The notes under the pieces were generated by a model, which had not been told where the DNA came from, did no database searches, and saw nothing but the letters and a program-made list of their open reading frames with translations. Made by a program: the position numbers and the translations under genes. This document shows, one piece after another, positions 1 through 64,000 of a stretch of DNA of 64,000 nucleotides; within the stretch, counting starts at the first letter, position 1, and each line of letters starts with the position of its first letter. The DNA comes from an uncultured Planctomycetales bacterium (lineage in GTDB: Bacteria; Planctomycetota; Phycisphaerae; UBA1845; PWPN01): contig CAZUAQ010000015.1 of the NCBI GenBank assembly GCA_964618455.1, forward strand, positions 14,319 to 78,318, given 5' to 3'.

Positions 1-1063
1 CGAGCAGCATGACCAGCGCCAGGTTGACATACATGCGCCCGGTTCCTTTGCGGTTACCCCCCAGGGGAATGTAGAGGTAGTCGCGCAAGAACGTCGAGAG
101 CGAGATGTGCCATCGCCGCCAGAAGTCGGTGATGCTCGTCGCCCGATACGGCGCGTTGAAGTTGCGTGGAAATTCGAAGCCCACCATCCGCCCGAGTCCG
201 ATGGCCATGTCGGAGTAGCCCGAGAAATCGAAATAGAGTTGGAAGGCGTACGCGATGACGCCGACCCACGCATCGAGCATGTACAGCGAGTCAGCAGCGA
301 AGGCGGCATCGACCAATCCGCCCATCGAGTCGGCCAGAAGCACCTTTTTCGCGAAGCCGATGATGAACAGCGCCGTCCCCGAACTGAATTTCCGGATCGA
401 GTGTTTCCGGTCGACAAGTTGATCGGCGATCGTCTTGTAGCGAACGATCGGCCCGGCGATCAGCTGGGGAAACAGTGCCACATAGCACGCGAAGTCCCAG
501 AACGACTTCACCGGCGGCGACTCCCCCCGGTAGACGTCCACCGAGTAGCTGAGACTCTGGAAGATGTAGAACGAGATTCCCGCCGGGAGCGCGATCTCCC
601 AGATGGAGAAGCCCCCGATGGTCGTCCATTCCATCAACGCGTTGAGGTTGCTCTGGGCGAAGGTGAAATACTTGAAGAAGCCCAGCATTGACAGGCTGCA
701 GATCACGGAAAGCGTCAACGCCGTGCGTGCCCGGGCCGAGCCCCTCGGCGATGTCGCGATGACGTGCCCGCCCAGGTAGTTGACCAGCGTGGCGGCAAGC
801 ATCAGCAGGATAAACCACGGCTCCCACCAGCCGTAAAACGCGTAGCTGACCATCAACAGCAGAAAATTGCGCGTGTCGGGCAGAAAGAAGAAAGCGAGCA
901 CCATCACAGGCAGCCCGTAGAGGAACACCTCGGGATGCCAGTACCCGTAGCCCGCGTAGAAAGCGAGCAGCACGAAGAAGCTGCGCTTGATGGGAATCAC
1001 GAAATAGGCAAACAGAACGGCCGGCAGGAAGTAGAACAGAAAGATCTGGGACGTAAAGACCAT
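1..1063 (-). CDS. MBOAT-family membrane O-acyltransferase (AlgI/DltB/PatA-like); C-terminus cut by the window edge
   Basis: Not in the ORF track because there is no stop inside the window. Reverse translation from the ATG at plus 1061-1063 gives a multi-TM protein, MVFTSQIFLFYFLPAVLF... It ends ...TDFWRRWHISLSTFLRDYLYIPLGGNRKGTGRMYVNLALVMLL, the conserved MBOAT His-motif region. Confidence 0.85.
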   Translation of the reverse strand, partial: MVFTSQIFLFYFLPAVLFAYFVIPIKRSFFVLLAFYAGYGYWHPEVFLYGLPVMVLAFFFLPDTRNFLLLMVSYAFYGWWEPWFILLMLAATLVNYLGGHVIATSPRGSARARTALTLSVICSLSMLGFFKYFTFAQSNLNALMEWTTIGGFSIWEIALPAGISFYIFQSLSYSVDVYRGESPPVKSFWDFACYVALFPQLIAGPIVRYKTIADQLVDRKHSIRKFSSGTALFIIGFAKKVLLADSMGGLVDAAFAADSLYMLDAWVGVIAYAFQLYFDFSGYSDMAIGLGRMVGFEFPRNFNAPYRATSITDFWRRWHISLSTFLRDYLYIPLGGNRKGTGRMYVNLALVMLL

Positions 1064-1142
1064 GCGGATTCACACCATCAAGGTCGAGCCGGCGCACGCT
1101 CAGGCGGGCAGGATGCAGTTTTATTTCAGACAGGAGCCAGGC

Positions 1143-1796
1143 TCACTTGGCGGAATCACTCCACACGGCCCAGTAAATCGTCTCTTCCGGTGGGAGATCC
1201 TTGAAATAATTCAGAATGCCCCCCATGTACCAGTCATCCACGTTGGGCTCAATCGCGAGCAGGTGCGTGTCGCCCAGTTCAATCTTGCGGAGGTTGCCCC
1301 CGATCTCCTTTACACGCGCGTCCGCCACCTTGGCGCGAGGCAGATACGGGTTGTAATGCGCGACGTAAATCTCGTCCCCGTCCAACTCTCCGCGAAGCAC
1401 CTCACCGATCTCATATTTCACGACGTAGGCAAAGTCGTAGCCGATATCACTCGTGGGGAAATCATTGTCGAACTTCTCGAGCCCGGGAATGTCGACGAGC
1501 TTCGCCACGACTTCGATGGACCCATACTTGGCGGTGTCGCGCTCGGACTCCGGAGGCACGGTCACGGCGTCATCACCCGATGTGCCGTCTCCACTGGATG
1601 AAGCCGACTCCGTCCCCGTGACGCTCTCATTGTTGCAACCGAAGCCCCCCGCCAGGACCACGAACCCAATCGCCACACCATTCACGGGACGCAGATACGA
1701 TACGCGTGCAGTCAGTACCGCGACCGTGAGGAAGCGGATCCAGGAATGCATCCCCCGCGCACTAAAGGCACTATCAGCCGTCGACAACACCATCAC
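1143..1796 (-). CDS. hypothetical lipoprotein, exported
   Basis: 217-aa ORF. Hydrophobic leader ends in a lipobox-like VLAGGFGC, followed by an S/G/D-rich linker. Its start overlaps the upstream gene's stop by 4 nt (ATGA). No recognisable family motif. Confidence 0.6.
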   Translation of the reverse strand: MMVLSTADSAFSARGMHSWIRFLTVAVLTARVSYLRPVNGVAIGFVVLAGGFGCNNESVTGTESASSSGDGTSGDDAVTVPPESERDTAKYGSIEVVAKLVDIPGLEKFDNDFPTSDIGYDFAYVVKYEIGEVLRGELDGDEIYVAHYNPYLPRAKVADARVKEIGGNLRKIELGDTHLLAIEPNVDDWYMGGILNYFKDLPPEETIYWAVWSDSAK

Positions 1797-2926
1797 GATC
1801 CTTCCTTCGCCACCTTCGGGCGACCCCGTTCGATCTCGGCATACGTCCAGTGCGGCTCCCAGCCGGAAGGCAGTGGCACGAGCACGGGCTCCTTCACCTC
1901 CTTGTGCACTTCGCGCAGCGCCTTGCTCTCACCGCCGATGGCGGGGGCATTCGAGGTACGCATCAGGAACATCGGGGCGCCGTCCTTTTCCGACTCCCCC
2001 CCATCCTGCTTCGACGCCGTAAAGAGAATGTACTTGCTGTCCGGCGACGTCGCGCCGCCGTAGATATGCCGTCCGTCTTCGCCGTAGACCAGCATTTTGT
2101 CCGAGCCGTCCCCGTTCGCGATCCACAGCTGCGTCCAGCCGTAGCCTTCCTGGTTGCCGGGACGATGCGAGAAAATGATTCGCTTGGAGTCCATCACCCA
2201 GTCAGGCGTGCAGTTCTGATAGGAGTTCACCGGGTTGATCTTCCCAGACTCGACATGGATGCGGGCCACCGTCCAGCTCTCCCCGAAGTGATTCGTCACG
2301 CCGCAGAGCCATTTCCCGTCCGGCGACCATCCGAGCTGCTGGTAGATTCCCTGGCGCGGCAGTGTGCCGACAATCCGTGCCGACGCCAGATCCACCGAGT
2401 GAATTCCCTTGGGCGTCAGGCACGCGATGCGTTGATCGTCCGGCGACCAGGTCGCCCACGCGAAATCGCCCGGCCGCCCGATCGGTTCAGGATTCGTGCC
2501 GTCGGCATCGGCAATGACGACCTGCCCCTGGAACCCCCAGCGGTCATGATCGATCTTGGCATCCGGCTCGAGTCGCCGGTAGAGGAGCTTGGTACCGTCG
2601 TAGGAAAATCGCGGCGCGGCTTCACTCGCCTTCGGTGTGTTCGTGATGTTCGTCAACTGCGAGCCGTCCGGCCGCATAAGGTAGAGATCCCAGTCCCCTT
2701 TCTCGCTACGTTTGGAAAACGCAATCCAGCCCCGCTGGGCCACTTCATCCGCCAGCGCCTTCTGTTTCAGCGTCAACTTCGCGGGGACCCTGCCTTCCTG
2801 GCCGTGGGCTTCAGCCGCCCCTGTGTTTTCCGACGCATCTGAAACCGGATCCCTGTCAGCCCCCAGGGAGGGGGAGATCAGGCTGGCAAGTACGCCGATC
2901 AACAGCCATCTCATGAATCCATGCAT
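1793..2926 (-). CDS. TolB-like periplasmic beta-propeller protein (PD40/WD40-like repeats)
   Basis: Repeated motifs such as SPDGKW, SPDDQRIA and SPDSKYILFTAS with DG[ST]..L periodicity. Start trimmed to MHGFMRWLLIGVLASLISPSLGA (signal peptide), which is preceded by GAAGGAGA. Confidence 0.8.
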   Translation of the reverse strand: MHGFMRWLLIGVLASLISPSLGADRDPVSDASENTGAAEAHGQEGRVPAKLTLKQKALADEVAQRGWIAFSKRSEKGDWDLYLMRPDGSQLTNITNTPKASEAAPRFSYDGTKLLYRRLEPDAKIDHDRWGFQGQVVIADADGTNPEPIGRPGDFAWATWSPDDQRIACLTPKGIHSVDLASARIVGTLPRQGIYQQLGWSPDGKWLCGVTNHFGESWTVARIHVESGKINPVNSYQNCTPDWVMDSKRIIFSHRPGNQEGYGWTQLWIANGDGSDKMLVYGEDGRHIYGGATSPDSKYILFTASKQDGGESEKDGAPMFLMRTSNAPAIGGESKALREVHKEVKEPVLVPLPSGWEPHWTYAEIERGRPKVAKEGS

Positions 2927-3027
2927 GGTGTCTCCTTCATCCGGCCGGCTCGGGGCCATAGCGGATGTTATAGGCTTTTAGTGGTCTACATGGAAGGCCC
3001 GGACAGCCTTGCCGATTCTGCGTACAC

Positions 3028-3765
3028 CTACCACTGGGCTTCCTCGAAAGCCCCCAGGCGCCCTTTCGGCTTTGGCTGCGGCCGCATCTTGATGATGGCG
3101 TTGGCAAGGGATTGATCGGGCTTGGCGGTGACTTTCAGGTTCGTGAAGTCCGATTCCACCACGGCCACCGGCTGCCCCGAGCGTTCAACGAGCTGGGCAT
3201 CATCGGTGATGGGCTCCTCCGACTCGTCCCGGGTGCCGTAGGCCTTCTCGATGAGATCTTTCTTGAACACCTGCGGTGTCTGCGCTTCCCAGAGTCCTTC
3301 CCGAGGCACCGTTGCATCCACGATGCCCGCGTCGCCGACTTTCTTGATGGTGCCACGTAACGGCGCCGCCAGAATGGCCGCCCCACTCTTGGCCGCCTCG
3401 GCAAATACATCGTCAATCATCTTCTGCGACACGCAGGGCCGTGCCGCATCATGAATCGCCACCAGCGCAACGTCCTCGGGAACTGCCTCGAGCCCCTTGG
3501 CCACCGAATCATGCCGTTCATCACCGCCGATCACCAGCTTCACGCCCATGAACCCGAGATTCGCCCCGTACTTGGACTTCACGGTCTCTTCATCCTCCGG
3601 CGCGATGACCAGGATGGTGGATGCCACATCTTCCCTGTTGATAAAGTGCTGAATCGTCCGGAGAAACATGGGCTGGCCGTCGATCTTGGCGAACGTTTTC
3701 TTTTCATTGCCGCCGAAACGCTCGCCCTTGCCTGCCGCCACGATAATCACTGCGACTTTTTCCAT
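3028..3765 (-). CDS. ispD: 2-C-methyl-D-erythritol 4-phosphate cytidylyltransferase
   Basis: N-terminus VAVIIVAAGKGERFGG..KK matches the IspD P-loop-like motif. Length 245 aa. Also ...VAIHDAARPC... Confidence 0.9.
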   Translation of the reverse strand: MEKVAVIIVAAGKGERFGGNEKKTFAKIDGQPMFLRTIQHFINREDVASTILVIAPEDEETVKSKYGANLGFMGVKLVIGGDERHDSVAKGLEAVPEDVALVAIHDAARPCVSQKMIDDVFAEAAKSGAAILAAPLRGTIKKVGDAGIVDATVPREGLWEAQTPQVFKKDLIEKAYGTRDESEEPITDDAQLVERSGQPVAVVESDFTNLKVTAKPDQSLANAIIKMRPQPKPKGRLGAFEEAQW

Positions 3766-4000
3766 GGTTCGGCCCTCGCCATCGGTCTCTGCACGGTCGA
3801 AAACGGTATTTCCGGCTGCTGACTTACGCCCTCGGAACTCACCTTATCGCCCGTGTCCGACGGCTTCAAGCAACCTGTGGAATTTCGATTCGGAGAAGGT
3901 TTTCACATGCTTGGGATCGACCCTCGGGAGACGTTGCGCCGTCATGCGGCAACGTGCGGGCATGCCAGAGGTGATCCGCGTTGGTACACTGATCGGGATC

Positions 4001-5143
4001 ATGCTGACCTTCACACTGAACTCCCGCGAACCCGACGGCCCGGCGCGGGTCGGAACCATCCAGACCCCCCATGGTGAAGTCCGCACGCCTGCGTTCATGC
4101 CCGTCGGGACACGCGCCACCGTCAAGGGCGTGCTTCCCGATCAGGTTCGCGATTCCGGAGCGGACATACTCTTGGGAAACACGTACCACCTGGCCCAGCG
4201 ACCGGGAGCGGAACTGGTCTTCGAGATGGGCGGACTGCATGATTTCATGAGCTGGAACGGACCGATCCTGACCGACAGCGGCGGTTACCAGGTCTTCTCG
4301 CTGGCGGAGTTGAACAAGATCACGGACGAAGGCGTCACGTTCCGGTCGCACATCGACGGGAAGTGGCTGACGCTGACACCGAAATCCGCCACACAGATTC
4401 AGAATCTTCTCGGGGCGGACATCATCATGGCTCTCGACGAGTGCCCCCCGGGTCAGGCTGATCATGCCACCGCCGCCAGAGCCGTTGAACGGACCGTTCG
4501 CTGGGCACAGGAATGCCGGGACGCGCATACACGCGAGGATCAGGCCCTGTTCGGCATCGTTCAGGGTGGAGCACACCACGATTTGCGTCTGAACTGCGCC
4601 GAACGTCTCATCGAACTCGAATTTCCCGGCTATGCCATCGGCGGCCTGTCCGTGGGAGAACCGTTCGAGGTGATGGTGGAGGTGCTCCGGGAGGTCACCC
4701 CCCGCCTGCCGCAGAAAAAACCCCGCTACCTGATGGGTGTGGGCATGCCCCGGGACATCCTGGCAGCGGTCCGGGCGGGTGTGGATATGTTCGATTGCGT
4801 GCTGCCGACGCGAAACGGCCGAAACGCCTACGCCTTCACACGGACCGGCAGCATCCGGCTTCGGAATGAAAAATACCGGCGGGATCCGGACCCGCTGGAG
4901 GCGGACTGCCCTTGTCCAGCGTGCCGGAATTTCAGCCGGGCGTACCTGCGGCACCTTTTTCTGGTCAAGGAGATGCTTGGGCCCATGCTGGTGACGCTGC
5001 ATAACCTCTGGTTTTATCAACGTTTCATGGCCCGTTTGCGCGACTTGATTCCGGAGGGGGATTGGGGGACGATGCTGCGAGATTTCCCTGTCGCTTCTTC
5101 GGAAAAGGCGGGGCACCCCCTGACAGGAGATTCGTTCGAATGA
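4001..5143 (+). CDS. tgt: queuine tRNA-ribosyltransferase
   Basis: ARVGTIQTPHGEVRTPAFMPVGTRATVKG...LGNTYHL...DECP...GLSVGE, plus a C-terminal Zn site CxCxxC (CPCPAC). Start trimmed to the ATG at 4001; the upstream part of the track ORF is antisense to ispD. Confidence 0.9.
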   Translation: MLTFTLNSREPDGPARVGTIQTPHGEVRTPAFMPVGTRATVKGVLPDQVRDSGADILLGNTYHLAQRPGAELVFEMGGLHDFMSWNGPILTDSGGYQVFSLAELNKITDEGVTFRSHIDGKWLTLTPKSATQIQNLLGADIIMALDECPPGQADHATAARAVERTVRWAQECRDAHTREDQALFGIVQGGAHHDLRLNCAERLIELEFPGYAIGGLSVGEPFEVMVEVLREVTPRLPQKKPRYLMGVGMPRDILAAVRAGVDMFDCVLPTRNGRNAYAFTRTGSIRLRNEKYRRDPDPLEADCPCPACRNFSRAYLRHLFLVKEMLGPMLVTLHNLWFYQRFMARLRDLIPEGDWGTMLRDFPVASSEKAGHPLTGDSFE

Positions 5144-5478
5144 TGCATCCGCTGTTCGGTATCCGTATGCTCGCTCAAGGAGGAGGTTCCTCCAACGGCG
5201 GCGGCTTCTGGATCGGTCTGATTCTGATGATGGGCGTGTTCTACTTCATCATGCTCAGTGGCACGCGCAAAGACAAGAAGCGTCAGGAGATGCTCGCCAA
5301 CCTGAAAAAAAGCGACCGGGTCATGACCAAAGGCGGGATCCTGGGTTCAGTGGTCAGCGTGAACGAGCAGGAGGTGACGCTCAAGGTGGATGAATCGGCC
5401 AACGTGAAGATCACCGTGGTACGTTCGGCGATTCAGACGGTGCTGTCTGAAGGGGAGAAACCGGCCGAGGTTCCTTGA
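5140..5478 (+). CDS. yajC: preprotein translocase subunit YajC
   Basis: Single TM segment (FWIGLILMMGVFYFIML), then RKDKKRQEML..LKKSDRVMTKGGILGSVVSV. The ATGA overlap with the tgt stop fits the conserved tgt-yajC pairing. Confidence 0.85.
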   Translation: MMHPLFGIRMLAQGGGSSNGGGFWIGLILMMGVFYFIMLSGTRKDKKRQEMLANLKKSDRVMTKGGILGSVVSVNEQEVTLKVDESANVKITVVRSAIQTVLSEGEKPAEVP

Positions 5479-5976
5479 TCGCGCCCGGAAGAAACCCGTG
5501 AAATGTGACTCTCGCCGGAGTACAATGGACATCGCCGCAGTGCATGTAAAAGCTTGCGGTGAAAGCATCTGCGGTCAGGCATGTGGTGTCTGGCCGACCG
5601 TGGAGGCGGGGTCCGGTAAGATCGATGACGAAAGGACGGTGATCGCCGTCCCGGGTTCCGCCGGCGGTGGATCATGAGCGAGGAGAGCGATTGCGCTGCC
5701 CACCTCAGACCTGATGGACAGGGGACTCAATCGCGGCATTCGAATGCGGAGACCGTTCCCGTTCGGTCCGCGTAAATCGTGCCCTCGAACCGAGATAAGT
5801 TCCCATAACGGGGCTTTTCGCACGTTGACGTGAAACCTGGTTGCCGTGAACAATGGGTACGCACCAGGGAAATGAAGCAGACTCAGGGATCTGAAGAAGG
5901 TCGTTCGTTTGCGGGGGGAGCGGGGAAGAAGCCTCGACGTCGCAGCGGATGGAGTGAATCACCTTTGGAGTTGACC

Positions 5977-8900
5977 ATGAAGAAGACGTATTCCCGATCC
6001 GGACGTGGGTTGGTGTTGATTCTCGGATTGGGCCTCATTCTGCCCCTTTTGGCGGGCCAGGGATGCCCGATGGGAGCGGGAAGTGCTCCGGTCGTGACCA
6101 TCGTCGCGCCGTCAGTCAGTCAGACGGTTGCCATCGGTACTTCTCAGACGCTGGTCTACACTGTTACCAATCCAGGCGACGGTGATATCACCATCAGCGC
6201 ATTCTATGACCGTGACGGCCAGGCGAGCACCGGTGACGAGGTCGGCTTCGCGACAAACCTCCCCGCCGGTTCGAACCAGAGTGCTACGCTTGATACCTCG
6301 GGTCTCGACGAGGGACAGTTGTATCTCGGCATCGTGGCGGTCAACAGCTCCGGCACGACCGTGGCCTACGCCTCGGGGGTTCCCACGTTGACGACACAGG
6401 ACGCCGGCCAGGATCAGCCTGACGGTGATGGCAGCACGGGCAATGATGGTATCGTTGGCGGTATCGGCAGCGGCGGTGATGAGGACGATTTCGACGGTGA
6501 TGCGGGCGACGATGGAAGCGGCGGAACGACCGGCCAGCTCCTGGTCATGACTGCTCCCGGCGCGGATCTCAAGGTGATTCGCGGCACGACCTTCACGATT
6601 CGCTGGCGCACCAAGCTGCGTCTGGGCGAAGGCGTGATCAACGTTTTCCGCGAGCCGGATGCCGACCAGAACCGCAAGCCGGACGGTGCGGGTTCACGCG
6701 TGGTGCTGAGCCAGGCGGGTCTCGATGCCAGCACGCTGGAGTTTGATTTCGACACCAGCGGTCTGACGGGCACGCAATTCATCGGGGCGACGGTCATTCC
6801 CGAAGATGACGAGGAAGACCCGGTCACGGAGTACGCCCCGGGCACGCTGACCATCACACCGCCGCTGTTCTGGGTGGGCGACCTGGTCACCAAGTTCGAC
6901 GACGACGGCGACGCGCTGCCGCTTCCCGGCCCGATGGAGGGCGCACTCTTCGAAGGCGTGAACAACGGCGACAACATGGGCAGCACGATGCTCTCCGCGC
7001 CGGACTTTAACGGTGACGGTCTTGACGAGGTCCTGTTGGGCAGCCAGTACGCCAAGCCCGGCTTCCAGGCCGCTGGAGGCCGTGGAGCCGGCGAAGCATA
7101 CCTGTTCTACGCACAGGGCGGGCGTGGCCTCCTGGGGACGATCAAGGCTAACCAGGCGGGCGATCTGGATCTCCCCGGCCTGATCTTCCAGGGCATTTTC
7201 CCGAATCCGAATCCGAGCTTTGCCCAGCAAGGCAACCGCCTGATGGATCTGGTCGCCGATGTTCCGGCCGCGCCTTTCGCGTCGGAAGGCCTGCGTTCGA
7301 TCATTCGAATTCCGGACCAGGATGGCGATGGTATCGAGGAACTGGTCTTCAGCTTCCCGTTCGTGGATTCGTACAGCCTGTCGTTCCAGATCTCGGACGG
7401 GTATCACCCCTCCCCGCTGATCGGTCTCGGTCGACTTGAAAACAACGGCCAGTTCATGCGTGGCGGTGCGATCATCGTGTCGAGTACGAACTCCCTGTTG
7501 AACGATGAAGAGGAGTTCAGCCGTCACGGCGATCGCACGATGATGCTTCAGGAGGTAGGCCAGGTCTTCGACGTCATGTCGCAGCGGTATTCACCGCGAT
7601 CCGCGCTGGATGCCGAGGGCGGCGACTTCGGCGGTGTGCCGGCCTTGATCGACGCATGCCCGCGTACGCTGTGTGACGACGAACCTCCGGGTGACGGCGA
7701 GCTGGATATATCGATCTTCCCGGGCGAGGGCTTCGTTCAGGATACGCTGACCGAGTCGACGTTCCCGATTTTCGCGTTGCCGGATCAGAACGAGCAGACC
7801 CCGGGCAGCTCGGCGCAAATCTCCGAGAATTACTTCGGCATCGGGGCGCCGCGCCTGGCGGATCCTGTGCCCTCCTTCGAATTGCGTATCGCGTTTGGAG
7901 AATTCCTGCTGACCTCGCAGATTGATCTTCCCCCTTCGATTCTCGGTGGGCGGGAATTCGATGGCTGCATCTCCGACACGATCGACAACCAGGGAAATCC
8001 CGTCGCCCCATTCGGGCTCTATCCGCCCAGCGGTTATCTGCGCGTCGGTGGCTCCGGCTTCTACTATGACGAATTGCCCGTGCTTGGGCCGGAAGTCTGT
8101 CAGCCGACGATCATCTCGCCTTACAGTGATTACTGCCCGGCGAATCGTATCTCCGACCCCGTGGAGCCGATCGGAGCGCGTATTCTCGGCCAGATCAACC
8201 AGAAGTCGCCGACCAATCCCATCTCACGCGAGATCGTTCCCAACCGCTTCGGCCACAGCATGGCGGTCTCGGGAGAGTTCCTGCTGATCGGCACGCCTGA
8301 TCGCACGGTCGAAAAAGGCGACGTGACGGCGATTCGCAACAACCCGTCGCTCGGCAATCGCGAGAGCAGCGGCGAGATCTACATGCTGCAGATGGTCAAG
8401 CCGACGCTGCCGCAGTCGTTCAACCTTTGGGATTCGCAAAACGACGTGACGCAGCCTGCACCCCATCAATACATCATCCAGGACATCGGCTACACGCGGT
8501 GCGAGAGCCCGTTCATGCAACCGGGTGATGCGGCTTTCGAGATGGCCCGGCCGTTCCACATTGTGGGCGCCGCGCCCGGTGATCGCATCGGGGACGTCAC
8601 GAGTCTTGAGGACATGAACCGTGACGGTGTCGAGGACATCGCGGTAGGCGGTTCCGGCACGAACGGTGACCGCGGCAGCATTTACGTGATCTATCGCCGA
8701 CAGCCGGAACTCGAGGCGGATTACCTGCTGGAGAACCTGCACATCTCGCCGAGCAGCCTGGATCGCCTGAACGGCTTGTACATCGTCGGTCGTCCGGGTG
8801 AGCGTCTCGGCACTGCCATGGCCGGTGGTGGCGATTTCAACGATGACGGCTCGCCGGATCTGCTGATCGGCAGTCCGACAGTGACAGGCGCGGCCGGCTT

Positions 8901-9531
8901 CGAGTCGGGCGAGGTGTTCATCTACTTCGGCGGCACGAACCTGTTGAGCCCGGAGGGCGGCATCACGATTCCCGAACTTCGCGACATGGACTACGGCATG
9001 GTGCTGGCGGGTGCCTCGCGTGAGGACCATGCCGGGACGACCGTGGCCGACGCCGGCGACGTCAACGGTGATGGAATCAACGACATCCTGATCGCCGCTC
9101 CCGATGCCAGCCCGATGTTCGACAGCACGGGCAACGGTCAGGCGGATGCGATCGGCATCGACCTGAACGGCGACCTTCTGGCGGATGATCTCGATAAAGA
9201 CGGCGATCCCGACGACTTGACGGACGCGGGCCTGGTCTACATCGTGTTCGGTGGTCGTCATCTCACCGGGAACATCAACCTGCGTGAGATCGGCACGGAT
9301 AATCTTCCGGGTCTGACGATCGTGGGTCGCCAGGGTGGCGATCACCTGGGTGGAGGCCGGACGCAGAACGGTCTGCTGTCGCGCGGCGTGGCGCCGGCGG
9401 GTGACGTGGACGGCGATGGCCTTTCGGATATCTTCGTCAGCTCGGTTCTGGCGGATCCGGACGGCAAGACGAACGCCGGTGAAATCTACCTGCTTTACGG
9501 CGGGTTTGAACTCGACTCAAGCGACGACTGA
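5977..9531 (+). CDS. large exported FG-GAP (integrin-alpha-like) beta-propeller repeat protein
   Basis: Signal peptide MKKTYSRSGRGLVLILGLGLILPLLAG after GGAG. Repeated Ca-binding FG-GAP motifs: DFNGDGLDEVLLGS, DQDGDGIEELVF, DMNRDGVEDIAVGG, DFNDDGSPDLLIGS, DVNGDGINDILIAA, DVDGDGLSDIFVSS. Confidence 0.85.
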   Translation: MKKTYSRSGRGLVLILGLGLILPLLAGQGCPMGAGSAPVVTIVAPSVSQTVAIGTSQTLVYTVTNPGDGDITISAFYDRDGQASTGDEVGFATNLPAGSNQSATLDTSGLDEGQLYLGIVAVNSSGTTVAYASGVPTLTTQDAGQDQPDGDGSTGNDGIVGGIGSGGDEDDFDGDAGDDGSGGTTGQLLVMTAPGADLKVIRGTTFTIRWRTKLRLGEGVINVFREPDADQNRKPDGAGSRVVLSQAGLDASTLEFDFDTSGLTGTQFIGATVIPEDDEEDPVTEYAPGTLTITPPLFWVGDLVTKFDDDGDALPLPGPMEGALFEGVNNGDNMGSTMLSAPDFNGDGLDEVLLGSQYAKPGFQAAGGRGAGEAYLFYAQGGRGLLGTIKANQAGDLDLPGLIFQGIFPNPNPSFAQQGNRLMDLVADVPAAPFASEGLRSIIRIPDQDGDGIEELVFSFPFVDSYSLSFQISDGYHPSPLIGLGRLENNGQFMRGGAIIVSSTNSLLNDEEEFSRHGDRTMMLQEVGQVFDVMSQRYSPRSALDAEGGDFGGVPALIDACPRTLCDDEPPGDGELDISIFPGEGFVQDTLTESTFPIFALPDQNEQTPGSSAQISENYFGIGAPRLADPVPSFELRIAFGEFLLTSQIDLPPSILGGREFDGCISDTIDNQGNPVAPFGLYPPSGYLRVGGSGFYYDELPVLGPEVCQPTIISPYSDYCPANRISDPVEPIGARILGQINQKSPTNPISREIVPNRFGHSMAVSGEFLLIGTPDRTVEKGDVTAIRNNPSLGNRESSGEIYMLQMVKPTLPQSFNLWDSQNDVTQPAPHQYIIQDIGYTRCESPFMQPGDAAFEMARPFHIVGAAPGDRIGDVTSLEDMNRDGVEDIAVGGSGTNGDRGSIYVIYRRQPELEADYLLENLHISPSSLDRLNGLYIVGRPGERLGTAMAGGGDFNDDGSPDLLIGSPTVTGAAGFESGEVFIYFGGTNLLSPEGGITIPELRDMDYGMVLAGASREDHAGTTVADAGDVNGDGINDILIAAPDASPMFDSTGNGQADAIGIDLNGDLLADDLDKDGDPDDLTDAGLVYIVFGGRHLTGNINLREIGTDNLPGLTIVGRQGGDHLGGGRTQNGLLSRGVAPAGDVDGDGLSDIFVSSVLADPDGKTNAGEIYLLYGGFELDSSDD

Positions 9532-9626
9532 CGAGCGTCGATGACGAGAGTGCAGGAGTGTCGCGCGGGTGGGGTCGGTCGCATCACGACATCCCCCACC
9601 GCCATCGGCGGTACCCATGAGTGATT

Positions 9627-9649
9627 CCACGTATCGCAGCGATACGTGG
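9627..9649. promoter_or_regulatory. 23-bp perfect palindrome in the FG-GAP/S8 intergenic spacer (candidate operator or stem-loop)
   Basis: ccacgtatcgc-a-gcgatacgtgg is self-complementary around a central A. No U-tract follows. Confidence 0.3.
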
Positions 9650-9771
9650 TCCGGTTGAAGACGGTCACGCCATAAGCTTCCCCACCCCGTCGCGGATGGC
9701 GGGGCAGGACAAGCGCAATCTTAGATGCCCGCCTGATGGCGTGGCTCCACAACCTTGGACAGGTGAAGTTC

Positions 9772-12700
9772 ATGCAAGACAAGGTCAACCCCTTCCAGAG
9801 AACAAAGGTTACCGGACGACCGACGTTGCGACTTCTCGAATGGCGACGATCGCTGCGATCGGCCATCCTCCTTTCGGTGGTCGCCATTCTCCAGATACCT
9901 CAGATTGTGTCCGCAGCCAGCCCGCCAGACATCGAGGAGTCCGCCTCCGAATTGATGGTGGTCTTTGATCCGCGCGTTCCGGCGGCGGAGATCGATCAGA
10001 ATCTTCTTGATGCAGGGTTCAAGGCGAGCACGCCGATCGAAGGTCTCTCGCCAGGGCTTTCTGTGTTCCGATCCCTGTCGGTGCCCTCCACGACGGAACT
10101 GACGCGACAGGAACTGATGAGCGTCAGCGGCGTGGCCGCGGTGCGCCCCGTCTTTCTCCAGGAGAATTACAAACATCCCATATACATGAATGGGCAGGTG
10201 GTCGTTCGTTTCGACCCCGGCTCGATCAGCCTGGCCGAAGTCAAGGAAATGACCCGGGGATTGGACTCGATCTTCGTGCGGGAGATCTCCGGGCTTCCCG
10301 GAGCGTACGTGGTGCAGGTCATCGAGAGCCGCCGGAGTGTTCGATCCGTGGCATCGGCTTTCCGGGCAGATCCCCGAGTACGTTACAGCCACGCCAGCAC
10401 CATGTTCCGCCTCGTCTCGCATCAAGCGGCGAACCAGATCCTCGATCCACTCTTTCCCTTTCAGTGGCATCTGAACAACACGGGACAGCTCGAGGGTGCG
10501 GTTCCCGGGGCGGACATCAACGTCTTCGATGCCTGGGAAAACACGCTGGGCGAAGGGGCCACCGTGGCGGTGCTGGACGATTGCGTGCAGCGCGACCACG
10601 AAGATCTCGCAGAGAACTACCTGACCGGATCCGACTTCGCGGGAGCAGGTATCCTCTTTGTCATCATCGTGGATGAGGAGACGGATGAGATCACGATCGA
10701 GATCATTGAACCCGAATTCGACGATGATCCCAGTCCGTTTTACGGCCCTGATCCGACCGCTTTTGATCCGATCGGCGACTACCACGGAACGTCGGTCAGT
10801 GGCATCATTGCCGCCGCGCCGAACACGATCGGTGTTCGCGGCGTGGCTCCTCGCTCCAATCTCATCGGTATTCGAATCGGAATCGGCGATACGTTTACCA
10901 GCGATCAGGCCATTGCCGACGCCTTCCTTTTTGCCGAGGCGAATGGAGCCCAGATCATCAATAACAGTTGGGGCGGACCGGGCGGCCCGCTGTTTCCGTT
11001 GATCCCGAACGACGAGATCCTCTTTCCAAGCGTGATCAGTGATGCGATCACCGAGGTGGCCACCAACGGACGAGGCGGACTGGGTGTAGCCGTCTTCTAC
11101 TCATCGGGAAATGATAACACGTTTATCGACTTGGGAAATGCCTTTGCCGCCCTGAAGCACACGATCGCGGTCGGGGCGACCCTTCGTGATGATACGCTGG
11201 CGTGCTATAGCAACTTCGGTCCGGAACAATCCGTGGTGGCACCGGGGGGCGGGTCCGCGCTGCCCAGCGATTTTCCCACGATATTGGAGTTAATACTGGA
11301 ACCCGAGGTCTGTCTTGAAAACTCGATCGCGACAACCGACAACGAACGAACCATTGGACGCATACGCGGCGACTTTGACCTGGACGGTGAACTGGACGAG
11401 TGGAGGGACAACGTCGGTGCGAATCCCGCCCAGAAATTCCTCGACGTGTTCAGCGAGCTGTTCTGCATCAGCGACGATGACCTTCTCTGCATCCCCCTGG
11501 TCCCCGATCCCACAGCGTTGGAGGATTTCCCGAACACCAACTATACACAGCGCTTCAATGGGACGTCCGCGGCGTGTCCGGTCGCGGCTGGAACCGCCGC
11601 CCTGGTGCTCAGCGTGAACCCGAGCTACACGGCCTACCAGCTTCGCAACCTTCTGGAGCATACGGCGGACAAGCCCGATCGCATCAACGAAGAGTTCGAT
11701 GCGGTCACCGGTTTCAACGAGCGATATGGCCACGGGCGGGTGAACGCCGGCGCGGCGGTGGAAGCCGCCGAGAACGACCTCAGCTGGCCCAGTCCCGTGG
11801 AGAACGTCGTTCAGGCCGTGTCCCAGGATCGCATCCAGCTCGCCTGGGAACTTCCCGACTGGAACAATGACGGGCTTCCGGACGGCGATACGGCGGGTGT
11901 GATCGTGGCGGTCGGCCCGACCGGCCAGGTGAACTTTACGCCCGAAGACGGCGTCGAGTACACGGTCGGCCAGGAAGTCGCGCCGGATGTCGAGGTGATC
12001 GCTCGCGGCATTCTCAACAGCCTGGACGTGACCGGCTTCCCGACGGGCGAGTTCGACTTTGCCATCTGGACGTTCAACGCGGACAGCTTCTACTCCTGGG
12101 GACGTCGCGTCGGAGTGGAGACGAACAACCCCGATCTCGAGCCGCCGCTGATTTCGATTCGAGCCAACCCGACGGTGGGCGATCCTCCGTTGACGGTGCT
12201 GTTCACCGCCGGTGGAGTCGATCCCAACGAAGATGGATTCATCGAGTACCTGTGGGACTTTGATGACGGCACGACGGCCACGGGCCCGGCGGCGGAACAC
12301 ACCTTCGAGGTACCCGGAGCTTATGTCGTCAACGTCGAGGCCCGCACACCTTCAGGAGGACGGGCGTTCTCGAATGTCATCATCACGGTGAGTTCCGAAG
12401 ACAACGTCCTGCCGACGGCCGAGATCGTGGCGACCCCGCGTTCGGGTGATGCGCCGCTCTCGGTGATCTTCGAGGCGTCTGCTACCGATCTCGACGGCAC
12501 CGTCGTCGCGTATGAATGGGAATTTGGTGACGGCAATTCCGCCATCGGCCCGATTGTCGAGAATGTGTTCCTGAATCCCGGTACCTACGCGGTGACGTTG
12601 CGCGTGACGGATAATCGCGGTGGAACGGGTGCAGCCGTCGCGCCGATCGTCGTAACAGGCGTCGGCACGACCACGGAGAGCGCCGGGGCCACCGCCGGAC

Positions 12701-12804
12701 AGACGACCCCGGCCATCTGCGGTGCGGGTGTCGCGGGAGCGGCATCACTGACGTTCGTGGGATTACTCGGCATGGCACTCCTTCACCGGCGCCGTGTGAG
12801 CTGA
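9772..12804 (+). CDS. exported subtilisin-like serine protease (S8) with two PKD domains and a PEP-CTERM-like C-terminal anchor
   Basis: Catalytic triad contexts: VAVLDDCV (Asp), HGTSVSGIIAA (His), GTSAACPVAAGTAALV (Ser). Two PKD-like units (YLWDFDDGTTATG..., YEWEFGDGNSAIG...). The tail is ...GAGVAGAASLTFVGLLGMALLHRRRVS. Confidence 0.85.
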   Translation: MQDKVNPFQRTKVTGRPTLRLLEWRRSLRSAILLSVVAILQIPQIVSAASPPDIEESASELMVVFDPRVPAAEIDQNLLDAGFKASTPIEGLSPGLSVFRSLSVPSTTELTRQELMSVSGVAAVRPVFLQENYKHPIYMNGQVVVRFDPGSISLAEVKEMTRGLDSIFVREISGLPGAYVVQVIESRRSVRSVASAFRADPRVRYSHASTMFRLVSHQAANQILDPLFPFQWHLNNTGQLEGAVPGADINVFDAWENTLGEGATVAVLDDCVQRDHEDLAENYLTGSDFAGAGILFVIIVDEETDEITIEIIEPEFDDDPSPFYGPDPTAFDPIGDYHGTSVSGIIAAAPNTIGVRGVAPRSNLIGIRIGIGDTFTSDQAIADAFLFAEANGAQIINNSWGGPGGPLFPLIPNDEILFPSVISDAITEVATNGRGGLGVAVFYSSGNDNTFIDLGNAFAALKHTIAVGATLRDDTLACYSNFGPEQSVVAPGGGSALPSDFPTILELILEPEVCLENSIATTDNERTIGRIRGDFDLDGELDEWRDNVGANPAQKFLDVFSELFCISDDDLLCIPLVPDPTALEDFPNTNYTQRFNGTSAACPVAAGTAALVLSVNPSYTAYQLRNLLEHTADKPDRINEEFDAVTGFNERYGHGRVNAGAAVEAAENDLSWPSPVENVVQAVSQDRIQLAWELPDWNNDGLPDGDTAGVIVAVGPTGQVNFTPEDGVEYTVGQEVAPDVEVIARGILNSLDVTGFPTGEFDFAIWTFNADSFYSWGRRVGVETNNPDLEPPLISIRANPTVGDPPLTVLFTAGGVDPNEDGFIEYLWDFDDGTTATGPAAEHTFEVPGAYVVNVEARTPSGGRAFSNVIITVSSEDNVLPTAEIVATPRSGDAPLSVIFEASATDLDGTVVAYEWEFGDGNSAIGPIVENVFLNPGTYAVTLRVTDNRGGTGAAVAPIVVTGVGTTTESAGATAGQTTPAICGAGVAGAASLTFVGLLGMALLHRRRVS

Positions 12805-12845
12805 CCGTCAGTCAACACGCTGCCAACCCATCGATGGACTCAAAC

Positions 12846-12883
12846 GCGGCAGTGGGTGCAATCGCCCGCTGCCGCCTTTTTTT
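12846..12883 (+). terminator. rho-independent terminator after the S8 protease gene
   Basis: Stem gcggcag / ctgccgc (12846-12852 / 12869-12875), followed by a T7 run at 12877-12883. Confidence 0.6.
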
Positions 12884-12921
12884 GCCGTGGCTTCCATCGC
12901 TTTAGCCTGGCTGCCGCAGTG

Positions 12922-14490
12922 TCACTCGAACAGTTCCCCCTGTTCGGCATCCAGGACGCGGCTCTCGAATTCCCCCTGGGACGTCTGCGTGACGACGCGA
13001 TCGCCCGGTTGGACCTGCTCGGCCCGGGTGACGATGCGGCCGGTGCCGGCCCGACGGGTCAGCGTATAACCACGTTTCAGGATCCGCTGATGAGAAGAGT
13101 TATCGAGCCGCTGCGCCCTGTCGATGAGTCGCTCTTCGGCGCGACGCAAGGCGCGTACTGCCGCCAGTTGCAAGCGGCGTTCAAGCTGGTTCGTTCGTTC
13201 AAGGGCCTTGCTGACATCCCGGTCGGGCCGTACCGACTGGAGACGGGCATCGTGTCGCTCAAGCCCCCACCGCGCTGTGTGGATTCGCTCCGAGGCTGCA
13301 CGCCACATCCGCCGCTCGCGTTGAAGAAGCTCACGTTCCTGCATTCGAACGAAGTTTTGCGGGCGATGGCGAAGTAAGGCTACGTGGAGATCGTGCATGC
13401 GCCGGCGCGAAGCGGCGAGCCGGTGTGCCACGGAGAGCTTGAGTTGCGTCACCCATGATCGAATCCGACGGTGTTCGTGAGCAAGCGCCCGGGCCGGATC
13501 GCGGAACCACTGGAAACCGGCGGCATGCTCGAGGCGCGTCCGGGCGGAGCGTGCCGTCAGGCGGGCCGCGCGGTGCATTCGTGCGGCATGTGAGGCGAGC
13601 ATGTCGAGTTCTTCATCGCGGACCGGAGTGGCGAGCTCGGCGGCGGCGGTGGGCGTCGGTGCACGGATATCGGCGACCATGTCGGCGATGCTGACGTCGA
13701 CTTCGTGCCCGACGGCGCTGATGATCGGCAGGCGGCTGGCGTGGATGGCCCGGGCGACGACTTCTTCATTGAACGCCCAGAGATCCTCGAGCGACCCGCC
13801 GCCGCGTCCGACGATCAGCACGTCGAGCCCTCCCAGCCTGTCGGCCTGGGTATTCAACCGGTGGATGGCGTCGGCGATTTCACGTGCCGCACCCTCGCCC
13901 TGAACCCGGACGGGATGGAGCATTACGTTCACACAGGGAAACCGGCGCTGAATGGTGTGCAGGATATCTCGAATGGCGGCACCGCTCTCGCTGGTGATCA
14001 CGCCGATGCGTCGGGGGAAGCGTGGGATCGGTTTCTTGTGCCTGGCATCGAAAAGGCCTTCGGTTTTCAGCTTGTCCACCAGCTGACGAAACGCGAGTTC
14101 AAGTGAGCCGACTCCGACCGGTGCCAGCTTGCGGGCGTAGAATTGGATCTGCCCGCGCGGCTCGTAATGATCGACATGCCCGGTGGCGACGACATCCAGC
14201 CCGTCCTTGGGATCGAACTTGAGCGATGCCGCGGCGGACCGCCACATGACGACACGGATCTCGCTGGCATCATCCTTGAGTGTCAGGTAGATGTGCCCGC
14301 TCTTCGGTCGCGACAGGTTGCTGATCTCGCCGCGGAGGTGAACGGTGCCGGGAAGGTGGTCCCCCACCGCCTGCTTGATCATGGCGTTGAGTTGGGAAAC
14401 GGAAACGGTCTGCGGCGTCGCCTTTTCCTTGGCCGGCGGCGTGGTGCCCTGCATCCTGGATGGATCAAATGGTAGACGGGGCTGAGACAT
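12922..14490 (-). CDS. xseA: exodeoxyribonuclease VII large subunit
   Basis: OB-fold N-terminus (VHLRGEISNLSRPKSGHIYLTLKD), RIGVITSESGAAIRDI, GRGGGSLEDLWAFNEE, and a long coiled C-terminal part. Confidence 0.9.
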   Translation of the reverse strand: MSQPRLPFDPSRMQGTTPPAKEKATPQTVSVSQLNAMIKQAVGDHLPGTVHLRGEISNLSRPKSGHIYLTLKDDASEIRVVMWRSAAASLKFDPKDGLDVVATGHVDHYEPRGQIQFYARKLAPVGVGSLELAFRQLVDKLKTEGLFDARHKKPIPRFPRRIGVITSESGAAIRDILHTIQRRFPCVNVMLHPVRVQGEGAAREIADAIHRLNTQADRLGGLDVLIVGRGGGSLEDLWAFNEEVVARAIHASRLPIISAVGHEVDVSIADMVADIRAPTPTAAAELATPVRDEELDMLASHAARMHRAARLTARSARTRLEHAAGFQWFRDPARALAHEHRRIRSWVTQLKLSVAHRLAASRRRMHDLHVALLRHRPQNFVRMQERELLQRERRMWRAASERIHTARWGLERHDARLQSVRPDRDVSKALERTNQLERRLQLAAVRALRRAEERLIDRAQRLDNSSHQRILKRGYTLTRRAGTGRIVTRAEQVQPGDRVVTQTSQGEFESRVLDAEQGELFE

Positions 14491-14499
14491 GATTGGCTC

Positions 14500-15321
14500 T
14501 CAGTCGCTCGAGTCACCCGGAATGGACAGTTGATCCCCGTCAACGCGAATCCGCTCGACGTGCCGGGCTTTGCCGGTCTCACTGTCCACGGTCGCGAAGA
14601 TACCGCACAGCCGTGCATCGTCCGTGGCCACATCGAAGGGATTGGGCGTGTTGGTGATCATGGTTCGCAGCACGCGGTCTTTGCGCCGGCCGAGCACGGA
14701 ATCGTAAGGCCCGGTCATGCCCAGATCGGTGATGTAGGCGGTGCCGAGCGGTAGCACGCGTTCATCAGCGGTGGGCACGTGCGTGTGCGTGCCGTACACG
14801 ACCGAAACGCGCCCATCGAGATGCCATCCCATGGCGACCTTTTCGCTGGTGGCTTCGGCATGCATGTCGACGACGACGATCTTGACGTCCTCGGGAAGCT
14901 GCTTGAGCAGGCGATCAATCGTGTGGAACGGACAGTCCGTATTCGGTTTCATGTACAATCGCCCCATCAGGGAAATCACCGCCACCTTCGGACCGGCGTT
15001 CGTCTGATGGATGGCGATCGACTTACCGGGGGCCTCCACCGGGTAGTTCGCCGGACGAACGATATTGTCCGAGCGCTCGAGCGTGGGAATGATGTCCTGC
15101 CGGCGGTAGACGTGATCGCCCAGGGTGACCAGGTTCACCCCGTAACGCAGGATCTTCTCGTAGAGCTGCGTCGTGAGACCGGATCCACCGGCAATGTTCT
15201 CGGCATTGCAGATAACGCAGTGAATATCCCGTTCCTTGATCAGACCGGGCAGGACCTGGGAAAGGACGTATCTTCCGGGACGACCGACGACGTCTCCGAT
15301 GCACAACAGGTTGATCAGCAT
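14500..15321 (-). CDS. ymdB: YmdB-family metallophosphoesterase (2',3'-cyclic-nucleotide phosphodiesterase family, TIGR00282-like)
   Basis: Collinear with B. subtilis YmdB: LCIGDVVGRPGR, NAENIAGGSGLT, HAEATSEK, GTHTHVPTADERVLPLGTAYITDLGMTGPYDSVLG. Confidence 0.85.
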   Translation of the reverse strand: MLINLLCIGDVVGRPGRYVLSQVLPGLIKERDIHCVICNAENIAGGSGLTTQLYEKILRYGVNLVTLGDHVYRRQDIIPTLERSDNIVRPANYPVEAPGKSIAIHQTNAGPKVAVISLMGRLYMKPNTDCPFHTIDRLLKQLPEDVKIVVVDMHAEATSEKVAMGWHLDGRVSVVYGTHTHVPTADERVLPLGTAYITDLGMTGPYDSVLGRRKDRVLRTMITNTPNPFDVATDDARLCGIFATVDSETGKARHVERIRVDGDQLSIPGDSSD

Positions 15322-15495
15322 TCAGGTTCGCTTTCCAGCCGCCATGAGCTTCGTGGGTTTCGGCGGACTGCCCAGAATACAGAAAAACGATGATCGGCTC
15401 AACCGAGGCGTATGCCCCCTCGCCTTGATCTTTCCCTCTGATGTCGGCGCAGATCGTTTCGACGCGGCAACATCGGGTCTCTATAATCTTCCGCC

Positions 15496-16335
15496 ATGAG
15501 ATTCACCAAGATGCATGGATTGGGTAACTGCTATGTCTACGTGAACTGTTTCGCGGAGCGGATCAGTGACGCGCCCACGCTCGCCCGACAGATCAGCGAT
15601 CGAAATACCGGCGTGGGCAGCGACGGACTGATCCTGATCTGCCCTTCCGAGCAGGCGGCGGTGCGCATGGAGATGTACAACATGGATGGCTCGCGCGGGC
15701 AGATGTGCGGTAACGGCATCCGCTGCGTCGCCAAGTACGCCTACGATCACGGACTGTCACGTGACAACCCCATGCGCGTCGAAACCGACGCCGGCATCCT
15801 GACCCTCGAGCTCGAGATCGCCGAGGACAAGGTTCACCAGGTGCGCGTGGACATGGGGCCGCCCCGCCTGGAACCGGGTGACCTGCCGACGACTTTGACG
15901 AAGCCCGAGATGATCGATCTACCCATCGAGATCCGCGGGCATGCCGGCACGATGACATCGGTCTCGATGGGCAATCCGCATGCGGTGATTTACGGAGTCC
16001 CCCACGATGAACTGCTTCCCGGAGTGCTGGCGGACGAAGGGTCGCAACTCGAGCATGACTCACGATTTCCAGAGCGCGTGAACGTCCATTTCGTGGAAGT
16101 CAACGGGCCGAACGAAGTGACGATGCTGACCTGGGAGCGCGGCAGCGGCGCGACACAGGCTTGCGGCACGGGCGCGGCGGCGGTCTGCGTGGCCGGGGTA
16201 TTGACCGGACGCCACGATCGAACGATCACGGCGCATCTCCCGGGCGGCGACTTGAAGCTGGAGTGGGACGAAGCTGGCGGCCACGTCTTCATGACCGGCC
16301 CGGCGGTTGAAATCTTCAGCGGGGATTGGCCTTAA
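15496..16335 (+). CDS. dapF: diaminopimelate epimerase
   Basis: MRFTKMHGLGNCYVYV. Both catalytic Cys contexts are present: MCGNGIRCVAKY and QACGTGAAAV. Confidence 0.92.
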   Translation: MRFTKMHGLGNCYVYVNCFAERISDAPTLARQISDRNTGVGSDGLILICPSEQAAVRMEMYNMDGSRGQMCGNGIRCVAKYAYDHGLSRDNPMRVETDAGILTLELEIAEDKVHQVRVDMGPPRLEPGDLPTTLTKPEMIDLPIEIRGHAGTMTSVSMGNPHAVIYGVPHDELLPGVLADEGSQLEHDSRFPERVNVHFVEVNGPNEVTMLTWERGSGATQACGTGAAAVCVAGVLTGRHDRTITAHLPGGDLKLEWDEAGGHVFMTGPAVEIFSGDWP

Positions 16336-16353
16336 TTCTACGGACGTGGCGTG

Positions 16354-18630
16354 TCATGGGCGATCGATACGCTGCGGCTGGTGGATGCGCGTATCTTCAG
16401 CCGGCGGACTGAACGTCGGCTGCTCGTGGGGGGTCTCGATGCCGACCAGTTCACGACCGCGCTCGGCGGGAAGCATGCCCCGTTCCGCAAGATCACGAAG
16501 GGTGGTGCCGGCGGTACTGCGCGGGTCGTACAGCATGTGAATCGCCAGCACGTCGTAATAGGTCATGGTGGGCGAGAAGTCGTTGATGAATCCCGCCGGC
16601 GGCGCCTTGGATCCCTGCATGCGGGACAGCAGGCCGACGCGTGCATGACAGAGTCCGAGCGCATGCCCCATCTCGTGAGCCATGACGCGCGGACAGGTCT
16701 CGTCTCGATCCGCCCCCAGGGCGAGGACAATCTCCATCGGATTCACGAAGTAGCCGGAAGCATCCCATTTCATATAGGTCACCCCGCCGCGCCCGAGCAA
16801 CTGGGTATTCCTGGCGGAGACGTACTTTAGCGGGATCACCACGGCTTGATCAGGCTGCTTCGCCAAAGGGCCGACATGAAGCGTTGCCACGGCCCTGCCC
16901 AGAGTCCAGTCCCTGACATGATCCACGAAGAACCGCGCATAGCGACGGATGGCATCACTGGGCGCTTCGGGAAGATGGAAGAGCAGTTGCGTGTCCGGTT
17001 TCCATCGCCGCAACAGCGATTTCTCGTCCATGCGACCGCCGTGATCCGAAAACTTTCCGGTGCGCCCCAGAAGCGCCGAAAGCAAGGGCCCATGCGAGGA
17101 ACCGGCGATGACGTTGAACTCACTCGTGGACCCGTCGAACGTGGCGGAAGCCGTCATCACCATGCCGGCAGGTACTTCGCGGCAATCCACGGTGAACAAA
17201 CCCCGGGCATCGGCCTGAAGCGATCGCAGGTAGCGCGACGCCTCACCTCGACGGTCAAGAAACAATTCGATCTCGGCGTGTGGATCCGCCCGGCAGAGCA
17301 CGCGCGTGCCCTCGATGCGGAGTGGAGTCGGTACAAGCGGATCGATATGAACCGGTCCACGATACAGCGGGCGCATGCCGTTTTCACGAAACAGGCATCG
17401 ACTGACCAGGACGCGCCCTCCATCGGCGCGGTCGAGACACCCGACACCGCTGTAGCGGTTGTTCCTGAACATGCAGTCGATCAGTCGGGCACTGCCTTGA
17501 TCGCGCATGCTGATTCCGTGTGCACCATTGGCATGCAGGCTGACGTGATAGAGATCGGCCGTTGACTCGCCGAACAGGATGATCCCGTAGTCCCCATTCG
17601 ACTCGACCTTGGATTCCTGGATCCGGACACGGGAGTGATCCTGTAGTTCCAGACCGCGCGAGCCGGAGTGAGAGACACGCGTCTTGCGCAGGGAGACGGA
17701 CGCCTGCGCCGTGGCGAAGATGCCGAAGCGATGCCCCTCGTCCAGAGTGCAGTCATTGAATTCGACGGTCCCTGCCTCGCTGATGTCCGCATTGGCGAAG
17801 CGTGCACGGCGCAGCAGGCAGCGCGTGAACGTGGCGGAACTCTCCCCGGTCAGGACTGTGTTCCAATCTCCGTTGGCATCAAAGTAGCTGTCCGCGACGG
17901 TGGCACGACTCTTCGCAAAAGCCGCCAGACCCGACTGTCCGTTGCGACGAAGATCCACGTAGCTGAGCGTCGCCTCGGATTCATCATGCAATTCGACGCC
18001 GTGCGTGGCGTTGTTGGTGAATCGGCATTGGCTCAGATCGAGGGACGCCGTGTCGAAGCACGCCGCTCCGGGCCCCTTCGAACCGGTCACCAGAACGTGA
18101 TCCAGGTTCAATCGACCGTTGTTCTTGACGAGGATGCCTCGGCGCTGACCGCCGGAGATCACGAGATGCCTGACGGTGAACTCTCCATCGTGCCCCACCG
18201 TCAGCACGGCGTCCCGTGACTCGGACTTGAGCGTGATGGTGACCGGGACATCCGAGGCATCGAGCATGTCGTGTCCCGATTGTCGCCCCTCGACGATGAT
18301 GGGGCCCGGAAGCTTGAGAACGACAGGGGCGGCGGACGCGAATAGCGTTGGCGAAAATCGAATGATATTGTCGCGCGGATCGCGGGCGGCCCGATCGAGG
18401 GCATCCGCCAACGGGAGGACATTTCCTGTTTGCGACGTCCCCGCCGCTTGCCCGCCGGAGCTGGAATCACCGAGCGTGGTCACGAGGATTTCGTGCTCAA
18501 TGGCGTCCACGCGTGCGTCATTCGGTGCGAGTGTCGGTCCCGGTTGCGCGGCAAGCAGCGCATAGACCCCGACCGCCCTCAGGTAGGGCAAAGCCGCGTC
18601 TTCCTGGAATCTCCGGAACGCACTTCTCAT
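16354..18630 (-). CDS. exported parallel beta-helix (CASH/NosD-like) repeat protein fused to a C-terminal metzincin zinc protease
   Basis: Many about 23-aa beta-helix turns with N..HG/G..L periodicity. C-terminal HEMGHALGLCH matches HExxHxxGxxH. Start trimmed to MRSAFRRF...AVGVYALLAA (signal-like); the track ORF extends to 18774. Confidence 0.75.
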   Translation of the reverse strand: MRSAFRRFQEDAALPYLRAVGVYALLAAQPGPTLAPNDARVDAIEHEILVTTLGDSSSGGQAAGTSQTGNVLPLADALDRAARDPRDNIIRFSPTLFASAAPVVLKLPGPIIVEGRQSGHDMLDASDVPVTITLKSESRDAVLTVGHDGEFTVRHLVISGGQRRGILVKNNGRLNLDHVLVTGSKGPGAACFDTASLDLSQCRFTNNATHGVELHDESEATLSYVDLRRNGQSGLAAFAKSRATVADSYFDANGDWNTVLTGESSATFTRCLLRRARFANADISEAGTVEFNDCTLDEGHRFGIFATAQASVSLRKTRVSHSGSRGLELQDHSRVRIQESKVESNGDYGIILFGESTADLYHVSLHANGAHGISMRDQGSARLIDCMFRNNRYSGVGCLDRADGGRVLVSRCLFRENGMRPLYRGPVHIDPLVPTPLRIEGTRVLCRADPHAEIELFLDRRGEASRYLRSLQADARGLFTVDCREVPAGMVMTASATFDGSTSEFNVIAGSSHGPLLSALLGRTGKFSDHGGRMDEKSLLRRWKPDTQLLFHLPEAPSDAIRRYARFFVDHVRDWTLGRAVATLHVGPLAKQPDQAVVIPLKYVSARNTQLLGRGGVTYMKWDASGYFVNPMEIVLALGADRDETCPRVMAHEMGHALGLCHARVGLLSRMQGSKAPPAGFINDFSPTMTYYDVLAIHMLYDPRSTAGTTLRDLAERGMLPAERGRELVGIETPHEQPTFSPPAEDTRIHQPQRIDRP

Positions 18631-18866
18631 GTGGGACCGAATCCATGGGAGATCACTTCCACTCCGGCGTGCTGAGAACCCATAGCGGTATGGGTAAAGT
18701 GAGTCGTGAAGCTCCAGAGGTGCTATCGGTCCGATAGAGGGAGTGTCTTGAGAGAGCGTACAGGTCCCCCGCATGATTCAGCGGACATTCGCCGACCCGA
18801 AAGACCGATAATCATGGCTGCCGCGGACGATGGTGGACGAAAGTCGATCTATGGTAGGATGGTTCC

Positions 18867-20825
18867 ATGACGCGAATCCTGCTAGTCACGACGGAAAGAG
18901 AACTGGCCGAGACTCTCCGCGAGATTGCCGGGGAGCAGGGTTGGGATCTGACGGTGATGAATGAGCCGCCACCGCCTGATGCCCCCAAGATGCACTTCCA
19001 TCTGGCCATTCTCGACCCCCGCCCTTATCCCGACAAGGACATCCGATTCGGCACGGGAGAGGGCATCATGATCCATCACTCGAGTCCGATCCAGGCTGAT
19101 CGCCTGGTCTTTGTCGGCAACTGGGAGAAGTACGTCGGTCGCATGAACTCCTACGTGACCGGGGCGAGCGGATACATCCGCATTCATCCGCCCGGTGGCC
19201 CCACGTATTACAAGCTCAAGGAAGTTCTGCTGGCAGGCATCCGGGACGCCCTGGCCATGCCGATTTATGAGGCGATCGATTTCCACGATCTCTTCCCCGA
19301 CCGCGAATTCTACCGCCAGGCCCTCGAAAGCATGCAGGTTCCCGTGCTGTTTCTGACCACGGACGGTGAGATTCGCCTCATGAACCTGCGCGCCCTGGCT
19401 TACTTCGACTATCCGACACACATGGTCATCCACCAGGACTGGAAGATGCTGATCTCCGAGGAGGATCGGGCGCATCGGGCGGATGACGTGCTCCGGCAGA
19501 TCAATTCCTGGTTCTATTATGAATGCACGCTTCGCTTCGTGGATCGCCACGGACGCGAGTTCCCCGCCATCGTGTCGAGCAGTCGCGTGTTCTCGAGCGA
19601 GGCGGTGGACTGCCCCCATCTCGTCCTGGCGATCTCGGATATGACGGAAACGGAAGAGTTACAGCGACAGATCAACCTGCTGCAGCGGATGGAATCCGTC
19701 GAACGCGTGGTGGCAGGAATGACGCACGAGTTCAACAATATTCTCACCGCCATCATGGGGCACGCCGAGTTGCTGGTCGAAGATCTTCCCCAGAAGACCG
19801 ACTCTCACCAGAGTGCGCATATCATCCGCCGCGAAGCGGAACGTGCCCGTCAACTCACGCAACGCCTGCTCGGGCTCTCCAGCCAGCGTCAGTTCGTCCC
19901 CACTCCGCTTTCCGTCAACGACCTGGTTCGTGAATCGGTCGCCCTGCTGAAGCCCACGTATGGTGAGCGGATCCACCTGCGCTGCCGTCTCACCGATCAG
20001 GAGGACATTGTCCGGGGGGACGTCGGATTGCTTCAACAGGTCCTCCTGAATCTCTGCCTGAACGCCCGGGACGCCATCGCCGGGACAGGCGAGGTCACGA
20101 TCGAAACGGCTCAGCGCGAGATGACCGGACCGGACTGCCGGTTTCAGCGTGATCGCTCACCAGGCATGTACCTCGAGATCTGCGTACGCGATACCGGGAG
20201 CGGCATGACCGTGGATACCATGGACCGCGTTTTTGAGCCGTTTTTCACCACGAAATTAGAGGGAGCCGGCTCGGGGCTGGGCATGTCCGTCGTTCACGGC
20301 ATTATCCGAAACCATGGCGGCCATGTGGACATCGAGTCCCAGATAGGCGAAGGAACCAGCGTGTTCGTGCGACTGCCGCTCTCGGAGGGCGATCCGATGC
20401 GGGGGACGGACGACGACGAACTGAAAGACTCCTCCCGGGACCTGAAAGGAACCGAGGAAATCCTTCTCATCGACGACGAGCGTAATATTCTGGCTTACTC
20501 CCAGCGCGTCTTGAGCCAACTTGGCTACACGGTCATCTGCGTCAGTTCGTCGGAACTGGCCCGCGACGCCTTCCACCAGCACCGAGACCGAGTTTCCCTG
20601 ATCGTCCTCGACCTGAGCATGCCGGGGATCAGCGGGCGTGAACTCCTGCGGGAATTCCGACATTACGAAAAGGAGATCCCGATCATCCTGGCCACGGGAT
20701 TCGCGCCCGGTGGAGTGGATGATGAACTGGTTGAGCAGGTGCAGGGATTCATCAAAAAGCCTTATCGTCCCCGCGAGTTGGCGGAACAGGTTCGCGAGGT
20801 GATTGATGCAGCCGAAACGTCCTGA
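18867..20825 (+). CDS. hybrid sensor histidine kinase (REC-like N-terminus, PAS, HisKA, HATPase, C-terminal receiver)
   Basis: H-box MTHEFNNILTAIMGHAELL. N/G boxes LNLCLNARDA and DTGSGM...GSGLGMSVVHG. C-terminal REC ILLIDDE...LIVLDLSMPGISG...KPY. Confidence 0.85.
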   Translation: MTRILLVTTERELAETLREIAGEQGWDLTVMNEPPPPDAPKMHFHLAILDPRPYPDKDIRFGTGEGIMIHHSSPIQADRLVFVGNWEKYVGRMNSYVTGASGYIRIHPPGGPTYYKLKEVLLAGIRDALAMPIYEAIDFHDLFPDREFYRQALESMQVPVLFLTTDGEIRLMNLRALAYFDYPTHMVIHQDWKMLISEEDRAHRADDVLRQINSWFYYECTLRFVDRHGREFPAIVSSSRVFSSEAVDCPHLVLAISDMTETEELQRQINLLQRMESVERVVAGMTHEFNNILTAIMGHAELLVEDLPQKTDSHQSAHIIRREAERARQLTQRLLGLSSQRQFVPTPLSVNDLVRESVALLKPTYGERIHLRCRLTDQEDIVRGDVGLLQQVLLNLCLNARDAIAGTGEVTIETAQREMTGPDCRFQRDRSPGMYLEICVRDTGSGMTVDTMDRVFEPFFTTKLEGAGSGLGMSVVHGIIRNHGGHVDIESQIGEGTSVFVRLPLSEGDPMRGTDDDELKDSSRDLKGTEEILLIDDERNILAYSQRVLSQLGYTVICVSSSELARDAFHQHRDRVSLIVLDLSMPGISGRELLREFRHYEKEIPIILATGFAPGGVDDELVEQVQGFIKKPYRPRELAEQVREVIDAAETS

Positions 20826-21106
20826 CTGCCGATAAAACTTGGTGAAGAAACGGGAACGGTTGCCTTCAGAGTAAGCAGTTCTCGCACGGACTTCTCAAAC
20901 TCTGGACGACCATGTTTTTTGAAAATGGGGTTGGAAGCTTATCACTTTCATATGCTTAGGCGAAAAATCGAGATTCATGGAAATGTCTGATATGCAGGCA
21001 TACAATATGCTGATAACAACGTTGCTCAGTCGTTATTGAGGGCTGATCAACGCAGGTTGAAAGGGATACGTTTCCTGATCAGCCTGTATATGGGACCACG
21101 AGCCTG

Positions 21107-21469
21107 GTGCAGGTAACTGACATGACGAACGACGATCATCACAACGGATATGACGAAACCACCTCCGGCAAGAGCGATTCCGGCACCCGAGAAGCGCCGG
21201 ACAGCAACACGTCGCAGAACAAGGCGGCTCGCGGGCTTCCCCCGTGGAAAGTCATTCTCCACAACGACGGGGGTAACGAATCCGTCGAGATGGTGAAGGC
21301 GGTTCGCCGATTGACGCCGCTGAGTTCCGAGCAGGCCACGAAATGCACGGAAGAAGTCAAGTCTTCCGGCAAATCAATCCTGCTGATCACGCACCAGGAG
21401 CGGGCGGAGTTGTACGTTGATCAGTTCGCCAGCTGCAAACTGACAGTGTCGATTGAACCCGACGCATAA
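21107..21469 (+). CDS. clpS: ATP-dependent Clp protease adaptor ClpS
   Basis: Core PPWKVILHNDGGNESVEMVKAVRRL...ATKCTEEVKSSGKSILLITHQERAELY matches the ClpS fold signature. The start is either GTG 21107 or ATG 21122. No clpA follows. Confidence 0.85.
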   Translation: MQVTDMTNDDHHNGYDETTSGKSDSGTREAPDSNTSQNKAARGLPPWKVILHNDGGNESVEMVKAVRRLTPLSSEQATKCTEEVKSSGKSILLITHQERAELYVDQFASCKLTVSIEPDA

Positions 21470-21514
21470 GCTTTCCGTTCACACATTGAAAACAGTCACA
21501 AATGTTAATCCCAA

Positions 21515-21540
21515 CCGCACCTTCGGGTGCGGTTTTTTTT
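21515..21540 (+). terminator. rho-independent terminator after clpS
   Basis: ccgcacc-ttcg-ggtgcgg hairpin, followed directly by T8 at 21533-21540. Confidence 0.8.
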
Positions 21541-21632
21541 GTGGTCACACGGGTTCCATCTCCGCCAGATACCATGGTTCCGTGTCTCACAATTCCATGC
21601 TTCATGCAACGTTGAACTGTGGCGGTTGGAAC

Positions 21633-23723
21633 CTATGGCGTCGTCGCGAGTTGAACGGCGGCATCCATGATCCTCACCCGTGAAGGCAGTACCGCCTGTT
21701 CCGCCGGTTTCGATGCCGGGATCGGGCAAGCGGCGGCGTGGACACGGGCCGTCGAAATCGCTCGCCCGGAGGACGCTGGCATGATTCCTGACGTCACGGA
21801 AGCTATCAGTTCTCCCCCCCATCCGCCGAAAGCCTGTCCCTCCTCGACGACCAGCAGGCGTCCGGTGCGTTCGAGTGATTCCACGATCGGCGCGGGATTC
21901 AGCGGGTAGAGTTGCGTCGGCAGGATCAGTTCGCAGGCCAGTTCCTCCTCGTTCCAAAGCTCCAGTGCCGCCTCTTCCAGCAGTGTCGCCGCTCCGCCGT
22001 AGGCCACGCAGGTCAACTGCGGTTCATCCGGAGGCCTGACGCGCACCGTCGGAAATGGCTCGTCCGTGATAAGGATCGACCAGCCCGGCGGAACTTCCGA
22101 AGTCGCATTCTGTGTGTAGAGCAACTTGTTTTCGATGAGCAGAGTCGGGCCATCGAGCTGTCCCGGCAGATGGCTGATGAATACTTGGGGGTCCAGCCGG
22201 TGATGGACAGCAAGAACGCGCGTGCCGGGAACGCCGATCAGATGTTTCTCCAGCGACTGGCTGTGCGTCGGGCCGTATCCGCGATAGCCGCCCATCGGGG
22301 TGCGAATCAACATCGGGACGCGGACCTGCCCATTGTACATCCAGGCGAACTTGGCAGCGTGATTCACCCACTGGTCGGCAGCCAGCATGAGAAAATCACC
22401 GAACATGATCTCCACGATCGGCCGCCACCCTTCGAGGGCGAGCCCAGTGGCCAGCCCGCAGATACCGGCTTCGCTGATAGGCGTGGAGAAGACGCGCTCG
22501 GGATAGGCCGTCGATAGCCCGGCGGTAACTTTGAACGCACCGCCATAGGGGTCCGCGATATCCTCCCCGATCATCAGGACGCGCCCGTCCTGCTGCATCG
22601 CTTCGCGCCAGCCGGCCCGCATTCCCTCGACGATGCGCTGCTTCGGAAAGGTGTACGGCTGCCAGCGGGGCGGATCATGTCCTCCATCTGACGTTCGTTC
22701 AATGCCGAGTGTGTCGGGCCGGGTGTATTCCGCGGCTTCGGCGAGCTGCACGGCGCGATCGAGACGCGCGTCGATGATCTCCAGCAGATGAGCGACGGAC
22801 GGATCTCCCTGCTCGATCAGTTGATTCAACGGATCGCGGTCAGCGTACTCCGCGGTCAGGCTGATCGGCCGATCGTCATCCCCTTTGGAGTGCGCCTTGA
22901 GACGGAACGTACGCACGTGAAGCATGCCCGGCAGGCGATCCTGCCGAACTTGCTCGATCGCTTGTCGGGCGCGGGCAAAGAGTTCCGCCGGATGCCACGT
23001 GTCTGCCTTGTGATACGCCACGTCAAACGCACGGGCACGGGCTTCGATGGATCCGGCAAGCGTCTGCTCCTGGTCCGTAGACTGGGCGATGCCGTTGTCC
23101 TCGACGACAAAGAGAAGTGGCAGTTCCCACTTGGAGACCAGATTCAGAGCCTCGTACACGACTCCCTCACCGAACGTGCCGTCGCCCAGGAAGACCGTGG
23201 CGATGCCGTCGGTTTGGCGAAGCTTGTGACTCATGGCCAGCCCGGCGGAGACGGGCACGATGCCCCCCTGCACGCCGTTGGAAAAGAATCCGTCGCGGCA
23301 CAGATGCTGGCTTCCGCCTCGGCCGCCGCATACGCCCGTGGACCGACCCATGATTTCGGCGATGAGTCCTTCCACGTCGTCGGTCCACGCAAGGTAGTGG
23401 CCGTGCCCCCGATGGTTGCTGAAGAGAAAGTCACCGCGGCGCAGCGCCGCGCACACCGCCACGGCGGACCACTCCTGACCGATGCATGTGTGTACGGTTC
23501 CGAAGAGCCGCCCCTCGCTGAACAGTTGAAGCAGGCGCTCCTCGGTCCGGCGAATGGTCAGTGCCTGGGTGATGACTTCGGGCGAGAGCGTCGCGCCGGC
23601 GGGTTCATGCCGATCGGCGGCCGACAACGAGGGGCTCTCTTCCCTTGTCTCGGCGGACGTCTTGTGCGATGGCGGCAACCGGCGCAATGCCGCTGACTTG
23701 CGTACGGAATCCAGAACATTCAT
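21633..23723 (-). CDS. fused E1 alpha/beta component of a TPP-dependent 2-oxoacid dehydrogenase
   Basis: The N-terminal half is E1-alpha-like (GTVHTCIGQEWSAVAV, GDGTFGEGVVYEALN). The C-terminal half is E1-beta-like (MIGEDIADPYGGAFKVTAGL, STPISEAGICGLATGLALEGWRPIVEIMFGDF). Start trimmed to MNVLDS...; the track ORF runs to within about 20 nt of the tRNA. Confidence 0.85.
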   Translation of the reverse strand: MNVLDSVRKSAALRRLPPSHKTSAETREESPSLSAADRHEPAGATLSPEVITQALTIRRTEERLLQLFSEGRLFGTVHTCIGQEWSAVAVCAALRRGDFLFSNHRGHGHYLAWTDDVEGLIAEIMGRSTGVCGGRGGSQHLCRDGFFSNGVQGGIVPVSAGLAMSHKLRQTDGIATVFLGDGTFGEGVVYEALNLVSKWELPLLFVVEDNGIAQSTDQEQTLAGSIEARARAFDVAYHKADTWHPAELFARARQAIEQVRQDRLPGMLHVRTFRLKAHSKGDDDRPISLTAEYADRDPLNQLIEQGDPSVAHLLEIIDARLDRAVQLAEAAEYTRPDTLGIERTSDGGHDPPRWQPYTFPKQRIVEGMRAGWREAMQQDGRVLMIGEDIADPYGGAFKVTAGLSTAYPERVFSTPISEAGICGLATGLALEGWRPIVEIMFGDFLMLAADQWVNHAAKFAWMYNGQVRVPMLIRTPMGGYRGYGPTHSQSLEKHLIGVPGTRVLAVHHRLDPQVFISHLPGQLDGPTLLIENKLLYTQNATSEVPPGWSILITDEPFPTVRVRPPDEPQLTCVAYGGAATLLEEAALELWNEEELACELILPTQLYPLNPAPIVESLERTGRLLVVEEGQAFGGWGGELIASVTSGIMPASSGRAISTARVHAAACPIPASKPAEQAVLPSRVRIMDAAVQLATTP

Positions 23724-23957
23724 GCCGGTGTTATCGGCAGAAAACCTTGGAAACCGGCACGGATTTCGCGACCCACCACGCCGGCCGAGGCAGCGAGGTT
23801 TGCCAGGGAGCCAGGCCGTGTCCGTCTCGCCTGATCGCCGGCATTGACGACTTACCGATGCTGACATAGATTCACGTGGATAATCCTGCGGAGCATACCC
23901 GAGCCGATGCCGACTCTCTGGACCGAGAAGGATCATCGGTTCAGTGGATGCGATTGT

Positions 23958-24045
23958 GGAGAGGTGTCCGAGTGGCTTAAGGAGCAGCCTTGGAAAGGCT
24001 GTGTACGGTTTATCCGTACCGCGGGTTCGAATCCCGCCCTCTCCG
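23958..24045 (+). tRNA. tRNA-Ser (anticodon GGA), long variable arm
   Basis: Hand-folded cloverleaf. Acceptor GGAGAGG/CCTCTCC. Anticodon stem CAGCC/GGCTG with loop TTGGAAA. 19-nt variable arm. T-arm GCGGG-TTCGAAT-CCCGC. Discriminator G. No encoded CCA. Confidence 0.9.
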
Positions 24046-24250
24046 TTTTATGAGGGAGCGATGCAACCAGAAGTAGCCCACCCCCAAGCGGTGGTGGACA
24101 TTTCAGGGGGAATCGACTAGGCTTGTATGCGTTCAGTGGTCGATATAGCCATTGGATCACTGCCAGGACCGATGGCTTTTCAGGCCGCAGCAAGCGGCCG
24201 CCGCACTCCCAGGCATCATCCAACTTCCCAACGATAAGAAAGTACACTCA

Positions 24251-25717
24251 ATGAAGTTTCATGATTTCGGGCTCGCCGAGCCCCTCCTCCGGGCCATCCG
24301 GGCCGAAGGCTACGAATCCCCTACCCCGATCCAGACCCAGGCCATCCCCCCGGCGATTGAAGGGCGCGACGTCCTCGGCTGCGCCCAGACCGGCACCGGC
24401 AAGACCGCCGCCTTCTCCCTGCCCGTCCTGCACCGGCTCGGGCCGGGAGGCCCACAGGGACGCTCCGGCGAGAATCGACGGCCGGGTGGGCCCTCGCGCC
24501 GGGGAGATCATCGTCGCGGCGGCGGTCGAAGGCAGGCCGACCGCGGGCCGGACCGTCCGATTCGCGCTCTCATCCTCGCGCCCACCCGTGAGCTGGCCGC
24601 CCAGATCGGCGAAAGCCTGGAGAGCTACAGCCGACACACCCGCCTGCGCCATACCGTCATCTTCGGCGGCGTCAGCCAGCGGGCGCAGACCAATACGCTG
24701 CGCAGTGGCGTGGACGTCCTCGTCGCCACACCCGGCCGCCTTCTGGATCTCATGCAACAGGGATTCATCGATCTCCGCCGGATCGAGATCCTCGTGCTCG
24801 ACGAGGCGGACCGCATGCTCGACATGGGGTTCATCCGCGACATTCGCAAAATCGTCGCCCAGATCCCCACGCAGCGACAGACGCTCATGTTCTCGGCGAC
24901 CATGCCGAAGGACATCCGCCAACTGGCCGATGCGATCCTGAATAGCCCAACGTACGTGCAGGTGGCGGCGGTGTCGTCGCCGATCGAATCGATCGAGCAA
25001 TCCGTGTACTTCATGGAGAAGCGCGAGAAGCTGACCGCGCTGAAATCCTTCCTTCGCGAACAGACCGTCCTGCGGGCGCTGGTCTTCGCACGGACCAAGC
25101 GCGGCGCCGATCGCATCGCGCGGGACCTGACGCGCGACGGCATCGAAGCCGAGGCGATTCACGGCAACAAGAGCCAGAACGCCCGCACCCGGGCCATGCG
25201 CAAGTTCAAGTCGAATTCGCCCCCGGTGCTCGTCGCCACGGACATCGCCGCGCGTGGGATCGATGTGGATGAAGTCTCGCACGTGTTCAACTACGAACTG
25301 CCCCACGAGCCGGAGACGTACGTGCACCGGATCGGCCGCACCGGCCGAGCAGGCGCGTCGGGCCTGGCCATCTCGTTCTGCGACAGCCAGGAACGTTCAC
25401 TGCTCCGCGACATCGAGCGGCTCATCCGCCGACGCGTTCCCACCGGTCCCGGGAGCAACAACGATTCCTCCCCGGACCCTGCCCCTGTCTCCGCGGCGAC
25501 GGCCACCCTCGAGCGAGGCTCTTCGCCACGGAAGTCGACGCGCCGGCCCACCCGCAGTCGTCCCTCAGGCAGAAAAGACAATGGCGGCTCGAGAAGAGCG
25601 GAGTTCGGTTCAGATGAGGGATCCAGGAGCGAATCCTCTCACCGACGTTCGTCCGGTCCGGGCAACCGCTCGCGCCGTCGGAATCGCCGCCGCAAGCCGG
25701 TCCTGAATCAAAGTTGA
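24251..25717 (+). CDS. DEAD-box ATP-dependent RNA helicase (RhlE-like) with RG-rich insertion and tail
   Basis: Q motif GYESPTPIQ. Motif I AQTGTGKT. Motif Ia APTRELA. Motif [28 protein letters not shown]. Start trimmed to MKFHDFGL. Confidence 0.9.
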
Positions 25718-25760
25718 GCAGGCACCGCGATTGCGGCTGCCGCCGTGGCGATCCTACGCG

Positions 25761-26606
25761 TCAGCGCGGCGGGATCTGCAGATCGTGATAGAGGATCTCT
25801 TCGCGGCCATCCCGATTGGCTTCGGCCAGCACGGCGCCGTCCGCCCCGTAGACGACGCAGCCGCCGGCGCAGTCGTAATCCCAGCTCTTGCCCACGCGGT
25901 TACTGACCAGCATCGGCGCGCCGATCCGCGCTGCCCGTTCGCCGAAGACTTTGATGGCGGGCAGCTTCTGGCGGTTGTTCGGATAGAACACCAACTCCGG
26001 TTGCATGCCCTGGACGCGATCGATGCATCGGGCGGATTCGCCGTCAGCGCAGATCATGCACGTGGCGGTGATTCCGTCGATCGTGAACAGTTCCGGCCCC
26101 GTCCCCGGATCGTAGCGTGCCCATTCGTCGCGATAGCCCTCGTCCTTCCGCTCCGGGAAAAGCCATGTCTTGCGGTAGCAGTGGATCAGCCCGGAAGGGC
26201 CGACGAACACCTGGCTGATGTAATAACGGTCGCCGTCGCGCTCCGATAACCCGAAGCTGATGACGCAGTCCAGTTCCCGGGCGAGCCGGATCATCGCCTG
26301 GCTGGCGGACCCTTCCGGCACCTCTTGCGCCAGCTCCGCCAGGCGCGGCGTGTAATCCGTCAGTGTCCCCTCGTGGAACATAATGATGCGTGCCCCGCCG
26401 GCCGCCGCCTCCCGCGCGAGACGTTCCATCTCCCGCAGGTTCCGCTCCGGCCGCTCCGCCACCGCATCAAACTGCACCAGCGCCACCCGCACTTCACGCT
26501 CCCGCTCCGATCGCCCCGTGTCGCGATCCGATTCCAGGCTCGCGCACGACGTGGCGAACATCAGCAGACATGCAGCAAGTGACGGCGTGATGCAGTACCT
26601 CAGCAT
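25761..26606 (-). CDS. carbon-nitrogen hydrolase (nitrilase superfamily) lipoprotein
   Basis: Lipoprotein signal ...LLMFATSC. VRVALVQFD...IIMFHEG (Glu context) and ...CMICADG (Cys context). Confidence 0.8.
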   Translation of the reverse strand: MLRYCITPSLAACLLMFATSCASLESDRDTGRSEREREVRVALVQFDAVAERPERNLREMERLAREAAAGGARIIMFHEGTLTDYTPRLAELAQEVPEGSASQAMIRLARELDCVISFGLSERDGDRYYISQVFVGPSGLIHCYRKTWLFPERKDEGYRDEWARYDPGTGPELFTIDGITATCMICADGESARCIDRVQGMQPELVFYPNNRQKLPAIKVFGERAARIGAPMLVSNRVGKSWDYDCAGGCVVYGADGAVLAEANRDGREEILYHDLQIPPR

Positions 26607-26814
26607 TTTTCATCTCCAAGGACGTGAGTCGGCTCAGAAGTCGAGTGTAAGCTATTCCATGATGGTGTTCCCACGTGGTCTCATGCACCATAGCCACACA
26701 AAGGGACTTCGTAGCAAAGAATTGCTCATGATTCAATGCGAACCGTTGGACGCCGGGCACAATGGACTCTATCTTGGTTCAACAGACTCGGTACCCTGAA
26801 GACAGGAAAGCGAC

Positions 26815-28002
26815 GTGAGCCGTATTGATCCGCCCAGCTATCCACCCCCGCCCCCACCGGGGTACGCTCCGCCTCCTCCGCCGCCGCGTCGACCGCGGCC
26901 GTCCGGCGTTTCGCGCGGGCTCGTGTTCGTGCTGGTCATCATCTGCTTCTACTTCGCCTTCCGGACATTCTTCGGCGGTTTCGGCCGCCCTGCTTCCACG
27001 CCGCGACCGGTCACACCGCGCGGCGACCTCGCCGCCGATGAGGAATCGACGATCAAGCTCTTCCAGGAGGCGTCCGATTGCGTGGTCTACATCACCAACG
27101 CCGCGCTGCAGCGCGGCTTCCGCGGCCTGAGCCTGCAGGAAATCCCCCAGGGGACGGGCTCGGGTTTCATCTGGGACAACGCCGGGCACATCGTCACGAA
27201 CTTTCACGTGGTGGCGGCGGCCAGCCAGGATCCCAACCGCAACAAGCTCAAGGTCACGCTGAGCAACCATACCACGTGGAACGCGCAGATCATCGGTGTC
27301 GAGCCGGACAAGGACCTGGCGGTGCTTCAGATCGCGGCGGATCCGAGCATGCTCCCGCCGATCCCGGTCGGTGAATCGAATAACCTGCTGGTCGGCCAGA
27401 AGGTCTTCGCCATCGGCAATCCTTTCGGGCTCGACCAGACGCTCACCACGGGGATCGTCAGCGCGCTGGGCCGGTCGATGCCGGCGATCACCGGGCGGAC
27501 GATCGAGGATCTCATCCAGACGGATGCCGCCATCAACCCCGGCAACTCGGGCGGGCCGCTGATGGACAGCGCGGGACGCTTGATCGGCGTGAACACTGCC
27601 ATCATCAGTCCGTCGGGCACCAGCGCGGGCATCGGCTTCGCCGTGCCGGTCGATACGGTGAACCAGGTCGTGCCGCAATTGATCCAGCACGGAAGGGTTA
27701 TCCGACCGCAGCTGGGCGTCTATCTCGCCCGGGAGGAAGTCCTGCGGCGGATGGATGAGCCCGGGGTCATGATCGGCAATGTCCAGGCCGACAGTGGCGC
27801 GGAGCAGGCAGGGCTTCGAGGGATGCAACAAGGTGAAGACGGGCTGATCCTCGGCGATATCATCCTGAAGATCGATGATGTCGAAGTGAATTCCCGTGAC
27901 GACATCCTGGATACGCTGGAACAGCGCAAGATCGGCGATACCGTCAAGGTGATGTACAAACGCGGCGAAGAAATCCAGGAAGTGGACGTCACACTCCAAT
28001 AG
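26815..28002 (+). CDS. htrA: HtrA/DegP-family serine protease with one PDZ domain, membrane-anchored
   Basis: Pro-rich N-terminus plus a TM segment. Triad contexts HIVTNFHVV, DKDLAVLQI and NPGNSGGPL. C-terminal PDZ (GDIILKIDDVEV). Confidence 0.9.
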   Translation: MSRIDPPSYPPPPPPGYAPPPPPPRRPRPSGVSRGLVFVLVIICFYFAFRTFFGGFGRPASTPRPVTPRGDLAADEESTIKLFQEASDCVVYITNAALQRGFRGLSLQEIPQGTGSGFIWDNAGHIVTNFHVVAAASQDPNRNKLKVTLSNHTTWNAQIIGVEPDKDLAVLQIAADPSMLPPIPVGESNNLLVGQKVFAIGNPFGLDQTLTTGIVSALGRSMPAITGRTIEDLIQTDAAINPGNSGGPLMDSAGRLIGVNTAIISPSGTSAGIGFAVPVDTVNQVVPQLIQHGRVIRPQLGVYLAREEVLRRMDEPGVMIGNVQADSGAEQAGLRGMQQGEDGLILGDIILKIDDVEVNSRDDILDTLEQRKIGDTVKVMYKRGEEIQEVDVTLQ

Positions 28003-28062
28003 CCGCAGAGCCCGGAATCGCGTGCCGCCTATGCCTGTCCTCATGAAGACACATCACGACGA

Positions 28063-29460
28063 ATGGATCTGATCACCGATATTCGCGTTCGCGAGGCGGC
28101 GGTTCGCTTTGACGAATTCGCTTTACGGACGCCGTTTGTTCTCAGTCACGGATCGATCACCCACCTCTGCCGGGCGACGGCGAAGGTACGCGTCGAGGAC
28201 GGTCACGGGCACTCCACCGAGGGACTCGGCATGATCTTTCTCAGCGATCTGTGGTCATGGCCGAGTACGAATGTGCCGTCCGCCGATCGTGTCCGGACGA
28301 TGCGGGCGATTTGTGAAGTGATGGCGGACGGGCTTCCGAACGCGGCGAATGAGCTCGCCCATCCGTTCGAGCACGGCCTCCACCTGGCGGAGACGTACGT
28401 CCCGTACATCACGAAACCCGCGGCGCGCGTGATGCGACTGCCCGAAGACGTGCCGCACCTGGCGGGGATGGTCTGCTTCTCGCCCTTCGACGCGGCCATG
28501 CACGATGCTTACGGCATGCTGCACGGGTGCAGTTCCTACGACACACTGAACCCGGCGTTGCTGCCCGATACGCTGGAGCGCTGGCTCGGCGAGGCGGGCG
28601 AGTCACGACACCTCAGCGAGTTCATCCGACGATCACCGGATTCGCGCCAGTTCGGCTGGCACGTCATCGGCGTACACGATGCACTGACGCCGGCCGATGT
28701 GAGCAACCCGACGCCGGATGAGCTGCCGGACTGCGTCGAGGGATGGATCGAGCGTGAAGGGGTGTTCGGCTTCAAGCTGAAGATCACCGGCACGCAGCCG
28801 GAAGCGGATGCCGCGCGCACTGCCGAGGTGTACCGCCTGGCACAGGCAACACATCCAAAGTTGAGCGAGCCGGCATCGATACGTCTCGAAGTGGATGCCA
28901 ATGAAGCGTACCCAACCGCCGAAGTCGTGGTTGAGTATCTTCAGAAACTGCGCGACATCTCGCCTGAAGCCTACGGCGCTCTGCAGTTCCTGGAGCAGCC
29001 CGTTTCGCGCGATGCCGATCCTTCAGCGATGGACCTTCGTGCCGTTTCCGCGCTGAAGCCGGTATTCGTCGACGAAGGGATGACATCGTATCGCATGCTG
29101 CCGCGCCTCGAGCAGGCCGGGTGGAACGGGATCGCGCTGAAGACCTGCAAAGGGCACAGTTTCGCGCTGCTGAGTGCGGCGTGGTGCGATTTGCGCGGCT
29201 GGCCGTACGCGATGATGGACCTGACCAACCCCGGTTTGGCGGTCGTGCATGCGGCGGTGCTTGCCGGCCACCTGAACTCCTGTTCCGGGATCGAACTCAA
29301 CTGCCGCCAATATGCCCCGGACGCCCTTGGCGAGATCTCTGAACACCTCCCGGGTCTGGCACGTATGACCGATGGATATTTCGACTTTACAATGTCTGAC
29401 ATCCGGGGGCTCGGTTATCCCGCCGCCATGCGAAAGCGGATGATCTCGCTGTTCGACTGA
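28063..29460 (+). CDS. enolase-superfamily enzyme (mandelate racemase/muconate-lactonizing or dipeptide-epimerase-like)
   Basis: KxK motif FGFKLKITG. Metal-ligand contexts LEVDANEAY, FLEQP and FVDEG. General-base context LKTCKGH. The specific function cannot be assigned. Confidence 0.6.
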   Translation: MDLITDIRVREAAVRFDEFALRTPFVLSHGSITHLCRATAKVRVEDGHGHSTEGLGMIFLSDLWSWPSTNVPSADRVRTMRAICEVMADGLPNAANELAHPFEHGLHLAETYVPYITKPAARVMRLPEDVPHLAGMVCFSPFDAAMHDAYGMLHGCSSYDTLNPALLPDTLERWLGEAGESRHLSEFIRRSPDSRQFGWHVIGVHDALTPADVSNPTPDELPDCVEGWIEREGVFGFKLKITGTQPEADAARTAEVYRLAQATHPKLSEPASIRLEVDANEAYPTAEVVVEYLQKLRDISPEAYGALQFLEQPVSRDADPSAMDLRAVSALKPVFVDEGMTSYRMLPRLEQAGWNGIALKTCKGHSFALLSAAWCDLRGWPYAMMDLTNPGLAVVHAAVLAGHLNSCSGIELNCRQYAPDALGEISEHLPGLARMTDGYFDFTMSDIRGLGYPAAMRKRMISLFD

Positions 29461-29497
29461 GAAGTAGGGATCTCGGAGCCCTGCCGAATCGTTTTGC

Positions 29498-30535
29498 ATG
29501 TACTGGATCGATCGCCTCGAGGTAACCGTGCCCGCAGACGAACCGCGTATCAGCTATGTCGGCCCGACGGCGGTGTGGTGGATCCCCAAACCTCGCGGCC
29601 CGCGCACGTCGTTGCGGAATGCGGGGCTCGGATGGCTGATCGCCCTGCCGCTCACCGGATTCACCCTGGCGTGGATTCGCGCCCAGGGCGAGCCACTCTG
29701 GCCTTTCGGCCGTGACGTGATTTCACCTGCACAGATGGTGCTGCGTTACGAAATCGTGCTGCTGGTCTATCTGACTTACATCTCGCTTCGCTCCCTGCCC
29801 GGGTGGTGGCGGTACCGTCGCCAGGCCAAGCGCGACGTGTTGGCGATCGATGCCGCCCTGGGCGACGAGAAGTGGGAGCGTGCGGCATTGCTGGTCCATC
29901 GCTACTGTTTGTGCGTGTTTTCCCTTTGGAACCGTCTGCCCGGACGCGTAACGGCATGGGACAGCATCCTGCGAAAGCGAATCGGCCGGCACCGGCGGTT
30001 CCACGTGTTTTTCCAAGGCCGCCCTCCTCCCCTGCCGACTGACGCCCGCTCGGGTTTCACACCGCACATCGTGCCACCGAACCAGCCTTCGATGATCGTG
30101 CTCATCGGGTTGGTGCCGATCGGCCTGCTACTGCTGTTAATGATCGTGGAGGTCGCCCGCCAAGATAGGTGGGAATTGATTCTGACGTTCAACGTCGTGC
30201 TTCTTCTGACGGTCCTGATCAGCTATGGAGGTTATTTCGCACTGGCGCTTCTTGGGCGCTCCCATGACTACCGCCTGGCGCCCGGTACTTTTCAAGTCGT
30301 GCGTTTCGGCATCCTGCGGCGACACCCCCACATCGCCACGTACGATCTGCGCGCGGTCGACGTCAGCCTGGACATTTCGGCACCCTGGGCAACGCTGCGG
30401 CTGCATTCCCCCGGGAGCCTCAAGGGACGCAACTTCTCCTTTCCCAAGAGCACAGAACACGTCGACGCCGTCATTCGGGCCGTGTTGTCCACGGCGCCCA
30501 GCCCTCCACTTCCCAGCGATGCGTTGATGGGATGA
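29498..30535 (+). CDS. hypothetical polytopic membrane protein
   Basis: 345-aa ORF with four or more hydrophobic segments (for example MIVLIGLVPIGLLLLLMIV and LTFNVVLLLTVLISYGGYFALALL). No family motif recognised. Confidence 0.5.
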   Translation: MYWIDRLEVTVPADEPRISYVGPTAVWWIPKPRGPRTSLRNAGLGWLIALPLTGFTLAWIRAQGEPLWPFGRDVISPAQMVLRYEIVLLVYLTYISLRSLPGWWRYRRQAKRDVLAIDAALGDEKWERAALLVHRYCLCVFSLWNRLPGRVTAWDSILRKRIGRHRRFHVFFQGRPPPLPTDARSGFTPHIVPPNQPSMIVLIGLVPIGLLLLLMIVEVARQDRWELILTFNVVLLLTVLISYGGYFALALLGRSHDYRLAPGTFQVVRFGILRRHPHIATYDLRAVDVSLDISAPWATLRLHSPGSLKGRNFSFPKSTEHVDAVIRAVLSTAPSPPLPSDALMG

Positions 30536-30679
30536 AAGAACCTGCAGGACCGACGATTAACGCCTGCTTTCATCTGTGGATGACAACGACTATAATGGAA
30601 TGTTACTTGTACTGACGATGGACCGGACTGACATTCACGAATCACACACCATGAACGACCAATTGACGAACGAAGGAGA

Positions 30680-31588
30680 ATGCCTTTGTTGTTCTCGGAT
30701 ATCTATTCACAAGACAAGCCGGTGATCTCCTTCGAGATCTATCCCCCGAAAACGGAGAAAGGCGAGGCGACACTCTTCAATGAGGAAGTGCCCAAGCTTC
30801 TCCAGCTCTCCCCCACCTTCATGACATGCACGTACGGGGCCGGCGGATCGACCCGCCAGAAAACGCTGGATGTCGTGTCACGCCTGCATAGAGATTTCAA
30901 TGTTTCCACCGCAGCGCACCTGACGTGCGTGGGGTCTTCACGAGAAGAGTTGACCGAGTACATCAGCCGCATCCGTAAGGCCGGCATCAACAATATCGTC
31001 GCTCTTCGCGGAGATCCGCCCCAGGGAGAGACCTCTTTCACCCCTCACCCCGAGGGATTGAATTATGCGTCGGAACTCGTGAGCCTGATCAAGGAAATCG
31101 GAGGCTTCGGCGTGGCGGTCGCGGGTTACCCCGAGGCCCATCCCGAATGCCCGGACAAGATGCTTGACTGGTTGCGATGTCGGGACAAAGTCGTCGCCGG
31201 GGCCGATGTGATCATCACGCAACTCTTCTACGACGTTCGGGACTTCTACGAATACCGCGACCACATGACGAACGTGCTGAAAGTGGACGTGCCGATCGTG
31301 CCGGGTGTTCTGCCGATCGTCAGCACGCCTCAGATCAAGCGCTTCTGCGGCATGTGCGGTTCGCGTCTGCCTTCGGACGTCCTGATGAATCTGGACAAGT
31401 ACACCGACGATGCGGAATCGGCCCGAAAGTACGGCGTGGAGCTGGCATCGAAGATGGCGGAGGAACTTCTGGCCAACGGGGCTCCCGGCATCCACTTCTA
31501 CGTATTGAATAAAGCGAAATCGATCGAGGAAGTGATGCACAACCTCAGCCTGACAGACGCCAGGAGCGCCGCCATGGCCGCCAAGTGA
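30680..31588 (+). CDS. metF: 5,10-methylenetetrahydrofolate reductase
   Basis: ISFEIYPPKT, TCTYGAGGSTR, AAHLTCVG, NIVALRGDPP, ITQLFYD. Confidence 0.9.
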   Translation: MPLLFSDIYSQDKPVISFEIYPPKTEKGEATLFNEEVPKLLQLSPTFMTCTYGAGGSTRQKTLDVVSRLHRDFNVSTAAHLTCVGSSREELTEYISRIRKAGINNIVALRGDPPQGETSFTPHPEGLNYASELVSLIKEIGGFGVAVAGYPEAHPECPDKMLDWLRCRDKVVAGADVIITQLFYDVRDFYEYRDHMTNVLKVDVPIVPGVLPIVSTPQIKRFCGMCGSRLPSDVLMNLDKYTDDAESARKYGVELASKMAEELLANGAPGIHFYVLNKAKSIEEVMHNLSLTDARSAAMAAK

Positions 31589-31645
31589 TCCAGATCGAAC
31601 TCACCGCAAGAGTCGCCATACCCGGTTTGCTCTTGAATGAATGCA

Positions 31646-32827
31646 TCAGCCGGCCCTGCCCTCGAGGCGGGCCTGAGCCTCCGCCATGGCTTCGGCGGTA
31701 GGCGCACTTCCGGAACGCATCATCGCGATAAAGCAATCGAAAAGGTAGGTCGCATCGTGCGGGCCGGGGCTGGCTTCGGGGTGATACTGCACGCTGAAGA
31801 TCGGCTCCTCACGATAGGTGAAGCCCTCCAGCGTCTGATCGTTCAGGTTCACGTGGGTCGGTATCCCACCGACCTTCTCCAGCGATTTCGTTTCGATGGC
31901 GAAGCCGTGGTTCTGGCTGGTAATCTCGACGCGCCGCGTGGCGAGATTCATGACTGGCTGATTCCCGCCGCGGTGCCCGAATTTCAGCTTGTATGATTCC
32001 GCGCCGAGCGCGAGGCTGAGTAACTGATGCCCGAGGCAGATGCCGAACATCGGCACCTTCCCACGCAAGTCCCGCAAGGTCTTGATCGTGTACGTGACCG
32101 GCTCGGGATCACCCGGGCCGTTGCTGATGAAGACGCCATCGGGCTTGTGCTCGAGGATGTCCTCGGCAGAGGCGGCGGAAGGCACTACCGTCAGTCGGCA
32201 TCCGCTTTCGACCAGGTGCCGGCGGATGTTGTGCTTCATCCCGCAGTCGATCGCCACCACATGAAACCCGGCGTCCGTGTCCCGATGGGGCATACTGAAA
32301 GCGCTGGAAAAGCCCTCGCTCCAGGAAAACGAATCACTCGGCGAGACCTGCCTCACCATGTCCACTCCGACGAGCCCGGACCACGCTCGCGCCTTGGCCA
32401 CGAGTTCGGCGTCGTCATGGATCTCGGTCGAAATGGCGGCACGCATCGCCCCGTCAATCCGCAGTTTCCGCGTGATCGCGCGCGTATCGACACCTTCAAT
32501 ACCCACTACGTCATGCTTTGCGAGATACTCCTCGAGCGCGGCGGTCGAACGGAAATTGCTCCTCCGGCGGGAGAGTTCCTTGATCACGAATCCTTCCACC
32601 TGCGGGCCACGCGATTCCTGATCCTCGTCGGACACGCCGTAGTTGCCGATCTGCGGATAGGTCATGGTCACGATCTGGCCGGCGTACGAAGGGTCTGTGA
32701 GGATCTCCTGGTAACCCATTAGCGACGTATTGAAGCAGGCTTCGCCCGTGTGCGTTCCTCGAGCTCCGAAGGCCTGACCGGTGAACACCGTCCCGTCTTC
32801 CAGCGCCAATTTGCATACGTCTGCCAT
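31646..32827 (-). CDS. carA: carbamoyl-phosphate synthase small (glutaminase) subunit
   Basis: LALEDGTVFTG..FG, FNTSLMGYQEILTDPSYAGQIVTMTYPQIGNYG, GICLGHQLL (catalytic Cys), QYHPEASPGPHD. Start trimmed to MADVCKL. Confidence 0.92.
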   Translation of the reverse strand: MADVCKLALEDGTVFTGQAFGARGTHTGEACFNTSLMGYQEILTDPSYAGQIVTMTYPQIGNYGVSDEDQESRGPQVEGFVIKELSRRRSNFRSTAALEEYLAKHDVVGIEGVDTRAITRKLRIDGAMRAAISTEIHDDAELVAKARAWSGLVGVDMVRQVSPSDSFSWSEGFSSAFSMPHRDTDAGFHVVAIDCGMKHNIRRHLVESGCRLTVVPSAASAEDILEHKPDGVFISNGPGDPEPVTYTIKTLRDLRGKVPMFGICLGHQLLSLALGAESYKLKFGHRGGNQPVMNLATRRVEITSQNHGFAIETKSLEKVGGIPTHVNLNDQTLEGFTYREEPIFSVQYHPEASPGPHDATYLFDCFIAMMRSGSAPTAEAMAEAQARLEGRAG

Positions 32828-33000
32828 CGTCGTTCCTGTATGGAGGTTCCCAGGTCCAATCTCGCGTGTACGCAGGCACACGATCGCCCAGTTGTCCCGA
32901 TGCGCCTGCCGCGTTCGTCACGCTTCGCCGATTGTAGTCCGGGAGGGAAAAAAGAAAAGATTCGAGACGTCCGGGAGATTCGAGGTCGTCTGCTGAAGCG

Positions 33001-33768
33001 CTATGCCCCGGTAGCGGAGCCGTGGGTGGACTCAACAACACCATCATACAACGCGCTTCCGACGCGAACGACCGTCGCCCCCTCCTCGATCGCCACCTCG
33101 AAGTCATTGCTCATGCCCATGGACAACTCGCTGAACTCCGGCCCCAGCATGCCCTCTTTTCGGATCTCCTCCCGGAGTTCGCGCAGCCGACGGAAGTGCG
33201 ACCGGGTCTCCTCGGGGTCTTCGACATGCGGCGCCATGGTCATCAGGCCGGCGATCTTCAGTGCGGGCATGGGCGCGATGTGCGTGATGAGGTGATTCAC
33301 CGCCCCGACGGCAATACCGAACTTGCTCTTCTCCCCTGCTACATTCACTTCCAGGTAGACGCGCATCGTTTTGTTGATGCGCTGGGCTTCCTTGCTGATC
33401 TCCTCCGCGAGGCGAAGGCTGTCCACGGAGTGAATCTCCTCCACCCAGGGAAGCACCTGCCGGACCTTGTTACGCTGCAGGTGCCCGATCATGTGCCATC
33501 GCGGCTCCGGCGGTTTCTCCGAGGGATTCAGTTTCCGCCGTCGCGTGAGATGCTCCTGGATCATCCCGCCGCGCTTGACCAGTTCCTGGACACGGCTCTC
33601 CCCGAGATCCTGTAAACCGACTTCAAGTGTCGTCCGGATGACATCGACTTCGACGTACTTGGTGACCGCCACAAGGCGCACCTCGTCCTCGGACCGCCGC
33701 GCCCGCGCGCAAGCAGCCGACATTCGCTCTCGGATCCGCTTCAGATTATCGCTGAGCTTTCGTCGCAT
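33001..33768 (-). CDS. yggS: YggS-family pyridoxal-phosphate homeostasis protein
   Basis: VRLVAVTKY (PLP Lys), WHMIGHLQRNKV, LSMGMSNDFEVAIEEGATVVRVGSALY. Start chosen by alignment to the E. coli YggS N-terminus; the track ORF begins at 33825. Confidence 0.85.
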   Translation of the reverse strand: MRRKLSDNLKRIRERMSAACARARRSEDEVRLVAVTKYVEVDVIRTTLEVGLQDLGESRVQELVKRGGMIQEHLTRRRKLNPSEKPPEPRWHMIGHLQRNKVRQVLPWVEEIHSVDSLRLAEEISKEAQRINKTMRVYLEVNVAGEKSKFGIAVGAVNHLITHIAPMPALKIAGLMTMAPHVEDPEETRSHFRRLRELREEIRKEGMLGPEFSELSMGMSNDFEVAIEEGATVVRVGSALYDGVVESTHGSATGA

Positions 33769-33936
33769 GGTTGTTTGAAGGTTGCAGGACTGATCCATTA
33801 TAGCATTCCCCCGCGTCTCGCGCAATCCGGCGCGCGCTACGCAAACGCGGAGCGACGGAAGTTCGCCTTCTCATGCTGAAGCTGCACACCGCTCCGGTCG
33901 GTTGAAGTCGGCTACCGGTGATGGCAAGATGATCGC

Positions 33937-34557
33937 ATGATCGAATTGGAAGATATCCTGGTGGATCCTCCTGCTCCCGAGGTCTGGCTCGACTTCACCG
34001 CCATGTTTGGGGGAAATGCCCCGGTGGAGATGGAAATCGGCACCGGCAAAGGGGGCTTTCTCCTCAACAGGGCCCGAGCCTACCCCGATCGCCATTTCTT
34101 CGGCGTTGAATGGGCCAACAAGATCATCCTCTACGCCGCCGATCGAATGAAGCGCTGGGGCGTCACCAATGTACGACTCATGCGCACCGACGCCCGGCAC
34201 CTGATGCTGAACCACCTCCCGGCCGACAGCCTGAGCCTGCTGCACATTTACCATCCCGACCCATGGCCGAAGAAGCGGCACCACAAACGCCGGATGATCC
34301 AGCCCGATTTCATCGCCGCCGCCACCTGCGCGCTGATCCCCGGCGGTCGGATGGCCATCCAGACCGACCACGCGGAGTACTTCCAGCAAATCGAGGAGGT
34401 CCTCGCACGGGCGAGCGGCCTGGAACTGGTCCCCTTCGATGTCCCGGAGGCGGGCGTCGTCGACGGCCAGGTCGGCACCAACTTCGAGATCAAGTACCTC
34501 CGCGAAGGCCGCGCCATCTACCAGGCCTCGGTCGTCCGTGTCGTGCCGACGCGCTGA
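33937..34557 (+). CDS. trmB: tRNA (guanine46-N7)-methyltransferase
   Basis: VEMEIGTGKGGFL (SAM motif), FFGVE, HIYHPDPWPKKRHHKRR. Confidence 0.9.
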   Translation: MIELEDILVDPPAPEVWLDFTAMFGGNAPVEMEIGTGKGGFLLNRARAYPDRHFFGVEWANKIILYAADRMKRWGVTNVRLMRTDARHLMLNHLPADSLSLLHIYHPDPWPKKRHHKRRMIQPDFIAAATCALIPGGRMAIQTDHAEYFQQIEEVLARASGLELVPFDVPEAGVVDGQVGTNFEIKYLREGRAIYQASVVRVVPTR

Positions 34558-34776
34558 AACCCACGATTTCGTGAGCATTTCATGGGTTTCTGGGCGGAAT
34601 TCGCTTATGACTTCATCTTTTCTCCAACATCAAACAAGGTGATCTTGGTATCATACCGGTAGGATTGCTTTAAATTCGGGCTGAAGCCTCCTAACTCTCG
34701 ACCAAATCTAACAGGCACCCAAAAGGGAGTGCCGCACATTCACGCCCCCTCCGCGCCTCATCAAAGGAGATCGATC

Positions 34777-37071
34777 ATGTTCACTTCCATTCGCAGCTGG
34801 GTCGTTCTTTTCTGCGTTCTGACCGTCGGCCACGCCACGCTTCATGCACAGACGCCACTCGGCACGGAAATTACCTACCAGGGCAGGGTGGAGAAGAGCG
34901 GATCGCCGCTCGACGACACGGCGGACTTCGAGTTTTCTCTCTGGGACGCCGAAACGAACGGAAATCAGATCGGCTCGACGCAGATCGTCAGCAACGTCAC
35001 GGTCGACAAGGGTGTGTTCACGGTGGAACTCGACTTCGGTGCGAGCGCGTTCGATGGCGATGCACGCTGGCTCCAGATCGCCCTGCGCAGCCCGCATGAC
35101 CCGGGCAACACGCAGCTCCACGCCATATTGAGCCCGCGCCAGCCCATCACGGCCGCGCCGTACGCACAGTACGCCCTGGAGAGTCCCGGATCGGCGTGGA
35201 GCCAGAACGGGAGCGACGTGTACTATGACGCCGGCAACGTGGGGATCGGCACGACTGCCCCGACCGCCCCGCTACAAGTCGAAGGCACGGCGGTGGCGTC
35301 GAACATCTCGGTCCCGAATCCCGACAACCCCGGCGCCACCATCAACCTGAACTGGTTGAACGACGTTCCGCGCCTCCGCTACGGCGGGAGCGGAGCCGGA
35401 AACCACAACGGCTTCGCCATTCATGGGACCGGTGATTCCGTCAAGCTGCGTCTGCTCGACAACGGCGCGCTTGGGCTGGGCACCGACAGCCCCGGCAGCG
35501 TGTTCAACTCCAAGCTGGACGTCATCGGCGGGCACGTGGGCGTGAGCAACGACTACGGCTTCTTCAGCTTCAACAGCACCAGCGACGGCATCGGTGCCGG
35601 GCTGGATACCACATCCAGTGACGATCTGCATCTCTTCGCCGGGGGCTCGCAGCACGCGACCGTAACGGCCGACGGCAATGTCGGCATCGGCAGGTTAGAC
35701 CCTCTCCTTCGGCTTCACGTCGAAGAGACCGGGGACGGCGAGAACAGCGTGCTCAGGCTCGGTCGCATCGCACAGTCCAGCGGCAATTCGCAGTCCGTCA
35801 GTTTCCGGCTCGATCCGACGAACGAGGTCTTCAAGCTGGATGTGGGAGGCAATGGAAACTCATTTGCGAGGATCCACTTCGGCGACTCCAGCAGTCCCGA
35901 CAACGACGTCACGATGTTCGGAAACGTCGGCATCGGGACCACTTCACCGCAGGCCACGCTGCACGTCACCGAAGGCACCAGCGGAATGGGCGTGATCCTG
36001 CCCGGCCTGCGCGTGGAACAGAACGCGACTGGCCGCCCTCACGTCATCGGCGGGGCAAGTGAAAACGTGGTCACTGCCGACTACGCCGCCACGATCAGCG
36101 GCGGCGCGTACAACAGCGTCGAGAATAACCTCGGCACTGTCGGCGGTGGGGGCGATAACACGGCCAGCGGGGACAGCTCTACCGTCGGCGGCGGTTTACT
36201 CAATGAGGCCATCGGCTATGGCAGCACGGTCGCTGGAGGCGAGGACTGCACCGCTGGTGACAGCTACGCCACCGTGTCAGGAGGCTTTTTGAATCTGGCC
36301 AACGGCTGGTCCGCCACCATATCCGGAGGCCATCAAAATCAGGCCAACGGAGTCCTTGCCACCATATCTGGAGGCATTCTCAACAAGGCCGACGGGAGCG
36401 CTGCCACCGTTCCCGGGGGGTCCCGGAACTGGGCCGGCGGCGATTACAGCTTGGCCGCGGGGCGTCGAGCCAAGGTGCGAGACGCGGCAGAGTCCGGCGA
36501 CAGCGACGGCGACGAGGGAACATTCATCTGGGCCGACTCGACCGATGCCAGTTTCACCTCGACTGGACCTGACCAGTTCCTCATCCGCGCGGGCGGCGGT
36601 CTTGGACTCAACCGCAACGATCCATCTCACCCGTTGCACGTCGGCACTGACGGAACCAATGGCAACGGCGCCCATCTCACCGCTGGCGGCACCTGGACCA
36701 GCGGATCGAGCCGGGCATGGAAGGAGAACTTCCGCGCGCTGGACGCGGAGGAGATTCTCGACCGTGTCGCCGCCCTGCCGATCCAGCGCTGGAACTACAC
36801 CGGCAGTGACGAAGGCGACCACATCGGCCCGACCGCCGAGGACTTTCACGCGGCCTTCGGCCTCGGACACAGCGAGCAGTACATCGCCACGATTGACGCC
36901 GACGGGGTCGCCTTGGCCGCCATCCAGGCATTGAAGAAAGAACATGATGCCGCAATGGCCCGCAAACACGCCGAAATCCAATCACTCCAGACGCGGCTGG
37001 AGAGTCTCGAAGCATTGGTTGAAGAACTTAATCGCGAACAGCGCCCCTGGTCGTTCAATCAGGAGAAATGA
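34777..37071 (+). CDS. exported tail-fibre-like protein 1: conserved N-terminal domain, GNVGIG motifs, about 15-aa beta-roll repeats, C-terminal Peptidase_S74 intramolecular-chaperone domain
   Basis: SD AAAGGAGA lies 7 nt upstream. Signal peptide MFTSIRSWVVLFCVLTVGHATLHA/QTPLG. Eight to nine repeats of [AS]T[IV]SGGxxNxAxGxx at 36085-36477 (YadA-head/Hep_Hag-like). C-terminus SSRAWKENFRALD...IGPTAEDF...DGVALAAIQAL plus a coiled coil at 36706-37068. Confidence 0.85.
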   Translation: MFTSIRSWVVLFCVLTVGHATLHAQTPLGTEITYQGRVEKSGSPLDDTADFEFSLWDAETNGNQIGSTQIVSNVTVDKGVFTVELDFGASAFDGDARWLQIALRSPHDPGNTQLHAILSPRQPITAAPYAQYALESPGSAWSQNGSDVYYDAGNVGIGTTAPTAPLQVEGTAVASNISVPNPDNPGATINLNWLNDVPRLRYGGSGAGNHNGFAIHGTGDSVKLRLLDNGALGLGTDSPGSVFNSKLDVIGGHVGVSNDYGFFSFNSTSDGIGAGLDTTSSDDLHLFAGGSQHATVTADGNVGIGRLDPLLRLHVEETGDGENSVLRLGRIAQSSGNSQSVSFRLDPTNEVFKLDVGGNGNSFARIHFGDSSSPDNDVTMFGNVGIGTTSPQATLHVTEGTSGMGVILPGLRVEQNATGRPHVIGGASENVVTADYAATISGGAYNSVENNLGTVGGGGDNTASGDSSTVGGGLLNEAIGYGSTVAGGEDCTAGDSYATVSGGFLNLANGWSATISGGHQNQANGVLATISGGILNKADGSAATVPGGSRNWAGGDYSLAAGRRAKVRDAAESGDSDGDEGTFIWADSTDASFTSTGPDQFLIRAGGGLGLNRNDPSHPLHVGTDGTNGNGAHLTAGGTWTSGSSRAWKENFRALDAEEILDRVAALPIQRWNYTGSDEGDHIGPTAEDFHAAFGLGHSEQYIATIDADGVALAAIQALKKEHDAAMARKHAEIQSLQTRLESLEALVEELNREQRPWSFNQEK

Positions 37072-37469
37072 GTATCTCGCGAAGGAAGCTTTCCTGTGTT
37101 GTGGCCGCCATCATCGGCCTGGGGCTCACAGCATCGTTGGCGGTCGCCCAAACGCCTCTCGGCACGGAGTTCACGTACCAGGGCAGACTTGTCCTGAACG
37201 ACGAACCGCTCAACCACATGGCGGATTTCGACTTCTCGCTCCAGGACGCTGCTGGCTCCGGTGCCCCGCCGGTCAGTGGAAGCCAGCTCAGCTCGACGCA
37301 TACCGTAGGCATCGAGAAACTGTCGATTCCGGAGAGCGCCATTGAACTGCAGGTGGTCGCCATGTCATGCGTGGACCTCGACGGGCAATCCGTCACTCTG
37401 GCCTCGACGATTCGCAAGGCAAAACTGCGACAAAGCGAAGCCGATGTATTCAGGCTCGCCTTAGATTAA
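37068..37469 (+). CDS. small exported protein: stand-alone diverged copy of the tail-fibre N-terminal domain
   Basis: ATGA overlap with the fibre-1 stop. Signal peptide ...GLGLTASLAVA/QTPLGTEFTYQGRL...ADFDFSLQDA is collinear with QTPLGTEITYQGRV...ADFEFSLWDA of fibre 1. It could be a gene remnant. Confidence 0.5.
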   Translation: MSISRRKLSCVVAAIIGLGLTASLAVAQTPLGTEFTYQGRLVLNDEPLNHMADFDFSLQDAAGSGAPPVSGSQLSSTHTVGIEKLSIPESAIELQVVAMSCVDLDGQSVTLASTIRKAKLRQSEADVFRLALD

Positions 37470-37832
37470 GCCCTGCAAGCTTTTACGTAGGATCAGCCCT
37501 GTTAGCGACCCATCCCGCTTTAAAGCATCAGCTTATTATTCCAACTTTTATTATGTCCCAAGGCTTACTTCGTGTAGCATATAGAAGCCTCCAAACGGGT
37601 CAGAGGCCCTCACCGGCTCCCGGTGAGGTGAATCCACAGATGAAGCAGACAGTCACCGATTCTCGCGGAGTGATCGGTTTACCGAAGGAATCCCCCTTGA
37701 CAGTGATGGTACCGAGACAGTGACGGTACTGAAAAAACCTGCTGCGCGCCTTCATGAATGGCGGCCGCCCGGAAAGGGACCATACGCCCTATTGTGGTAG
37801 CTGAGCATGGCGAGGGGCGAAAGGAGAACAAC

Positions 37833-40436
37833 ATGCAGGCAAGTGATCAGCGCGTCTTGCGAATTAACCACCATTGGCAGAACCGAGCACGTGGCAGAGC
37901 AGCGGTCGCATGCCTGGTGTGGATCGCGGCGCTAAGTGTCGGTACGCGTACTGCCCGGTCCGCCACAGCCGTGGACGATCAGATCAACTTCGTCGTCATC
38001 AACAGTACGAACCATGTCATCGATGTTCTGGCCAACGATCTCGATCTTGGTGGAGAGGTCGTGACTGCTATACCTGCTCAGCCCGCCAACGGCCAGGTGC
38101 AGATCATCGCCGGGGGCACGCAGGTGGCCTACACACCGGACACCGCGTACTGCAACGACGCCATCCCGAGTCCTCCGGATGTGTTCATGTATCAGCTCTC
38201 CGGCGGCAGCGTAGCGACGGTCAGCGTGGTCGTGGCGTGCCCGTTTGTGTTGAAAGATCCGGGCAGCTTTGACACGGAGGGGGATCCGAACGTTCTGAGC
38301 TGGTACGAGGCGCGGGCTTTCTGTCGAACGCAAGTCGGGACGGACATCGCGCATAGCAAGTGTGATCAGGCGAACCCGGGCGGCGGCATGAGCGCGACGA
38401 ACGGCAACTCGTGTCCGGACATTCCCGCCTGTCTGCCGACGGACTCGCCGACTCGTTGCGGCCGACGTCAAATCCTGGAGATGCAACGCATCGCCCAAGA
38501 ATCACGGCTGAACATATGGACGGGCATCCGATGGTTCATTCGGCTGTGCAGTCCCAACGGAGCCGGATGCCAGCTCGAGAGGCGATTCACCTGGGTGGAT
38601 GGTACGCCGTTGGAAGAAGGTAATTCGGCTTTTCCTTTTTACGGTCCACTGTCTGAATTCTATCTGAACGGGGATACTACGCTTCAATCGTGTGGATTTA
38701 TGCGCGGCCGCTACGCTGAGGGGTACTTGGGCTGTACGTGCGTCGGCGGCGGAAACGACGGTCTGGCTTGCGACGGCTCGGATGATTCCTGCCCGGGAGG
38801 CGATTGCCTGGATACGGAGGGTTACCCCTGCAACCTTTGCGGATGTTACGCGGGACCCGTCAATCAGGGGAAGCCGTGTGATGAAACCGGTGATTGCGGC
38901 AACAACGGGGTGTGCTTCGACGCCGGCGAGTACGGTGTGGATTGCGTCGGGTCCAACTTTGGAATGCTGGCCCATGAAGAATGTGATAATGCGTCACCCA
39001 CATTTTTTCCCGTGACCCATGTACTTTGTGATAATCCGAAACTTGGGTTTGAAGTGTGCGGGTGCGACGATCCGAATGACTGTCCGGCCGGCTTTAATTC
39101 GTGCGGCCCGGGAAAGACGTGCAGCAGTACGAATGTCTGTTGGCCTGCGGGGCAGGGGCAAGAAGGCGATCCGTGCGAGTTTCCCAACGACTGTGCGGCC
39201 GGACTCTCGTGCGACGTTTCGTGTACATTCGACCAGGAGTGCAGCCATACGGACGACGCCGGTTGGCCGATCTACTATCCGGAGGCGCATGGCACGCACA
39301 CGTGCATGCCGACGATACCGGCCATGCTGGGTGACAGCGACGATGATGGGTTTCACGATCAGGAGGAAGGGTGCCCGCTTGATCCCAACAAAGTCACGCC
39401 GGGGGATTGCGGGTGCGGTGCGGTGGAGGTCGATTGTGACAACAATCTGATCTCCGATTGCATCGACCTTGACCATCCGGCTCGGTTTGAAGGCTTCGCA
39501 TCGGGGGTTGGGGCGTTTCAGCTTAACGGCACGGCGAGTGTCGACAGCGAAAGCATCCGGCTGACGGAAGCAGTTCAAGCACAAAACGGATCGGTGATCT
39601 TCGAGCCTGTGTCGAGCGTGCCGATCGACAGCTTTACCGTGACGTACGATTTCTTCATGGGCGGTGGTACCGGCGCGGACGGCATGAGCTTCGCGCTGAT
39701 CGATGCCGACGTGACGGACGATACGATCCTGCTCGGTGAGGGTGGGGCCAATCAGCCATTCGTCGTCAGCCTGGACACGTATCGCTGGAATCCTGCCGGC
39801 GGAAATCACGCTCTCTTGCGGAGTTATGGCGCGACACTGGCTGATGTGTTGGTCGCTCAGCCATTGGATGACGCAACGTGGCAGAAGGCTTCGATCACCT
39901 TTGAAGCCGGCGCCGCGACACTGGTGTTGACGGATGCGAACGGCGTCGACACGACGATCTTTTCGTCGGTGTCGGTTCCCGGATGGTCAGCCATTCGGGC
40001 GCGTTACGGATTCGGCGCTCGCACGGGAGGGGCGACCAATGAGCACCGCGTGGATAACGTCCGCTTCACAGCCACGTCGCTGACCAACGACTGCAACGGT
40101 AACAGCACGCCCGATCCATGCGACCCCGACGCGGACGGCGATGGCGTGATTGACGACTGCGATCTCTGTCCCGGTACGGTTTCCGGTGCGACGGTTGACG
40201 TGGAAGGCTGTCCCGATCCTTCGATTCCAGCCGACTTCGACGATGACGGCGACGTGGACGCCCACGATGTGGATGCGTTTATCGCATGTGCTTCCGGTCC
40301 GACCGTGCCCATCGCGGGCGGCTGCGAGGACAAGGATCTCGACAACGACGGTGACGGAGATCAATCCGACTTCGCGATCGTGCAGCGCTGCCTGAGCGGT
40401 GAGAATATTCCGGGCGATCCGAACTGTGCGGATTAG
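37833..40436 (+). CDS. exported multi-domain lectin/cysteine-rich giant with C-terminal TSP3/dockerin-like module
   Basis: SD AAGGAG lies 7 nt upstream. Signal/TM AAVACLVWIAALSV. Cadherin/VCBS-like unit (VIDVLANDLDLGG..., about 37965-38237). C-type-lectin-like unit (SWYEARAFC...IWTGIRW...FTWVDGTP, about 38280-38717). About 200 aa with more than 35 Cys. Legume-lectin/LamG-like unit (FQLNGTASVD...GADGMSFALID..., about 39480-40073). TSP3 plus double DxDxDG module at 40113-40433. Confidence 0.8.
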   Translation: MQASDQRVLRINHHWQNRARGRAAVACLVWIAALSVGTRTARSATAVDDQINFVVINSTNHVIDVLANDLDLGGEVVTAIPAQPANGQVQIIAGGTQVAYTPDTAYCNDAIPSPPDVFMYQLSGGSVATVSVVVACPFVLKDPGSFDTEGDPNVLSWYEARAFCRTQVGTDIAHSKCDQANPGGGMSATNGNSCPDIPACLPTDSPTRCGRRQILEMQRIAQESRLNIWTGIRWFIRLCSPNGAGCQLERRFTWVDGTPLEEGNSAFPFYGPLSEFYLNGDTTLQSCGFMRGRYAEGYLGCTCVGGGNDGLACDGSDDSCPGGDCLDTEGYPCNLCGCYAGPVNQGKPCDETGDCGNNGVCFDAGEYGVDCVGSNFGMLAHEECDNASPTFFPVTHVLCDNPKLGFEVCGCDDPNDCPAGFNSCGPGKTCSSTNVCWPAGQGQEGDPCEFPNDCAAGLSCDVSCTFDQECSHTDDAGWPIYYPEAHGTHTCMPTIPAMLGDSDDDGFHDQEEGCPLDPNKVTPGDCGCGAVEVDCDNNLISDCIDLDHPARFEGFASGVGAFQLNGTASVDSESIRLTEAVQAQNGSVIFEPVSSVPIDSFTVTYDFFMGGGTGADGMSFALIDADVTDDTILLGEGGANQPFVVSLDTYRWNPAGGNHALLRSYGATLADVLVAQPLDDATWQKASITFEAGAATLVLTDANGVDTTIFSSVSVPGWSAIRARYGFGARTGGATNEHRVDNVRFTATSLTNDCNGNSTPDPCDPDADGDGVIDDCDLCPGTVSGATVDVEGCPDPSIPADFDDDGDVDAHDVDAFIACASGPTVPIAGGCEDKDLDNDGDGDQSDFAIVQRCLSGENIPGDPNCAD

Positions 40437-40515
40437 GGGGAGAGGATCATGAGAGCGCTTGCGCCTTGTGGCCTGAGCCGCGATTACCTTTGAAATTCAA
40501 GGAAAGGAACCTGAT

Positions 40516-42624
40516 ATGAGTTTACGAACGATCGGAAAGACATTGATTATTGTGCTGGCGGTGTTTCCCAGCGTGACGTCGGGCGCCGACTACGTCTGGG
40601 ACGGCTCTCGCACTTCCACCAACTGGAACGCCCTGGGCCCCGGCTTCGAATTCGATACCAATTGGACGGCGTCTCTCTTCTTTCCCGACTCCAACGACAC
40701 CGTCACCTTTCCCGAAACGGCGGCCGACTTTATCGTCACGCTCAACGGCAACCGCTCGGTCCTGTCCGCCACGTTCTCCGGCGCGAATGGTTACACGCTC
40801 AACGACGACACGCTGACGCTGCTTACCGGCGACCTGACCGCCACCGGCACGGCCACGCACACGATCAACAGCAACGTGACCCTGGGCAGCGCCGGCAACT
40901 GGAACATCGCCGGCGACCTGATCCTCAACGGTAATCTGACGGGCGGGCTCAACCTCGAACTGCCCGGCACGGGCTCGCTGACGCACACGGCCGGCACGAG
41001 TTCGCTCAACAAGGTGACCATCGGACCGGCCCAAACGGTGAATCTCACCGGCGGCAGCCTTTCCGCCACGGCCGGCCTGGACAACTCGGCGGGCGGAACG
41101 CTCAATCACCGCGATGGCGCGCTCAATATCTCCGGCAGCGGCTTCCTCCCCACCGCCGGCACCAGCGACTACACTATCGACGGCCCCACGGACGCCGATC
41201 TCCCCCACCTGACCCTCGGTGAAGGCGCCACCCTCAACACCCTCAGACTCACCGTCGGCGATGACGAAAACGGCGCACTCACCCTCATCGACGGCGCCGT
41301 CGTCAACAGCACTGGAGGCAACGTCGGCGACTTCACCACCAGCCTCGGCTCTGTCACCGTCTCGGGCACTGACCCCATCGGCGACCCCTCCACCTGGGAC
41401 ATAACAGGTTTACTCGAACTGGGCGGCGACGGCACGACTCTGCTCATCGACGGCGGTGGGCAGGTCTCCGCATCCTCCATCGATATTGCTCGGACCACGA
41501 CCGAGGACGCCTCGGTCACCGTCAGCGGAACGGACTCCAACGGCAACCCATCGGCCCTGACCGTCAGCGGCCAACTCCGCCTGGCCAACGGCTACCCCAG
41601 TGACGCATCGCTCGACATCCTCGACGGGGCCCACGTATCCAACAACAGCGCCTCACTCGGCCCCAACGACAATGACTCCTCCAGTATCGACGTCCTGGTG
41701 AGTGGAGCCGATTTCAACAACAATCCCGCCACCTGGACCAGCAGCGGCGACCTGGACGTCGGCACGAGCGACCTGGATTACACCTCGACGAGAGTCGACA
41801 TCGACACCGGCGGCCTTGTCACCGTCTCGGGAACCGCCGCCGTAAACCTCAGCGGGCGCGTCCGCCTTCAGGGCGGCACGTTCATCGCCTCGACCATCGA
41901 TCACACCAATGGCGGCATGTTCAACTTCACCTCCGGTGAGCTCAACGTGGATAACTTCGAGGGGGTGTTGGTGCAGAACGGCGGCACGCTCTCGATCGGA
42001 GATTCGCCCGGCCAGACGAACATCTCGCAGGACTACACGCTCAACGCCGGGTCGCTGGACATCGAACTCGGCGGGACCGCGCCGGGTGTCGAGCACGATC
42101 AACTCGCGGTCACCGGCACGGCCAACTTGGGCGGCACACTCGATGTATCTTACGACAACTTCACCGCGACGCCGGGGCAGTCGTTTGTCATTCTCACCGC
42201 CGGCACGCTCTCAGGTACGTTTGGCACGGTCAACTACCCCGACGGACAACCCTGGACCATTGAGTACGACACCAATGCCGGAACGGTAACGGTCACGGTT
42301 CCCTGTCCGGATGGCGACGCCGACGACGACGGGGTGTGTGATAGTAACGATCTCTGCCCGAATACGGTTCCCGGTGCGCCGGTGGATGGTGATGGCTGTC
42401 CTTCGCCCGCGATCCCGGCCGACTTCGATAACGACGGCGACGTGGATGGCGATGATGTCGACGCGTTTGAGGCGTGTGCCTCCGGACCGGCCGTCCCCAT
42501 CGCGGGCGGCTGTGAGAGCAAGGATCTCGACAATGACGGTGACGGAGATCAATCCGACTTCGCGGTCGTGCAACGCTGTCTGAGCGGTGAGAATATTCCT
42601 GGCGATCCGAACTGTGCGGAATGA
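40516..42624 (+). CDS. exported PATR (autotransporter-associated beta-strand repeat) beta-helix protein with C-terminal TSP3/dockerin-like module
   Basis: Signal peptide MSLRTIGKTLIIVLAVFPSVTSGA. PATR-type start YVWDGSRTSTNWNA...NWT...DTVTF...VLSATFSGANGYTLN. Long T/G/N/L-rich beta-helix region. Shared module at 42301-42621. Confidence 0.8.
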   Translation: MSLRTIGKTLIIVLAVFPSVTSGADYVWDGSRTSTNWNALGPGFEFDTNWTASLFFPDSNDTVTFPETAADFIVTLNGNRSVLSATFSGANGYTLNDDTLTLLTGDLTATGTATHTINSNVTLGSAGNWNIAGDLILNGNLTGGLNLELPGTGSLTHTAGTSSLNKVTIGPAQTVNLTGGSLSATAGLDNSAGGTLNHRDGALNISGSGFLPTAGTSDYTIDGPTDADLPHLTLGEGATLNTLRLTVGDDENGALTLIDGAVVNSTGGNVGDFTTSLGSVTVSGTDPIGDPSTWDITGLLELGGDGTTLLIDGGGQVSASSIDIARTTTEDASVTVSGTDSNGNPSALTVSGQLRLANGYPSDASLDILDGAHVSNNSASLGPNDNDSSSIDVLVSGADFNNNPATWTSSGDLDVGTSDLDYTSTRVDIDTGGLVTVSGTAAVNLSGRVRLQGGTFIASTIDHTNGGMFNFTSGELNVDNFEGVLVQNGGTLSIGDSPGQTNISQDYTLNAGSLDIELGGTAPGVEHDQLAVTGTANLGGTLDVSYDNFTATPGQSFVILTAGTLSGTFGTVNYPDGQPWTIEYDTNAGTVTVTVPCPDGDADDDGVCDSNDLCPNTVPGAPVDGDGCPSPAIPADFDNDGDVDGDDVDAFEACASGPAVPIAGGCESKDLDNDGDGDQSDFAVVQRCLSGENIPGDPNCAE
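42218..42624 (+). repeat. 407-bp direct repeat, copy A (3' end of the PATR gene)
   Basis: Hand alignment to 45060-45466 gives 399/407 identical with no indels. The offset is exactly 2842 bp. Confidence 0.9.
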
Positions 42625-42782
42625 AGGGCGATACGGCTATGCGGCGGGCCTGGTGAATGGCGACCCCGAGCCGGCATCGGTGGCGCTGCTGATGCTCGGT
42701 GGGCTGGCGCTGCTCATGCCGAGCGGTATGCCCGGCTCGAGAAACTGATGTCGACACGCGAACTCGAACAGGAGGACCTGAA

Positions 42783-45014
42783 ATGAATCTTTCGAAGCAC
42801 ACTTCTCGAATTATCCAGAATCTGCTCACCGCGGTGGTCTGTGCGGCCGTCTTGTCGGGATCCGCAAGGACCGCCCACGCCCAGACGCCGCTGGGAGCCG
42901 TGTGGACGTATCAAGGAAAGCTTGAACTGAGCAGCTCGCCGGTCGATGACACCGCCGATTTCGAGTTCTCTCTCTGGGACGCCGACGTGAACGGCAACCA
43001 GATCGACTCGACGCAGACGGTCAGCAACGTCGAGATCGTGGACGGGTTGTTCACGGTCGAGCTCGACTTCGGCGCGGATGCATTCAACGGCGACGCCCGC
43101 TGGCTGGAGATATGGGTACGTAGTCCGCACGACCCAAGCGACTTAACGTCGTATGAACTTCTCAGTCCGCGCCAGCCGCTGACGGCGGCGCCGTATGCCC
43201 TCTTCGCCCTCGACAGCGGAGGTGGGGGCACGGGCGACGGCCATTCGCTCGACGCCGTCGATGGCACGCCGACTGACGCGGTGTTCGTCGACAACGACGG
43301 CAACGTCGGGATCGGGACCACCACCCCCGGAGTTCCGCTCGACGTGTATGGATCCTTGCGTGTGAGTCGCGCCGAACAACTTGATCAGGCACACACAACA
43401 GGGGTGGGCTTCATTACAGAACTCTCCATTGGCCAATCTTTTACAGCCGGCTCGAGCGGCCCCCTGACCAGAATCGATGTCCGCACCTTGGCTGCCAGCC
43501 TGTCGTCAGGGGGTACATTGTCGATTTATGAAGGCAACGGCTACGGAGGCACCTTGCTGACAACCCAACCGTACACGTGGCCCGTCGGGCAGAACATGTG
43601 GATAGCCAATACGCTGGTCAACCCGGTCAGTGTGTCGGCGGGCCAGCAGTACACGTTTCGGTTCCAGAGTTCGGACGGCAGCATGCGGCTTGCTATGGAC
43701 GGCGAGGGCGGTTATCCCCTGGGCTCCCTGATCGACTACCCCGATTATGACCTGCGATTCCGCACCTACGTGATTCCGGATTCAGCCCCGGCGCTTGCTG
43801 TCACTGATTTGGGGAACGTCGGTATCGGGACGACCTCTCCCTCCCGGCTCCTCGACGTCAACGGTACGGCCAAGATCGGCGGCAGCCTGTTTTTCGATTC
43901 GCCGAGCACCTTCGAGGTGGCCCACGAGAACAACACGGGTATGCGCATCGATCCGGTCGCGAACAGCGTCCACCTCGAGGCGGACAATCTCCTCGGTCTC
44001 ACGCTGACCGCTGGCGGGAACGTCGGCATCGGTACGTCAGACCCACTCCGACGGCTTCACGTCGAAGAGACCGGGGACGGTGAGAACAACGTGATCAGAC
44101 TCACTCGCAAAGCCCAGTCCAGCAGCGATTCGCAGTCCGTCACCTTTTGGCTCGACCCGACAAATGAGGTCTTCAAGTTGGATGTGGGAGGCAATGGAAA
44201 CGCAGCGGCGAGGATCCACCTGGGGGACTCCAGTAGTCCTGACAACGACGTGACGATGCTCGGCAACGTCGGCATCGGAACGGCTACTCCCACGCGCGGA
44301 AAGGTCGATATCGAGGGATTCGAAAACCACACGCCCGGTCCATTTGGCTACCTGAACGACACCGGAGGCTCGGGAACCAATCCCGGCACGGGTCCAACCA
44401 CCTACTCACTGTACGCCTCGCATCGCATCGCCGCGAGCGAGTTCAACGCCCATTCCGACGCGCGGATCAAAAACGTGCTCGGGCGATCCGACGGCGACGC
44501 GGACCTCAACACGCTGATGCGGATCAAGGTGACGGATTACACGATGGCCGACACCGTGGCCCATGGCGACCGGCCTCGCAAGAAGGTGATCGGCCAGCAG
44601 GTCAGCAAGGTCTTCCCGCAGGCGGTTACGACCTCGACCAACGTTGTCCCGGACATCTATCGCCTGGGCGATGCCGAGTCCTGCTGGATCCGGCTGGACT
44701 CGCCCGTCGAGCCGCCGTTGCGGTCTGGCGATCAAGTTCGGCTGATCACCGGCGACGGCGCCGCGCTTCACGAAGTGCTCGACGTGAAGGAAGACGGATT
44801 TCGGGTGTCAGCGTCTGTCAGTGGAAGCGTCTTTGTGTACGGCCGACAGGTGGATGACTTCCATCACGTCGACTACGAAGCGATTGCCATGCTCAACGTC
44901 TCCGCGACGCAGGCGCTCAACGAGCAGCTCAGTGAAAAGGACGCCGAGATCAAGGCGCTGAACGAACGCCTGGCCCGGCTCGAAGCGCTCGTCGAGCGGC
45001 TGTCTTCGGAGTGA
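42783..45014 (+). CDS. exported tail-fibre-like protein 2 (paralogue of fibre 1) with an S74 chaperone domain carrying an internal insertion
   Basis: SD AGGAGG upstream. Signal peptide ...AVLSGSARTAHA/QTPLGAVWTYQGKL. The N-terminal domain and the internal GNVGIG...LHVEETGDGEN...KLDVGGNGN...SSSPDNDVTM cassette are shared with fibre 1. C-terminus HSDARIKNV...coiled coil at 44454-45011. Confidence 0.85.
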   Translation: MNLSKHTSRIIQNLLTAVVCAAVLSGSARTAHAQTPLGAVWTYQGKLELSSSPVDDTADFEFSLWDADVNGNQIDSTQTVSNVEIVDGLFTVELDFGADAFNGDARWLEIWVRSPHDPSDLTSYELLSPRQPLTAAPYALFALDSGGGGTGDGHSLDAVDGTPTDAVFVDNDGNVGIGTTTPGVPLDVYGSLRVSRAEQLDQAHTTGVGFITELSIGQSFTAGSSGPLTRIDVRTLAASLSSGGTLSIYEGNGYGGTLLTTQPYTWPVGQNMWIANTLVNPVSVSAGQQYTFRFQSSDGSMRLAMDGEGGYPLGSLIDYPDYDLRFRTYVIPDSAPALAVTDLGNVGIGTTSPSRLLDVNGTAKIGGSLFFDSPSTFEVAHENNTGMRIDPVANSVHLEADNLLGLTLTAGGNVGIGTSDPLRRLHVEETGDGENNVIRLTRKAQSSSDSQSVTFWLDPTNEVFKLDVGGNGNAAARIHLGDSSSPDNDVTMLGNVGIGTATPTRGKVDIEGFENHTPGPFGYLNDTGGSGTNPGTGPTTYSLYASHRIAASEFNAHSDARIKNVLGRSDGDADLNTLMRIKVTDYTMADTVAHGDRPRKKVIGQQVSKVFPQAVTTSTNVVPDIYRLGDAESCWIRLDSPVEPPLRSGDQVRLITGDGAALHEVLDVKEDGFRVSASVSGSVFVYGRQVDDFHHVDYEAIAMLNVSATQALNEQLSEKDAEIKALNERLARLEALVERLSSE

Positions 45015-45466
45015 TTGCTGAGGATATGGCAAACGTTAGCCCGCGCTCGGTCCGGTATCCGTTTGGCACGGTCAACTACCCCGACGGACAACCCTGGACC
45101 ACTGAGTACGACACCAATGCCGGAACGGTAACGGTCACGGTTCCCTGTCCGGATGGCGACGCCGACGACGACGGGGTGTGTGATAGTAACGATCTCTGCC
45201 CGAATACGGTTCCCGGTGCGCCGGTGGATGGTGATGGCTGTCCTTCGCCCGCGATCCCGGCCGACTTCGATAACGACGGCGACGTGGATGGCGATGATGT
45301 CGACGCGTTTGAGGCGTGTGCCTCCGGACCGGCCGTCCCCATCGCGGGCGGCTGTGAGAGCAAGGATCTCGACAACGACGGTGACGGAGATCAATCCGAC
45401 TTCGCGGTCGTGCAACGCTGCCTGAGCGGTGAGAACGTTCCGGGCGATCCGAACTGCGCGGATTGA
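45011..45466 (+). CDS. orphan TSP3/dockerin-like C-terminal module ORF (duplicate of the PATR gene 3' end; possible remnant or recombination cassette)
   Basis: GTG start overlaps the fibre-2 stop (GTGA). There is no signal peptide. From aa 18 onward it is near-identical to the last 135 aa of the PATR protein. Confidence 0.5.
   Translation: MIAEDMANVSPRSVRYPFGTVNYPDGQPWTTEYDTNAGTVTVTVPCPDGDADDDGVCDSNDLCPNTVPGAPVDGDGCPSPAIPADFDNDGDVDGDDVDAFEACASGPAVPIAGGCESKDLDNDGDGDQSDFAVVQRCLSGENVPGDPNCAD
45060..45466 (+). repeat. 407-bp direct repeat, copy B
   Basis: See copy A. Seven of the eight mismatches lie in the last about 100 bp, and four of those match the module of the lectin gene (40.3-40.4 kb). 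Confidence 0.9.
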
Positions 45467-45629
45467 GCAGATCGCGCGTTCCGATCACATATGAAGGAAT
45501 TCGGATCGGAACGTGATCAGCCCTTGCGATACATATCGCAGCATGAGCACACTTCACTGTGAATGGGGTCAATCGACCCCGTTCACAAGTATGCTCAAGC
45601 CCGCTCCGACAACCTCAGGCCGCCTGACC

Positions 45630-46424
45630 TCAGGCCGCCGCGGTGACGGTGTGCAGGATCTCGGAATTCAGCAGGTCGGCCACGGAATCCACGACGATGT
45701 CCGGGCGGTAGGCGTAGTGGGCGAGTTCTTCGCGTTTCGTGCCACCGGAGAGCACCAGCACCGTGCGGTAGCCCATCTGAACACCGCCGAGGATGTCGGT
45801 CTCCATCGTGTCGCCGATCATCGTCGTCTCACCCGTGGTCAGGCCCATCGCCTTGCGAGCCTCCCGCATCATGACGGGGCTGGGCTTGCCGACGCTGAAC
45901 GCCTGGGCTCCGGTCGCGGATTCCAGCATCGCCACCAGCGCGCCACACCCCATCCGCGTCCCGCCGTTGGCGGTCGGGCAGCTCGCGTCCAGGTTCGTGG
46001 CGATGAGCTTTGCACCTCGGAGAAGCATCTGGATGGCGGTATCGATCATCTCCATGCTGAGCGTCCGCCCTTCCCCGACGACCACGTAATCCGGATCGTG
46101 GTCGACGATTGCGTACCCATTGGAATGCAACGCATTCAGCAGACCGCCTTCGCCGATCACGTAGGCGGTGCCGTAAGGCTTCTGCCGGGCGAGAAACTGG
46201 GCCGTCGCCATGGCGCACGTGTAGATATGATCGTCCTCGATATTGAATCCCATGCGGCGCAGTTTCGTCGCCACGTCGCGACGCGTCCGCTGGCTGTTGT
46301 TGGTCACGAAGAGAAACGGAATCTCCGCCTCCCGAAGCTCGTTAATGAATCGATCCGCATCGGGGATCATCTGACTCCCCCGGTAGATCACGCCATCCAT
46401 GTCGATCAGGAATCCTTGTTTCAT
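45630..46424 (-). CDS. HAD-superfamily subfamily IIA phosphatase (NagD-like)
   Basis: Motif I FLIDMDGVIY. FVTNNS. GKPS. GDTMETDILGG. Collinear with E. coli NagD. Confidence 0.85.
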   Translation of the reverse strand: MKQGFLIDMDGVIYRGSQMIPDADRFINELREAEIPFLFVTNNSQRTRRDVATKLRRMGFNIEDDHIYTCAMATAQFLARQKPYGTAYVIGEGGLLNALHSNGYAIVDHDPDYVVVGEGRTLSMEMIDTAIQMLLRGAKLIATNLDASCPTANGGTRMGCGALVAMLESATGAQAFSVGKPSPVMMREARKAMGLTTGETTMIGDTMETDILGGVQMGYRTVLVLSGGTKREELAHYAYRPDIVVDSVADLLNSEILHTVTAAA

Positions 46425-46963
46425 CTCACTACATCCTTCGTTTGCAGGCCACTGAAAACTCTGTCCTGCCTAATCCCATCCGAGAAGTCGGTCCAGGCCT
46501 CCGATGCCACGGCACCCGCTAACTGGCACGTCTTCACCGTATCTCGTGCAAGGCCAATGCCAAATCGCTTTAGAGGGCAGAAGAGATCGCCCCACAGTCC
46601 TTGATATCAGCCCGATCACGCACGCACACGATGAAGCGTAACGACTCTAATCCGCCTACCAATAGCAATAATGAGGATAATCTGAGAATATGATTAACTC
46701 TCAAGATCATTGGTCATGCCAATACACAAGCACACCAATGGTGCTGCCAGGAGAAAGTCTCCAGGCTCCCCTGTCCGCAAGTTAGACACCGACTCCCCGC
46801 CATGCCTATGAAGTGCGCGACCCATAACTCCATTCCTGTTAAGGATTTGTGTAGGAGCTACCCAGGGCGATCCAACTCGAATAGAATGCACGCTTAGGAT
46901 CGTCTGCACAAAGCCCGGAAATCCGGCACCCCTGAGAGACCAGTAACGCATTCCCACTGATTC

Positions 46964-47731
46964 ATGCTCGCCAAACGTATCATTCCGTGCCTCGATGTTC
47001 ACGCCGGTCGCGTGGTCAAAGGTGTGAACTTCGTGAATCTTCGCGATGCGGGAGACCCGGTGGAAATCGCCCGCCAGTACGAGGAAGCCGGCGCGGACGA
47101 ACTCGTCTTTCTCGACATCACCGCCAGCCATGAGGATCGGGACATCATCCTTGACGTGGTCCGTCACGTGGCGGAGGAATGCTTCATGCCCTTCACGGTC
47201 GGAGGTGGAATCCGCACGATCGACGATGTCACGCGTCTGGTTCAAGCTGGAGCGGAAAAAGTGTCCATCAACACGGCGGCGGTGCTCAATCCTGCCATCG
47301 TGACCGAAACGGCCCGGCGCTTCGGGCGTTGCTGCACCGTCGTCAATATCGATCCGAAACGCGTGCACAAAGAGGGTCGCGAATTCTGGGATGTCCACAT
47401 TCATGGCGGGCGAACGCCCACGGGCAAGGAGGCGGTGGCCTGGGCGCGGGAGGTGGAATCACTTGGCGCCGGCGAAATCGTACTCACCTGCATGGACGCG
47501 GACGGTACGAAGGACGGGTACGACCTGGAGATTACCCGCGCGGTTTCGGAGGCGGTATCCATACCGGTAGTCGCTTCCGGTGGCGCGGGGTGCCCTGATC
47601 ATCTGGCTGATGCCGTGACGATCGGCAAAGCGGATGCGGCACTGGCGGCGAGCATTTTCCACTTCGGCACCTACACCATCGCCGAAACAAAACAACATAT
47701 GGCGGGACGTGGCATTCCCGTTCGGATATGA
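46964..47731 (+). CDS. hisF: imidazole glycerol phosphate synthase cyclase subunit
   Basis: [54 protein letters not shown]. Confidence 0.93.
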
Positions 47732-47814
47732 TGGTAAAGAGATCGCACTGAGACGGACTTCATCTTGAGTGCGTACAGCATAGGAAGCTTTCAGGACACA
47801 GGGAGTCGACTTTC

Positions 47815-49038
47815 ATGGCCGATACCACAACCAGCAAACCCGCCAACGAAGAGCACAGCGAGATCGTCAATGATCCGGCCAGCGTCGCCAAGGTCAAGGA
47901 AGAACTGGAAGCCGCCCGGGTGGATCCGGAACCGAAGGGCGAGCCCAAGGTCCACCGCTACCTGGGATACGTCTGCGAGATCAAAGCCTCGGATCTTCAC
48001 TTCAAATCGAATGCGCGGGTTCACGTACGTCACAAGGGTGAACTCAAGCCCATCAAGGGCGAGCCACTGAGCCCCGAGGAAGTGGAAGCCATCTGGTTCG
48101 AGGTCATGAACGAGCATCAGCTCAAGCAGTTGGCGGAGAAAGGCGCCTCGGACTTTGCCTACCAGCTTGGCGACGGGGACCGCTTCCGCGTGAACATTTT
48201 CCGCCAGCGCGGCACCCTCAGCGTGGCGGCCCGACGTGTGAACGCCGAGATCTTCGATTTCAAGGCATTGCACCTGCCGGAATCGATGTACCGTATTACC
48301 GAATACCACCAAGGGCTGGTCCTGCTGGCGGGAATCACCGGATCGGGTAAGTCGACGACGATCGCCGCTGCGCTGGACCACATCAACGCGACGCGTGCCT
48401 GCCACATCGTGACGGTGGAAGACCCGATCGAATACCTGTTCCAGGATAAGAAGGCGCTCGTCAACCAGCGCGAGGTGGGCGTGGATGTCAACAACTTCCA
48501 GGATGCCCTGAAGTACCTGATGCGTGAAGACCCGGACGTGGTGCTGGTCGGCGAGATGCGCGACGAGGAAACGTTCGCGGCGGCGTTGAACGCGGCCGAG
48601 ACGGGCCACCTCGTGTTCGGAACGGTCCACGCCTCGAGCAGTTCCCAGACCATCAACCGCGTGCTCGACCTCATGCCGGAGGGCTCCCGCGAACTGATCC
48701 GGCAGACCATGGTCTTCAACCTCCAGGCGATCATCTGCCAGAAGCTGCTCAAGAGCATCAAGCCGGGTGTCCCGCGGGTACCGGCGGTGGAAATCATGTT
48801 CGCCAATCCGACGGTGCGCAAGCTCATCGACGAGAAGCGGGACGACGAGATCAGCAAGGTCATCCGCGCCTCGCTGGCCGAGGGCATGCTGGACATGAAC
48901 GAATGCCTGAGGCGGCTGGTCGAGAGCGAATTCATCACCACGGAGACCGCCTACAGCGCCTCGCCGAATCCGCAGGAATTGAAGATGCGGCTGAAGGGCA
49001 TCACCGCCGGTGGTGCGGGCGGCGGCATTCTCGGCTAG
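47815..49038 (+). CDS. pilT: type IV pilus retraction ATPase PilT/PilU family
   Basis: ASDLHF. Canonical Walker A GITGSGKSTT. Asp box VTVEDPIEY. Walker B REDPDVVLVGEMRD. His box TGHLVFGTVHA. Acidic N-terminal extension of about 55 aa. Confidence 0.88.
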   Translation: MADTTTSKPANEEHSEIVNDPASVAKVKEELEAARVDPEPKGEPKVHRYLGYVCEIKASDLHFKSNARVHVRHKGELKPIKGEPLSPEEVEAIWFEVMNEHQLKQLAEKGASDFAYQLGDGDRFRVNIFRQRGTLSVAARRVNAEIFDFKALHLPESMYRITEYHQGLVLLAGITGSGKSTTIAAALDHINATRACHIVTVEDPIEYLFQDKKALVNQREVGVDVNNFQDALKYLMREDPDVVLVGEMRDEETFAAALNAAETGHLVFGTVHASSSSQTINRVLDLMPEGSRELIRQTMVFNLQAIICQKLLKSIKPGVPRVPAVEIMFANPTVRKLIDEKRDDEISKVIRASLAEGMLDMNECLRRLVESEFITTETAYSASPNPQELKMRLKGITAGGAGGGILG

Positions 49039-49202
49039 ACTGAACCAGTCCCGGCTCCGCCGCGCGACGCTGCTGATGCTCAGAGGACCGAGCCGGGTTC
49101 ATCGCGAGCGGGGCTACTCACCCCCGCCCGATATGGTTATCATTCCCGACTCGGGGTGGACGTACCCCGCTTGGACTTGATTCTACACCCAGCGGAGCTT
49201 TC

Positions 49203-50975
49203 ATGGACCCGATGAGACACCGTATCTATTCTCTACCTATAGCTTCCCTCGGACTTTTTCTGCTGATGTCCGGGCGCGCCGAGGGCGCGACGCTGCTCGG
49301 GGCCCTGCCCGATCCCGGAGGCTACGTCAGCGCGACCCGCGTCATCCTGATCTTCGCAGCCGCGATTCCCTGGCTGGCCTTCTGCCAGTGGGTGAACACG
49401 GACACGGACTTCGTCCGGCGAATGAAGAAGGAAATCTGGAACAACGTGGTCTTCTGGGGGGGACTGGCAGGCCTGCTGTCCTGGATGATACTGCCCTGGA
49501 ACACGACGGGGCTCTTCGCCGCCGGTTTCGGTCTCTGGTTCGTGATCACCGTCGGCGTGTGCAGCATCTACGTGGTGATGCGGAACGGCCTGGTGGATCC
49601 CGGCGCCCGGGTGTTCACGCCGCGCCACATCAAGGGCGTGTTCGGGAACATGGGCAAGAAGAAGGAGCAGAAGCTGGACGCCGTCGAGCGGGTCAAACTC
49701 AACGCCCACGACGGTACCAAGATCACCGTTCCCTCCGACCCGAACAAGATGGAAGCCTACGAAGACGCACAGAGTCTTCTCTTCGATGCGTTGTGGCGCC
49801 GGGCGACGGAAGTGGAGCTGATGGTCGGGAACGAAGCGGCCCGGCTTGCCTACCGGATCGACGGTGTCGTGACCCCGCGGAACGATCTGCTCGATCATGA
49901 ATCCGCCGACCGGGCGCTGACGTTTCTCAAGCGTGTGGCGGGGCTGGATATCGAGGAGCGCCGTAAACCCCAGAACGGTGCGCTGTCCGGCGCCATCAAC
50001 AGGACGGACGCGGGCATGACCGAGGTCGAAGTCCGCTCGAGCGGGACCACGCAGCACGAGCGACTGTCCCTGCGGATCACCGGCGAGGAGACACGACTGC
50101 GGATCAACGACCTCGGCATGAAGGAGAGCATGCAGGAGCGGTTCAGCGAAATCTGCAAGCTCCCCGGGGGCCTGGTGCTGGCGAGCGGACCGAAAGCCTC
50201 GGGCGTGACATCCACGCTCTATGCCTGCCTCCGAACGCATGACGCGTTCATGCAGAACCTGCTGACCATCGAGCGCGAGCCGCTGATGGAGCTGGAGAAC
50301 ATCACGCAGCACATCTACGACGCGACCAAGCACGAAGCCAGCTACGCCCGCCAGTTCCAGACCGTCCTTCGGCGTGAGCCGGACGTGGTGATGGTCAGCG
50401 ATTGCCAGGACCGGGAAACGGCTCACCTGGCTGCCAAATCGGCCGAAGACCAGAAGAAGATCTACATGGGCATCCAGGCGCGCGACTGCTTCGACGCCTT
50501 GAAGAAGCTGGTGAGCCTGGCCGGCGATACCGAGGCGGTGGCCAACGTACTGCAGGTCATCACGTCGCAGCGACTGGTGCGCAAACTCTGCATTGCCTGC
50601 CGGCAGGCGTACAAGCCGGACACCCAGTTGCTGAAGAAGGCCAATCTGCCCATCGACAAGATCGACCACTTCTACCGTCCGCCGCCGGACGGCCTCGTCG
50701 ACCAGAAGGGCAACCCGATCATCTGCAGCAACTGCCAGGGGTCGGGATACTTCGGCCGAACGGGCGTATTCGAAATGCTCGAGGTGGATGACAGCGTGCG
50801 CGAGTTGATCCGCAAGGGCCAGCCGGTCAACACGATCAAGGCCCAGTGCCGTAAGAACGGCATGCTCTACCTCGAAGAAGTCGCCCTGCAGAAGGTCATC
50901 ACGGGGGTCACGAGTATGAACGAGATCCTCCGCGTCCTGCGCGAAGAGGAGGCCGTGGGTCGGCCGCGTCGCTAA
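49203..50975 (+). CDS. membrane-anchored GspE/PilB-family homologue with degenerate nucleotide-binding motifs (predicted pseudo-ATPase)
   Basis: Four N-terminal hydrophobic segments. GspE core is present (RIDGV, LDIEERRKPQNG, tetracysteine CIAC...CSNC, GRTGVFEMLEV). Walker A reads GPKASGVT, the Walker B region reads DVVMVSDCQD, and the His box reads KKIYMGIQA. Confidence 0.8.
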   Translation: MDPMRHRIYSLPIASLGLFLLMSGRAEGATLLGALPDPGGYVSATRVILIFAAAIPWLAFCQWVNTDTDFVRRMKKEIWNNVVFWGGLAGLLSWMILPWNTTGLFAAGFGLWFVITVGVCSIYVVMRNGLVDPGARVFTPRHIKGVFGNMGKKKEQKLDAVERVKLNAHDGTKITVPSDPNKMEAYEDAQSLLFDALWRRATEVELMVGNEAARLAYRIDGVVTPRNDLLDHESADRALTFLKRVAGLDIEERRKPQNGALSGAINRTDAGMTEVEVRSSGTTQHERLSLRITGEETRLRINDLGMKESMQERFSEICKLPGGLVLASGPKASGVTSTLYACLRTHDAFMQNLLTIEREPLMELENITQHIYDATKHEASYARQFQTVLRREPDVVMVSDCQDRETAHLAAKSAEDQKKIYMGIQARDCFDALKKLVSLAGDTEAVANVLQVITSQRLVRKLCIACRQAYKPDTQLLKKANLPIDKIDHFYRPPPDGLVDQKGNPIICSNCQGSGYFGRTGVFEMLEVDDSVRELIRKGQPVNTIKAQCRKNGMLYLEEVALQKVITGVTSMNEILRVLREEEAVGRPRR

Positions 50976-50999
50976 ACCCGGAAAGATCGGATAACGCTT

Positions 51000-52829
51000 A
51001 TGTGGTTTTCACTTTTCATCGTCGTGCTGATCCTGGCGATCACGTTCTACCAAGGGCTGTACGGGCTGTTCAGTTCGTTCATCATGTGCGTCTGCACGGT
51101 GCTCGCGGCTTCTCTGGCATTCGGGATGTACGAGGATGTTTACTTCTCGTTCCTGGTGACCCGCCAGCCGGATCATGGCCGCGCCATCGCGTTCATGGCC
51201 ATCTTTCTGATCGCGCTGCTGGTCATGCGGGTGGTCGTGGATTTGATCATTACCAAGAACGTGGAGTTTCACCCCTACCTGGATCGCGCGGGTGGCGGCG
51301 TGTTCGGGTTCATCTCCGCCATGGTGATCATCGGATGCCTGGCCATCACTATTCAGATGCTGCCCTTCTATCCGTCGTTCCTGGGCTTCAGCCGCTACGC
51401 CGTGGTGACGCCCGAGGGTGAAACGGCGGATCCCTCGGAGGTCGACCTTGTCAATCTGAACTGGAACAAGGCAGAGGTGCGCGGCCCGCAGAGCCTCTGG
51501 TTCAACCCGGACGGGTTCACCGTTGGGCTGGTGTCGTACCTGTCCGACAACGCCCTGAACGGGGGCAGCAACTTCTCGGCCCAGCATCCGGAGTTCCTGA
51601 AATCGCTGAACGCCGCGCGCTGGGGGATTCCGCCGAAATCCAAGCACGTGGTTCCGGCCGATGCGCTGAAGATCGTGGGGTATTGGGATCTTCCCCCGGA
51701 TGCGCTGACCGATCCGCAGTGGTTCGAGGAAAGCGGCCGCACGAAGGTGGACATCAGCCGTGAGAAGGCCCCGGCGCCGCAGTCGGGCATGAAGCGAATC
51801 GTGGTCCGCGGCACGCTCAGTGGCAACGCCCGCGACGGCAAAGGGTATCGCTTCAACTCGTGGCAGGTCCAGCTGTTCGGCAGCACGGGCAGTCGCCTCG
51901 AAGTGTTCGACCTTTACGGCGCCAACGATCCCGTTCACCCGGAGCAGTTGGTGCGCGTCGCGCTCGGACGGGTGATGGAGTACACGCCCAAGGGGCAGGC
52001 GTCGTTCGACTGGGTCTTCGAGGTGCCCGACAGCGATCAGTTCACGCCGATGTACCTGGAGTACAAGCAGAACGCCCGGGCGGAGCTTCTCCCGACGCTG
52101 AACCGGAACGAAGAGCCTCCGCCGCCGCTGACCGCCGAAGGTGGCACGGGCGAGGACGGGGGCAACTCGGGGGGGACGGGCGGCGGCGGTACGAACAGTG
52201 GCAGCTCGAATTCCGGATCAACGACCGGGCAGGATCGCGTCTCCGGCGTCGGGCCGATGCGCGAGGAGACGAAGTACTCGAGTGCATTGCCGCTTGTGCT
52301 TACGAACTATGGAGGAAATCCCCAGGTCGTCTCAGGTGAACTTCGCGGTGGCAATTTGGTAGCTCAGCTTGACGATAACTGGCAGCCCATTCGAGGCGAC
52401 AAGTCTCCTCTCCGATCCTTCGTGGTCCCCCCCAATATGACGATGCTGCAACTCAACGTTGAGAAGCTTGACCCTCAAAGCTGGATTGGTAACTTATATG
52501 GAGCATTCAGCGACAAAACGCAGAACTTTTATATCATCGACTCGAATAACAGGAATCACCGCCCTGTCGGTTCCTACTCCATCGCCGAAGTTGGTGGCAA
52601 GAAATGGATTGAGATCCTGTTTCTCGATCAGGATGCACGAAGCGTCGACTACGGCTTACCCAAGCCTCGCCGAATCCAACCGCGCGATCTAAAGGGAGAT
52701 TACACCTACGTATTCCTCTTCCATCTCCCCCCCGGCACAAAACCCATCAAGTTGCAAGCCGGGCGGACTCCGGTCGACCTACGCAGTTTGAACATCGCCC
52801 CCGCACCGAGCAACGTGCCGGCGTCGTAA
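51000..52829 (+). CDS. CvpA-like 4-TM domain fused to a large (about 470 aa) non-cytoplasmic domain of unknown function
   Basis: N-terminus MWFSLFIVVLILAITFYQGLYGLFSSF...LDRAGGGVFGFISAMVIIG resembles CvpA (colicin V production) family topology. A G/S-rich linker (GGTGEDGGNSGGTGGGGTNSGSSNSGS) lies inside the C-terminal part. Confidence 0.6.
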   Translation: MWFSLFIVVLILAITFYQGLYGLFSSFIMCVCTVLAASLAFGMYEDVYFSFLVTRQPDHGRAIAFMAIFLIALLVMRVVVDLIITKNVEFHPYLDRAGGGVFGFISAMVIIGCLAITIQMLPFYPSFLGFSRYAVVTPEGETADPSEVDLVNLNWNKAEVRGPQSLWFNPDGFTVGLVSYLSDNALNGGSNFSAQHPEFLKSLNAARWGIPPKSKHVVPADALKIVGYWDLPPDALTDPQWFEESGRTKVDISREKAPAPQSGMKRIVVRGTLSGNARDGKGYRFNSWQVQLFGSTGSRLEVFDLYGANDPVHPEQLVRVALGRVMEYTPKGQASFDWVFEVPDSDQFTPMYLEYKQNARAELLPTLNRNEEPPPPLTAEGGTGEDGGNSGGTGGGGTNSGSSNSGSTTGQDRVSGVGPMREETKYSSALPLVLTNYGGNPQVVSGELRGGNLVAQLDDNWQPIRGDKSPLRSFVVPPNMTMLQLNVEKLDPQSWIGNLYGAFSDKTQNFYIIDSNNRNHRPVGSYSIAEVGGKKWIEILFLDQDARSVDYGLPKPRRIQPRDLKGDYTYVFLFHLPPGTKPIKLQAGRTPVDLRSLNIAPAPSNVPAS

Positions 52830-52867
52830 TCCGCGACGGCCGTAATCCGCGACAGCTTCACGGCTGA

Positions 52868-52911
52868 GAAATGAAAACGGCCTCCGCACGGGTTGATTCC
52901 GCGGGAGGCCG
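52868..52911 (-). terminator. rho-independent terminator for the PPIase gene (minus strand)
   Basis: Arms cggcctccgc (52878-52887) and gcgggaggccg (52901-52911). On the minus strand the hairpin is followed by UUUUCAUUUCUC. Confidence 0.55.
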
Positions 52912-52958
52912 GGTCAATGCTACAGGCTTGGTGCTGCCGTCAGAACTGTCCTTCGGCG

Positions 52959-54320
52959 TTACTCCAGCTTCGCCCCATCACCGGACTTGTCCTCAGCTTC
53001 CGCCTTTTCCTCTTCCTTGGGTTGATCAGCCGACTTCTCGGCAGCCTCTTCTTCCTTCTCGCCATCCGCCTGATCCGGCCGAACCGGGCCGGGAACCGTC
53101 TTGGGCTTGGCCATGACGCCCTCGGCATACGTGATCTCCGCCTCGTCCTTGAGATCCTTCAGGAGCTCGTTACGCGCCCGCGTGGCGGCGTTGCCCTCGA
53201 GTTCCGTGCGGATGGATGCCTTCACGTCGTCGTAGGGCATCGTCTTGCCTTCCTTGATGTCCGTCAGCTTGATGATGTGGTACCCGAATTGCGTCTCCAC
53301 GACATCACTGACCTCGCCGACTTTCATCGCGAATGCCGCGTTGCCGAAGGGCTCGACCATGACGTTGGGGGTATGCCGGGTTCGTTTCAACGCGAAAAAG
53401 TTCAGATCACCGCCACGGGCGGAGCTGGGGCACTGCGAGTGTGACTTCGCGAGATCGGCGAATTCCTCATCGCCCTTCTTGACTTCCTTCAGGATTTTCT
53501 CGATCTCTTCGCGCGCCTCTTTTTTCGTCTTCTCGTCGGCATTGGGGTCGACCTTGATGAGAATATGGCTGGCGCGGCGCTGCTCCGGGATCTCGTAGCG
53601 GCGCTGCTTGTTGCGTTCGTAATGGGCCTTGACGCCTTCCTCCGTGACGTCGTCGAAGAACTTCTTCTTGCTCTTGCGGGTCAGCTTCAGAAAGCGCTGC
53701 GTGCGAACAATGTCGGGGCGGTTGATCAGCGTTTTCAGGTAGGCGTCCAGCTTCATGCCGGTGCCCTGCTCGACCTGGCGTTCCATCTCCGCTTCATCGA
53801 TGCCCCGGCCGGCCATGTACTGCTCCATCTGGGCCCGCATCGCCGCCATCATCTCCTCCTCCGACACCTCGATCTTCTCTTTGTCCGCCTCACGCTCCAT
53901 GAGGTAATCGTCCACCATCTGCCGGACGATCTGCACCTGGTTCTGCTTCACGATCTGCTCGATCTGCTTCTCCGCGACGGGCTGTTGCGGGTTGCGTTGC
54001 TGAAGAGAAGTCTTCACGAAACTCACAACATCACTCTTCATTATTTTGTGGTCGTCGATCTTGACCCACCAGGGATCCTCTTCCTTTCCGGCCTCCGCTT
54101 TTTTCTCGGCCTCGGCTGCTTTTTCGGCTTCCGCAGATGTCGCGCCTTCCGCCGCCTTGCCTTCTTCGGATTCCGCGGGTTCGGTTTCCACGGCGGCGGG
54201 CTTCGCTGCTTCTTCGGCCTTCGTTTCTTCCGCCTGGACTGCCGGGAATCCGCCCAACACGAAACATCCCAGGACATACATCAACCATCGCGTGTTCATC
54301 GCCTTCCTCACGTTTTCCAT
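52959..54320 (-). CDS. exported parvulin-type peptidyl-prolyl isomerase (SurA/PrsA/PpiD-like)
   Basis: Signal peptide MNTRWLMYVLGCFVLGGFPAVQA. PpiC domain RASHILIKV...GGDLNFF...FGYHIIKL. Lys/Glu/Ala-rich low-complexity ends. Confidence 0.85.
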   Translation of the reverse strand: MENVRKAMNTRWLMYVLGCFVLGGFPAVQAEETKAEEAAKPAAVETEPAESEEGKAAEGATSAEAEKAAEAEKKAEAGKEEDPWWVKIDDHKIMKSDVVSFVKTSLQQRNPQQPVAEKQIEQIVKQNQVQIVRQMVDDYLMEREADKEKIEVSEEEMMAAMRAQMEQYMAGRGIDEAEMERQVEQGTGMKLDAYLKTLINRPDIVRTQRFLKLTRKSKKKFFDDVTEEGVKAHYERNKQRRYEIPEQRRASHILIKVDPNADEKTKKEAREEIEKILKEVKKGDEEFADLAKSHSQCPSSARGGDLNFFALKRTRHTPNVMVEPFGNAAFAMKVGEVSDVVETQFGYHIIKLTDIKEGKTMPYDDVKASIRTELEGNAATRARNELLKDLKDEAEITYAEGVMAKPKTVPGPVRPDQADGEKEEEAAEKSADQPKEEEKAEAEDKSGDGAKLE

Positions 54321-54920
54321 CAGGGGGTTATCAACGAATCATGGGGTACGCCGCGGGCAACGCGACTCTTCGAGGCCCGCAAGCCAGCTTCTGCCCTTCA
54401 GTGGGTTGAACGCGACCCTTGCCGTGTCCGGTGGAAGAGACAAGCTGGAATCCGCATTCACACTACCGCAGGTCGCTGACGGGGTCAAAATCCACAGGAC
54501 CCTGGAAGGGCGGCGGACTCTGCCGACGGGTGCGAGAGACTCGGGAGAGACGACTCGATCCATCAGAAACGGCGGCGTACTCCGATCGTGTGAATGCGAA
54601 ACTCCACTTGTCATGCCCCTTTCGCCCTTCAGGACACCTCTCCCCGCAAGGGTCCTCTCCTCCGGAAAGCAACCTTCAACGATATGGCGACGATCGATGC
54701 TTCACCGATCATCCCGCCTCCAAATCCAGAGAGAAGCCCGGCCCGACCGCTATTCCGGCCGGGCCGGCATCTCTTTCCCGCGTCGTTGTCACGGGCTGGA
54801 TCGAGAGCCCTTTCCCTCGGCTCTCGCAGGAAAGCCCCTCCAGACTTTCCTGCCTCTCTCCTCCTCCAAGCTCCTCCGCAACCTCTTTCCGATCCTCGTT
54901 TCCGGCCGACACCTGCTTCT

Positions 54921-54963
54921 TTACCCGGCGCCCTTCATTACCCGGCGCCCTTCGTTACCAGGC
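54921..54963. repeat. tandem 17-mer (2.5 copies) in the non-coding region
   Basis: ttacccggcgcccttca / ttacccggcgcccttcg / ttaccaggc. Confidence 0.7.
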
Positions 54964-55776
54964 ACCGCTGAAGTCCGGACGCTTCCATCCCCCTTGAATC
55001 TTTCTACCGATCAGTGATTTCCATCATCCGTCGGTCGGACCCTTTGCCAGCCGATTCGACCTTTCCCAGCGATGCCACCTGTTGATACCTTCACGCGTAT
55101 CCGGCAATGCGGTGACGATACGGCGCGAAACGCACGTTCTACGAAAGCTGCAAGACCTTGCCAATAGCACCAATGCGCACACAAATCCCCGATAAAGGAG
55201 AAGTATGCACCCTATTCAGGTGATTCTGAAGCATCTCAGGCGTAGCACCTTTGCCCCGGAGAAAACCGGGATTCATTCTTCCGTACCCGCCACGATCCGG
55301 AAAGCACCACGATCCGAAGAGCGCGGTTGCGCCGCGAATCCTGCCTGACGAGTATCCAGCGACTGGAACGCCGCAAACAAAGTGACCATTCAAGACAGGC
55401 TCCCGAACCCCCTGATACGGCCATTCGCGTTCAACCGCAGTATGCCGGGAGTTCGAAAGTAAGGCCCTATCTTAACAGAATTCCTGCTCGCGCCAAGTCG
55501 CCATTTGCGCTAATTTGAGATTAAGCTTGTTAATCTAAGAGGAATTATGGTTCGCCCCATTCTTCCGTAAGCTCATGAATTCCATGAGTTTTCTTACCGC
55601 AAAGTCCGGAATCCGTCTTGTGGCTCAGACATGATGGCGTTTATCGGAAGCTGTATGAATGCCGGTGCGTCAGGGTTGCGGCCTTCTTTCCATGCCTTAC
55701 CGCTGACACATCCCTCAGGAAGTGTGTGAGAAGCTGTTTTAGAGAAAGGGACAGTCCCTGAGCTTCACACACTAGC

Positions 55777-56538
55777 TCAGATCTCCCAGATCTCACTCAT
55801 CCCCGTGCGGGGCGCGATCGCCAGGGGAAGTGACTTCCCCACGATCCGGCGATGCGTGGAGCGGGCAAGTTCGGGTTCGTTGTTCTCCTCGCTCAGATGG
55901 GCCAGGGCCACCCATTGAAGACGCGGCCCGACCGACTCGCGCAGCAGAACGGCGGCATCATCATTGGAAAGGTGACCGCCCAACCCCCGGATTCGCTCCT
56001 GGAGCCGCACCGGATAGGGCCCGGAGGCCAGCATCCGGGGATCGTAGTTGCTCTCGATGTAGAGTGCATCGAGAGTAGGCATGAGTTCGCGAAGTGCCGG
56101 GAAAACGTGGCCCAGATCAGTCAGGATGCCTAACCGCTTGCCACCGTGTTCGACCACGAAGGCCACTCCTTCTACGGCATCATGCGGCGTGCGAATGGAG
56201 TGGACAATCACATCACGGTAGACCCACGGAACTCCTGCCTGAAAGTAGTTGACTTCGCGAACCTTCCCGAGGTGTCGGCGCACGGCGTGATGCGTCCGCC
56301 GGGTCATGTGCAGGGGGAGCTTGAACCGACGGTGGTACACCCCGGCACAGCGGACGTGGTCGTTGTGATCGTGGGAGATGAGCACGGCATCGACATCGCG
56401 AATCTCGCGGCGGTGAACACTGAGTCGCCCCGCCGCCTGCCTGCCCGAGATCCCGGCATCGAAGAGCAGGCGCGCCTCCCCCGCCTCGACATAGATGGCA
56501 TTGCCGCTGGATCCGCTCTGAAGCGAAAAGGTGATCAT
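55777..56538 (-). CDS. MBL-fold metallo-hydrolase (YycJ/PhnP-like)
   Basis: MITFSLQSGSSGNAIYVE...LLFDAG...ISHDHNDH (HxHxDH motif). Start trimmed from 56649. Confidence 0.8.
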   Translation of the reverse strand: MITFSLQSGSSGNAIYVEAGEARLLFDAGISGRQAAGRLSVHRREIRDVDAVLISHDHNDHVRCAGVYHRRFKLPLHMTRRTHHAVRRHLGKVREVNYFQAGVPWVYRDVIVHSIRTPHDAVEGVAFVVEHGGKRLGILTDLGHVFPALRELMPTLDALYIESNYDPRMLASGPYPVRLQERIRGLGGHLSNDDAAVLLRESVGPRLQWVALAHLSEENNEPELARSTHRRIVGKSLPLAIAPRTGMSEIWEI

Positions 56539-56658
56539 ACGCGAGGAGCCACGATTGAATGGCATTGATCTATTCACCCCATCGGGTGACGGTGGGCTAT
56601 AATAGCATGGTCGGAACGGAGCACGCAATTCTGCGGAATACCCTGCCATGGAGCGTCC

Positions 56659-57270
56659 ATGAGTACCGAAGCCGTCACAGCCGGGGAAATCGTGGTGACG
56701 CGATCGGACTCCGCGCCGACCGAATTGTACTTTCCCTTGACCGCAAACAAGTCATTGCGCGTCGTGCCGGCGCTGGCCGTCACCATCCTCTTGATGACGA
56801 AGTTGGCAGCGATGCTCAAGCAGATGCTGATCCGTCTGGTCGAGGAACCCCGCCCTGAGGATCTTCTCGGTATCTTGTCGATGGCGGTGCTGTTCGTGCT
56901 CATGGGCCGCATCGCCATGTTCATGGTCTATCTCGCCTGTCCGCGCCGATTGATTATCGATGACGAAAATGGCGACGTGGAACTTCACTACAGCCTGTTC
57001 CTCCGGCGTCGATTCGGTTTGCGCGGAATTCGATCCGTGGATCTGGCGACGTATGATTTTCATGGAAGGTGGCTGGGTTTCTGCTGCCTCTCTTTTGGAC
57101 AGGGGATCCCCCGCCTCTACCTCAGCAGCACGGTACAGGGCACGGCACGCTCCGATCAGGCAATGACGGCCGGTCGGCCGTTGGCGGACGTGCTCGTCCA
57201 GGAACTGAGCAAGCCGATGAAGCGCTACGACAACGTGAAGCTTCGATGGTTCCGCGGATGGGACGGCTGA
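56659..57270 (+). CDS. hypothetical membrane protein
   Basis: 203-aa ORF with two hydrophobic segments (VVPALAVTILLMTKLAAML, LLGILSMAVLFVLMGRIAMFMVYLA). No family motif. Confidence 0.5.
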   Translation: MSTEAVTAGEIVVTRSDSAPTELYFPLTANKSLRVVPALAVTILLMTKLAAMLKQMLIRLVEEPRPEDLLGILSMAVLFVLMGRIAMFMVYLACPRRLIIDDENGDVELHYSLFLRRRFGLRGIRSVDLATYDFHGRWLGFCCLSFGQGIPRLYLSSTVQGTARSDQAMTAGRPLADVLVQELSKPMKRYDNVKLRWFRGWDG

Positions 57271-57312
57271 CGCGGTTCGCGGCGTACGCTCTACAGCGAG
57301 ATGGGTGCAGTC

Positions 57313-58722
57313 CTAGCGGCGACGATTGGCTTCAGCACCTTTCATCTCGGATGCCAGCCTGTCGGCCACCTGCCTCAGTTGCTTCACGATGTCCGGGTGC
57401 TCATCCGCAAGGTTGTGTTGCTCGCTCATGTCATCATCGAGATTGAAAAGTCCGATCTTCTCGATCTCGTCGCCGTCGATGATGCCCGGAAATTCACTGG
57501 GGTGCGCCTGTTCGTACGGGGCAAGCATCCGGACGCCGTCCGGAGCGCGCCAATCAACCCATGCATCCCCTGGCTTCCAGCGCTTCTCGCGTACCGGGCC
57601 GGGCGCGCGAACGCAGAGTTTCCATGGCCCGCTGCGTACCGTCGCGAGATCATTGCCGCGGAAGCTGTAAAGCGCCTCGTGCGGAGTCCCGGCCTCTGAT
57701 GTCAGGAGCGGCATGATGTCGCGGCCATCGAGCACGCGATCGGAGGGCAGTTCGATGCCGACGGCCGACGCCGCCGTCACGTAGAGATCCATGACAATGG
57801 CGGCCTGGTCACTGACATGCCCGGCAGGGACTCTTCCAGGCCAACGCGCGATGCAGGGCACACGGATCCCCCCCTCCCAGTTGCGTCCCTTCATGCCGCG
57901 CAGCCCGCCGGTGCTCCCGCCATACCAGGGACCGTTGTCACTGGTGAAGATGACGAGTGTCCGGTGGTCGATGCCCAACGCCTTCAGCTTGTCGAGGATC
58001 TCCCCGACGCTCCAGTCGAGCTCCTCGATGGTATCGCCGTACAGTCCCGCTCCGGACTTCCTGTAAAACCCATCCGAGGCCGCCAGGGGCTTGTGGGGCA
58101 TGGCATGGGGCAGATAGAGCAGGAACGGCCAATGCTGGTTCTTTTCGATGAATTGCAGCGCGCGCTGCGTGTACCGCTTCGTCAGAGTCGCCTGGACTAC
58201 CGGATACTCTACCATCCGATCGCCGTCGATGAGTTCGACCGGGTGCATGTCGTTGCTGTAGAGAATGCCGAGATACTCGTCGAAGCCATGGCGGATGGGG
58301 TAGAATTCACGGCGATGGCCGAGATGCCACTTGCCGATGCAGGCGGTGCGGTAGCCCGCCTGTCGGAAGAGTTCACCAAGCGTGATTTCGGATTGGGGAA
58401 TGCCGAAGTCGTTCAGACCGCGATCGGGCGTGGGGTTGCGCGTCATGCCGCTGCGAAAGGGGTACCGCCCGGTCAACAATGCGGCACGGGAAGGCGCGCA
58501 GTACGGCACGGGCACGTAGAATTGCGTGAGCCGCGCGCCTTCGGCGGCCATGCGATCGATTCGGGGTGTGGACCAGTGTTGCTGCCCGTAACATCCAAGG
58601 TCGCCCCAGCCGAGATCGTCGGCAAAGATGATAATGACATTGGGCGGCGGCTCAACGGGTTCGGGTTGAGCCGCTATCAGAGTGGAGAGCCCAAGCGCGA
58701 GGATCATTGATGAAACGGGCAT
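57313..58722 (-). CDS. exported arylsulfatase (formylglycine-dependent sulfatase family)
   Basis: NVIIIFADDLGWGDLG and the sulfatase signature CAPSRAALLTGRYPFRSGM (CxPSR). Signal peptide MPVSSMILALGLSTLIAA after AGAGGA; the track ORF starts at 58743. Confidence 0.9.
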   Translation of the reverse strand: MPVSSMILALGLSTLIAAQPEPVEPPPNVIIIFADDLGWGDLGCYGQQHWSTPRIDRMAAEGARLTQFYVPVPYCAPSRAALLTGRYPFRSGMTRNPTPDRGLNDFGIPQSEITLGELFRQAGYRTACIGKWHLGHRREFYPIRHGFDEYLGILYSNDMHPVELIDGDRMVEYPVVQATLTKRYTQRALQFIEKNQHWPFLLYLPHAMPHKPLAASDGFYRKSGAGLYGDTIEELDWSVGEILDKLKALGIDHRTLVIFTSDNGPWYGGSTGGLRGMKGRNWEGGIRVPCIARWPGRVPAGHVSDQAAIVMDLYVTAASAVGIELPSDRVLDGRDIMPLLTSEAGTPHEALYSFRGNDLATVRSGPWKLCVRAPGPVREKRWKPGDAWVDWRAPDGVRMLAPYEQAHPSEFPGIIDGDEIEKIGLFNLDDDMSEQHNLADEHPDIVKQLRQVADRLASEMKGAEANRRR

Positions 58723-58884
58723 GCTGCATCCTCTCGTGGTCAACGGGGTACGATGTGGTATCCAAGAAGGATATTACCCCAGTCGAGCAACGGCGCGAAG
58801 GCGTCGATCACTTGTCTCGGCGTCCACAACGGCCGAGATGACGTAGAACGGTTTCGATACAACATTCATTCAGGGGTCACACCA

Positions 58885-60144
58885 ATGAAGACTCGATTTG
58901 CCTTATTCATCATGTTATGCGCCGTGCCGGTGCATCTCCTCATCGCTCAGGACACGGCCGCTGCCCGGGACCTGCCCGAGCAGTTGAACCGGCAGCTCGG
59001 GCAAGGCCGATTCGAAGAAGCAATCAACCAGCTTGAAGGCATGGTGGAGTCGGCGTCGGACCGTGACCAGGTTCTGTTCGCCCTTGGCACAGTGCGCGTC
59101 CTCTCCGCCGTCGAGTCGCTCGCCCAGACGATCAATCGCTTCGGTCCGGTCGACAACACTTTCCTCTTCATGATGAGCGGGATGTCGATCGGCGCGCCTC
59201 AGGGGCTCAACGCCAAGGACACCACGAAGGTGCGCTACGACGACGTTCGCGCTGCGGTTCAGACATTCATCACCGACCTGGACAAGGCAAGGAAGGCGCT
59301 GTCGGCCATGTCTCCCCAACCGGTGAAGCTTCCCATTCACTTCGGCCTGATCCGGATGGACCTCAACGCCGACGGCCGCTCCACTCCGGAGGAGGCGTTC
59401 TGGCGGCTGTTCAATCAAATCAACCGGACACAAGTCACCACGGAGGAACAGGCCGCCGCGTTCATCATCGCCTTCGATCGCGGTGACGCCTACTGGCTCG
59501 AGGGCTATTGCCATCTGCTCATGGGATTGGGCGAGGCGTTTCTGGCCTACGATCATCGTGATCTATTCGAGCATACCGGACATCTATTCTTCGAGCAGGT
59601 CGATACGCCGTATGGCTTTCTTCGTGATGCGCAGCGTCCGAGGGATTGGTCGACGCGGCAGATCAGCGACATCATCGCCTTCATTCATCTTCTGCGTTTC
59701 GAGGTGAAGGAGCCGGAGCGGATGAAACGAAGTCTGGAGCACTTTCGCCAGGTGCTGGCATCGAGCAGGCAGATGTGGGCGGCAGTGCTTTCGGAAAGTG
59801 ACGACGACCGCGAGTGGATTCCCCACCCCGGGCAGACCGGCGTTCTCGACATCGGTATCTCGCAGGAGCGCGTCGACGCGTGGCTCGCATTCGTGGAGGA
59901 GGCTGAAGCATTGCTGGAAGGGAGAAAACTTGCGCCGTTCTGGCGTGGCGAGAAGCCGGGAGCAGGTATCAACATCCACCGGATCTTCACTGAACCGACA
60001 CGCTTCGATCTTGTTCTGTGGTTCCAGGGACCCGGCCTAGCGAAGTATGTCGAGAAGGGTGAGCTGACCCACCCGGAGATCTGGCAGCAACTGCAACGCG
60101 TCTTCAGAGGGAGCTTTGTCAACTTCGCCCTGTGGTGGAACTGA
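58885..60144 (+). CDS. exported hypothetical protein
   Basis: Signal peptide MKTRFALFIMLCAVPVHLLIAQD. 419 aa, mostly helical-looking, with coding-like GC3. No motif recognised. Confidence 0.55.
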   Translation: MKTRFALFIMLCAVPVHLLIAQDTAAARDLPEQLNRQLGQGRFEEAINQLEGMVESASDRDQVLFALGTVRVLSAVESLAQTINRFGPVDNTFLFMMSGMSIGAPQGLNAKDTTKVRYDDVRAAVQTFITDLDKARKALSAMSPQPVKLPIHFGLIRMDLNADGRSTPEEAFWRLFNQINRTQVTTEEQAAAFIIAFDRGDAYWLEGYCHLLMGLGEAFLAYDHRDLFEHTGHLFFEQVDTPYGFLRDAQRPRDWSTRQISDIIAFIHLLRFEVKEPERMKRSLEHFRQVLASSRQMWAAVLSESDDDREWIPHPGQTGVLDIGISQERVDAWLAFVEEAEALLEGRKLAPFWRGEKPGAGINIHRIFTEPTRFDLVLWFQGPGLAKYVEKGELTHPEIWQQLQRVFRGSFVNFALWWN

Positions 60145-60282
60145 TGCGGATGTCGATCATCCGATTCCGCGGCATTCTTGACGTCGCCGGTGGATCATGA
60201 TTAACTCACGCGTTGATAAGCGGCCTCCCGGAGTGAGGTCGCCGTAGCGGCCTGATGAATGGCGTTTGGAAAGGATTGTGGC

Positions 60283-61062
60283 ATGGGACTGCTCGACGGA
60301 AAAAAGGGACTGGTGTTCGGTGTGGCGAACGATCGGAGCATTGCCTGGCATATCGCCGATCACCTGATCCGTCATGGGGCAACGTGCGCGTTCTCGCATC
60401 TTCCCGGCGAGAAGATGGAGCGCCGCGTGCGCAAGACCATCGAAGCCGGTGGAGTGAGCGACCCGTGGCTGTTTCCGTGCGACGTGTCCAAGGACGAAGA
60501 CCTGGACGCCGTCTTCAACGCCTACGCCGAGAAGTTCGATACGATGGATTTCGTGGTGCATTCGATGGCGTTTGCGGATCGGGAGTATCTGAAGATCGGA
60601 AATTTTACGACCACGCCGCGTGAGGTGTTCACGCAGGCCCTGGATATCTCCGCATTCACGCTGGTGGCGGTGGCCAAACGGGCGCAGGAACTGATGCCGA
60701 ATGGTGGATCGATTATCGGGATGTCCTACCTCGGCGCGGAGCGGGTGGTGCCGGCGTACAACGTGATGGGCGTGGCCAAGGCGGCGCTGGAGGCAAGCGC
60801 CCGGTATCTGGCGGCCGAACTCGGCGCGAAGGGTATCCGCGTCAATACGTTATCGGCGGGGCCCTGCCGAACGCTGTCGGCGATGGCGGTCGGGGGCATC
60901 GACGAGATGTTTGAGTGGGTGGAAAAGAAGGCTCCGCTGCAGCGCAATATCGAGACTGAAGAAGTCGGCAAGGCGGCGGTCTATTTTGTCAGTGACCTGT
61001 CCAGCGGAGTCACGGGAGAGAACCATTACATCGACGCCGGCTTCAACATTATCGGCGTGTAG
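60283..61062 (+). CDS. fabI: enoyl-[acyl-carrier-protein] reductase (NADH)
   Basis: LLDGKKGLVFGVANDRSIAW, SYLGAERVVPAYNVMGVAKAALEASARYLA (Y-x6-K), IRVNTLSAGP. Confidence 0.92.
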   Translation: MGLLDGKKGLVFGVANDRSIAWHIADHLIRHGATCAFSHLPGEKMERRVRKTIEAGGVSDPWLFPCDVSKDEDLDAVFNAYAEKFDTMDFVVHSMAFADREYLKIGNFTTTPREVFTQALDISAFTLVAVAKRAQELMPNGGSIIGMSYLGAERVVPAYNVMGVAKAALEASARYLAAELGAKGIRVNTLSAGPCRTLSAMAVGGIDEMFEWVEKKAPLQRNIETEEVGKAAVYFVSDLSSGVTGENHYIDAGFNIIGV

Positions 61063-61183
61063 AGTGAAGGTCCCCCCTACCGAGCCTGGTCCTCGTTCTC
61101 GAAGTCAAGCTGTTATTCTTGCATATCTGTAAAAACAATCGTACATGATTCTCGAGTTCTCGCCGAATCTTGGGAGTACATGT

Positions 61184-62140
61184 ATGCCATCGCACACGGG
61201 AAGCCCGCCAAGGGCCAGCCTCCGCCAGGTGCTGGAGAGCGTCTCAGACACCCACTACCACGCTGTCGAACCGAACGGTGGAAGGCGTACTTCTCCACGG
61301 GTGAAGCCCGATAAATCGGCTTACGTCCGGGTGCTTACGCCGACCGCACCGGTCACGCTGGAATCGTACAGCGTCCGCGATATCTCGAATCGAGGTCTCG
61401 GCATTCGTTCGACGAACTACCTCCCCCCAGGAAGCATCCAGCGTGTCGAGGTGTGCAGCCAGGATCTGGGCTGGACGGGAGACATGCGCGTCACCTATTG
61501 CAAGGAGAATAACTCCTGCTTCATTGTCGGCCTGGAAGCGCTGGATGGCGATTGCAGTATTCAGGGAGAGGCCTCGATACACGTGAAGCCACAGATGATC
61601 TATCGTGACGAGTACGAGCACATCAGTGCTTCGCCGGAGGCGGCCTGGCTCGAACGGTCACGCGAAGAGATTGCCGCGTCCTTTCGACGCTACAACAAGG
61701 CACGACAGACATTCGGTCTCTTCGGGACGAGGATTGATGCCGCCATCGATGCCTTTATCAAGGGGCTTCCGGAAGGAAATGTCGATAAGGCCCGGGCCAG
61801 TCGCCGATCGCAAAATCGCATGAACACCAGGATCCAGGGCTGCATGATCCTGGTCGGCGGACAGTACTGGCATGGGCTCTCGGTCCAGTTCCTGAATATT
61901 TCCAAGGCAGGTGCCGGCGTCGTGATCAACGGTCAGGCTGTCGAGGCCCTGCCGCCGGAACTCCGCGCGCCGTTGAATCAACCCGATTGCCGGTTTCGTA
62001 CCATTCTGGGGATGAATTCGCCCCAGGAAGTTCTCTGGCTGCCGGCTCGGACCGTCTACTTTCGACCGGATGATGACGAGCGGCTCTTCTTTGCAGGACT
62101 CGAATTCGAACGCAAAGCATTCGACCTGCCCGGCGTGTAA
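61184..62140 (+). CDS. tandem PilZ-domain protein (two predicted c-di-GMP sites)
   Basis: Site 1 is RRTSPR ... VRDISNRGLG. Site 2 is RRSQNR ... LNISKAGAG. Both fit RxxxR ... [DN]xSxxG. The start is uncertain (61145 or 61184). Confidence 0.7.
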   Translation: MPSHTGSPPRASLRQVLESVSDTHYHAVEPNGGRRTSPRVKPDKSAYVRVLTPTAPVTLESYSVRDISNRGLGIRSTNYLPPGSIQRVEVCSQDLGWTGDMRVTYCKENNSCFIVGLEALDGDCSIQGEASIHVKPQMIYRDEYEHISASPEAAWLERSREEIAASFRRYNKARQTFGLFGTRIDAAIDAFIKGLPEGNVDKARASRRSQNRMNTRIQGCMILVGGQYWHGLSVQFLNISKAGAGVVINGQAVEALPPELRAPLNQPDCRFRTILGMNSPQEVLWLPARTVYFRPDDDERLFFAGLEFERKAFDLPGV

Positions 62141-62290
62141 GGTCTGGCACCCAGGCTCCGATAACAATTCGTGCCGGAAGGATCGTGAAAGGTGCTAAGT
62201 TCGATCCCGATCCTTCCGATATCACTTTCGAAGCGGCTTTCCCATGCACGCGTATGAGGGGGGTCCGTGTCGGGACCATCGATAAAGCCC

Positions 62291-63487
62291 ATGATAAACG
62301 CGCTGAAAATCTGCCTATTTACGACGCCGGACACCCACGATACTCCGTTTCGCTCGGGTTTCGACGTATTGCAGGAGTTGTCCGTCGAGGGTGAAACGAA
62401 CTCCTGGGATCAGTTACGGGAATGGCTCAACCATCATCCTGTGGACATCGTGGCGGTCAATCTGGATGAACCGGACGGGATCGGTTTCGTCGTTGTCGAG
62501 CGTATCACCCACCTTGCCCCGAACGTGGCGGTCTTCGGTGTCAGCCGTCAGATCGATCCACAAACCATCATCAAGGCAATGCGGGCGGGCTGTTCGCAGT
62601 TCGTCGGCTGGCCGATTGATGGGGATGACCTCCGCACAGCCCTCGGAAAATTCAGCAAGCAACGCCAGCAGGTCACGGACAATTCCAAGCGCATCTGTGT
62701 GATCGGTGCCGCCGGGGGAGCCGGAGCCACGACGATCACCGCCAATCTTGCCCTGGAACTGGGTAACCTCTGTCAGCGTCGTGTCGGGATCGTGGACCTG
62801 AACATCGAATTCGGCGACATCGGATGCGTGTTCGACTGCGATCCGAAATTCACGCTGGCGGACATCTGCCGCGACGGGATGGAAGTCGATCGCCTGATTC
62901 TCGAAGATGCCGTGCATGAACTGGAGGCCCCTGTTTCGCTCATCGCCCGGCCCCACCGGCTCTCCGAAGCCCGCGAGATCAGCCCGGAGGCGGTCGAATC
63001 GATGCTCGGAGTGATGGGGACGGTCTACCCCTTCGTCATCGTGGATCTGCCGCGGACCTACAGCTTCCTCAGCGCGGCGGCCCTGTCCCAGGTCGACCAT
63101 GTGTTCCTCGTCACCCAGTTGGGGATCACCTCGCTGCGGAACGCATCGCGAATCCAGGAGTGCCTGATGGAAATGGGGACCGATGAAAAAGTCATCGAGA
63201 TCGTCCTCAACCGCTGGAAGGCGGACCACAACCGCGTGACCCCCGAGGACGTCGAAGCCCACTTCAAGAAGCCGATCTACGCACGCATTCCGAATGACTA
63301 CAAACACATCCAGGAAGCGCTGGATCTCGGCCATCCCGTTTTCACGAACTCCCCCGACAGTCCGGCGCGGATTGCAATCCAGGAGATGGCCATCGAGGTG
63401 GCCAAGGAACATTTCCCGGCGGTCGAAGCCCAGGCTCCCCGCAGCGGCATCTTTAATCTTTGGCGCAAGAAGGCGACCAAGGTCTAA
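62291..63487 (+). CDS. TadZ/CpaE-like protein: pseudo-receiver N-domain plus ParA/MinD-type ATPase fold with lysine-less Walker A
   Basis: REC-like ICLFTT...VDIVAVNLDEPDG...KAMRAGCSQFVGWP. P-loop region RICVIGAAGGAGATTITANLALEL, followed by VGIVDLNIEFGD. The track start is GTG 62267. Confidence 0.75.
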   Translation: MINALKICLFTTPDTHDTPFRSGFDVLQELSVEGETNSWDQLREWLNHHPVDIVAVNLDEPDGIGFVVVERITHLAPNVAVFGVSRQIDPQTIIKAMRAGCSQFVGWPIDGDDLRTALGKFSKQRQQVTDNSKRICVIGAAGGAGATTITANLALELGNLCQRRVGIVDLNIEFGDIGCVFDCDPKFTLADICRDGMEVDRLILEDAVHELEAPVSLIARPHRLSEAREISPEAVESMLGVMGTVYPFVIVDLPRTYSFLSAAALSQVDHVFLVTQLGITSLRNASRIQECLMEMGTDEKVIEIVLNRWKADHNRVTPEDVEAHFKKPIYARIPNDYKHIQEALDLGHPVFTNSPDSPARIAIQEMAIEVAKEHFPAVEAQAPRSGIFNLWRKKATKV

Positions 63488-63615
63488 ACGCCCCCCACTC
63501 CACGATCTACCTGCTTCCGCTTCGTGACCCGCTGTCCGTTCGCATGGCTGCAGCCGGAAGGTTATAGTACCTGCCGATCGAACACGCATTCCTGCTCTTC
63601 AAGCGAGGTACTTTC

Positions 63616-64000
63616 ATGAGACCCAATTATCGCTCTATCACGAGTGGTCCACTTCGAACTCATCACCACAGTCCACTTTGTGCTCGCGGCCTCACGGCTC
63701 TCGGATGCGTGTTGCTGGCCATGCTATCGACTGGTTGCGTCGGGACGTCGAAAGGTGGCGGTGATGAGGAAAGACCGGTCCTGCTGATCATCGGGGACTC
63801 CATCTCGATGGAACGCGGCTATCTGGCAGGCGTGAGAGAGCGACTGAGTGAGACTTACCAGGTGGTTCACAACCCGGGCAACGGAGGCGACAGTGCGAAT
63901 GTCCTGAGCCATCTTGACGCGTGGCTGGCGGAAGCGCGTCCTGACGTGATCCACTTCAACTGCGGTCTGCATGATCTCAAATGGAATCGGTCGACACGAA
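63616..64000 (+). CDS. SGNH/GDSL-family hydrolase lipoprotein, 3' end beyond the window
   Basis: Not in the track because there is no stop. ATG 63616. Lipobox LAMLSTGC. Block I LLIIGDSIS. Block II GNGGDSA. Also HFNCGLHD. Confidence 0.7.
   Translation, partial: MRPNYRSITSGPLRTHHHSPLCARGLTALGCVLLAMLSTGCVGTSKGGGDEERPVLLIIGDSISMERGYLAGVRERLSETYQVVHNPGNGGDSANVLSHLDAWLAEARPDVIHFNCGLHDLKWNRSTR

Follow-up and report, generated by a model that had tools for sequence, protein, structure and literature searches.

How does the tail of one surface-protein gene come to lie, almost unchanged, on the far side of a fibre gene, and what does the small open reading frame that carries this second tail represent? 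The window, by which is meant the whole 64-kb stretch of DNA analysed here, contains a cluster of surface-protein genes, an 11-kb island in a part of the chromosome otherwise given over to housekeeping genes, the host of which is probably a Phycisphaerae bacterium. Within the island a 407-bp direct repeat flanks the second of two fibre genes; its left copy (A) ends an intact gene and its right copy (B) occupies an orphan open reading frame. The present data favor, with some reservation, a model by which copy B is a gene-tail remnant that has been kept near-identical to the intact gene by gene conversion.

The island and its repeat

The genes of the island are as follows.

34777 to 37071, plus strand: fibre gene 1, with a Peptidase_S74 chaperone domain
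37068 to 37469, plus strand: 3'-truncated fibre gene, with a signal peptide and N-terminal domain only, its ATG overlapping the fibre-1 stop; a second gene remnant in the island
37758 to 40436, plus strand: lectin-domain surface-protein gene, bearing module copy C
40516 to 42624, plus strand: intact surface-protein gene (702 aa), with a signal peptide, T5SS/PEP-CTERM-associated repeats and a dockerin-type C-terminal module
42783 to 45014, plus strand: fibre gene 2 (743 aa), ATG at 42783 after AGGAGG, with a signal peptide, GNVGIGT repeats and a tail-fibre-like C-terminus
45011 to 45466, plus strand: orphan open reading frame, starting at GTG 45011 or ATG 45026, with GAGG just 2 nt from the ATG

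Fibre gene 2 matches tail-fibre PHROGs with E values down to 2e-13, and in Pfam its Peptidase_S74 score stays below the cut-off (18.7 bits vs 22), whereas fibre 1 passes at 34.5 bits. A mobile-element or prophage setting was considered for the island and rejected, as the window consists of housekeeping and secreted-protein genes with no integrase, transposase or other phage gene; nor was any recombinase, invertase or reverse transcriptase found in the 64 kb.

The repeat and the related module copy are arranged as follows.

40127 to 40436, plus strand: module copy C, the end of the lectin gene; about 82% identical overall, with identity climbing from 5' to 3'
42218 to 42624, plus strand: repeat copy A, comprising 27 passenger codons (FGTVNYPDGQPWTIEYDTNAGTVTVTV), the 107-codon TSP3/dockerin-type C-terminal module and the TGA of the 702-aa gene
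42261 to 42533 (counterpart 45103 to 45375), plus strand: perfect core, 273 bp identical, the putative latest conversion tract
42534 to 42624, plus strand: 3' segment, with similar distances among A, B and C, containing seven of the eight A/B differences and suggestive of an older three-way history
45060 to 45466, plus strand: repeat copy B, the same tail as in A (399/407), starting 45 bp past the fibre-2 stop

Realignment of 42218-42624 with 45060-45466 returned the values that an earlier note on this DNA had given, a gapless alignment with 399 of 407 positions identical at an offset, or period, of 2842 bp. The copies stand in direct orientation, 2.4 kb apart, and self-comparison of the 64 kb yields them as the sole long near-identical repeat; a 34-mer taken from the repeat is present at exactly two places in the window, and in none of 100 shuffles. 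Both boundaries are sharp, the right one falling on the final base of the stop codon, and beyond the edges no significant similarity was detected on either side, the right flanks showing nothing and copy B having no homologous sequence upstream of 45060. Hidden homology in the left flank, hinted at by 12-16 extra bases in blastn, was rejected on finding it no higher than in shuffled controls (P = 0.18-0.6).

The orphan reading frame bears out two further statements of the earlier note, namely that its GTG start (45011) overlaps the fibre-2 stop (TGA 45012-45014) and that it lacks a signal peptide, no hydrophobic N-terminal segment being present. The public record starts the orphan at ATG 45026, giving a protein of 146 aa (P0001). 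In the neighbouring surface genes (fibre genes 1 and 2, the truncated fibre gene and the 702-aa gene) a GGAG-type site precedes the start by about 5-10 nt, by contrast with which the site of the orphan is poor. Orphan modules without a signal peptide, abutting unrelated upstream genes, occur in other genomes too (L012-L014 and L017). Synteny with L012, where, just as in the window, an orphan module is followed by a minus-strand HAD-type hydrolase, was set aside as coincidence, the L012 hydrolase being unmatched in the window at E <= 1e-4.

The C-terminal module and the PEP-CTERM relic

Copy A had been taken for the 3' end of a PATR gene, and the TIGR04393 model agrees, scoring 28.5 bits against a cut-off of 23 over three stretches, while the Pfam PATR family (PF12951) gave no match to the 702-aa protein at E <= 0.01. 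The passenger-leader-module architecture is old; its junction recurs in P0058, a protein of another organism (69% identity over query residues 11-145). Because P0058 has the same junction, and because copy B opens with 27 passenger codons, A can be taken as the native architecture and B as a fragment of a gene built in this way. In almost all single-stretch matches (6028 clusters), the module sits at the extreme C-terminus. Sequence and structural model together describe it as a cysteine-rich, calcium-loop domain of secreted proteins. Dockerins have a duplicated calcium-binding loop plus helix (F-hand), and two DxDxDGDxD loops, both leading into a helix, can be seen in the module. The model of the orphan protein exceeds a pLDDT of 90 at residues 41-146, the leader portion being poorly predicted, and the PDB folds that match this model best are dockerins without exception (for 2y3n_B, TM is 0.78 over the target and rmsd 1.2 A, but E = 0.068). 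Pfam Dockerin_1 reaches 18.6 bits on copy C, under the cut-off of 22.9, and does not match A or B.

Immediately beyond copy A lies one further feature.

42665 to 42715, plus strand: decayed PEP-CTERM motif (DPEPASVALLMLGGLALL), in the +1 frame directly 3' of the copy A stop, the terminal Arg cluster absent

This motif scores 16.7 bits with TIGR02595 (cut-off 16; model positions 2-18 of 24) and 14.1 bits with Pfam PEP-CTERM, under the cut-off of 20.7, and it aligns to the PEP-CTERM tails of five homologues. A complete signal of this kind runs from a PEP motif through a hydrophobic span to a basic cluster at the C-terminal end of a secreted protein; since the motif here has no Arg cluster and is separated from the preceding frame by a stop and a frame shift, it is best regarded as a relic and not as a working signal. 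A recent graft of the copy A module onto a PEP-CTERM gene is an idea weakened by the junction in P0058. Clean excision was also tried and rejected, deletion of the 407 bp leaving the passenger one base out of frame with the relic. Alternatively, a neighbouring gene may have been deleted and left the relic as its tail.

Origin of copy B

The eight A/B differences fall at 42260 (I/T), 42534, 42579, 42594, 42595 (I/V), 42600, 42615 and 42621 (E/D), and a recount agrees with the five synonymous (42534, 42579, 42594, 42600 and 42615) and three conservative changes given before. The clustering toward the 3' end that had been described is also borne out, with seven of the eight lying within 88 bp (P = 0.003) and an uninterrupted perfect run of 273 bp at 42261-42533 (P = 0.0013 for a run that long), statistics that derive from eight differences in one genome and to which site-to-site rate variation could contribute. 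Comparison with copy C divides the repeat at about 42519-42534. Upstream of this point there are 51 sites at which A equals B and C differs, and zero sites of other kinds; downstream there are 4 sites with A and B alike against C, 4 differences in A only and 3 in B only (Fisher 6.7e-7 for the switch in site pattern). Synonymous divergence follows the same division, being 0.23 (A-B), 0.19 (A-C) and 0.14 (B-C) over the last 102 bp, against 0 (A-B) and 0.50-0.57 (A-C) upstream.

As A, B and C are equidistant at the 3' end while upstream A equals B and both are far from C, we infer conversion acting on older paralogues and not one fresh duplication. The proposal that recent duplication and/or ongoing conversion had been at work thus stands in part: conversion is upheld by the perfect core and the switch in site pattern, but a single fresh duplication fits poorly with the star-like 3' end. 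The claim that four sites shared by B and C make B a mosaic did not hold. B does equal C at 42534, 42579, 42600 and 42621, but A equals C at the other three 3' sites, giving a star-like pattern with no C-derived patches in B; copy C is about 93% identical around these sites, and the four matches are not proof of a mosaic because point mutation in A alone leaves B equal to C.

The model that follows proposes that copy B goes back to another member of the 702-aa gene's family, which would have been 5'-truncated and left behind fibre gene 2, the left limit of homology corresponding to the point of truncation. The remnant and the intact tail would since have evolved in concert. In the order of events suggested by the site patterns, the last ~90 bp may first have been homogenised among A, B and C, after which a more recent intrachromosomal gene conversion would have overwritten a core of at least 273 bp, while older divergence would survive at the left edge, which is short, and in the last ~90 bp. 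That homology ends at the stop codon is explained by the module being almost always at the extreme C-terminus, so that paralogues share nothing downstream. Copy B would itself be non-functional. Its frame is intact over 135 codons and five of its eight changes are synonymous (binomial P = 0.019), as would be expected equally of a gene under selection and of a remnant that is repaired from a copy under selection. Most likely the A/B repeat is an ordinary by-product of surface-gene turnover.

A simpler scenario, which we consider unlikely, is one recent event in which exactly 407 bp of A were copied into the spacer downstream of fibre gene 2, with point mutation alone thereafter. Such an event would account for the 98% identity, the sharp edges and the lack of flanking similarity, and the passenger codons in B do indicate origin from an A-type gene. 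However, the differences are spread very unevenly (P = 0.001-0.003), the distance between A and B over the last ~90 bp is no smaller than that of either copy to C, and a copy ending exactly on a stop codon would be coincidence. The left limit of identity, read above as the exact point of truncation, is explained equally well by a plain 407-bp copy-paste.

A broader conjecture, with little probability in our estimation, makes the module and its stop codon a recombining cassette of Phycisphaerae surface islands, B-like copies serving as donors or partners through which genes swap tails and the A/B pair allowing fibre 2 to be lost and regained. The stranded PEP-CTERM tail, the three-way homogenised 3' end and the similar orphan modules of unrelated genomes are compatible with such a cassette without demonstrating it.

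It is improbable that the arrangement is an artefact of assembly, arising either from a misthreaded graph (the true order being passenger, module and HAD flank, with fibre 2 elsewhere) or from joined strain variants. Misthreading is conceivable because the 273-bp exact core exceeds usual short-read k-mers; these identical bases part the left SNP from those on the right, and the source, a single 119,627-bp contig, comes from an uncultured organism for which just one assembly is on record. However, the junctions are unique on both sides of both copies, the eight differences keep the reading frame and are for the most part synonymous, as in real paralogues, and three independent assemblies of another organism contain similar orphan modules. 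A path that runs through both copies would, moreover, be the only linear one to use all four flanks.

Whether the repeat serves programmed variation, with B as a silent donor cassette or with A and B as a switch that removes or amplifies fibre gene 2, can be judged in part from its geometry. Four properties suit a switch, namely a length of 407 bp, 98% identity, a 273-bp exact core and direct orientation. Homologous recombination between A and B would, to judge from the sequence, delete 2842 bp comprising the PEP-CTERM relic and fibre gene 2, cleanly and with the 702-aa gene staying in frame. Copy B further resembles a silent cassette in having no N-terminus and a poor ribosome-binding site, and conversion among the copies is evident. 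Yet the potential for recombination is equal in any 400-bp direct repeat, and the 64 kb hold a single cassette and not an array (three module copies, two of them ending intact genes and one truncated). Nor is there diversity to donate, since at 399 of 407 identical positions B offers just three conservative amino-acid changes, and the window encodes none of the recombinases, invertases, transposases or reverse transcriptases sought.

Genome and metagenome scans likewise returned no population or sister-genome variant. Scanning species-representative genomes with fibre 2 gave a nearest relative of 50% identity (Phycisphaerales CP070718), with the module or the passenger gene at none of 10 loci, and scanning metagenomes gave no locus with the exact 34-mer from the repeat and one distant locus for the 702-aa protein. 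Exact-protein look-ups with fibre 2, the 702-aa protein, the orphan, the HAD hydrolase and HisF found none on record, and the nearest HAD homologues (79-80% identity) have unrelated neighbourhoods. Programmed variation is accordingly judged very unlikely. To our knowledge, surface variation is not known in the phylum Planctomycetota; if sub-populations with fibre gene 2 excised or amplified existed, the locus would offer a testable case. A diversity-generating retroelement was rejected, as the mismatches are not adenine-specific (the bases at the eight variable sites are T,T,T,T,A,T,T,A in A and C,C,C,C,G,G,C,T in B, neither being adenine-only on one strand) and no RT domain was found in the scanned open reading frames of at least 200 aa across the window.

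It is equally hard to credit the orphan as a working product, made either as a small protein by coupling to fibre 2 or as a fusion with fibre 2 through a -1 frameshift. The GTG start that overlaps the fibre-2 TGA could permit coupling, and the frame is open for 76 bp ahead of the fibre-2 stop (44936-45011), with GAAAAG at 44934-44939; the reading frame is intact with few non-synonymous changes, and stand-alone module reading frames are found elsewhere. However, the predicted fold is extracellular and dependent on disulfides and calcium, and the orphan has no signal peptide to match; the canonical slippery heptamer is absent; and fibre 2, like fibre 1, stops right after its terminal coiled coil, so that nothing appears to be missing from fibre 2. 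The low non-synonymous count is itself expected if B has been repaired from A.

Returning to the remnant maintained by conversion, if this account is true the locus provides a small, clear example of surface-island turnover in an uncultured member of the Planctomycetota, in which turnover would comprise truncation, homogenisation of tails by conversion and exchange of anchors (a dockerin-type module vs PEP-CTERM). It would also bear on annotation, as the 146-aa 'hypothetical protein' of the public record would probably be a gene fragment, and the fibre-2 reading frame, where extended to a GTG, would cross the dead PEP-CTERM motif.

Comparison with known systems

The duplicated tuf genes of Salmonella are the textbook case of concerted evolution by RecA-dependent gene conversion. 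As in tuf, two near-identical tracts are seen here whose ends are the ends of homology, with older divergence outside the latest tract; unlike tuf, one partner is a fragment with neither signal peptide nor N-terminus, and the tract is short (273-407 bp), a more distant third copy sharing only the last ~100-140 bp. Direct repeats in bacteria are generally subject to deletion or amplification through homologous recombination, and for this the 407 bp, with their 273-bp exact stretch, would supply ample RecA homology and an in-frame product. Unlike a switch, however, the A/B repeats carry no mark of being regulated or selected.

Antigenic variation from silent cassettes is exemplified by pilE/pilS of Neisseria. 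In the vlsE/vls system of Lyme Borrelia, the silent cassettes form contiguous arrays and have about 90% identity to the central cassette region of vlsE (PMC11499132). The present locus is like vls and pilS in placing a truncated copy without an N-terminus near a surface-protein gene, with evidence of segmental conversion, but unlike them in having one cassette, at 98% identity, that comprises no variable exposed region but a conserved module for anchoring. Finally, dockerin modules on surface proteins of Planctomycetota have given rise to the 'planctosome' proposal (PMC6461901). In the window the module is found on lectin and T5SS/PEP-CTERM-repeat proteins and not on peptidases, and Pfam Dockerin_1 stays sub-threshold; like the planctosome dockerins, however, it is a C-terminal calcium-loop module with a predicted dockerin fold, following thrombospondin-type-3-like repeats in secreted multidomain proteins.

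The repeated unit and the surface-protein island

Self-comparison of the 64-kb window yields a single long near-identical repeat, and the 407-bp direct repeat described in the earlier note is borne out: copy A (42218-42624) and copy B (45060-45466), 2842 bp apart from start to start, match at 399/407 positions in a gap-free alignment, the eight differences being clustered, as first noted, and comprising five synonymous changes together with I/T, I/V and E/D. A search of the window for a 34-mer from the repeat gave exactly two hits, against none in shuffles. The left edge of identity is abrupt (42218/45060), the right edge is the final base of the TGA stop, and neither flank holds extra similarity above shuffled controls. 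At the variable sites copy A carries A or T in 8/8 cases (P about 5e-4) and copy B carries G or C in 7/8, with no adenine-specific pattern on one strand. The organism is uncultured and a single assembly underlies all of these results; in it the 273-bp exact core is longer than short-read k-mers and the threading of A and B is as given by the assembly. That A and B are real paralogues, not an artefact, is favoured by four unique junctions and by differences that stay in frame and are mostly synonymous.

The window is a chromosomal stretch of ~61% G+C with housekeeping genes (IspD, TGT, XseA, DapF, CarA, MTHFR, HisF, PilT, PilB/GspE and SurA), its closest database relatives carry Phycisphaerae or Phycisphaerales labels, and no integrase, transposase, invertase, reverse transcriptase or phage gene was found in it. 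Both copies lie in an island of secreted-protein genes spanning 34.7-45.5 kb.

Features of the island and its downstream neighbour
34777-37071: fibre gene 1, Peptidase_S74
37068-37469: 3'-truncated fibre gene, signal peptide and ~65 aa of conserved N-terminal domain only
37758-40436: lectin-domain protein gene, ending in module copy C
40516-42624: gene whose 702-aa product carries T5SS/PEP-CTERM-associated repeats; copy A is its 3' end
42665-42715: decayed PEP-CTERM motif for sorting (DPEPASVALLMLGGLALL), lacking the Arg cluster; read in the +1 frame with respect to the 702-aa gene
42783-45014: fibre gene 2, from its likely ATG
up to 45466: orphan ORF containing copy B
45630-46424, minus strand: HAD hydrolase (HAD-IIA, NagD-like), next after the island

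The ATG of the truncated fibre gene overlaps the fibre-1 stop (ATGA). Fibre gene 2 likely starts at ATG 42783, with AGGAGG ~7 nt upstream and a signal peptide after it; GTG 42699, giving a 771-aa ORF, was rejected as an upstream over-extension through the decayed motif. Likewise rejected was an Arg/His-rich, 363-aa plus-strand ORF (45513-46604) with no family match, an antisense shadow of the HAD-IIA hydrolase. Genes for PilT-family and PilB/GspE-type ATPases (47815-50975) lie 2.3 kb downstream of the island.

The passenger ends with the first 27 codons of the repeat (FGTVNYPDGQPWTIEYDTNAGTVTVTV), whose pattern recurs in homologues of that block, and the remaining 107 encode a cysteine-rich module that combines thrombospondin-type-3-like DxDxDG repeats with two Ca-loop/helix units. 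Its AlphaFold model (32 homologues) reaches pLDDT >90 at residues 41-146. Dockerins make up all of its top hits in the PDB (2y3n_B: E = 0.068, rmsd 1.2 A, TM 0.78 over the target); Pfam Dockerin_1 stayed below threshold. By exhaustive profile search, 6028 protein clusters (1414 at E <= 1e-10) carry the module, in proteins of 90-2000 aa and almost always at the extreme C-terminus, which accounts for A, B and C being alike only up to the stop codon. P0058, a protein from another organism, matches leader and module at 69% identity with an identically arranged passenger-leader-module junction, so that the architecture of copy A is native and old; copy B opens with passenger codons and is thus a piece of a gene of this type.

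Probable dual history of the repeat tail

A perfect A/B run of 273 bp (42261-42533; P = 0.0013 under uniform placement) is accompanied by seven of the eight differences within 88 bp (P = 0.003). With copy C as third sequence, 51 sites in 42315-42518 have A = B with C different and none is of another kind, whereas 42519-42624 holds four such sites (two in the stop codon), four A-only and three B-only; Fisher's test for this switch, uncorrected for the choice of breakpoint, yields 6.7e-7.

Synonymous divergence between module copies
Last 102 bp (42520-42621): A-B 0.23; A-C 0.19; B-C 0.14
Upstream (42316-42519): A-B 0; A-C 0.50-0.57; B-C 0.50-0.57

Taken together, site patterns and synonymous divergence indicate two histories within the repeat tail: A, B and C were probably homogenised some time ago over the last ~90-140 bp, with drift in each since, and the rest of A and B was probably made identical very recently. 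As read from sequence, this uneven pattern is the signature of gene conversion on older paralogues. The earlier note had allowed for recent duplication as well as conversion among module copies; the latter is upheld by the clustering, the pattern switch and the synonymous divergence, which one recent 407-bp duplication and subsequent mutation would explain poorly. Its argument that four differences matching C make B a mosaic does not hold, because, with C ~93% identical in this part, plain mutation in A also leaves B = C, and the reverse holds at three sites. A 275-bp block shared by fibre genes 1 and 2 at 84% identity (35665-35939 vs 44007-44281), outside which they are 72% identical (N-terminus) or unalignable at the DNA level, is possibly another conversion patch.

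Probable gene remnants in the island

The ORF holding copy B lacks a signal peptide and an N-terminal part, the predicted fold of copy B is of a secreted, Ca- and disulfide-dependent type, and its leader on its own gives a poor structure prediction. GGAG-type sites lie ~5-10 nt ahead of the start codon in neighbouring surface-protein genes; ATG 45026 of the orphan has a GAGG just 2 nt off and GTG 45011 no such site at proper distance. In the public record the orphan is a 146-aa protein (P0001) that falls into one 90%-identity cluster with the 702-aa protein. Elsewhere, too, modules without signal peptide abut or overlap an unrelated upstream gene at its 3' end.

Orphan modules in other genomes
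L012, 7920-8402 (also L013, L014): TSP3 coding extends upstream of the called ATG
L017, 6725-7078: orphan module

Copy B is read as a gene remnant, and a functional orphan ORF is the less likely reading. Free of stop codons from 44936 onwards, the orphan's frame runs across the final 26 codons of fibre gene 2 and has GAAAAG at its start; 44934-45014 contains no canonical slippery heptamer, and a frameshift fusion is unlikely. GCGCGTTC occurs <=10 nt from the stop in the 3' flanks of both the P0058 gene (L018 982-1031) and copy B (45467-45490), probably by chance.

Directly 3' of the stop of copy A, in the +1 frame, stands ...GLVNGDPEPASVALLMLGGLALLMP..., which clears the cut-off of the NCBIfam PEP-CTERM model (16.7 against 16 bits), has PEP-CTERM in 5/5 of its best families, falls under the Pfam cut-off (14.1 against 20.7 bits) and can be aligned to five passenger-block homologues at their PEP-CTERM tails. 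Out of frame and without a terminal Arg cluster, it appears to be a dead sorting signal. It is more likely the tail of a deleted neighbouring gene, which P0058 favours, than the former tail of the 702-aa gene. This relic, copy B and the truncated fibre gene make three remnants in 11 kb.

Recombination and overall reading

Repeats of several hundred bp serve RecA-dependent recombination. From this general knowledge and the repeat geometry, an exchange between A and B would remove a 2842-bp segment carrying the relic and fibre gene 2; the reading frame of the 702-aa gene would survive with <=3 amino-acid changes, and unequal exchange would amplify the unit. The on/off switch or silent donor cassette proposed earlier is unsupported, as such geometry does not amount to a switch where the window has one cassette, almost no diversity to donate and no dedicated recombinase. 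Overall the locus is best read as a known kind of event: inside a rearranging surface-protein island, a truncated paralogue evolves in concert with the intact copy.

Follow-up and report, generated by a model that had tools for sequence, protein, structure and literature searches.

A probable displaced PEP-CTERM sorting signal behind the dockerin-type end of a PATR adhesin gene in an uncultured planctomycete

A PEP-CTERM-like segment was found out of frame, directly behind the stop codon of an adhesin gene, in a 64-kb stretch of DNA (the window, meaning this whole stretch) from an uncultured Phycisphaerae-like planctomycete. The segment is very probably what is left, now untranslated, of a PEP-CTERM signal in which a gene at this site formerly ended, before another C-terminal module displaced it. 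In the putative order of events, the ancestral gene would have ended in the sorting signal, and recombination would then have set a TSP3 part and a four-Cys dockerin module, with its own stop, upstream of it. The protein now ends ...PNCAE, and the final 40 codons of the former terminus would have stayed behind in the spacer, out of frame with the gene and untranslatable. With the signal displaced by the module, the protein most likely changed its mode of surface attachment: a membrane-anchored tail with exosortase-type processing would have given way to a predicted calcium-binding dockerin-type end. If so, the locus would record the swap of one surface-attachment signal for another within a variable adhesin cluster, the exosortase-type tail being replaced by an end module whose stop moves with it, and the annotation of large, poorly understood surface proteins would benefit. 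We therefore regard the segment as most likely an evolutionary relic and not a new mechanism. The features discussed are listed in Table 1.

Table 1. Features of the adhesin locus (positions in the window)
Feature	Position	Strand	Evidence or remark
Copy A of the module, end of lectin/Big_9 protein gene 37758-40436	40116..40436	+	ends ...PGDPNCAD-TAG
PATR (T5SS/PEP-CTERM-associated repeat) adhesin gene, 702 aa	40516..42624	+	ORF, TIGR04393, homologues
PATR 3'-end stretch, duplicated at 45044-45466	42206..42624	+	410/423 nt identical
Copy B of the module, 107-aa C-terminal module of PATR gene	42301..42624	+	identity to copy A, PF00404, AF2
Probable displaced PEP-CTERM remnant	42626..42748	+	+1 frame relative to PATR ORF; HMM matches, simulations
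Gene for 743-aa protein, downstream of PATR	42783..45014	+	weak sub-threshold Peptidase_S74 match
Copy C of the module, 146-aa ORF, 3' fragment of PATR + module gene	45026..45466	+	ends ...PGDPNCAD-TGA

The PATR protein has an N-terminus resembling a signal peptide and matched TIGR04393 with 28.5 bits (cutoff 23), and its homologues are PATR/PEP-CTERM proteins of Planctomycetota. A 702-aa protein identical to it has been recorded from an NCBI contig of 119,627 bp. The ORF ends ...PGDPNCAE-TGA, with the stop at 42622-42624. Across this stop the +1 frame is open for 54 residues (AVRIFLAIRTVRNEGRYGYAAGLVNGDPEPASVALLMLGGLALLMPSGMPGSRN*), from a TGA at 42581-42583 to its own terminal TGA at 42746-42748. 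The 40 codons that follow the PATR stop read GRYGYAAGLVNGD-PEP-ASVALLMLGGLALLM-PSGMPGSRN*, in which 13 codons (GRYGYAAGLVNGD) lead to the PEP tripeptide (42665-42673) and a 15-residue hydrophobic stretch (ASVALLMLGGLALLM, 42674-42718) follows it directly. The basic cluster is absent, the tail PSGMPGSRN* having one Arg, and no Arg cluster lies one indel away after ..LALLM, where the two other frames read CRAVCPARETD.. and AERYARLEKL... The segment is not C-terminal to any translated signal-peptide protein, as the TGA and the change to the +1 frame intervene. An earlier note on this DNA had described the segment, and its coordinates, frame, PEP position and upstream closure were all confirmed from the sequence, as was the missing Arg cluster. 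Its statement that the frame has no ATG was right for the part before the PEP, whereas ATGs do occur 3' of it, and a GTG at 42587 opens a 53-aa ORF. A separate small protein from this GTG was ruled out, as the codon falls within the PATR ORF and no ribosome-binding site precedes it.

The segment fills most of the 158-nt spacer before the downstream gene, which is preceded by AGGAGG at 42770-42775. No promoter, terminator, notable RNA fold or Rfam family was found in the spacer, and 42625-42800 has no second copy within the window. The GRYGYAAGLVNGD codons resemble neither the end of the PATR passenger nor the DNA downstream of module copies A and C.

TIGR02595 scored 16.3 bits on the 54-residue frame and 17.3 bits on the 40 residues after the stop, which places the segment only just over the curated cutoff of 16. 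The match covers profile positions 2-18 of 24, with positions 19-24 unmatched; therefore, the basic tail is missing. PF07589 gave 13.8 bits against a gathering score of 20.7. Over six frames of the 64 kb, the site was the sole regular-expression match. Moreover, a custom HMM built from 30 homologue tails scored the segment at 17.1 bits, with 8.7 for the next-best six-frame match in the window, and the maximum in 200 simulated windows (order-3 Markov) was 13.6, so that none reached the segment. The motif is real and non-random. In addition, its codon-position GC (0.725/0.55/0.825) is coding-like: GC3 averages 0.75 in the real genes, and 0.1% of off-frame 40-codon windows reach at least 0.825. 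This composition points to a recent coding past; continued translation would also fit.

Of 43 PATR homologues, the nearest 58% identical, 30 had an in-frame PEP-CTERM end consisting of (V)PEP, a TM segment and a basic tail. Judged from these sequences, the family normally ends in PEP-CTERM, and the signal is common on PATR-type proteins, as the earlier note had stated. In most of the tails an aromatic residue followed by Gly stands 8-20 residues ahead of the PEP; the segment has RYG, with YG beginning 11 residues before its PEP. The closest relatives, on contig L001, combine PATR, a dockerin-like part and PEP-CTERM, and in-frame PEP-CTERM proteins are encoded at related Planctomycetota loci. 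Pfam scans of the 64-kb window revealed no exosortase, and its six frames held no other PEP-CTERM sequence or protein. Past use of the PEP-CTERM system by this genome is thus putative. The tail of an S8 protease in the window (..AICGAGVAGAASLTFVGLLGMALLHRRRVS*), earlier taken as related to PEP-CTERM, proved to be of a different type, with sub-threshold scores for GlyGly-CTERM (13.9 vs. 15.5) and MYXO-CTERM (13.1 vs. 20).

A scan of the GTDB species genomes with the PATR protein, in which matches to the widespread ADFDNDGD pattern predominated, yielded the distant relatives L003 and L004 and no close orthologue. The order hisF-T2SSE-T2SSE-CvpA is retained in relatives with 90-92% HisF identity; the adhesin cluster upstream of hisF is absent in one of them (L092), which has different genes there, and in the others (L088-L091) the contig ends upstream of hisF. 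Since no orthologue of the locus was found in the collections searched, the ancestral state was inferred from paralogues and distant homologues only.

The module that now ends the PATR protein consists of a TSP3-like part, a 72-aa four-Cys core with a predicted dockerin fold (42406-42621) and its own TGA. PF00404 scored 14.4 bits on this module and 18.6 bits on the neighbour's copy (threshold 22.9), and all 16 aligned module members matched weakly at E <= 1 (best 2.4e-5). The AF2 model (pLDDT 95) has helices at residues 15-22 and 49-58, and its closest PDB match is the dockerin 2y3n_B, with a TM-score of 0.77 to the target and an rmsd of 1.7 Å over 59 columns. DxDxDGDVD loops are visible in the module alignment.

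The module naturally ends where the stop at 42622-42624 stands: 14 of 17 database homologues end in Cys plus two residues, about 85 of about 90 metagenomic copies stop 0-2 codons after the last Cys-x-x, and copies A and C stop at the same codon as copy B. None of the module copies examined carries the module and PEP-CTERM together in frame; if the segment is a relic, the two may be alternative C-terminal "addresses". A PEP-CTERM-like sequence lies downstream of the module at one of 73 other independent module loci (L007), where the module stop is followed, in frame 0, by ..AIAPEPTTLPLLAPRALALLQRRR* with a frame-shifted dockerin-like fragment before it; this locus, on an unrelated metagenome contig, appears to show a second case of the same pattern. 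A further match behind a module, at L032, was discarded, since it is the C-terminal end of a gene that converges from the opposite strand.

The three copies of the module lie within 5.4 kb. Copy B shares 80% aa and 82% nt identity with copy A, and its duplication in copy C takes in about 90 nt of PATR-specific DNA upstream of the module, the alignment ending at the TGA. Copy C is without a signal peptide and starts 12 nt past the stop of the 743-aa gene. Copies B and C are 100% identical over 300 nt (42218-42517 = 45060-45359), so their exchange was recent; beyond these there are seven differences, at several of which C matches A. In every pair among the three copies, DNA similarity stops at the stop codon. 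The module has been exchanged between neighbouring genes, in line with the earlier proposal that a TSP3/dockerin module with its own stop had been recombined in. The 743-aa protein has a coiled coil at its C-terminus, and its sub-threshold Peptidase_S74 match is to the chaperone of endosialidase. Its gene and 34729-37071 are paralogues with 55-57% identity over two blocks of about 180-190 aa, and comparison of their 5' regions revealed no similarity.

Whose end the segment once formed is a separate matter. We infer that it belonged to the ancestor of the PATR gene itself and not to an overwritten resident gene. A less likely, though possible, history is that the segment is the tail of a different resident PEP-CTERM gene, overwritten by an incoming PATR + module gene or its 3' end. 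Fusions of PATR with the four-Cys module occur in other lineages (e.g., P0052), which makes this architecture older than the window's genome, and the X-Y-X layout of the duplicated stretches (42206-42624, 2.4 kb, 45044-45466) shows that sizeable rearrangements took place. Moreover, dockerin-less members have the PEP directly after the last passenger strand, at the point where the module begins here (..TVTVTV-PCPDG), and the segment nonetheless has its own 13-residue linker. Both histories leave the same non-functional remnant, however, and nothing discriminates between them, while the family's link with PEP-CTERM makes the PATR gene's own end at least as likely.

The segment might instead still be expressed through a programmed +1 frameshift at GAA-UGA-A, in which some ribosomes would skip the U of the stop and append EGRYGY...PEP and the TM stretch. 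A membrane-anchored exosortase-substrate form would then exist beside the dockerin-ended form, with a junction peptide reading ...PNCAE-EGRYGYAAGLVNGDPEP... (also ..GDPNCAE-EGRYGYAAGLVNGDPEPASVALL..). The +1 frame runs directly across the stop and stays open for 40 codons with a GC3 of 0.825, and the tails of a few in-frame members of the family, such as P0018 (..LLFSRNLLIH), are likewise poor in basic residues. Nevertheless, such a frameshift is very improbable. At the site GCG-GAA-UGA-A, tRNA-Glu moving from GAA to AAU would pair at one of three positions, which allows no re-pairing; the upstream CCGAACTGTGCG is without a Shine-Dalgarno-like run; the RNA fold around the site is no better than shuffles (z = 0.16); and there is no Rfam match. 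Furthermore, copies A and C end at the same codon with no signal behind them, the single downstream PEP-CTERM-like sequence at the 73 module loci lies in frame 0 and not in +1, and the segment lacks the basic cluster that topology requires. The shift proposed in the earlier note thus found no feature in its support, and the note's preference for a relic over a frameshift was borne out by the family ends and the module recombination. We give equally little credence to a stop made leaky by a non-canonical +1 event, in which GAA would be decoded out of frame after GAA-U, without tRNA slippage. If true, a minority of the adhesin would combine the dockerin module with a PEP-CTERM-type membrane tail, and a Phycisphaerae surface protein would be localised in two ways through recoding; the sole positive hint is the unusually well-preserved coding composition of the segment.

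A sequencing or assembly indel, by which the gene would truly run in frame into PEP-CTERM and the TGA would be an artefact of one extra base, is just as hard to credit. The contig apparently comes from an unannotated metagenome-type assembly, and the related long-read contig L001 (2x coverage) is full of such frameshifts. However, the stop lies exactly at the canonical module end, two residues past the fourth Cys, as it does in the two window paralogues and in about 85 of about 90 copies elsewhere; an error would need to make a stop at precisely this codon, and no module copy examined runs in frame into PEP-CTERM. Finally, a chance resemblance, with GC-rich, Ala/Leu/Gly-rich non-coding DNA mimicking PEP-CTERM, would accord with the sub-threshold Pfam score, a TIGRFAM score barely over its cutoff and the missing basic tail, but was effectively refuted by the custom HMM six-frame scan and the Markov simulations, and the motif immediately follows a gene whose family normally bears the signal.

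In comparison with known systems, the locus shares with programmed +1 frameshifting of the prfB type an in-frame UGA followed by an open +1 frame with a recognisable protein segment. In prfB, CUU-UGA-C permits re-pairing, unlike tRNA-Glu on GAA to AAU, and at the present locus the P-site codon is not slippery, no Shine-Dalgarno-like stimulator lies upstream, and neither the paralogues nor homologous loci show conservation.

The PEP-CTERM sorting domain (TIGR02595/PF07589) has a near-invariant Pro-Glu-Pro, a hydrophobic TM stretch of about 14 residues and then about five basic residues, and stands at the C-terminus of signal-peptide proteins, of which a genome has several alongside an EpsH-family exosortase (Haft et al. 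2006, PMC1569441). The segment shares with it the PEP, a hydrophobic stretch of about 14-15 residues and a position at the 3' end of a Planctomycetota gene for a signal-peptide Thr/Ser/Asn-rich repeat protein. It differs in being out of frame, with no start of its own, no five-residue basic cluster and a sub-threshold Pfam score, and in that the window holds neither an exosortase nor a second PEP-CTERM.

The module is predicted to share the fold of type I/II cellulosomal dockerins (PF00404; 2y3n_B, 2vn6_B), with two repeats of a Ca loop and a helix. In contrast to these, the module contains four invariant cysteines, is confined to the very C-terminus of Planctomycetota proteins, scores under the Pfam cutoff and has no cohesin partner known here.

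A further comparison is with other PATR proteins (TIGR04393, PF12951), such as P0003, P0007 and the L001 paralogues, which share the passenger at 41-58% identity across the N-terminal two thirds; a dockerin-like segment is joined to a C-terminal signal in many Planctomycetota PATR proteins. The tails of P0003, P0007 and the L001 paralogues are in-frame PEP-CTERM signals, whereas the window protein ends in the four-Cys module and the probable signal is stranded behind its stop.

The sequence behind the stop of the PATR gene, a T5SS/PEP-CTERM-associated repeat adhesin gene, is very probably a PEP-CTERM end stranded by recombination. A C-terminal dockerin-type module bearing its own stop would have entered the gene end and cut off the last 40 codons, which would now be untranslated and beginning to decay. 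An earlier note had preferred this relic reading, and it is upheld by the natural stop of the module, by three module copies whose likeness ends at that stop, and by the PEP-CTERM ends of the family. The position of the PEP tripeptide and the upstream closure of its frame, as described in that note, were confirmed from the sequence. Between the two TGA codons, the +1 frame reads AVRIFLAIRTVRNEGRYGYAAGLVNGDPEPASVALLMLGGLALLMPSGMPGSRN. The spacer between the PATR gene and the next gene (158 nt) is mostly taken up by this motif, and a scan of it found no terminator-like or promoter-like site.

Features of the PATR locus and other genes discussed
Feature	Position	Remark
PATR gene	40516-42624 (+)	ends ...DFAVVQRCLSGENIPGDPNCAE-TGA
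TGA closing +1 frame upstream	42581-42583	
PEP tripeptide	42665-42673	+1 frame
TGA ending +1 frame	42746-42748	
Downstream gene start	ATG 42783	AGGAGG in front, 42770-42775
Lectin/Big_9 protein gene	37758-40436	ends in module copy A (40116-40436)
Copy C	45026-45466	146-aa ORF, fragment; ends ..PGDPNCAD-TGA
Stretch identical in B and C	42218-42517 = 45060-45359	300 bases
Adhesin cluster	~34.7-46.6 kb	two Peptidase_S74-like paralogues (34729-37071, 42783-45014), lectin gene, PATR gene, fragment C
HisF	46964-47731	
S8 protease	9736-12804	

The PATR gene matched TIGR04393 (T5SS/PEP-CTERM-associated repeat; 28.5 bits, cutoff 23). Its homologues come from Planctomycetota, and PEP-CTERM has been described for Planctomycetes (Haft et al., 2006; PMC1569441). 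In 30 of the 43 database homologues the protein closes on a (V)PEP, hydrophobic helix and basic tail, all in frame, and in-frame PEP-CTERM proteins are also encoded at related loci bearing the four-Cys module. Closest to the PATR gene is a tandem pair of paralogues on contig L001 (58% identity across the first two thirds), each carrying, once frameshift errors are read through, a dockerin-like segment and ..IPEPTSIVLLAVSLAVCGLRRCQR.. at its end. L001 is a long-read contig of 2.06x coverage in which frameshifts break both paralogues (3607-9000) into several called genes, so the C-termini of database entries P0001 and P0002 are artefactual. In most family tails, PEP is preceded at 8-20 residues by an aromatic-Gly dipeptide, the end of a generic dockerin-like segment (..WQxNFG..). 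The remnant carries RYG, with YG beginning 11 residues ahead of PEP, a weak but consistent match. The remnant would have been either the former end of the PATR gene itself or the tail of an overwritten resident gene, the second history being kept plausible by the 13-residue linker ahead of PEP and by the PATR plus four-Cys module fusions in other lineages (protein P0052).

The final 107 residues of the PATR protein constitute the module (copy B, 42301-42624), with a TSP3-like part and a 72-residue core containing four invariant cysteines and two DxDxDGDVD loops. The AF2 model (pLDDT 95) has the predicted fold of a dockerin, with 2y3n_B as its best PDB match (TM-score 0.77 to target, 1.7 Å rmsd). 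Sequence matches to PF00404 and PDB dockerins are weak, the module scores under the Dockerin_1 threshold of Pfam, and its dockerin core is covered by no NCBIfam model. Secreted proteins that are unrelated to one another carry the module at their very C-terminal end, and so strictly terminal a placement suggests a role in sorting or attachment.

Copy A, at the end of the upstream neighbour, shares 80% protein and 82% DNA identity with the PATR module and has its stop at the identical codon position (..PGDPNCAD-TAG). Copy C includes ~90 nt of PATR-specific sequence and is 97% identical to the 3' end of the PATR gene; it is a 3' fragment of a PATR plus module gene without a signal peptide, starting 12 nt past the stop of the preceding gene. 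In the three-way alignment, the likeness ceases at the stop codon and the sequences beyond are unrelated. Beyond their identical stretch, B and C differ at seven positions, and C matches A at several of these, a pattern that suggests gene conversion. The B/C repeats form an X-Y-X layout with a spacing of 2842 nt, which speaks for a recent duplication, a conversion or an insertion of the Campbell type. Among 17 module homologues from protein databases, outside the window, 14 end with Cys and two residues. A metagenome scan found 204 loci, 80 of which were fetched (L008-L087). The stop, mostly TGA in these copies, lies 0-2 codons past the last Cys-x-x in about 85 of the ~90 module copies whose stop was visible, and none of the ~90 metagenomic copies runs in frame into a PEP-CTERM.

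The other explanation in the earlier note, a programmed +1 frameshift across the PATR stop, is very improbable. At GCG-GAA-UGA-A, tRNA-Glu has no +1 re-pairing, a Shine-Dalgarno-like sequence is absent upstream, the RNA around the site folds no better than shuffles do (z = 0.16), and there is no Rfam match. Were recoding a property of the module, PEP-CTERM should recur behind module stops; a same-strand PEP-CTERM was found in one of 73 non-redundant downstream contexts, L007 (ENA ERZ24794666 NODE_170880, 1149-1283), where it lies in frame 0 behind the TGA (..CAD-TGA-RRRGPERLRSVSDRVHGSVAIAPEPTTLPLLAPRALALLQRRR). A Cys-less dockerin half-repeat stands ahead of it in the +1 frame (DADADRSDFGLFQIEFTGASP). 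L007 looks like a broken older dockerin-like plus PEP-CTERM end that was stranded by a comparable module insertion; UGA read-through is formally possible there, as the UGA and the tail share one frame. Two stranded cases in two different frames suit relics and do not suit a shared recoding mechanism. An IS200/IS605-type Y1 transposase gene lies ~350 nt beyond the stranded tail of L007.

The PEP-CTERM motif itself is genuine and is placed exactly where the PATR family would carry one. TIGR02595 (NCBIfam, PEP_CTERM), the profile named in the earlier note, scored 16.3 bits on the 54-residue frame and 17.3 bits on the 40 post-stop residues (curated cutoff 16). The alignment is limited to profile positions 2-18 of 24, indicating that the basic tail is absent, and PF07589 (Pfam) gave 13.8 bits, under its gathering score of 20.7. 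A chance resemblance is highly unlikely, since a custom HMM trained on 30 homologue PEP-CTERM tails scored 17.1 bits on the remnant, with a runner-up of 8.7 across the six frames of the window and a maximum of 13.6 in 200 order-3 Markov simulations. The remnant is also the sole site in six frames of the 64 kb matching PEP or near variants followed by 18 uncharged, mostly hydrophobic residues. Nor is a sequencing or assembly indel credible as the source of precisely this stop, which falls on the canonical end codon of the module, as in copies A and C and in the database and metagenome copies.

Read in its own frame, the remnant has a GC content of 0.725/0.55/0.825 at the three codon positions, the pattern of local real genes (mean GC3 0.75); a GC3 of 0.825 is attained by 0.1% of off-frame 40-codon windows, and true spacers have a GC of 45-64%. 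This composition indicates a recent coding past for the remnant, in keeping with how nearly identical B and C are. The Arg cluster whose absence had been read as a relic sign is indeed lacking, with no basic cluster in the remnant frame or either alternative frame, but basic tails are likewise poor in a few family members whose signal is in frame, so its absence alone is no proof of decay.

A relative whose HisF is 91% identical (L092) lacks the adhesin cluster upstream of hisF and keeps the downstream hisF-T2SSE-T2SSE-CvpA order, which makes the cluster a strain-variable region; contigs of the remaining relatives (e.g. L088) break just upstream of hisF, and the collections searched yielded no orthologue of the PATR locus. 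HisF shares 88% identity with proteins assigned to Phycisphaerae MAGs, and the window proteins are singletons from a single NCBI contig of 119,627 bp. The Peptidase_S74-like paralogues (~750-780 aa, 55-57% identity across two blocks) are phage-tail-fibre-like, with GNVGIGTT-type repeats and a C-terminal coiled coil, and are interleaved among the adhesin genes. Peptidase_S74 (chaperone of endosialidase) passes the Pfam threshold in the first (34.5 vs. 22) and falls below it in the second (18.8).

An exosortase search, proposed in the earlier note, was run by Pfam scans on ~45 window proteins and found none, and the custom HMM found no second PEP-CTERM match in any frame of the window. The S8 protease carries two PKD domains and closes with ..PAICGAGVAGAASLTFVGLLGMALLHRRRVS, a Cys/Gly, TM and RRR tail. 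The relatedness of this tail to PEP-CTERM, claimed earlier, was not supported, as it gave only sub-threshold matches to GlyGly-CTERM (13.9 vs. 15.5) and MYXO-CTERM (13.1 vs. 20); it may represent a type of C-terminal sorting signal not yet described as a variant. In locus L084, the ORF from 487 has a good PEP-CTERM tail (..VAPEPASLALIGLTCALLTARRKSRR, 24 bits) that continues without a stop into the apparent signal peptide of the next protein, itself with a PEP-CTERM-like end; this may reflect a gene fusion or the loss of a stop. Rather than a new kind of system, the remnant behind the PATR gene would be a clean relic, offering a small view of sorting-signal exchange in planctomycete adhesins.
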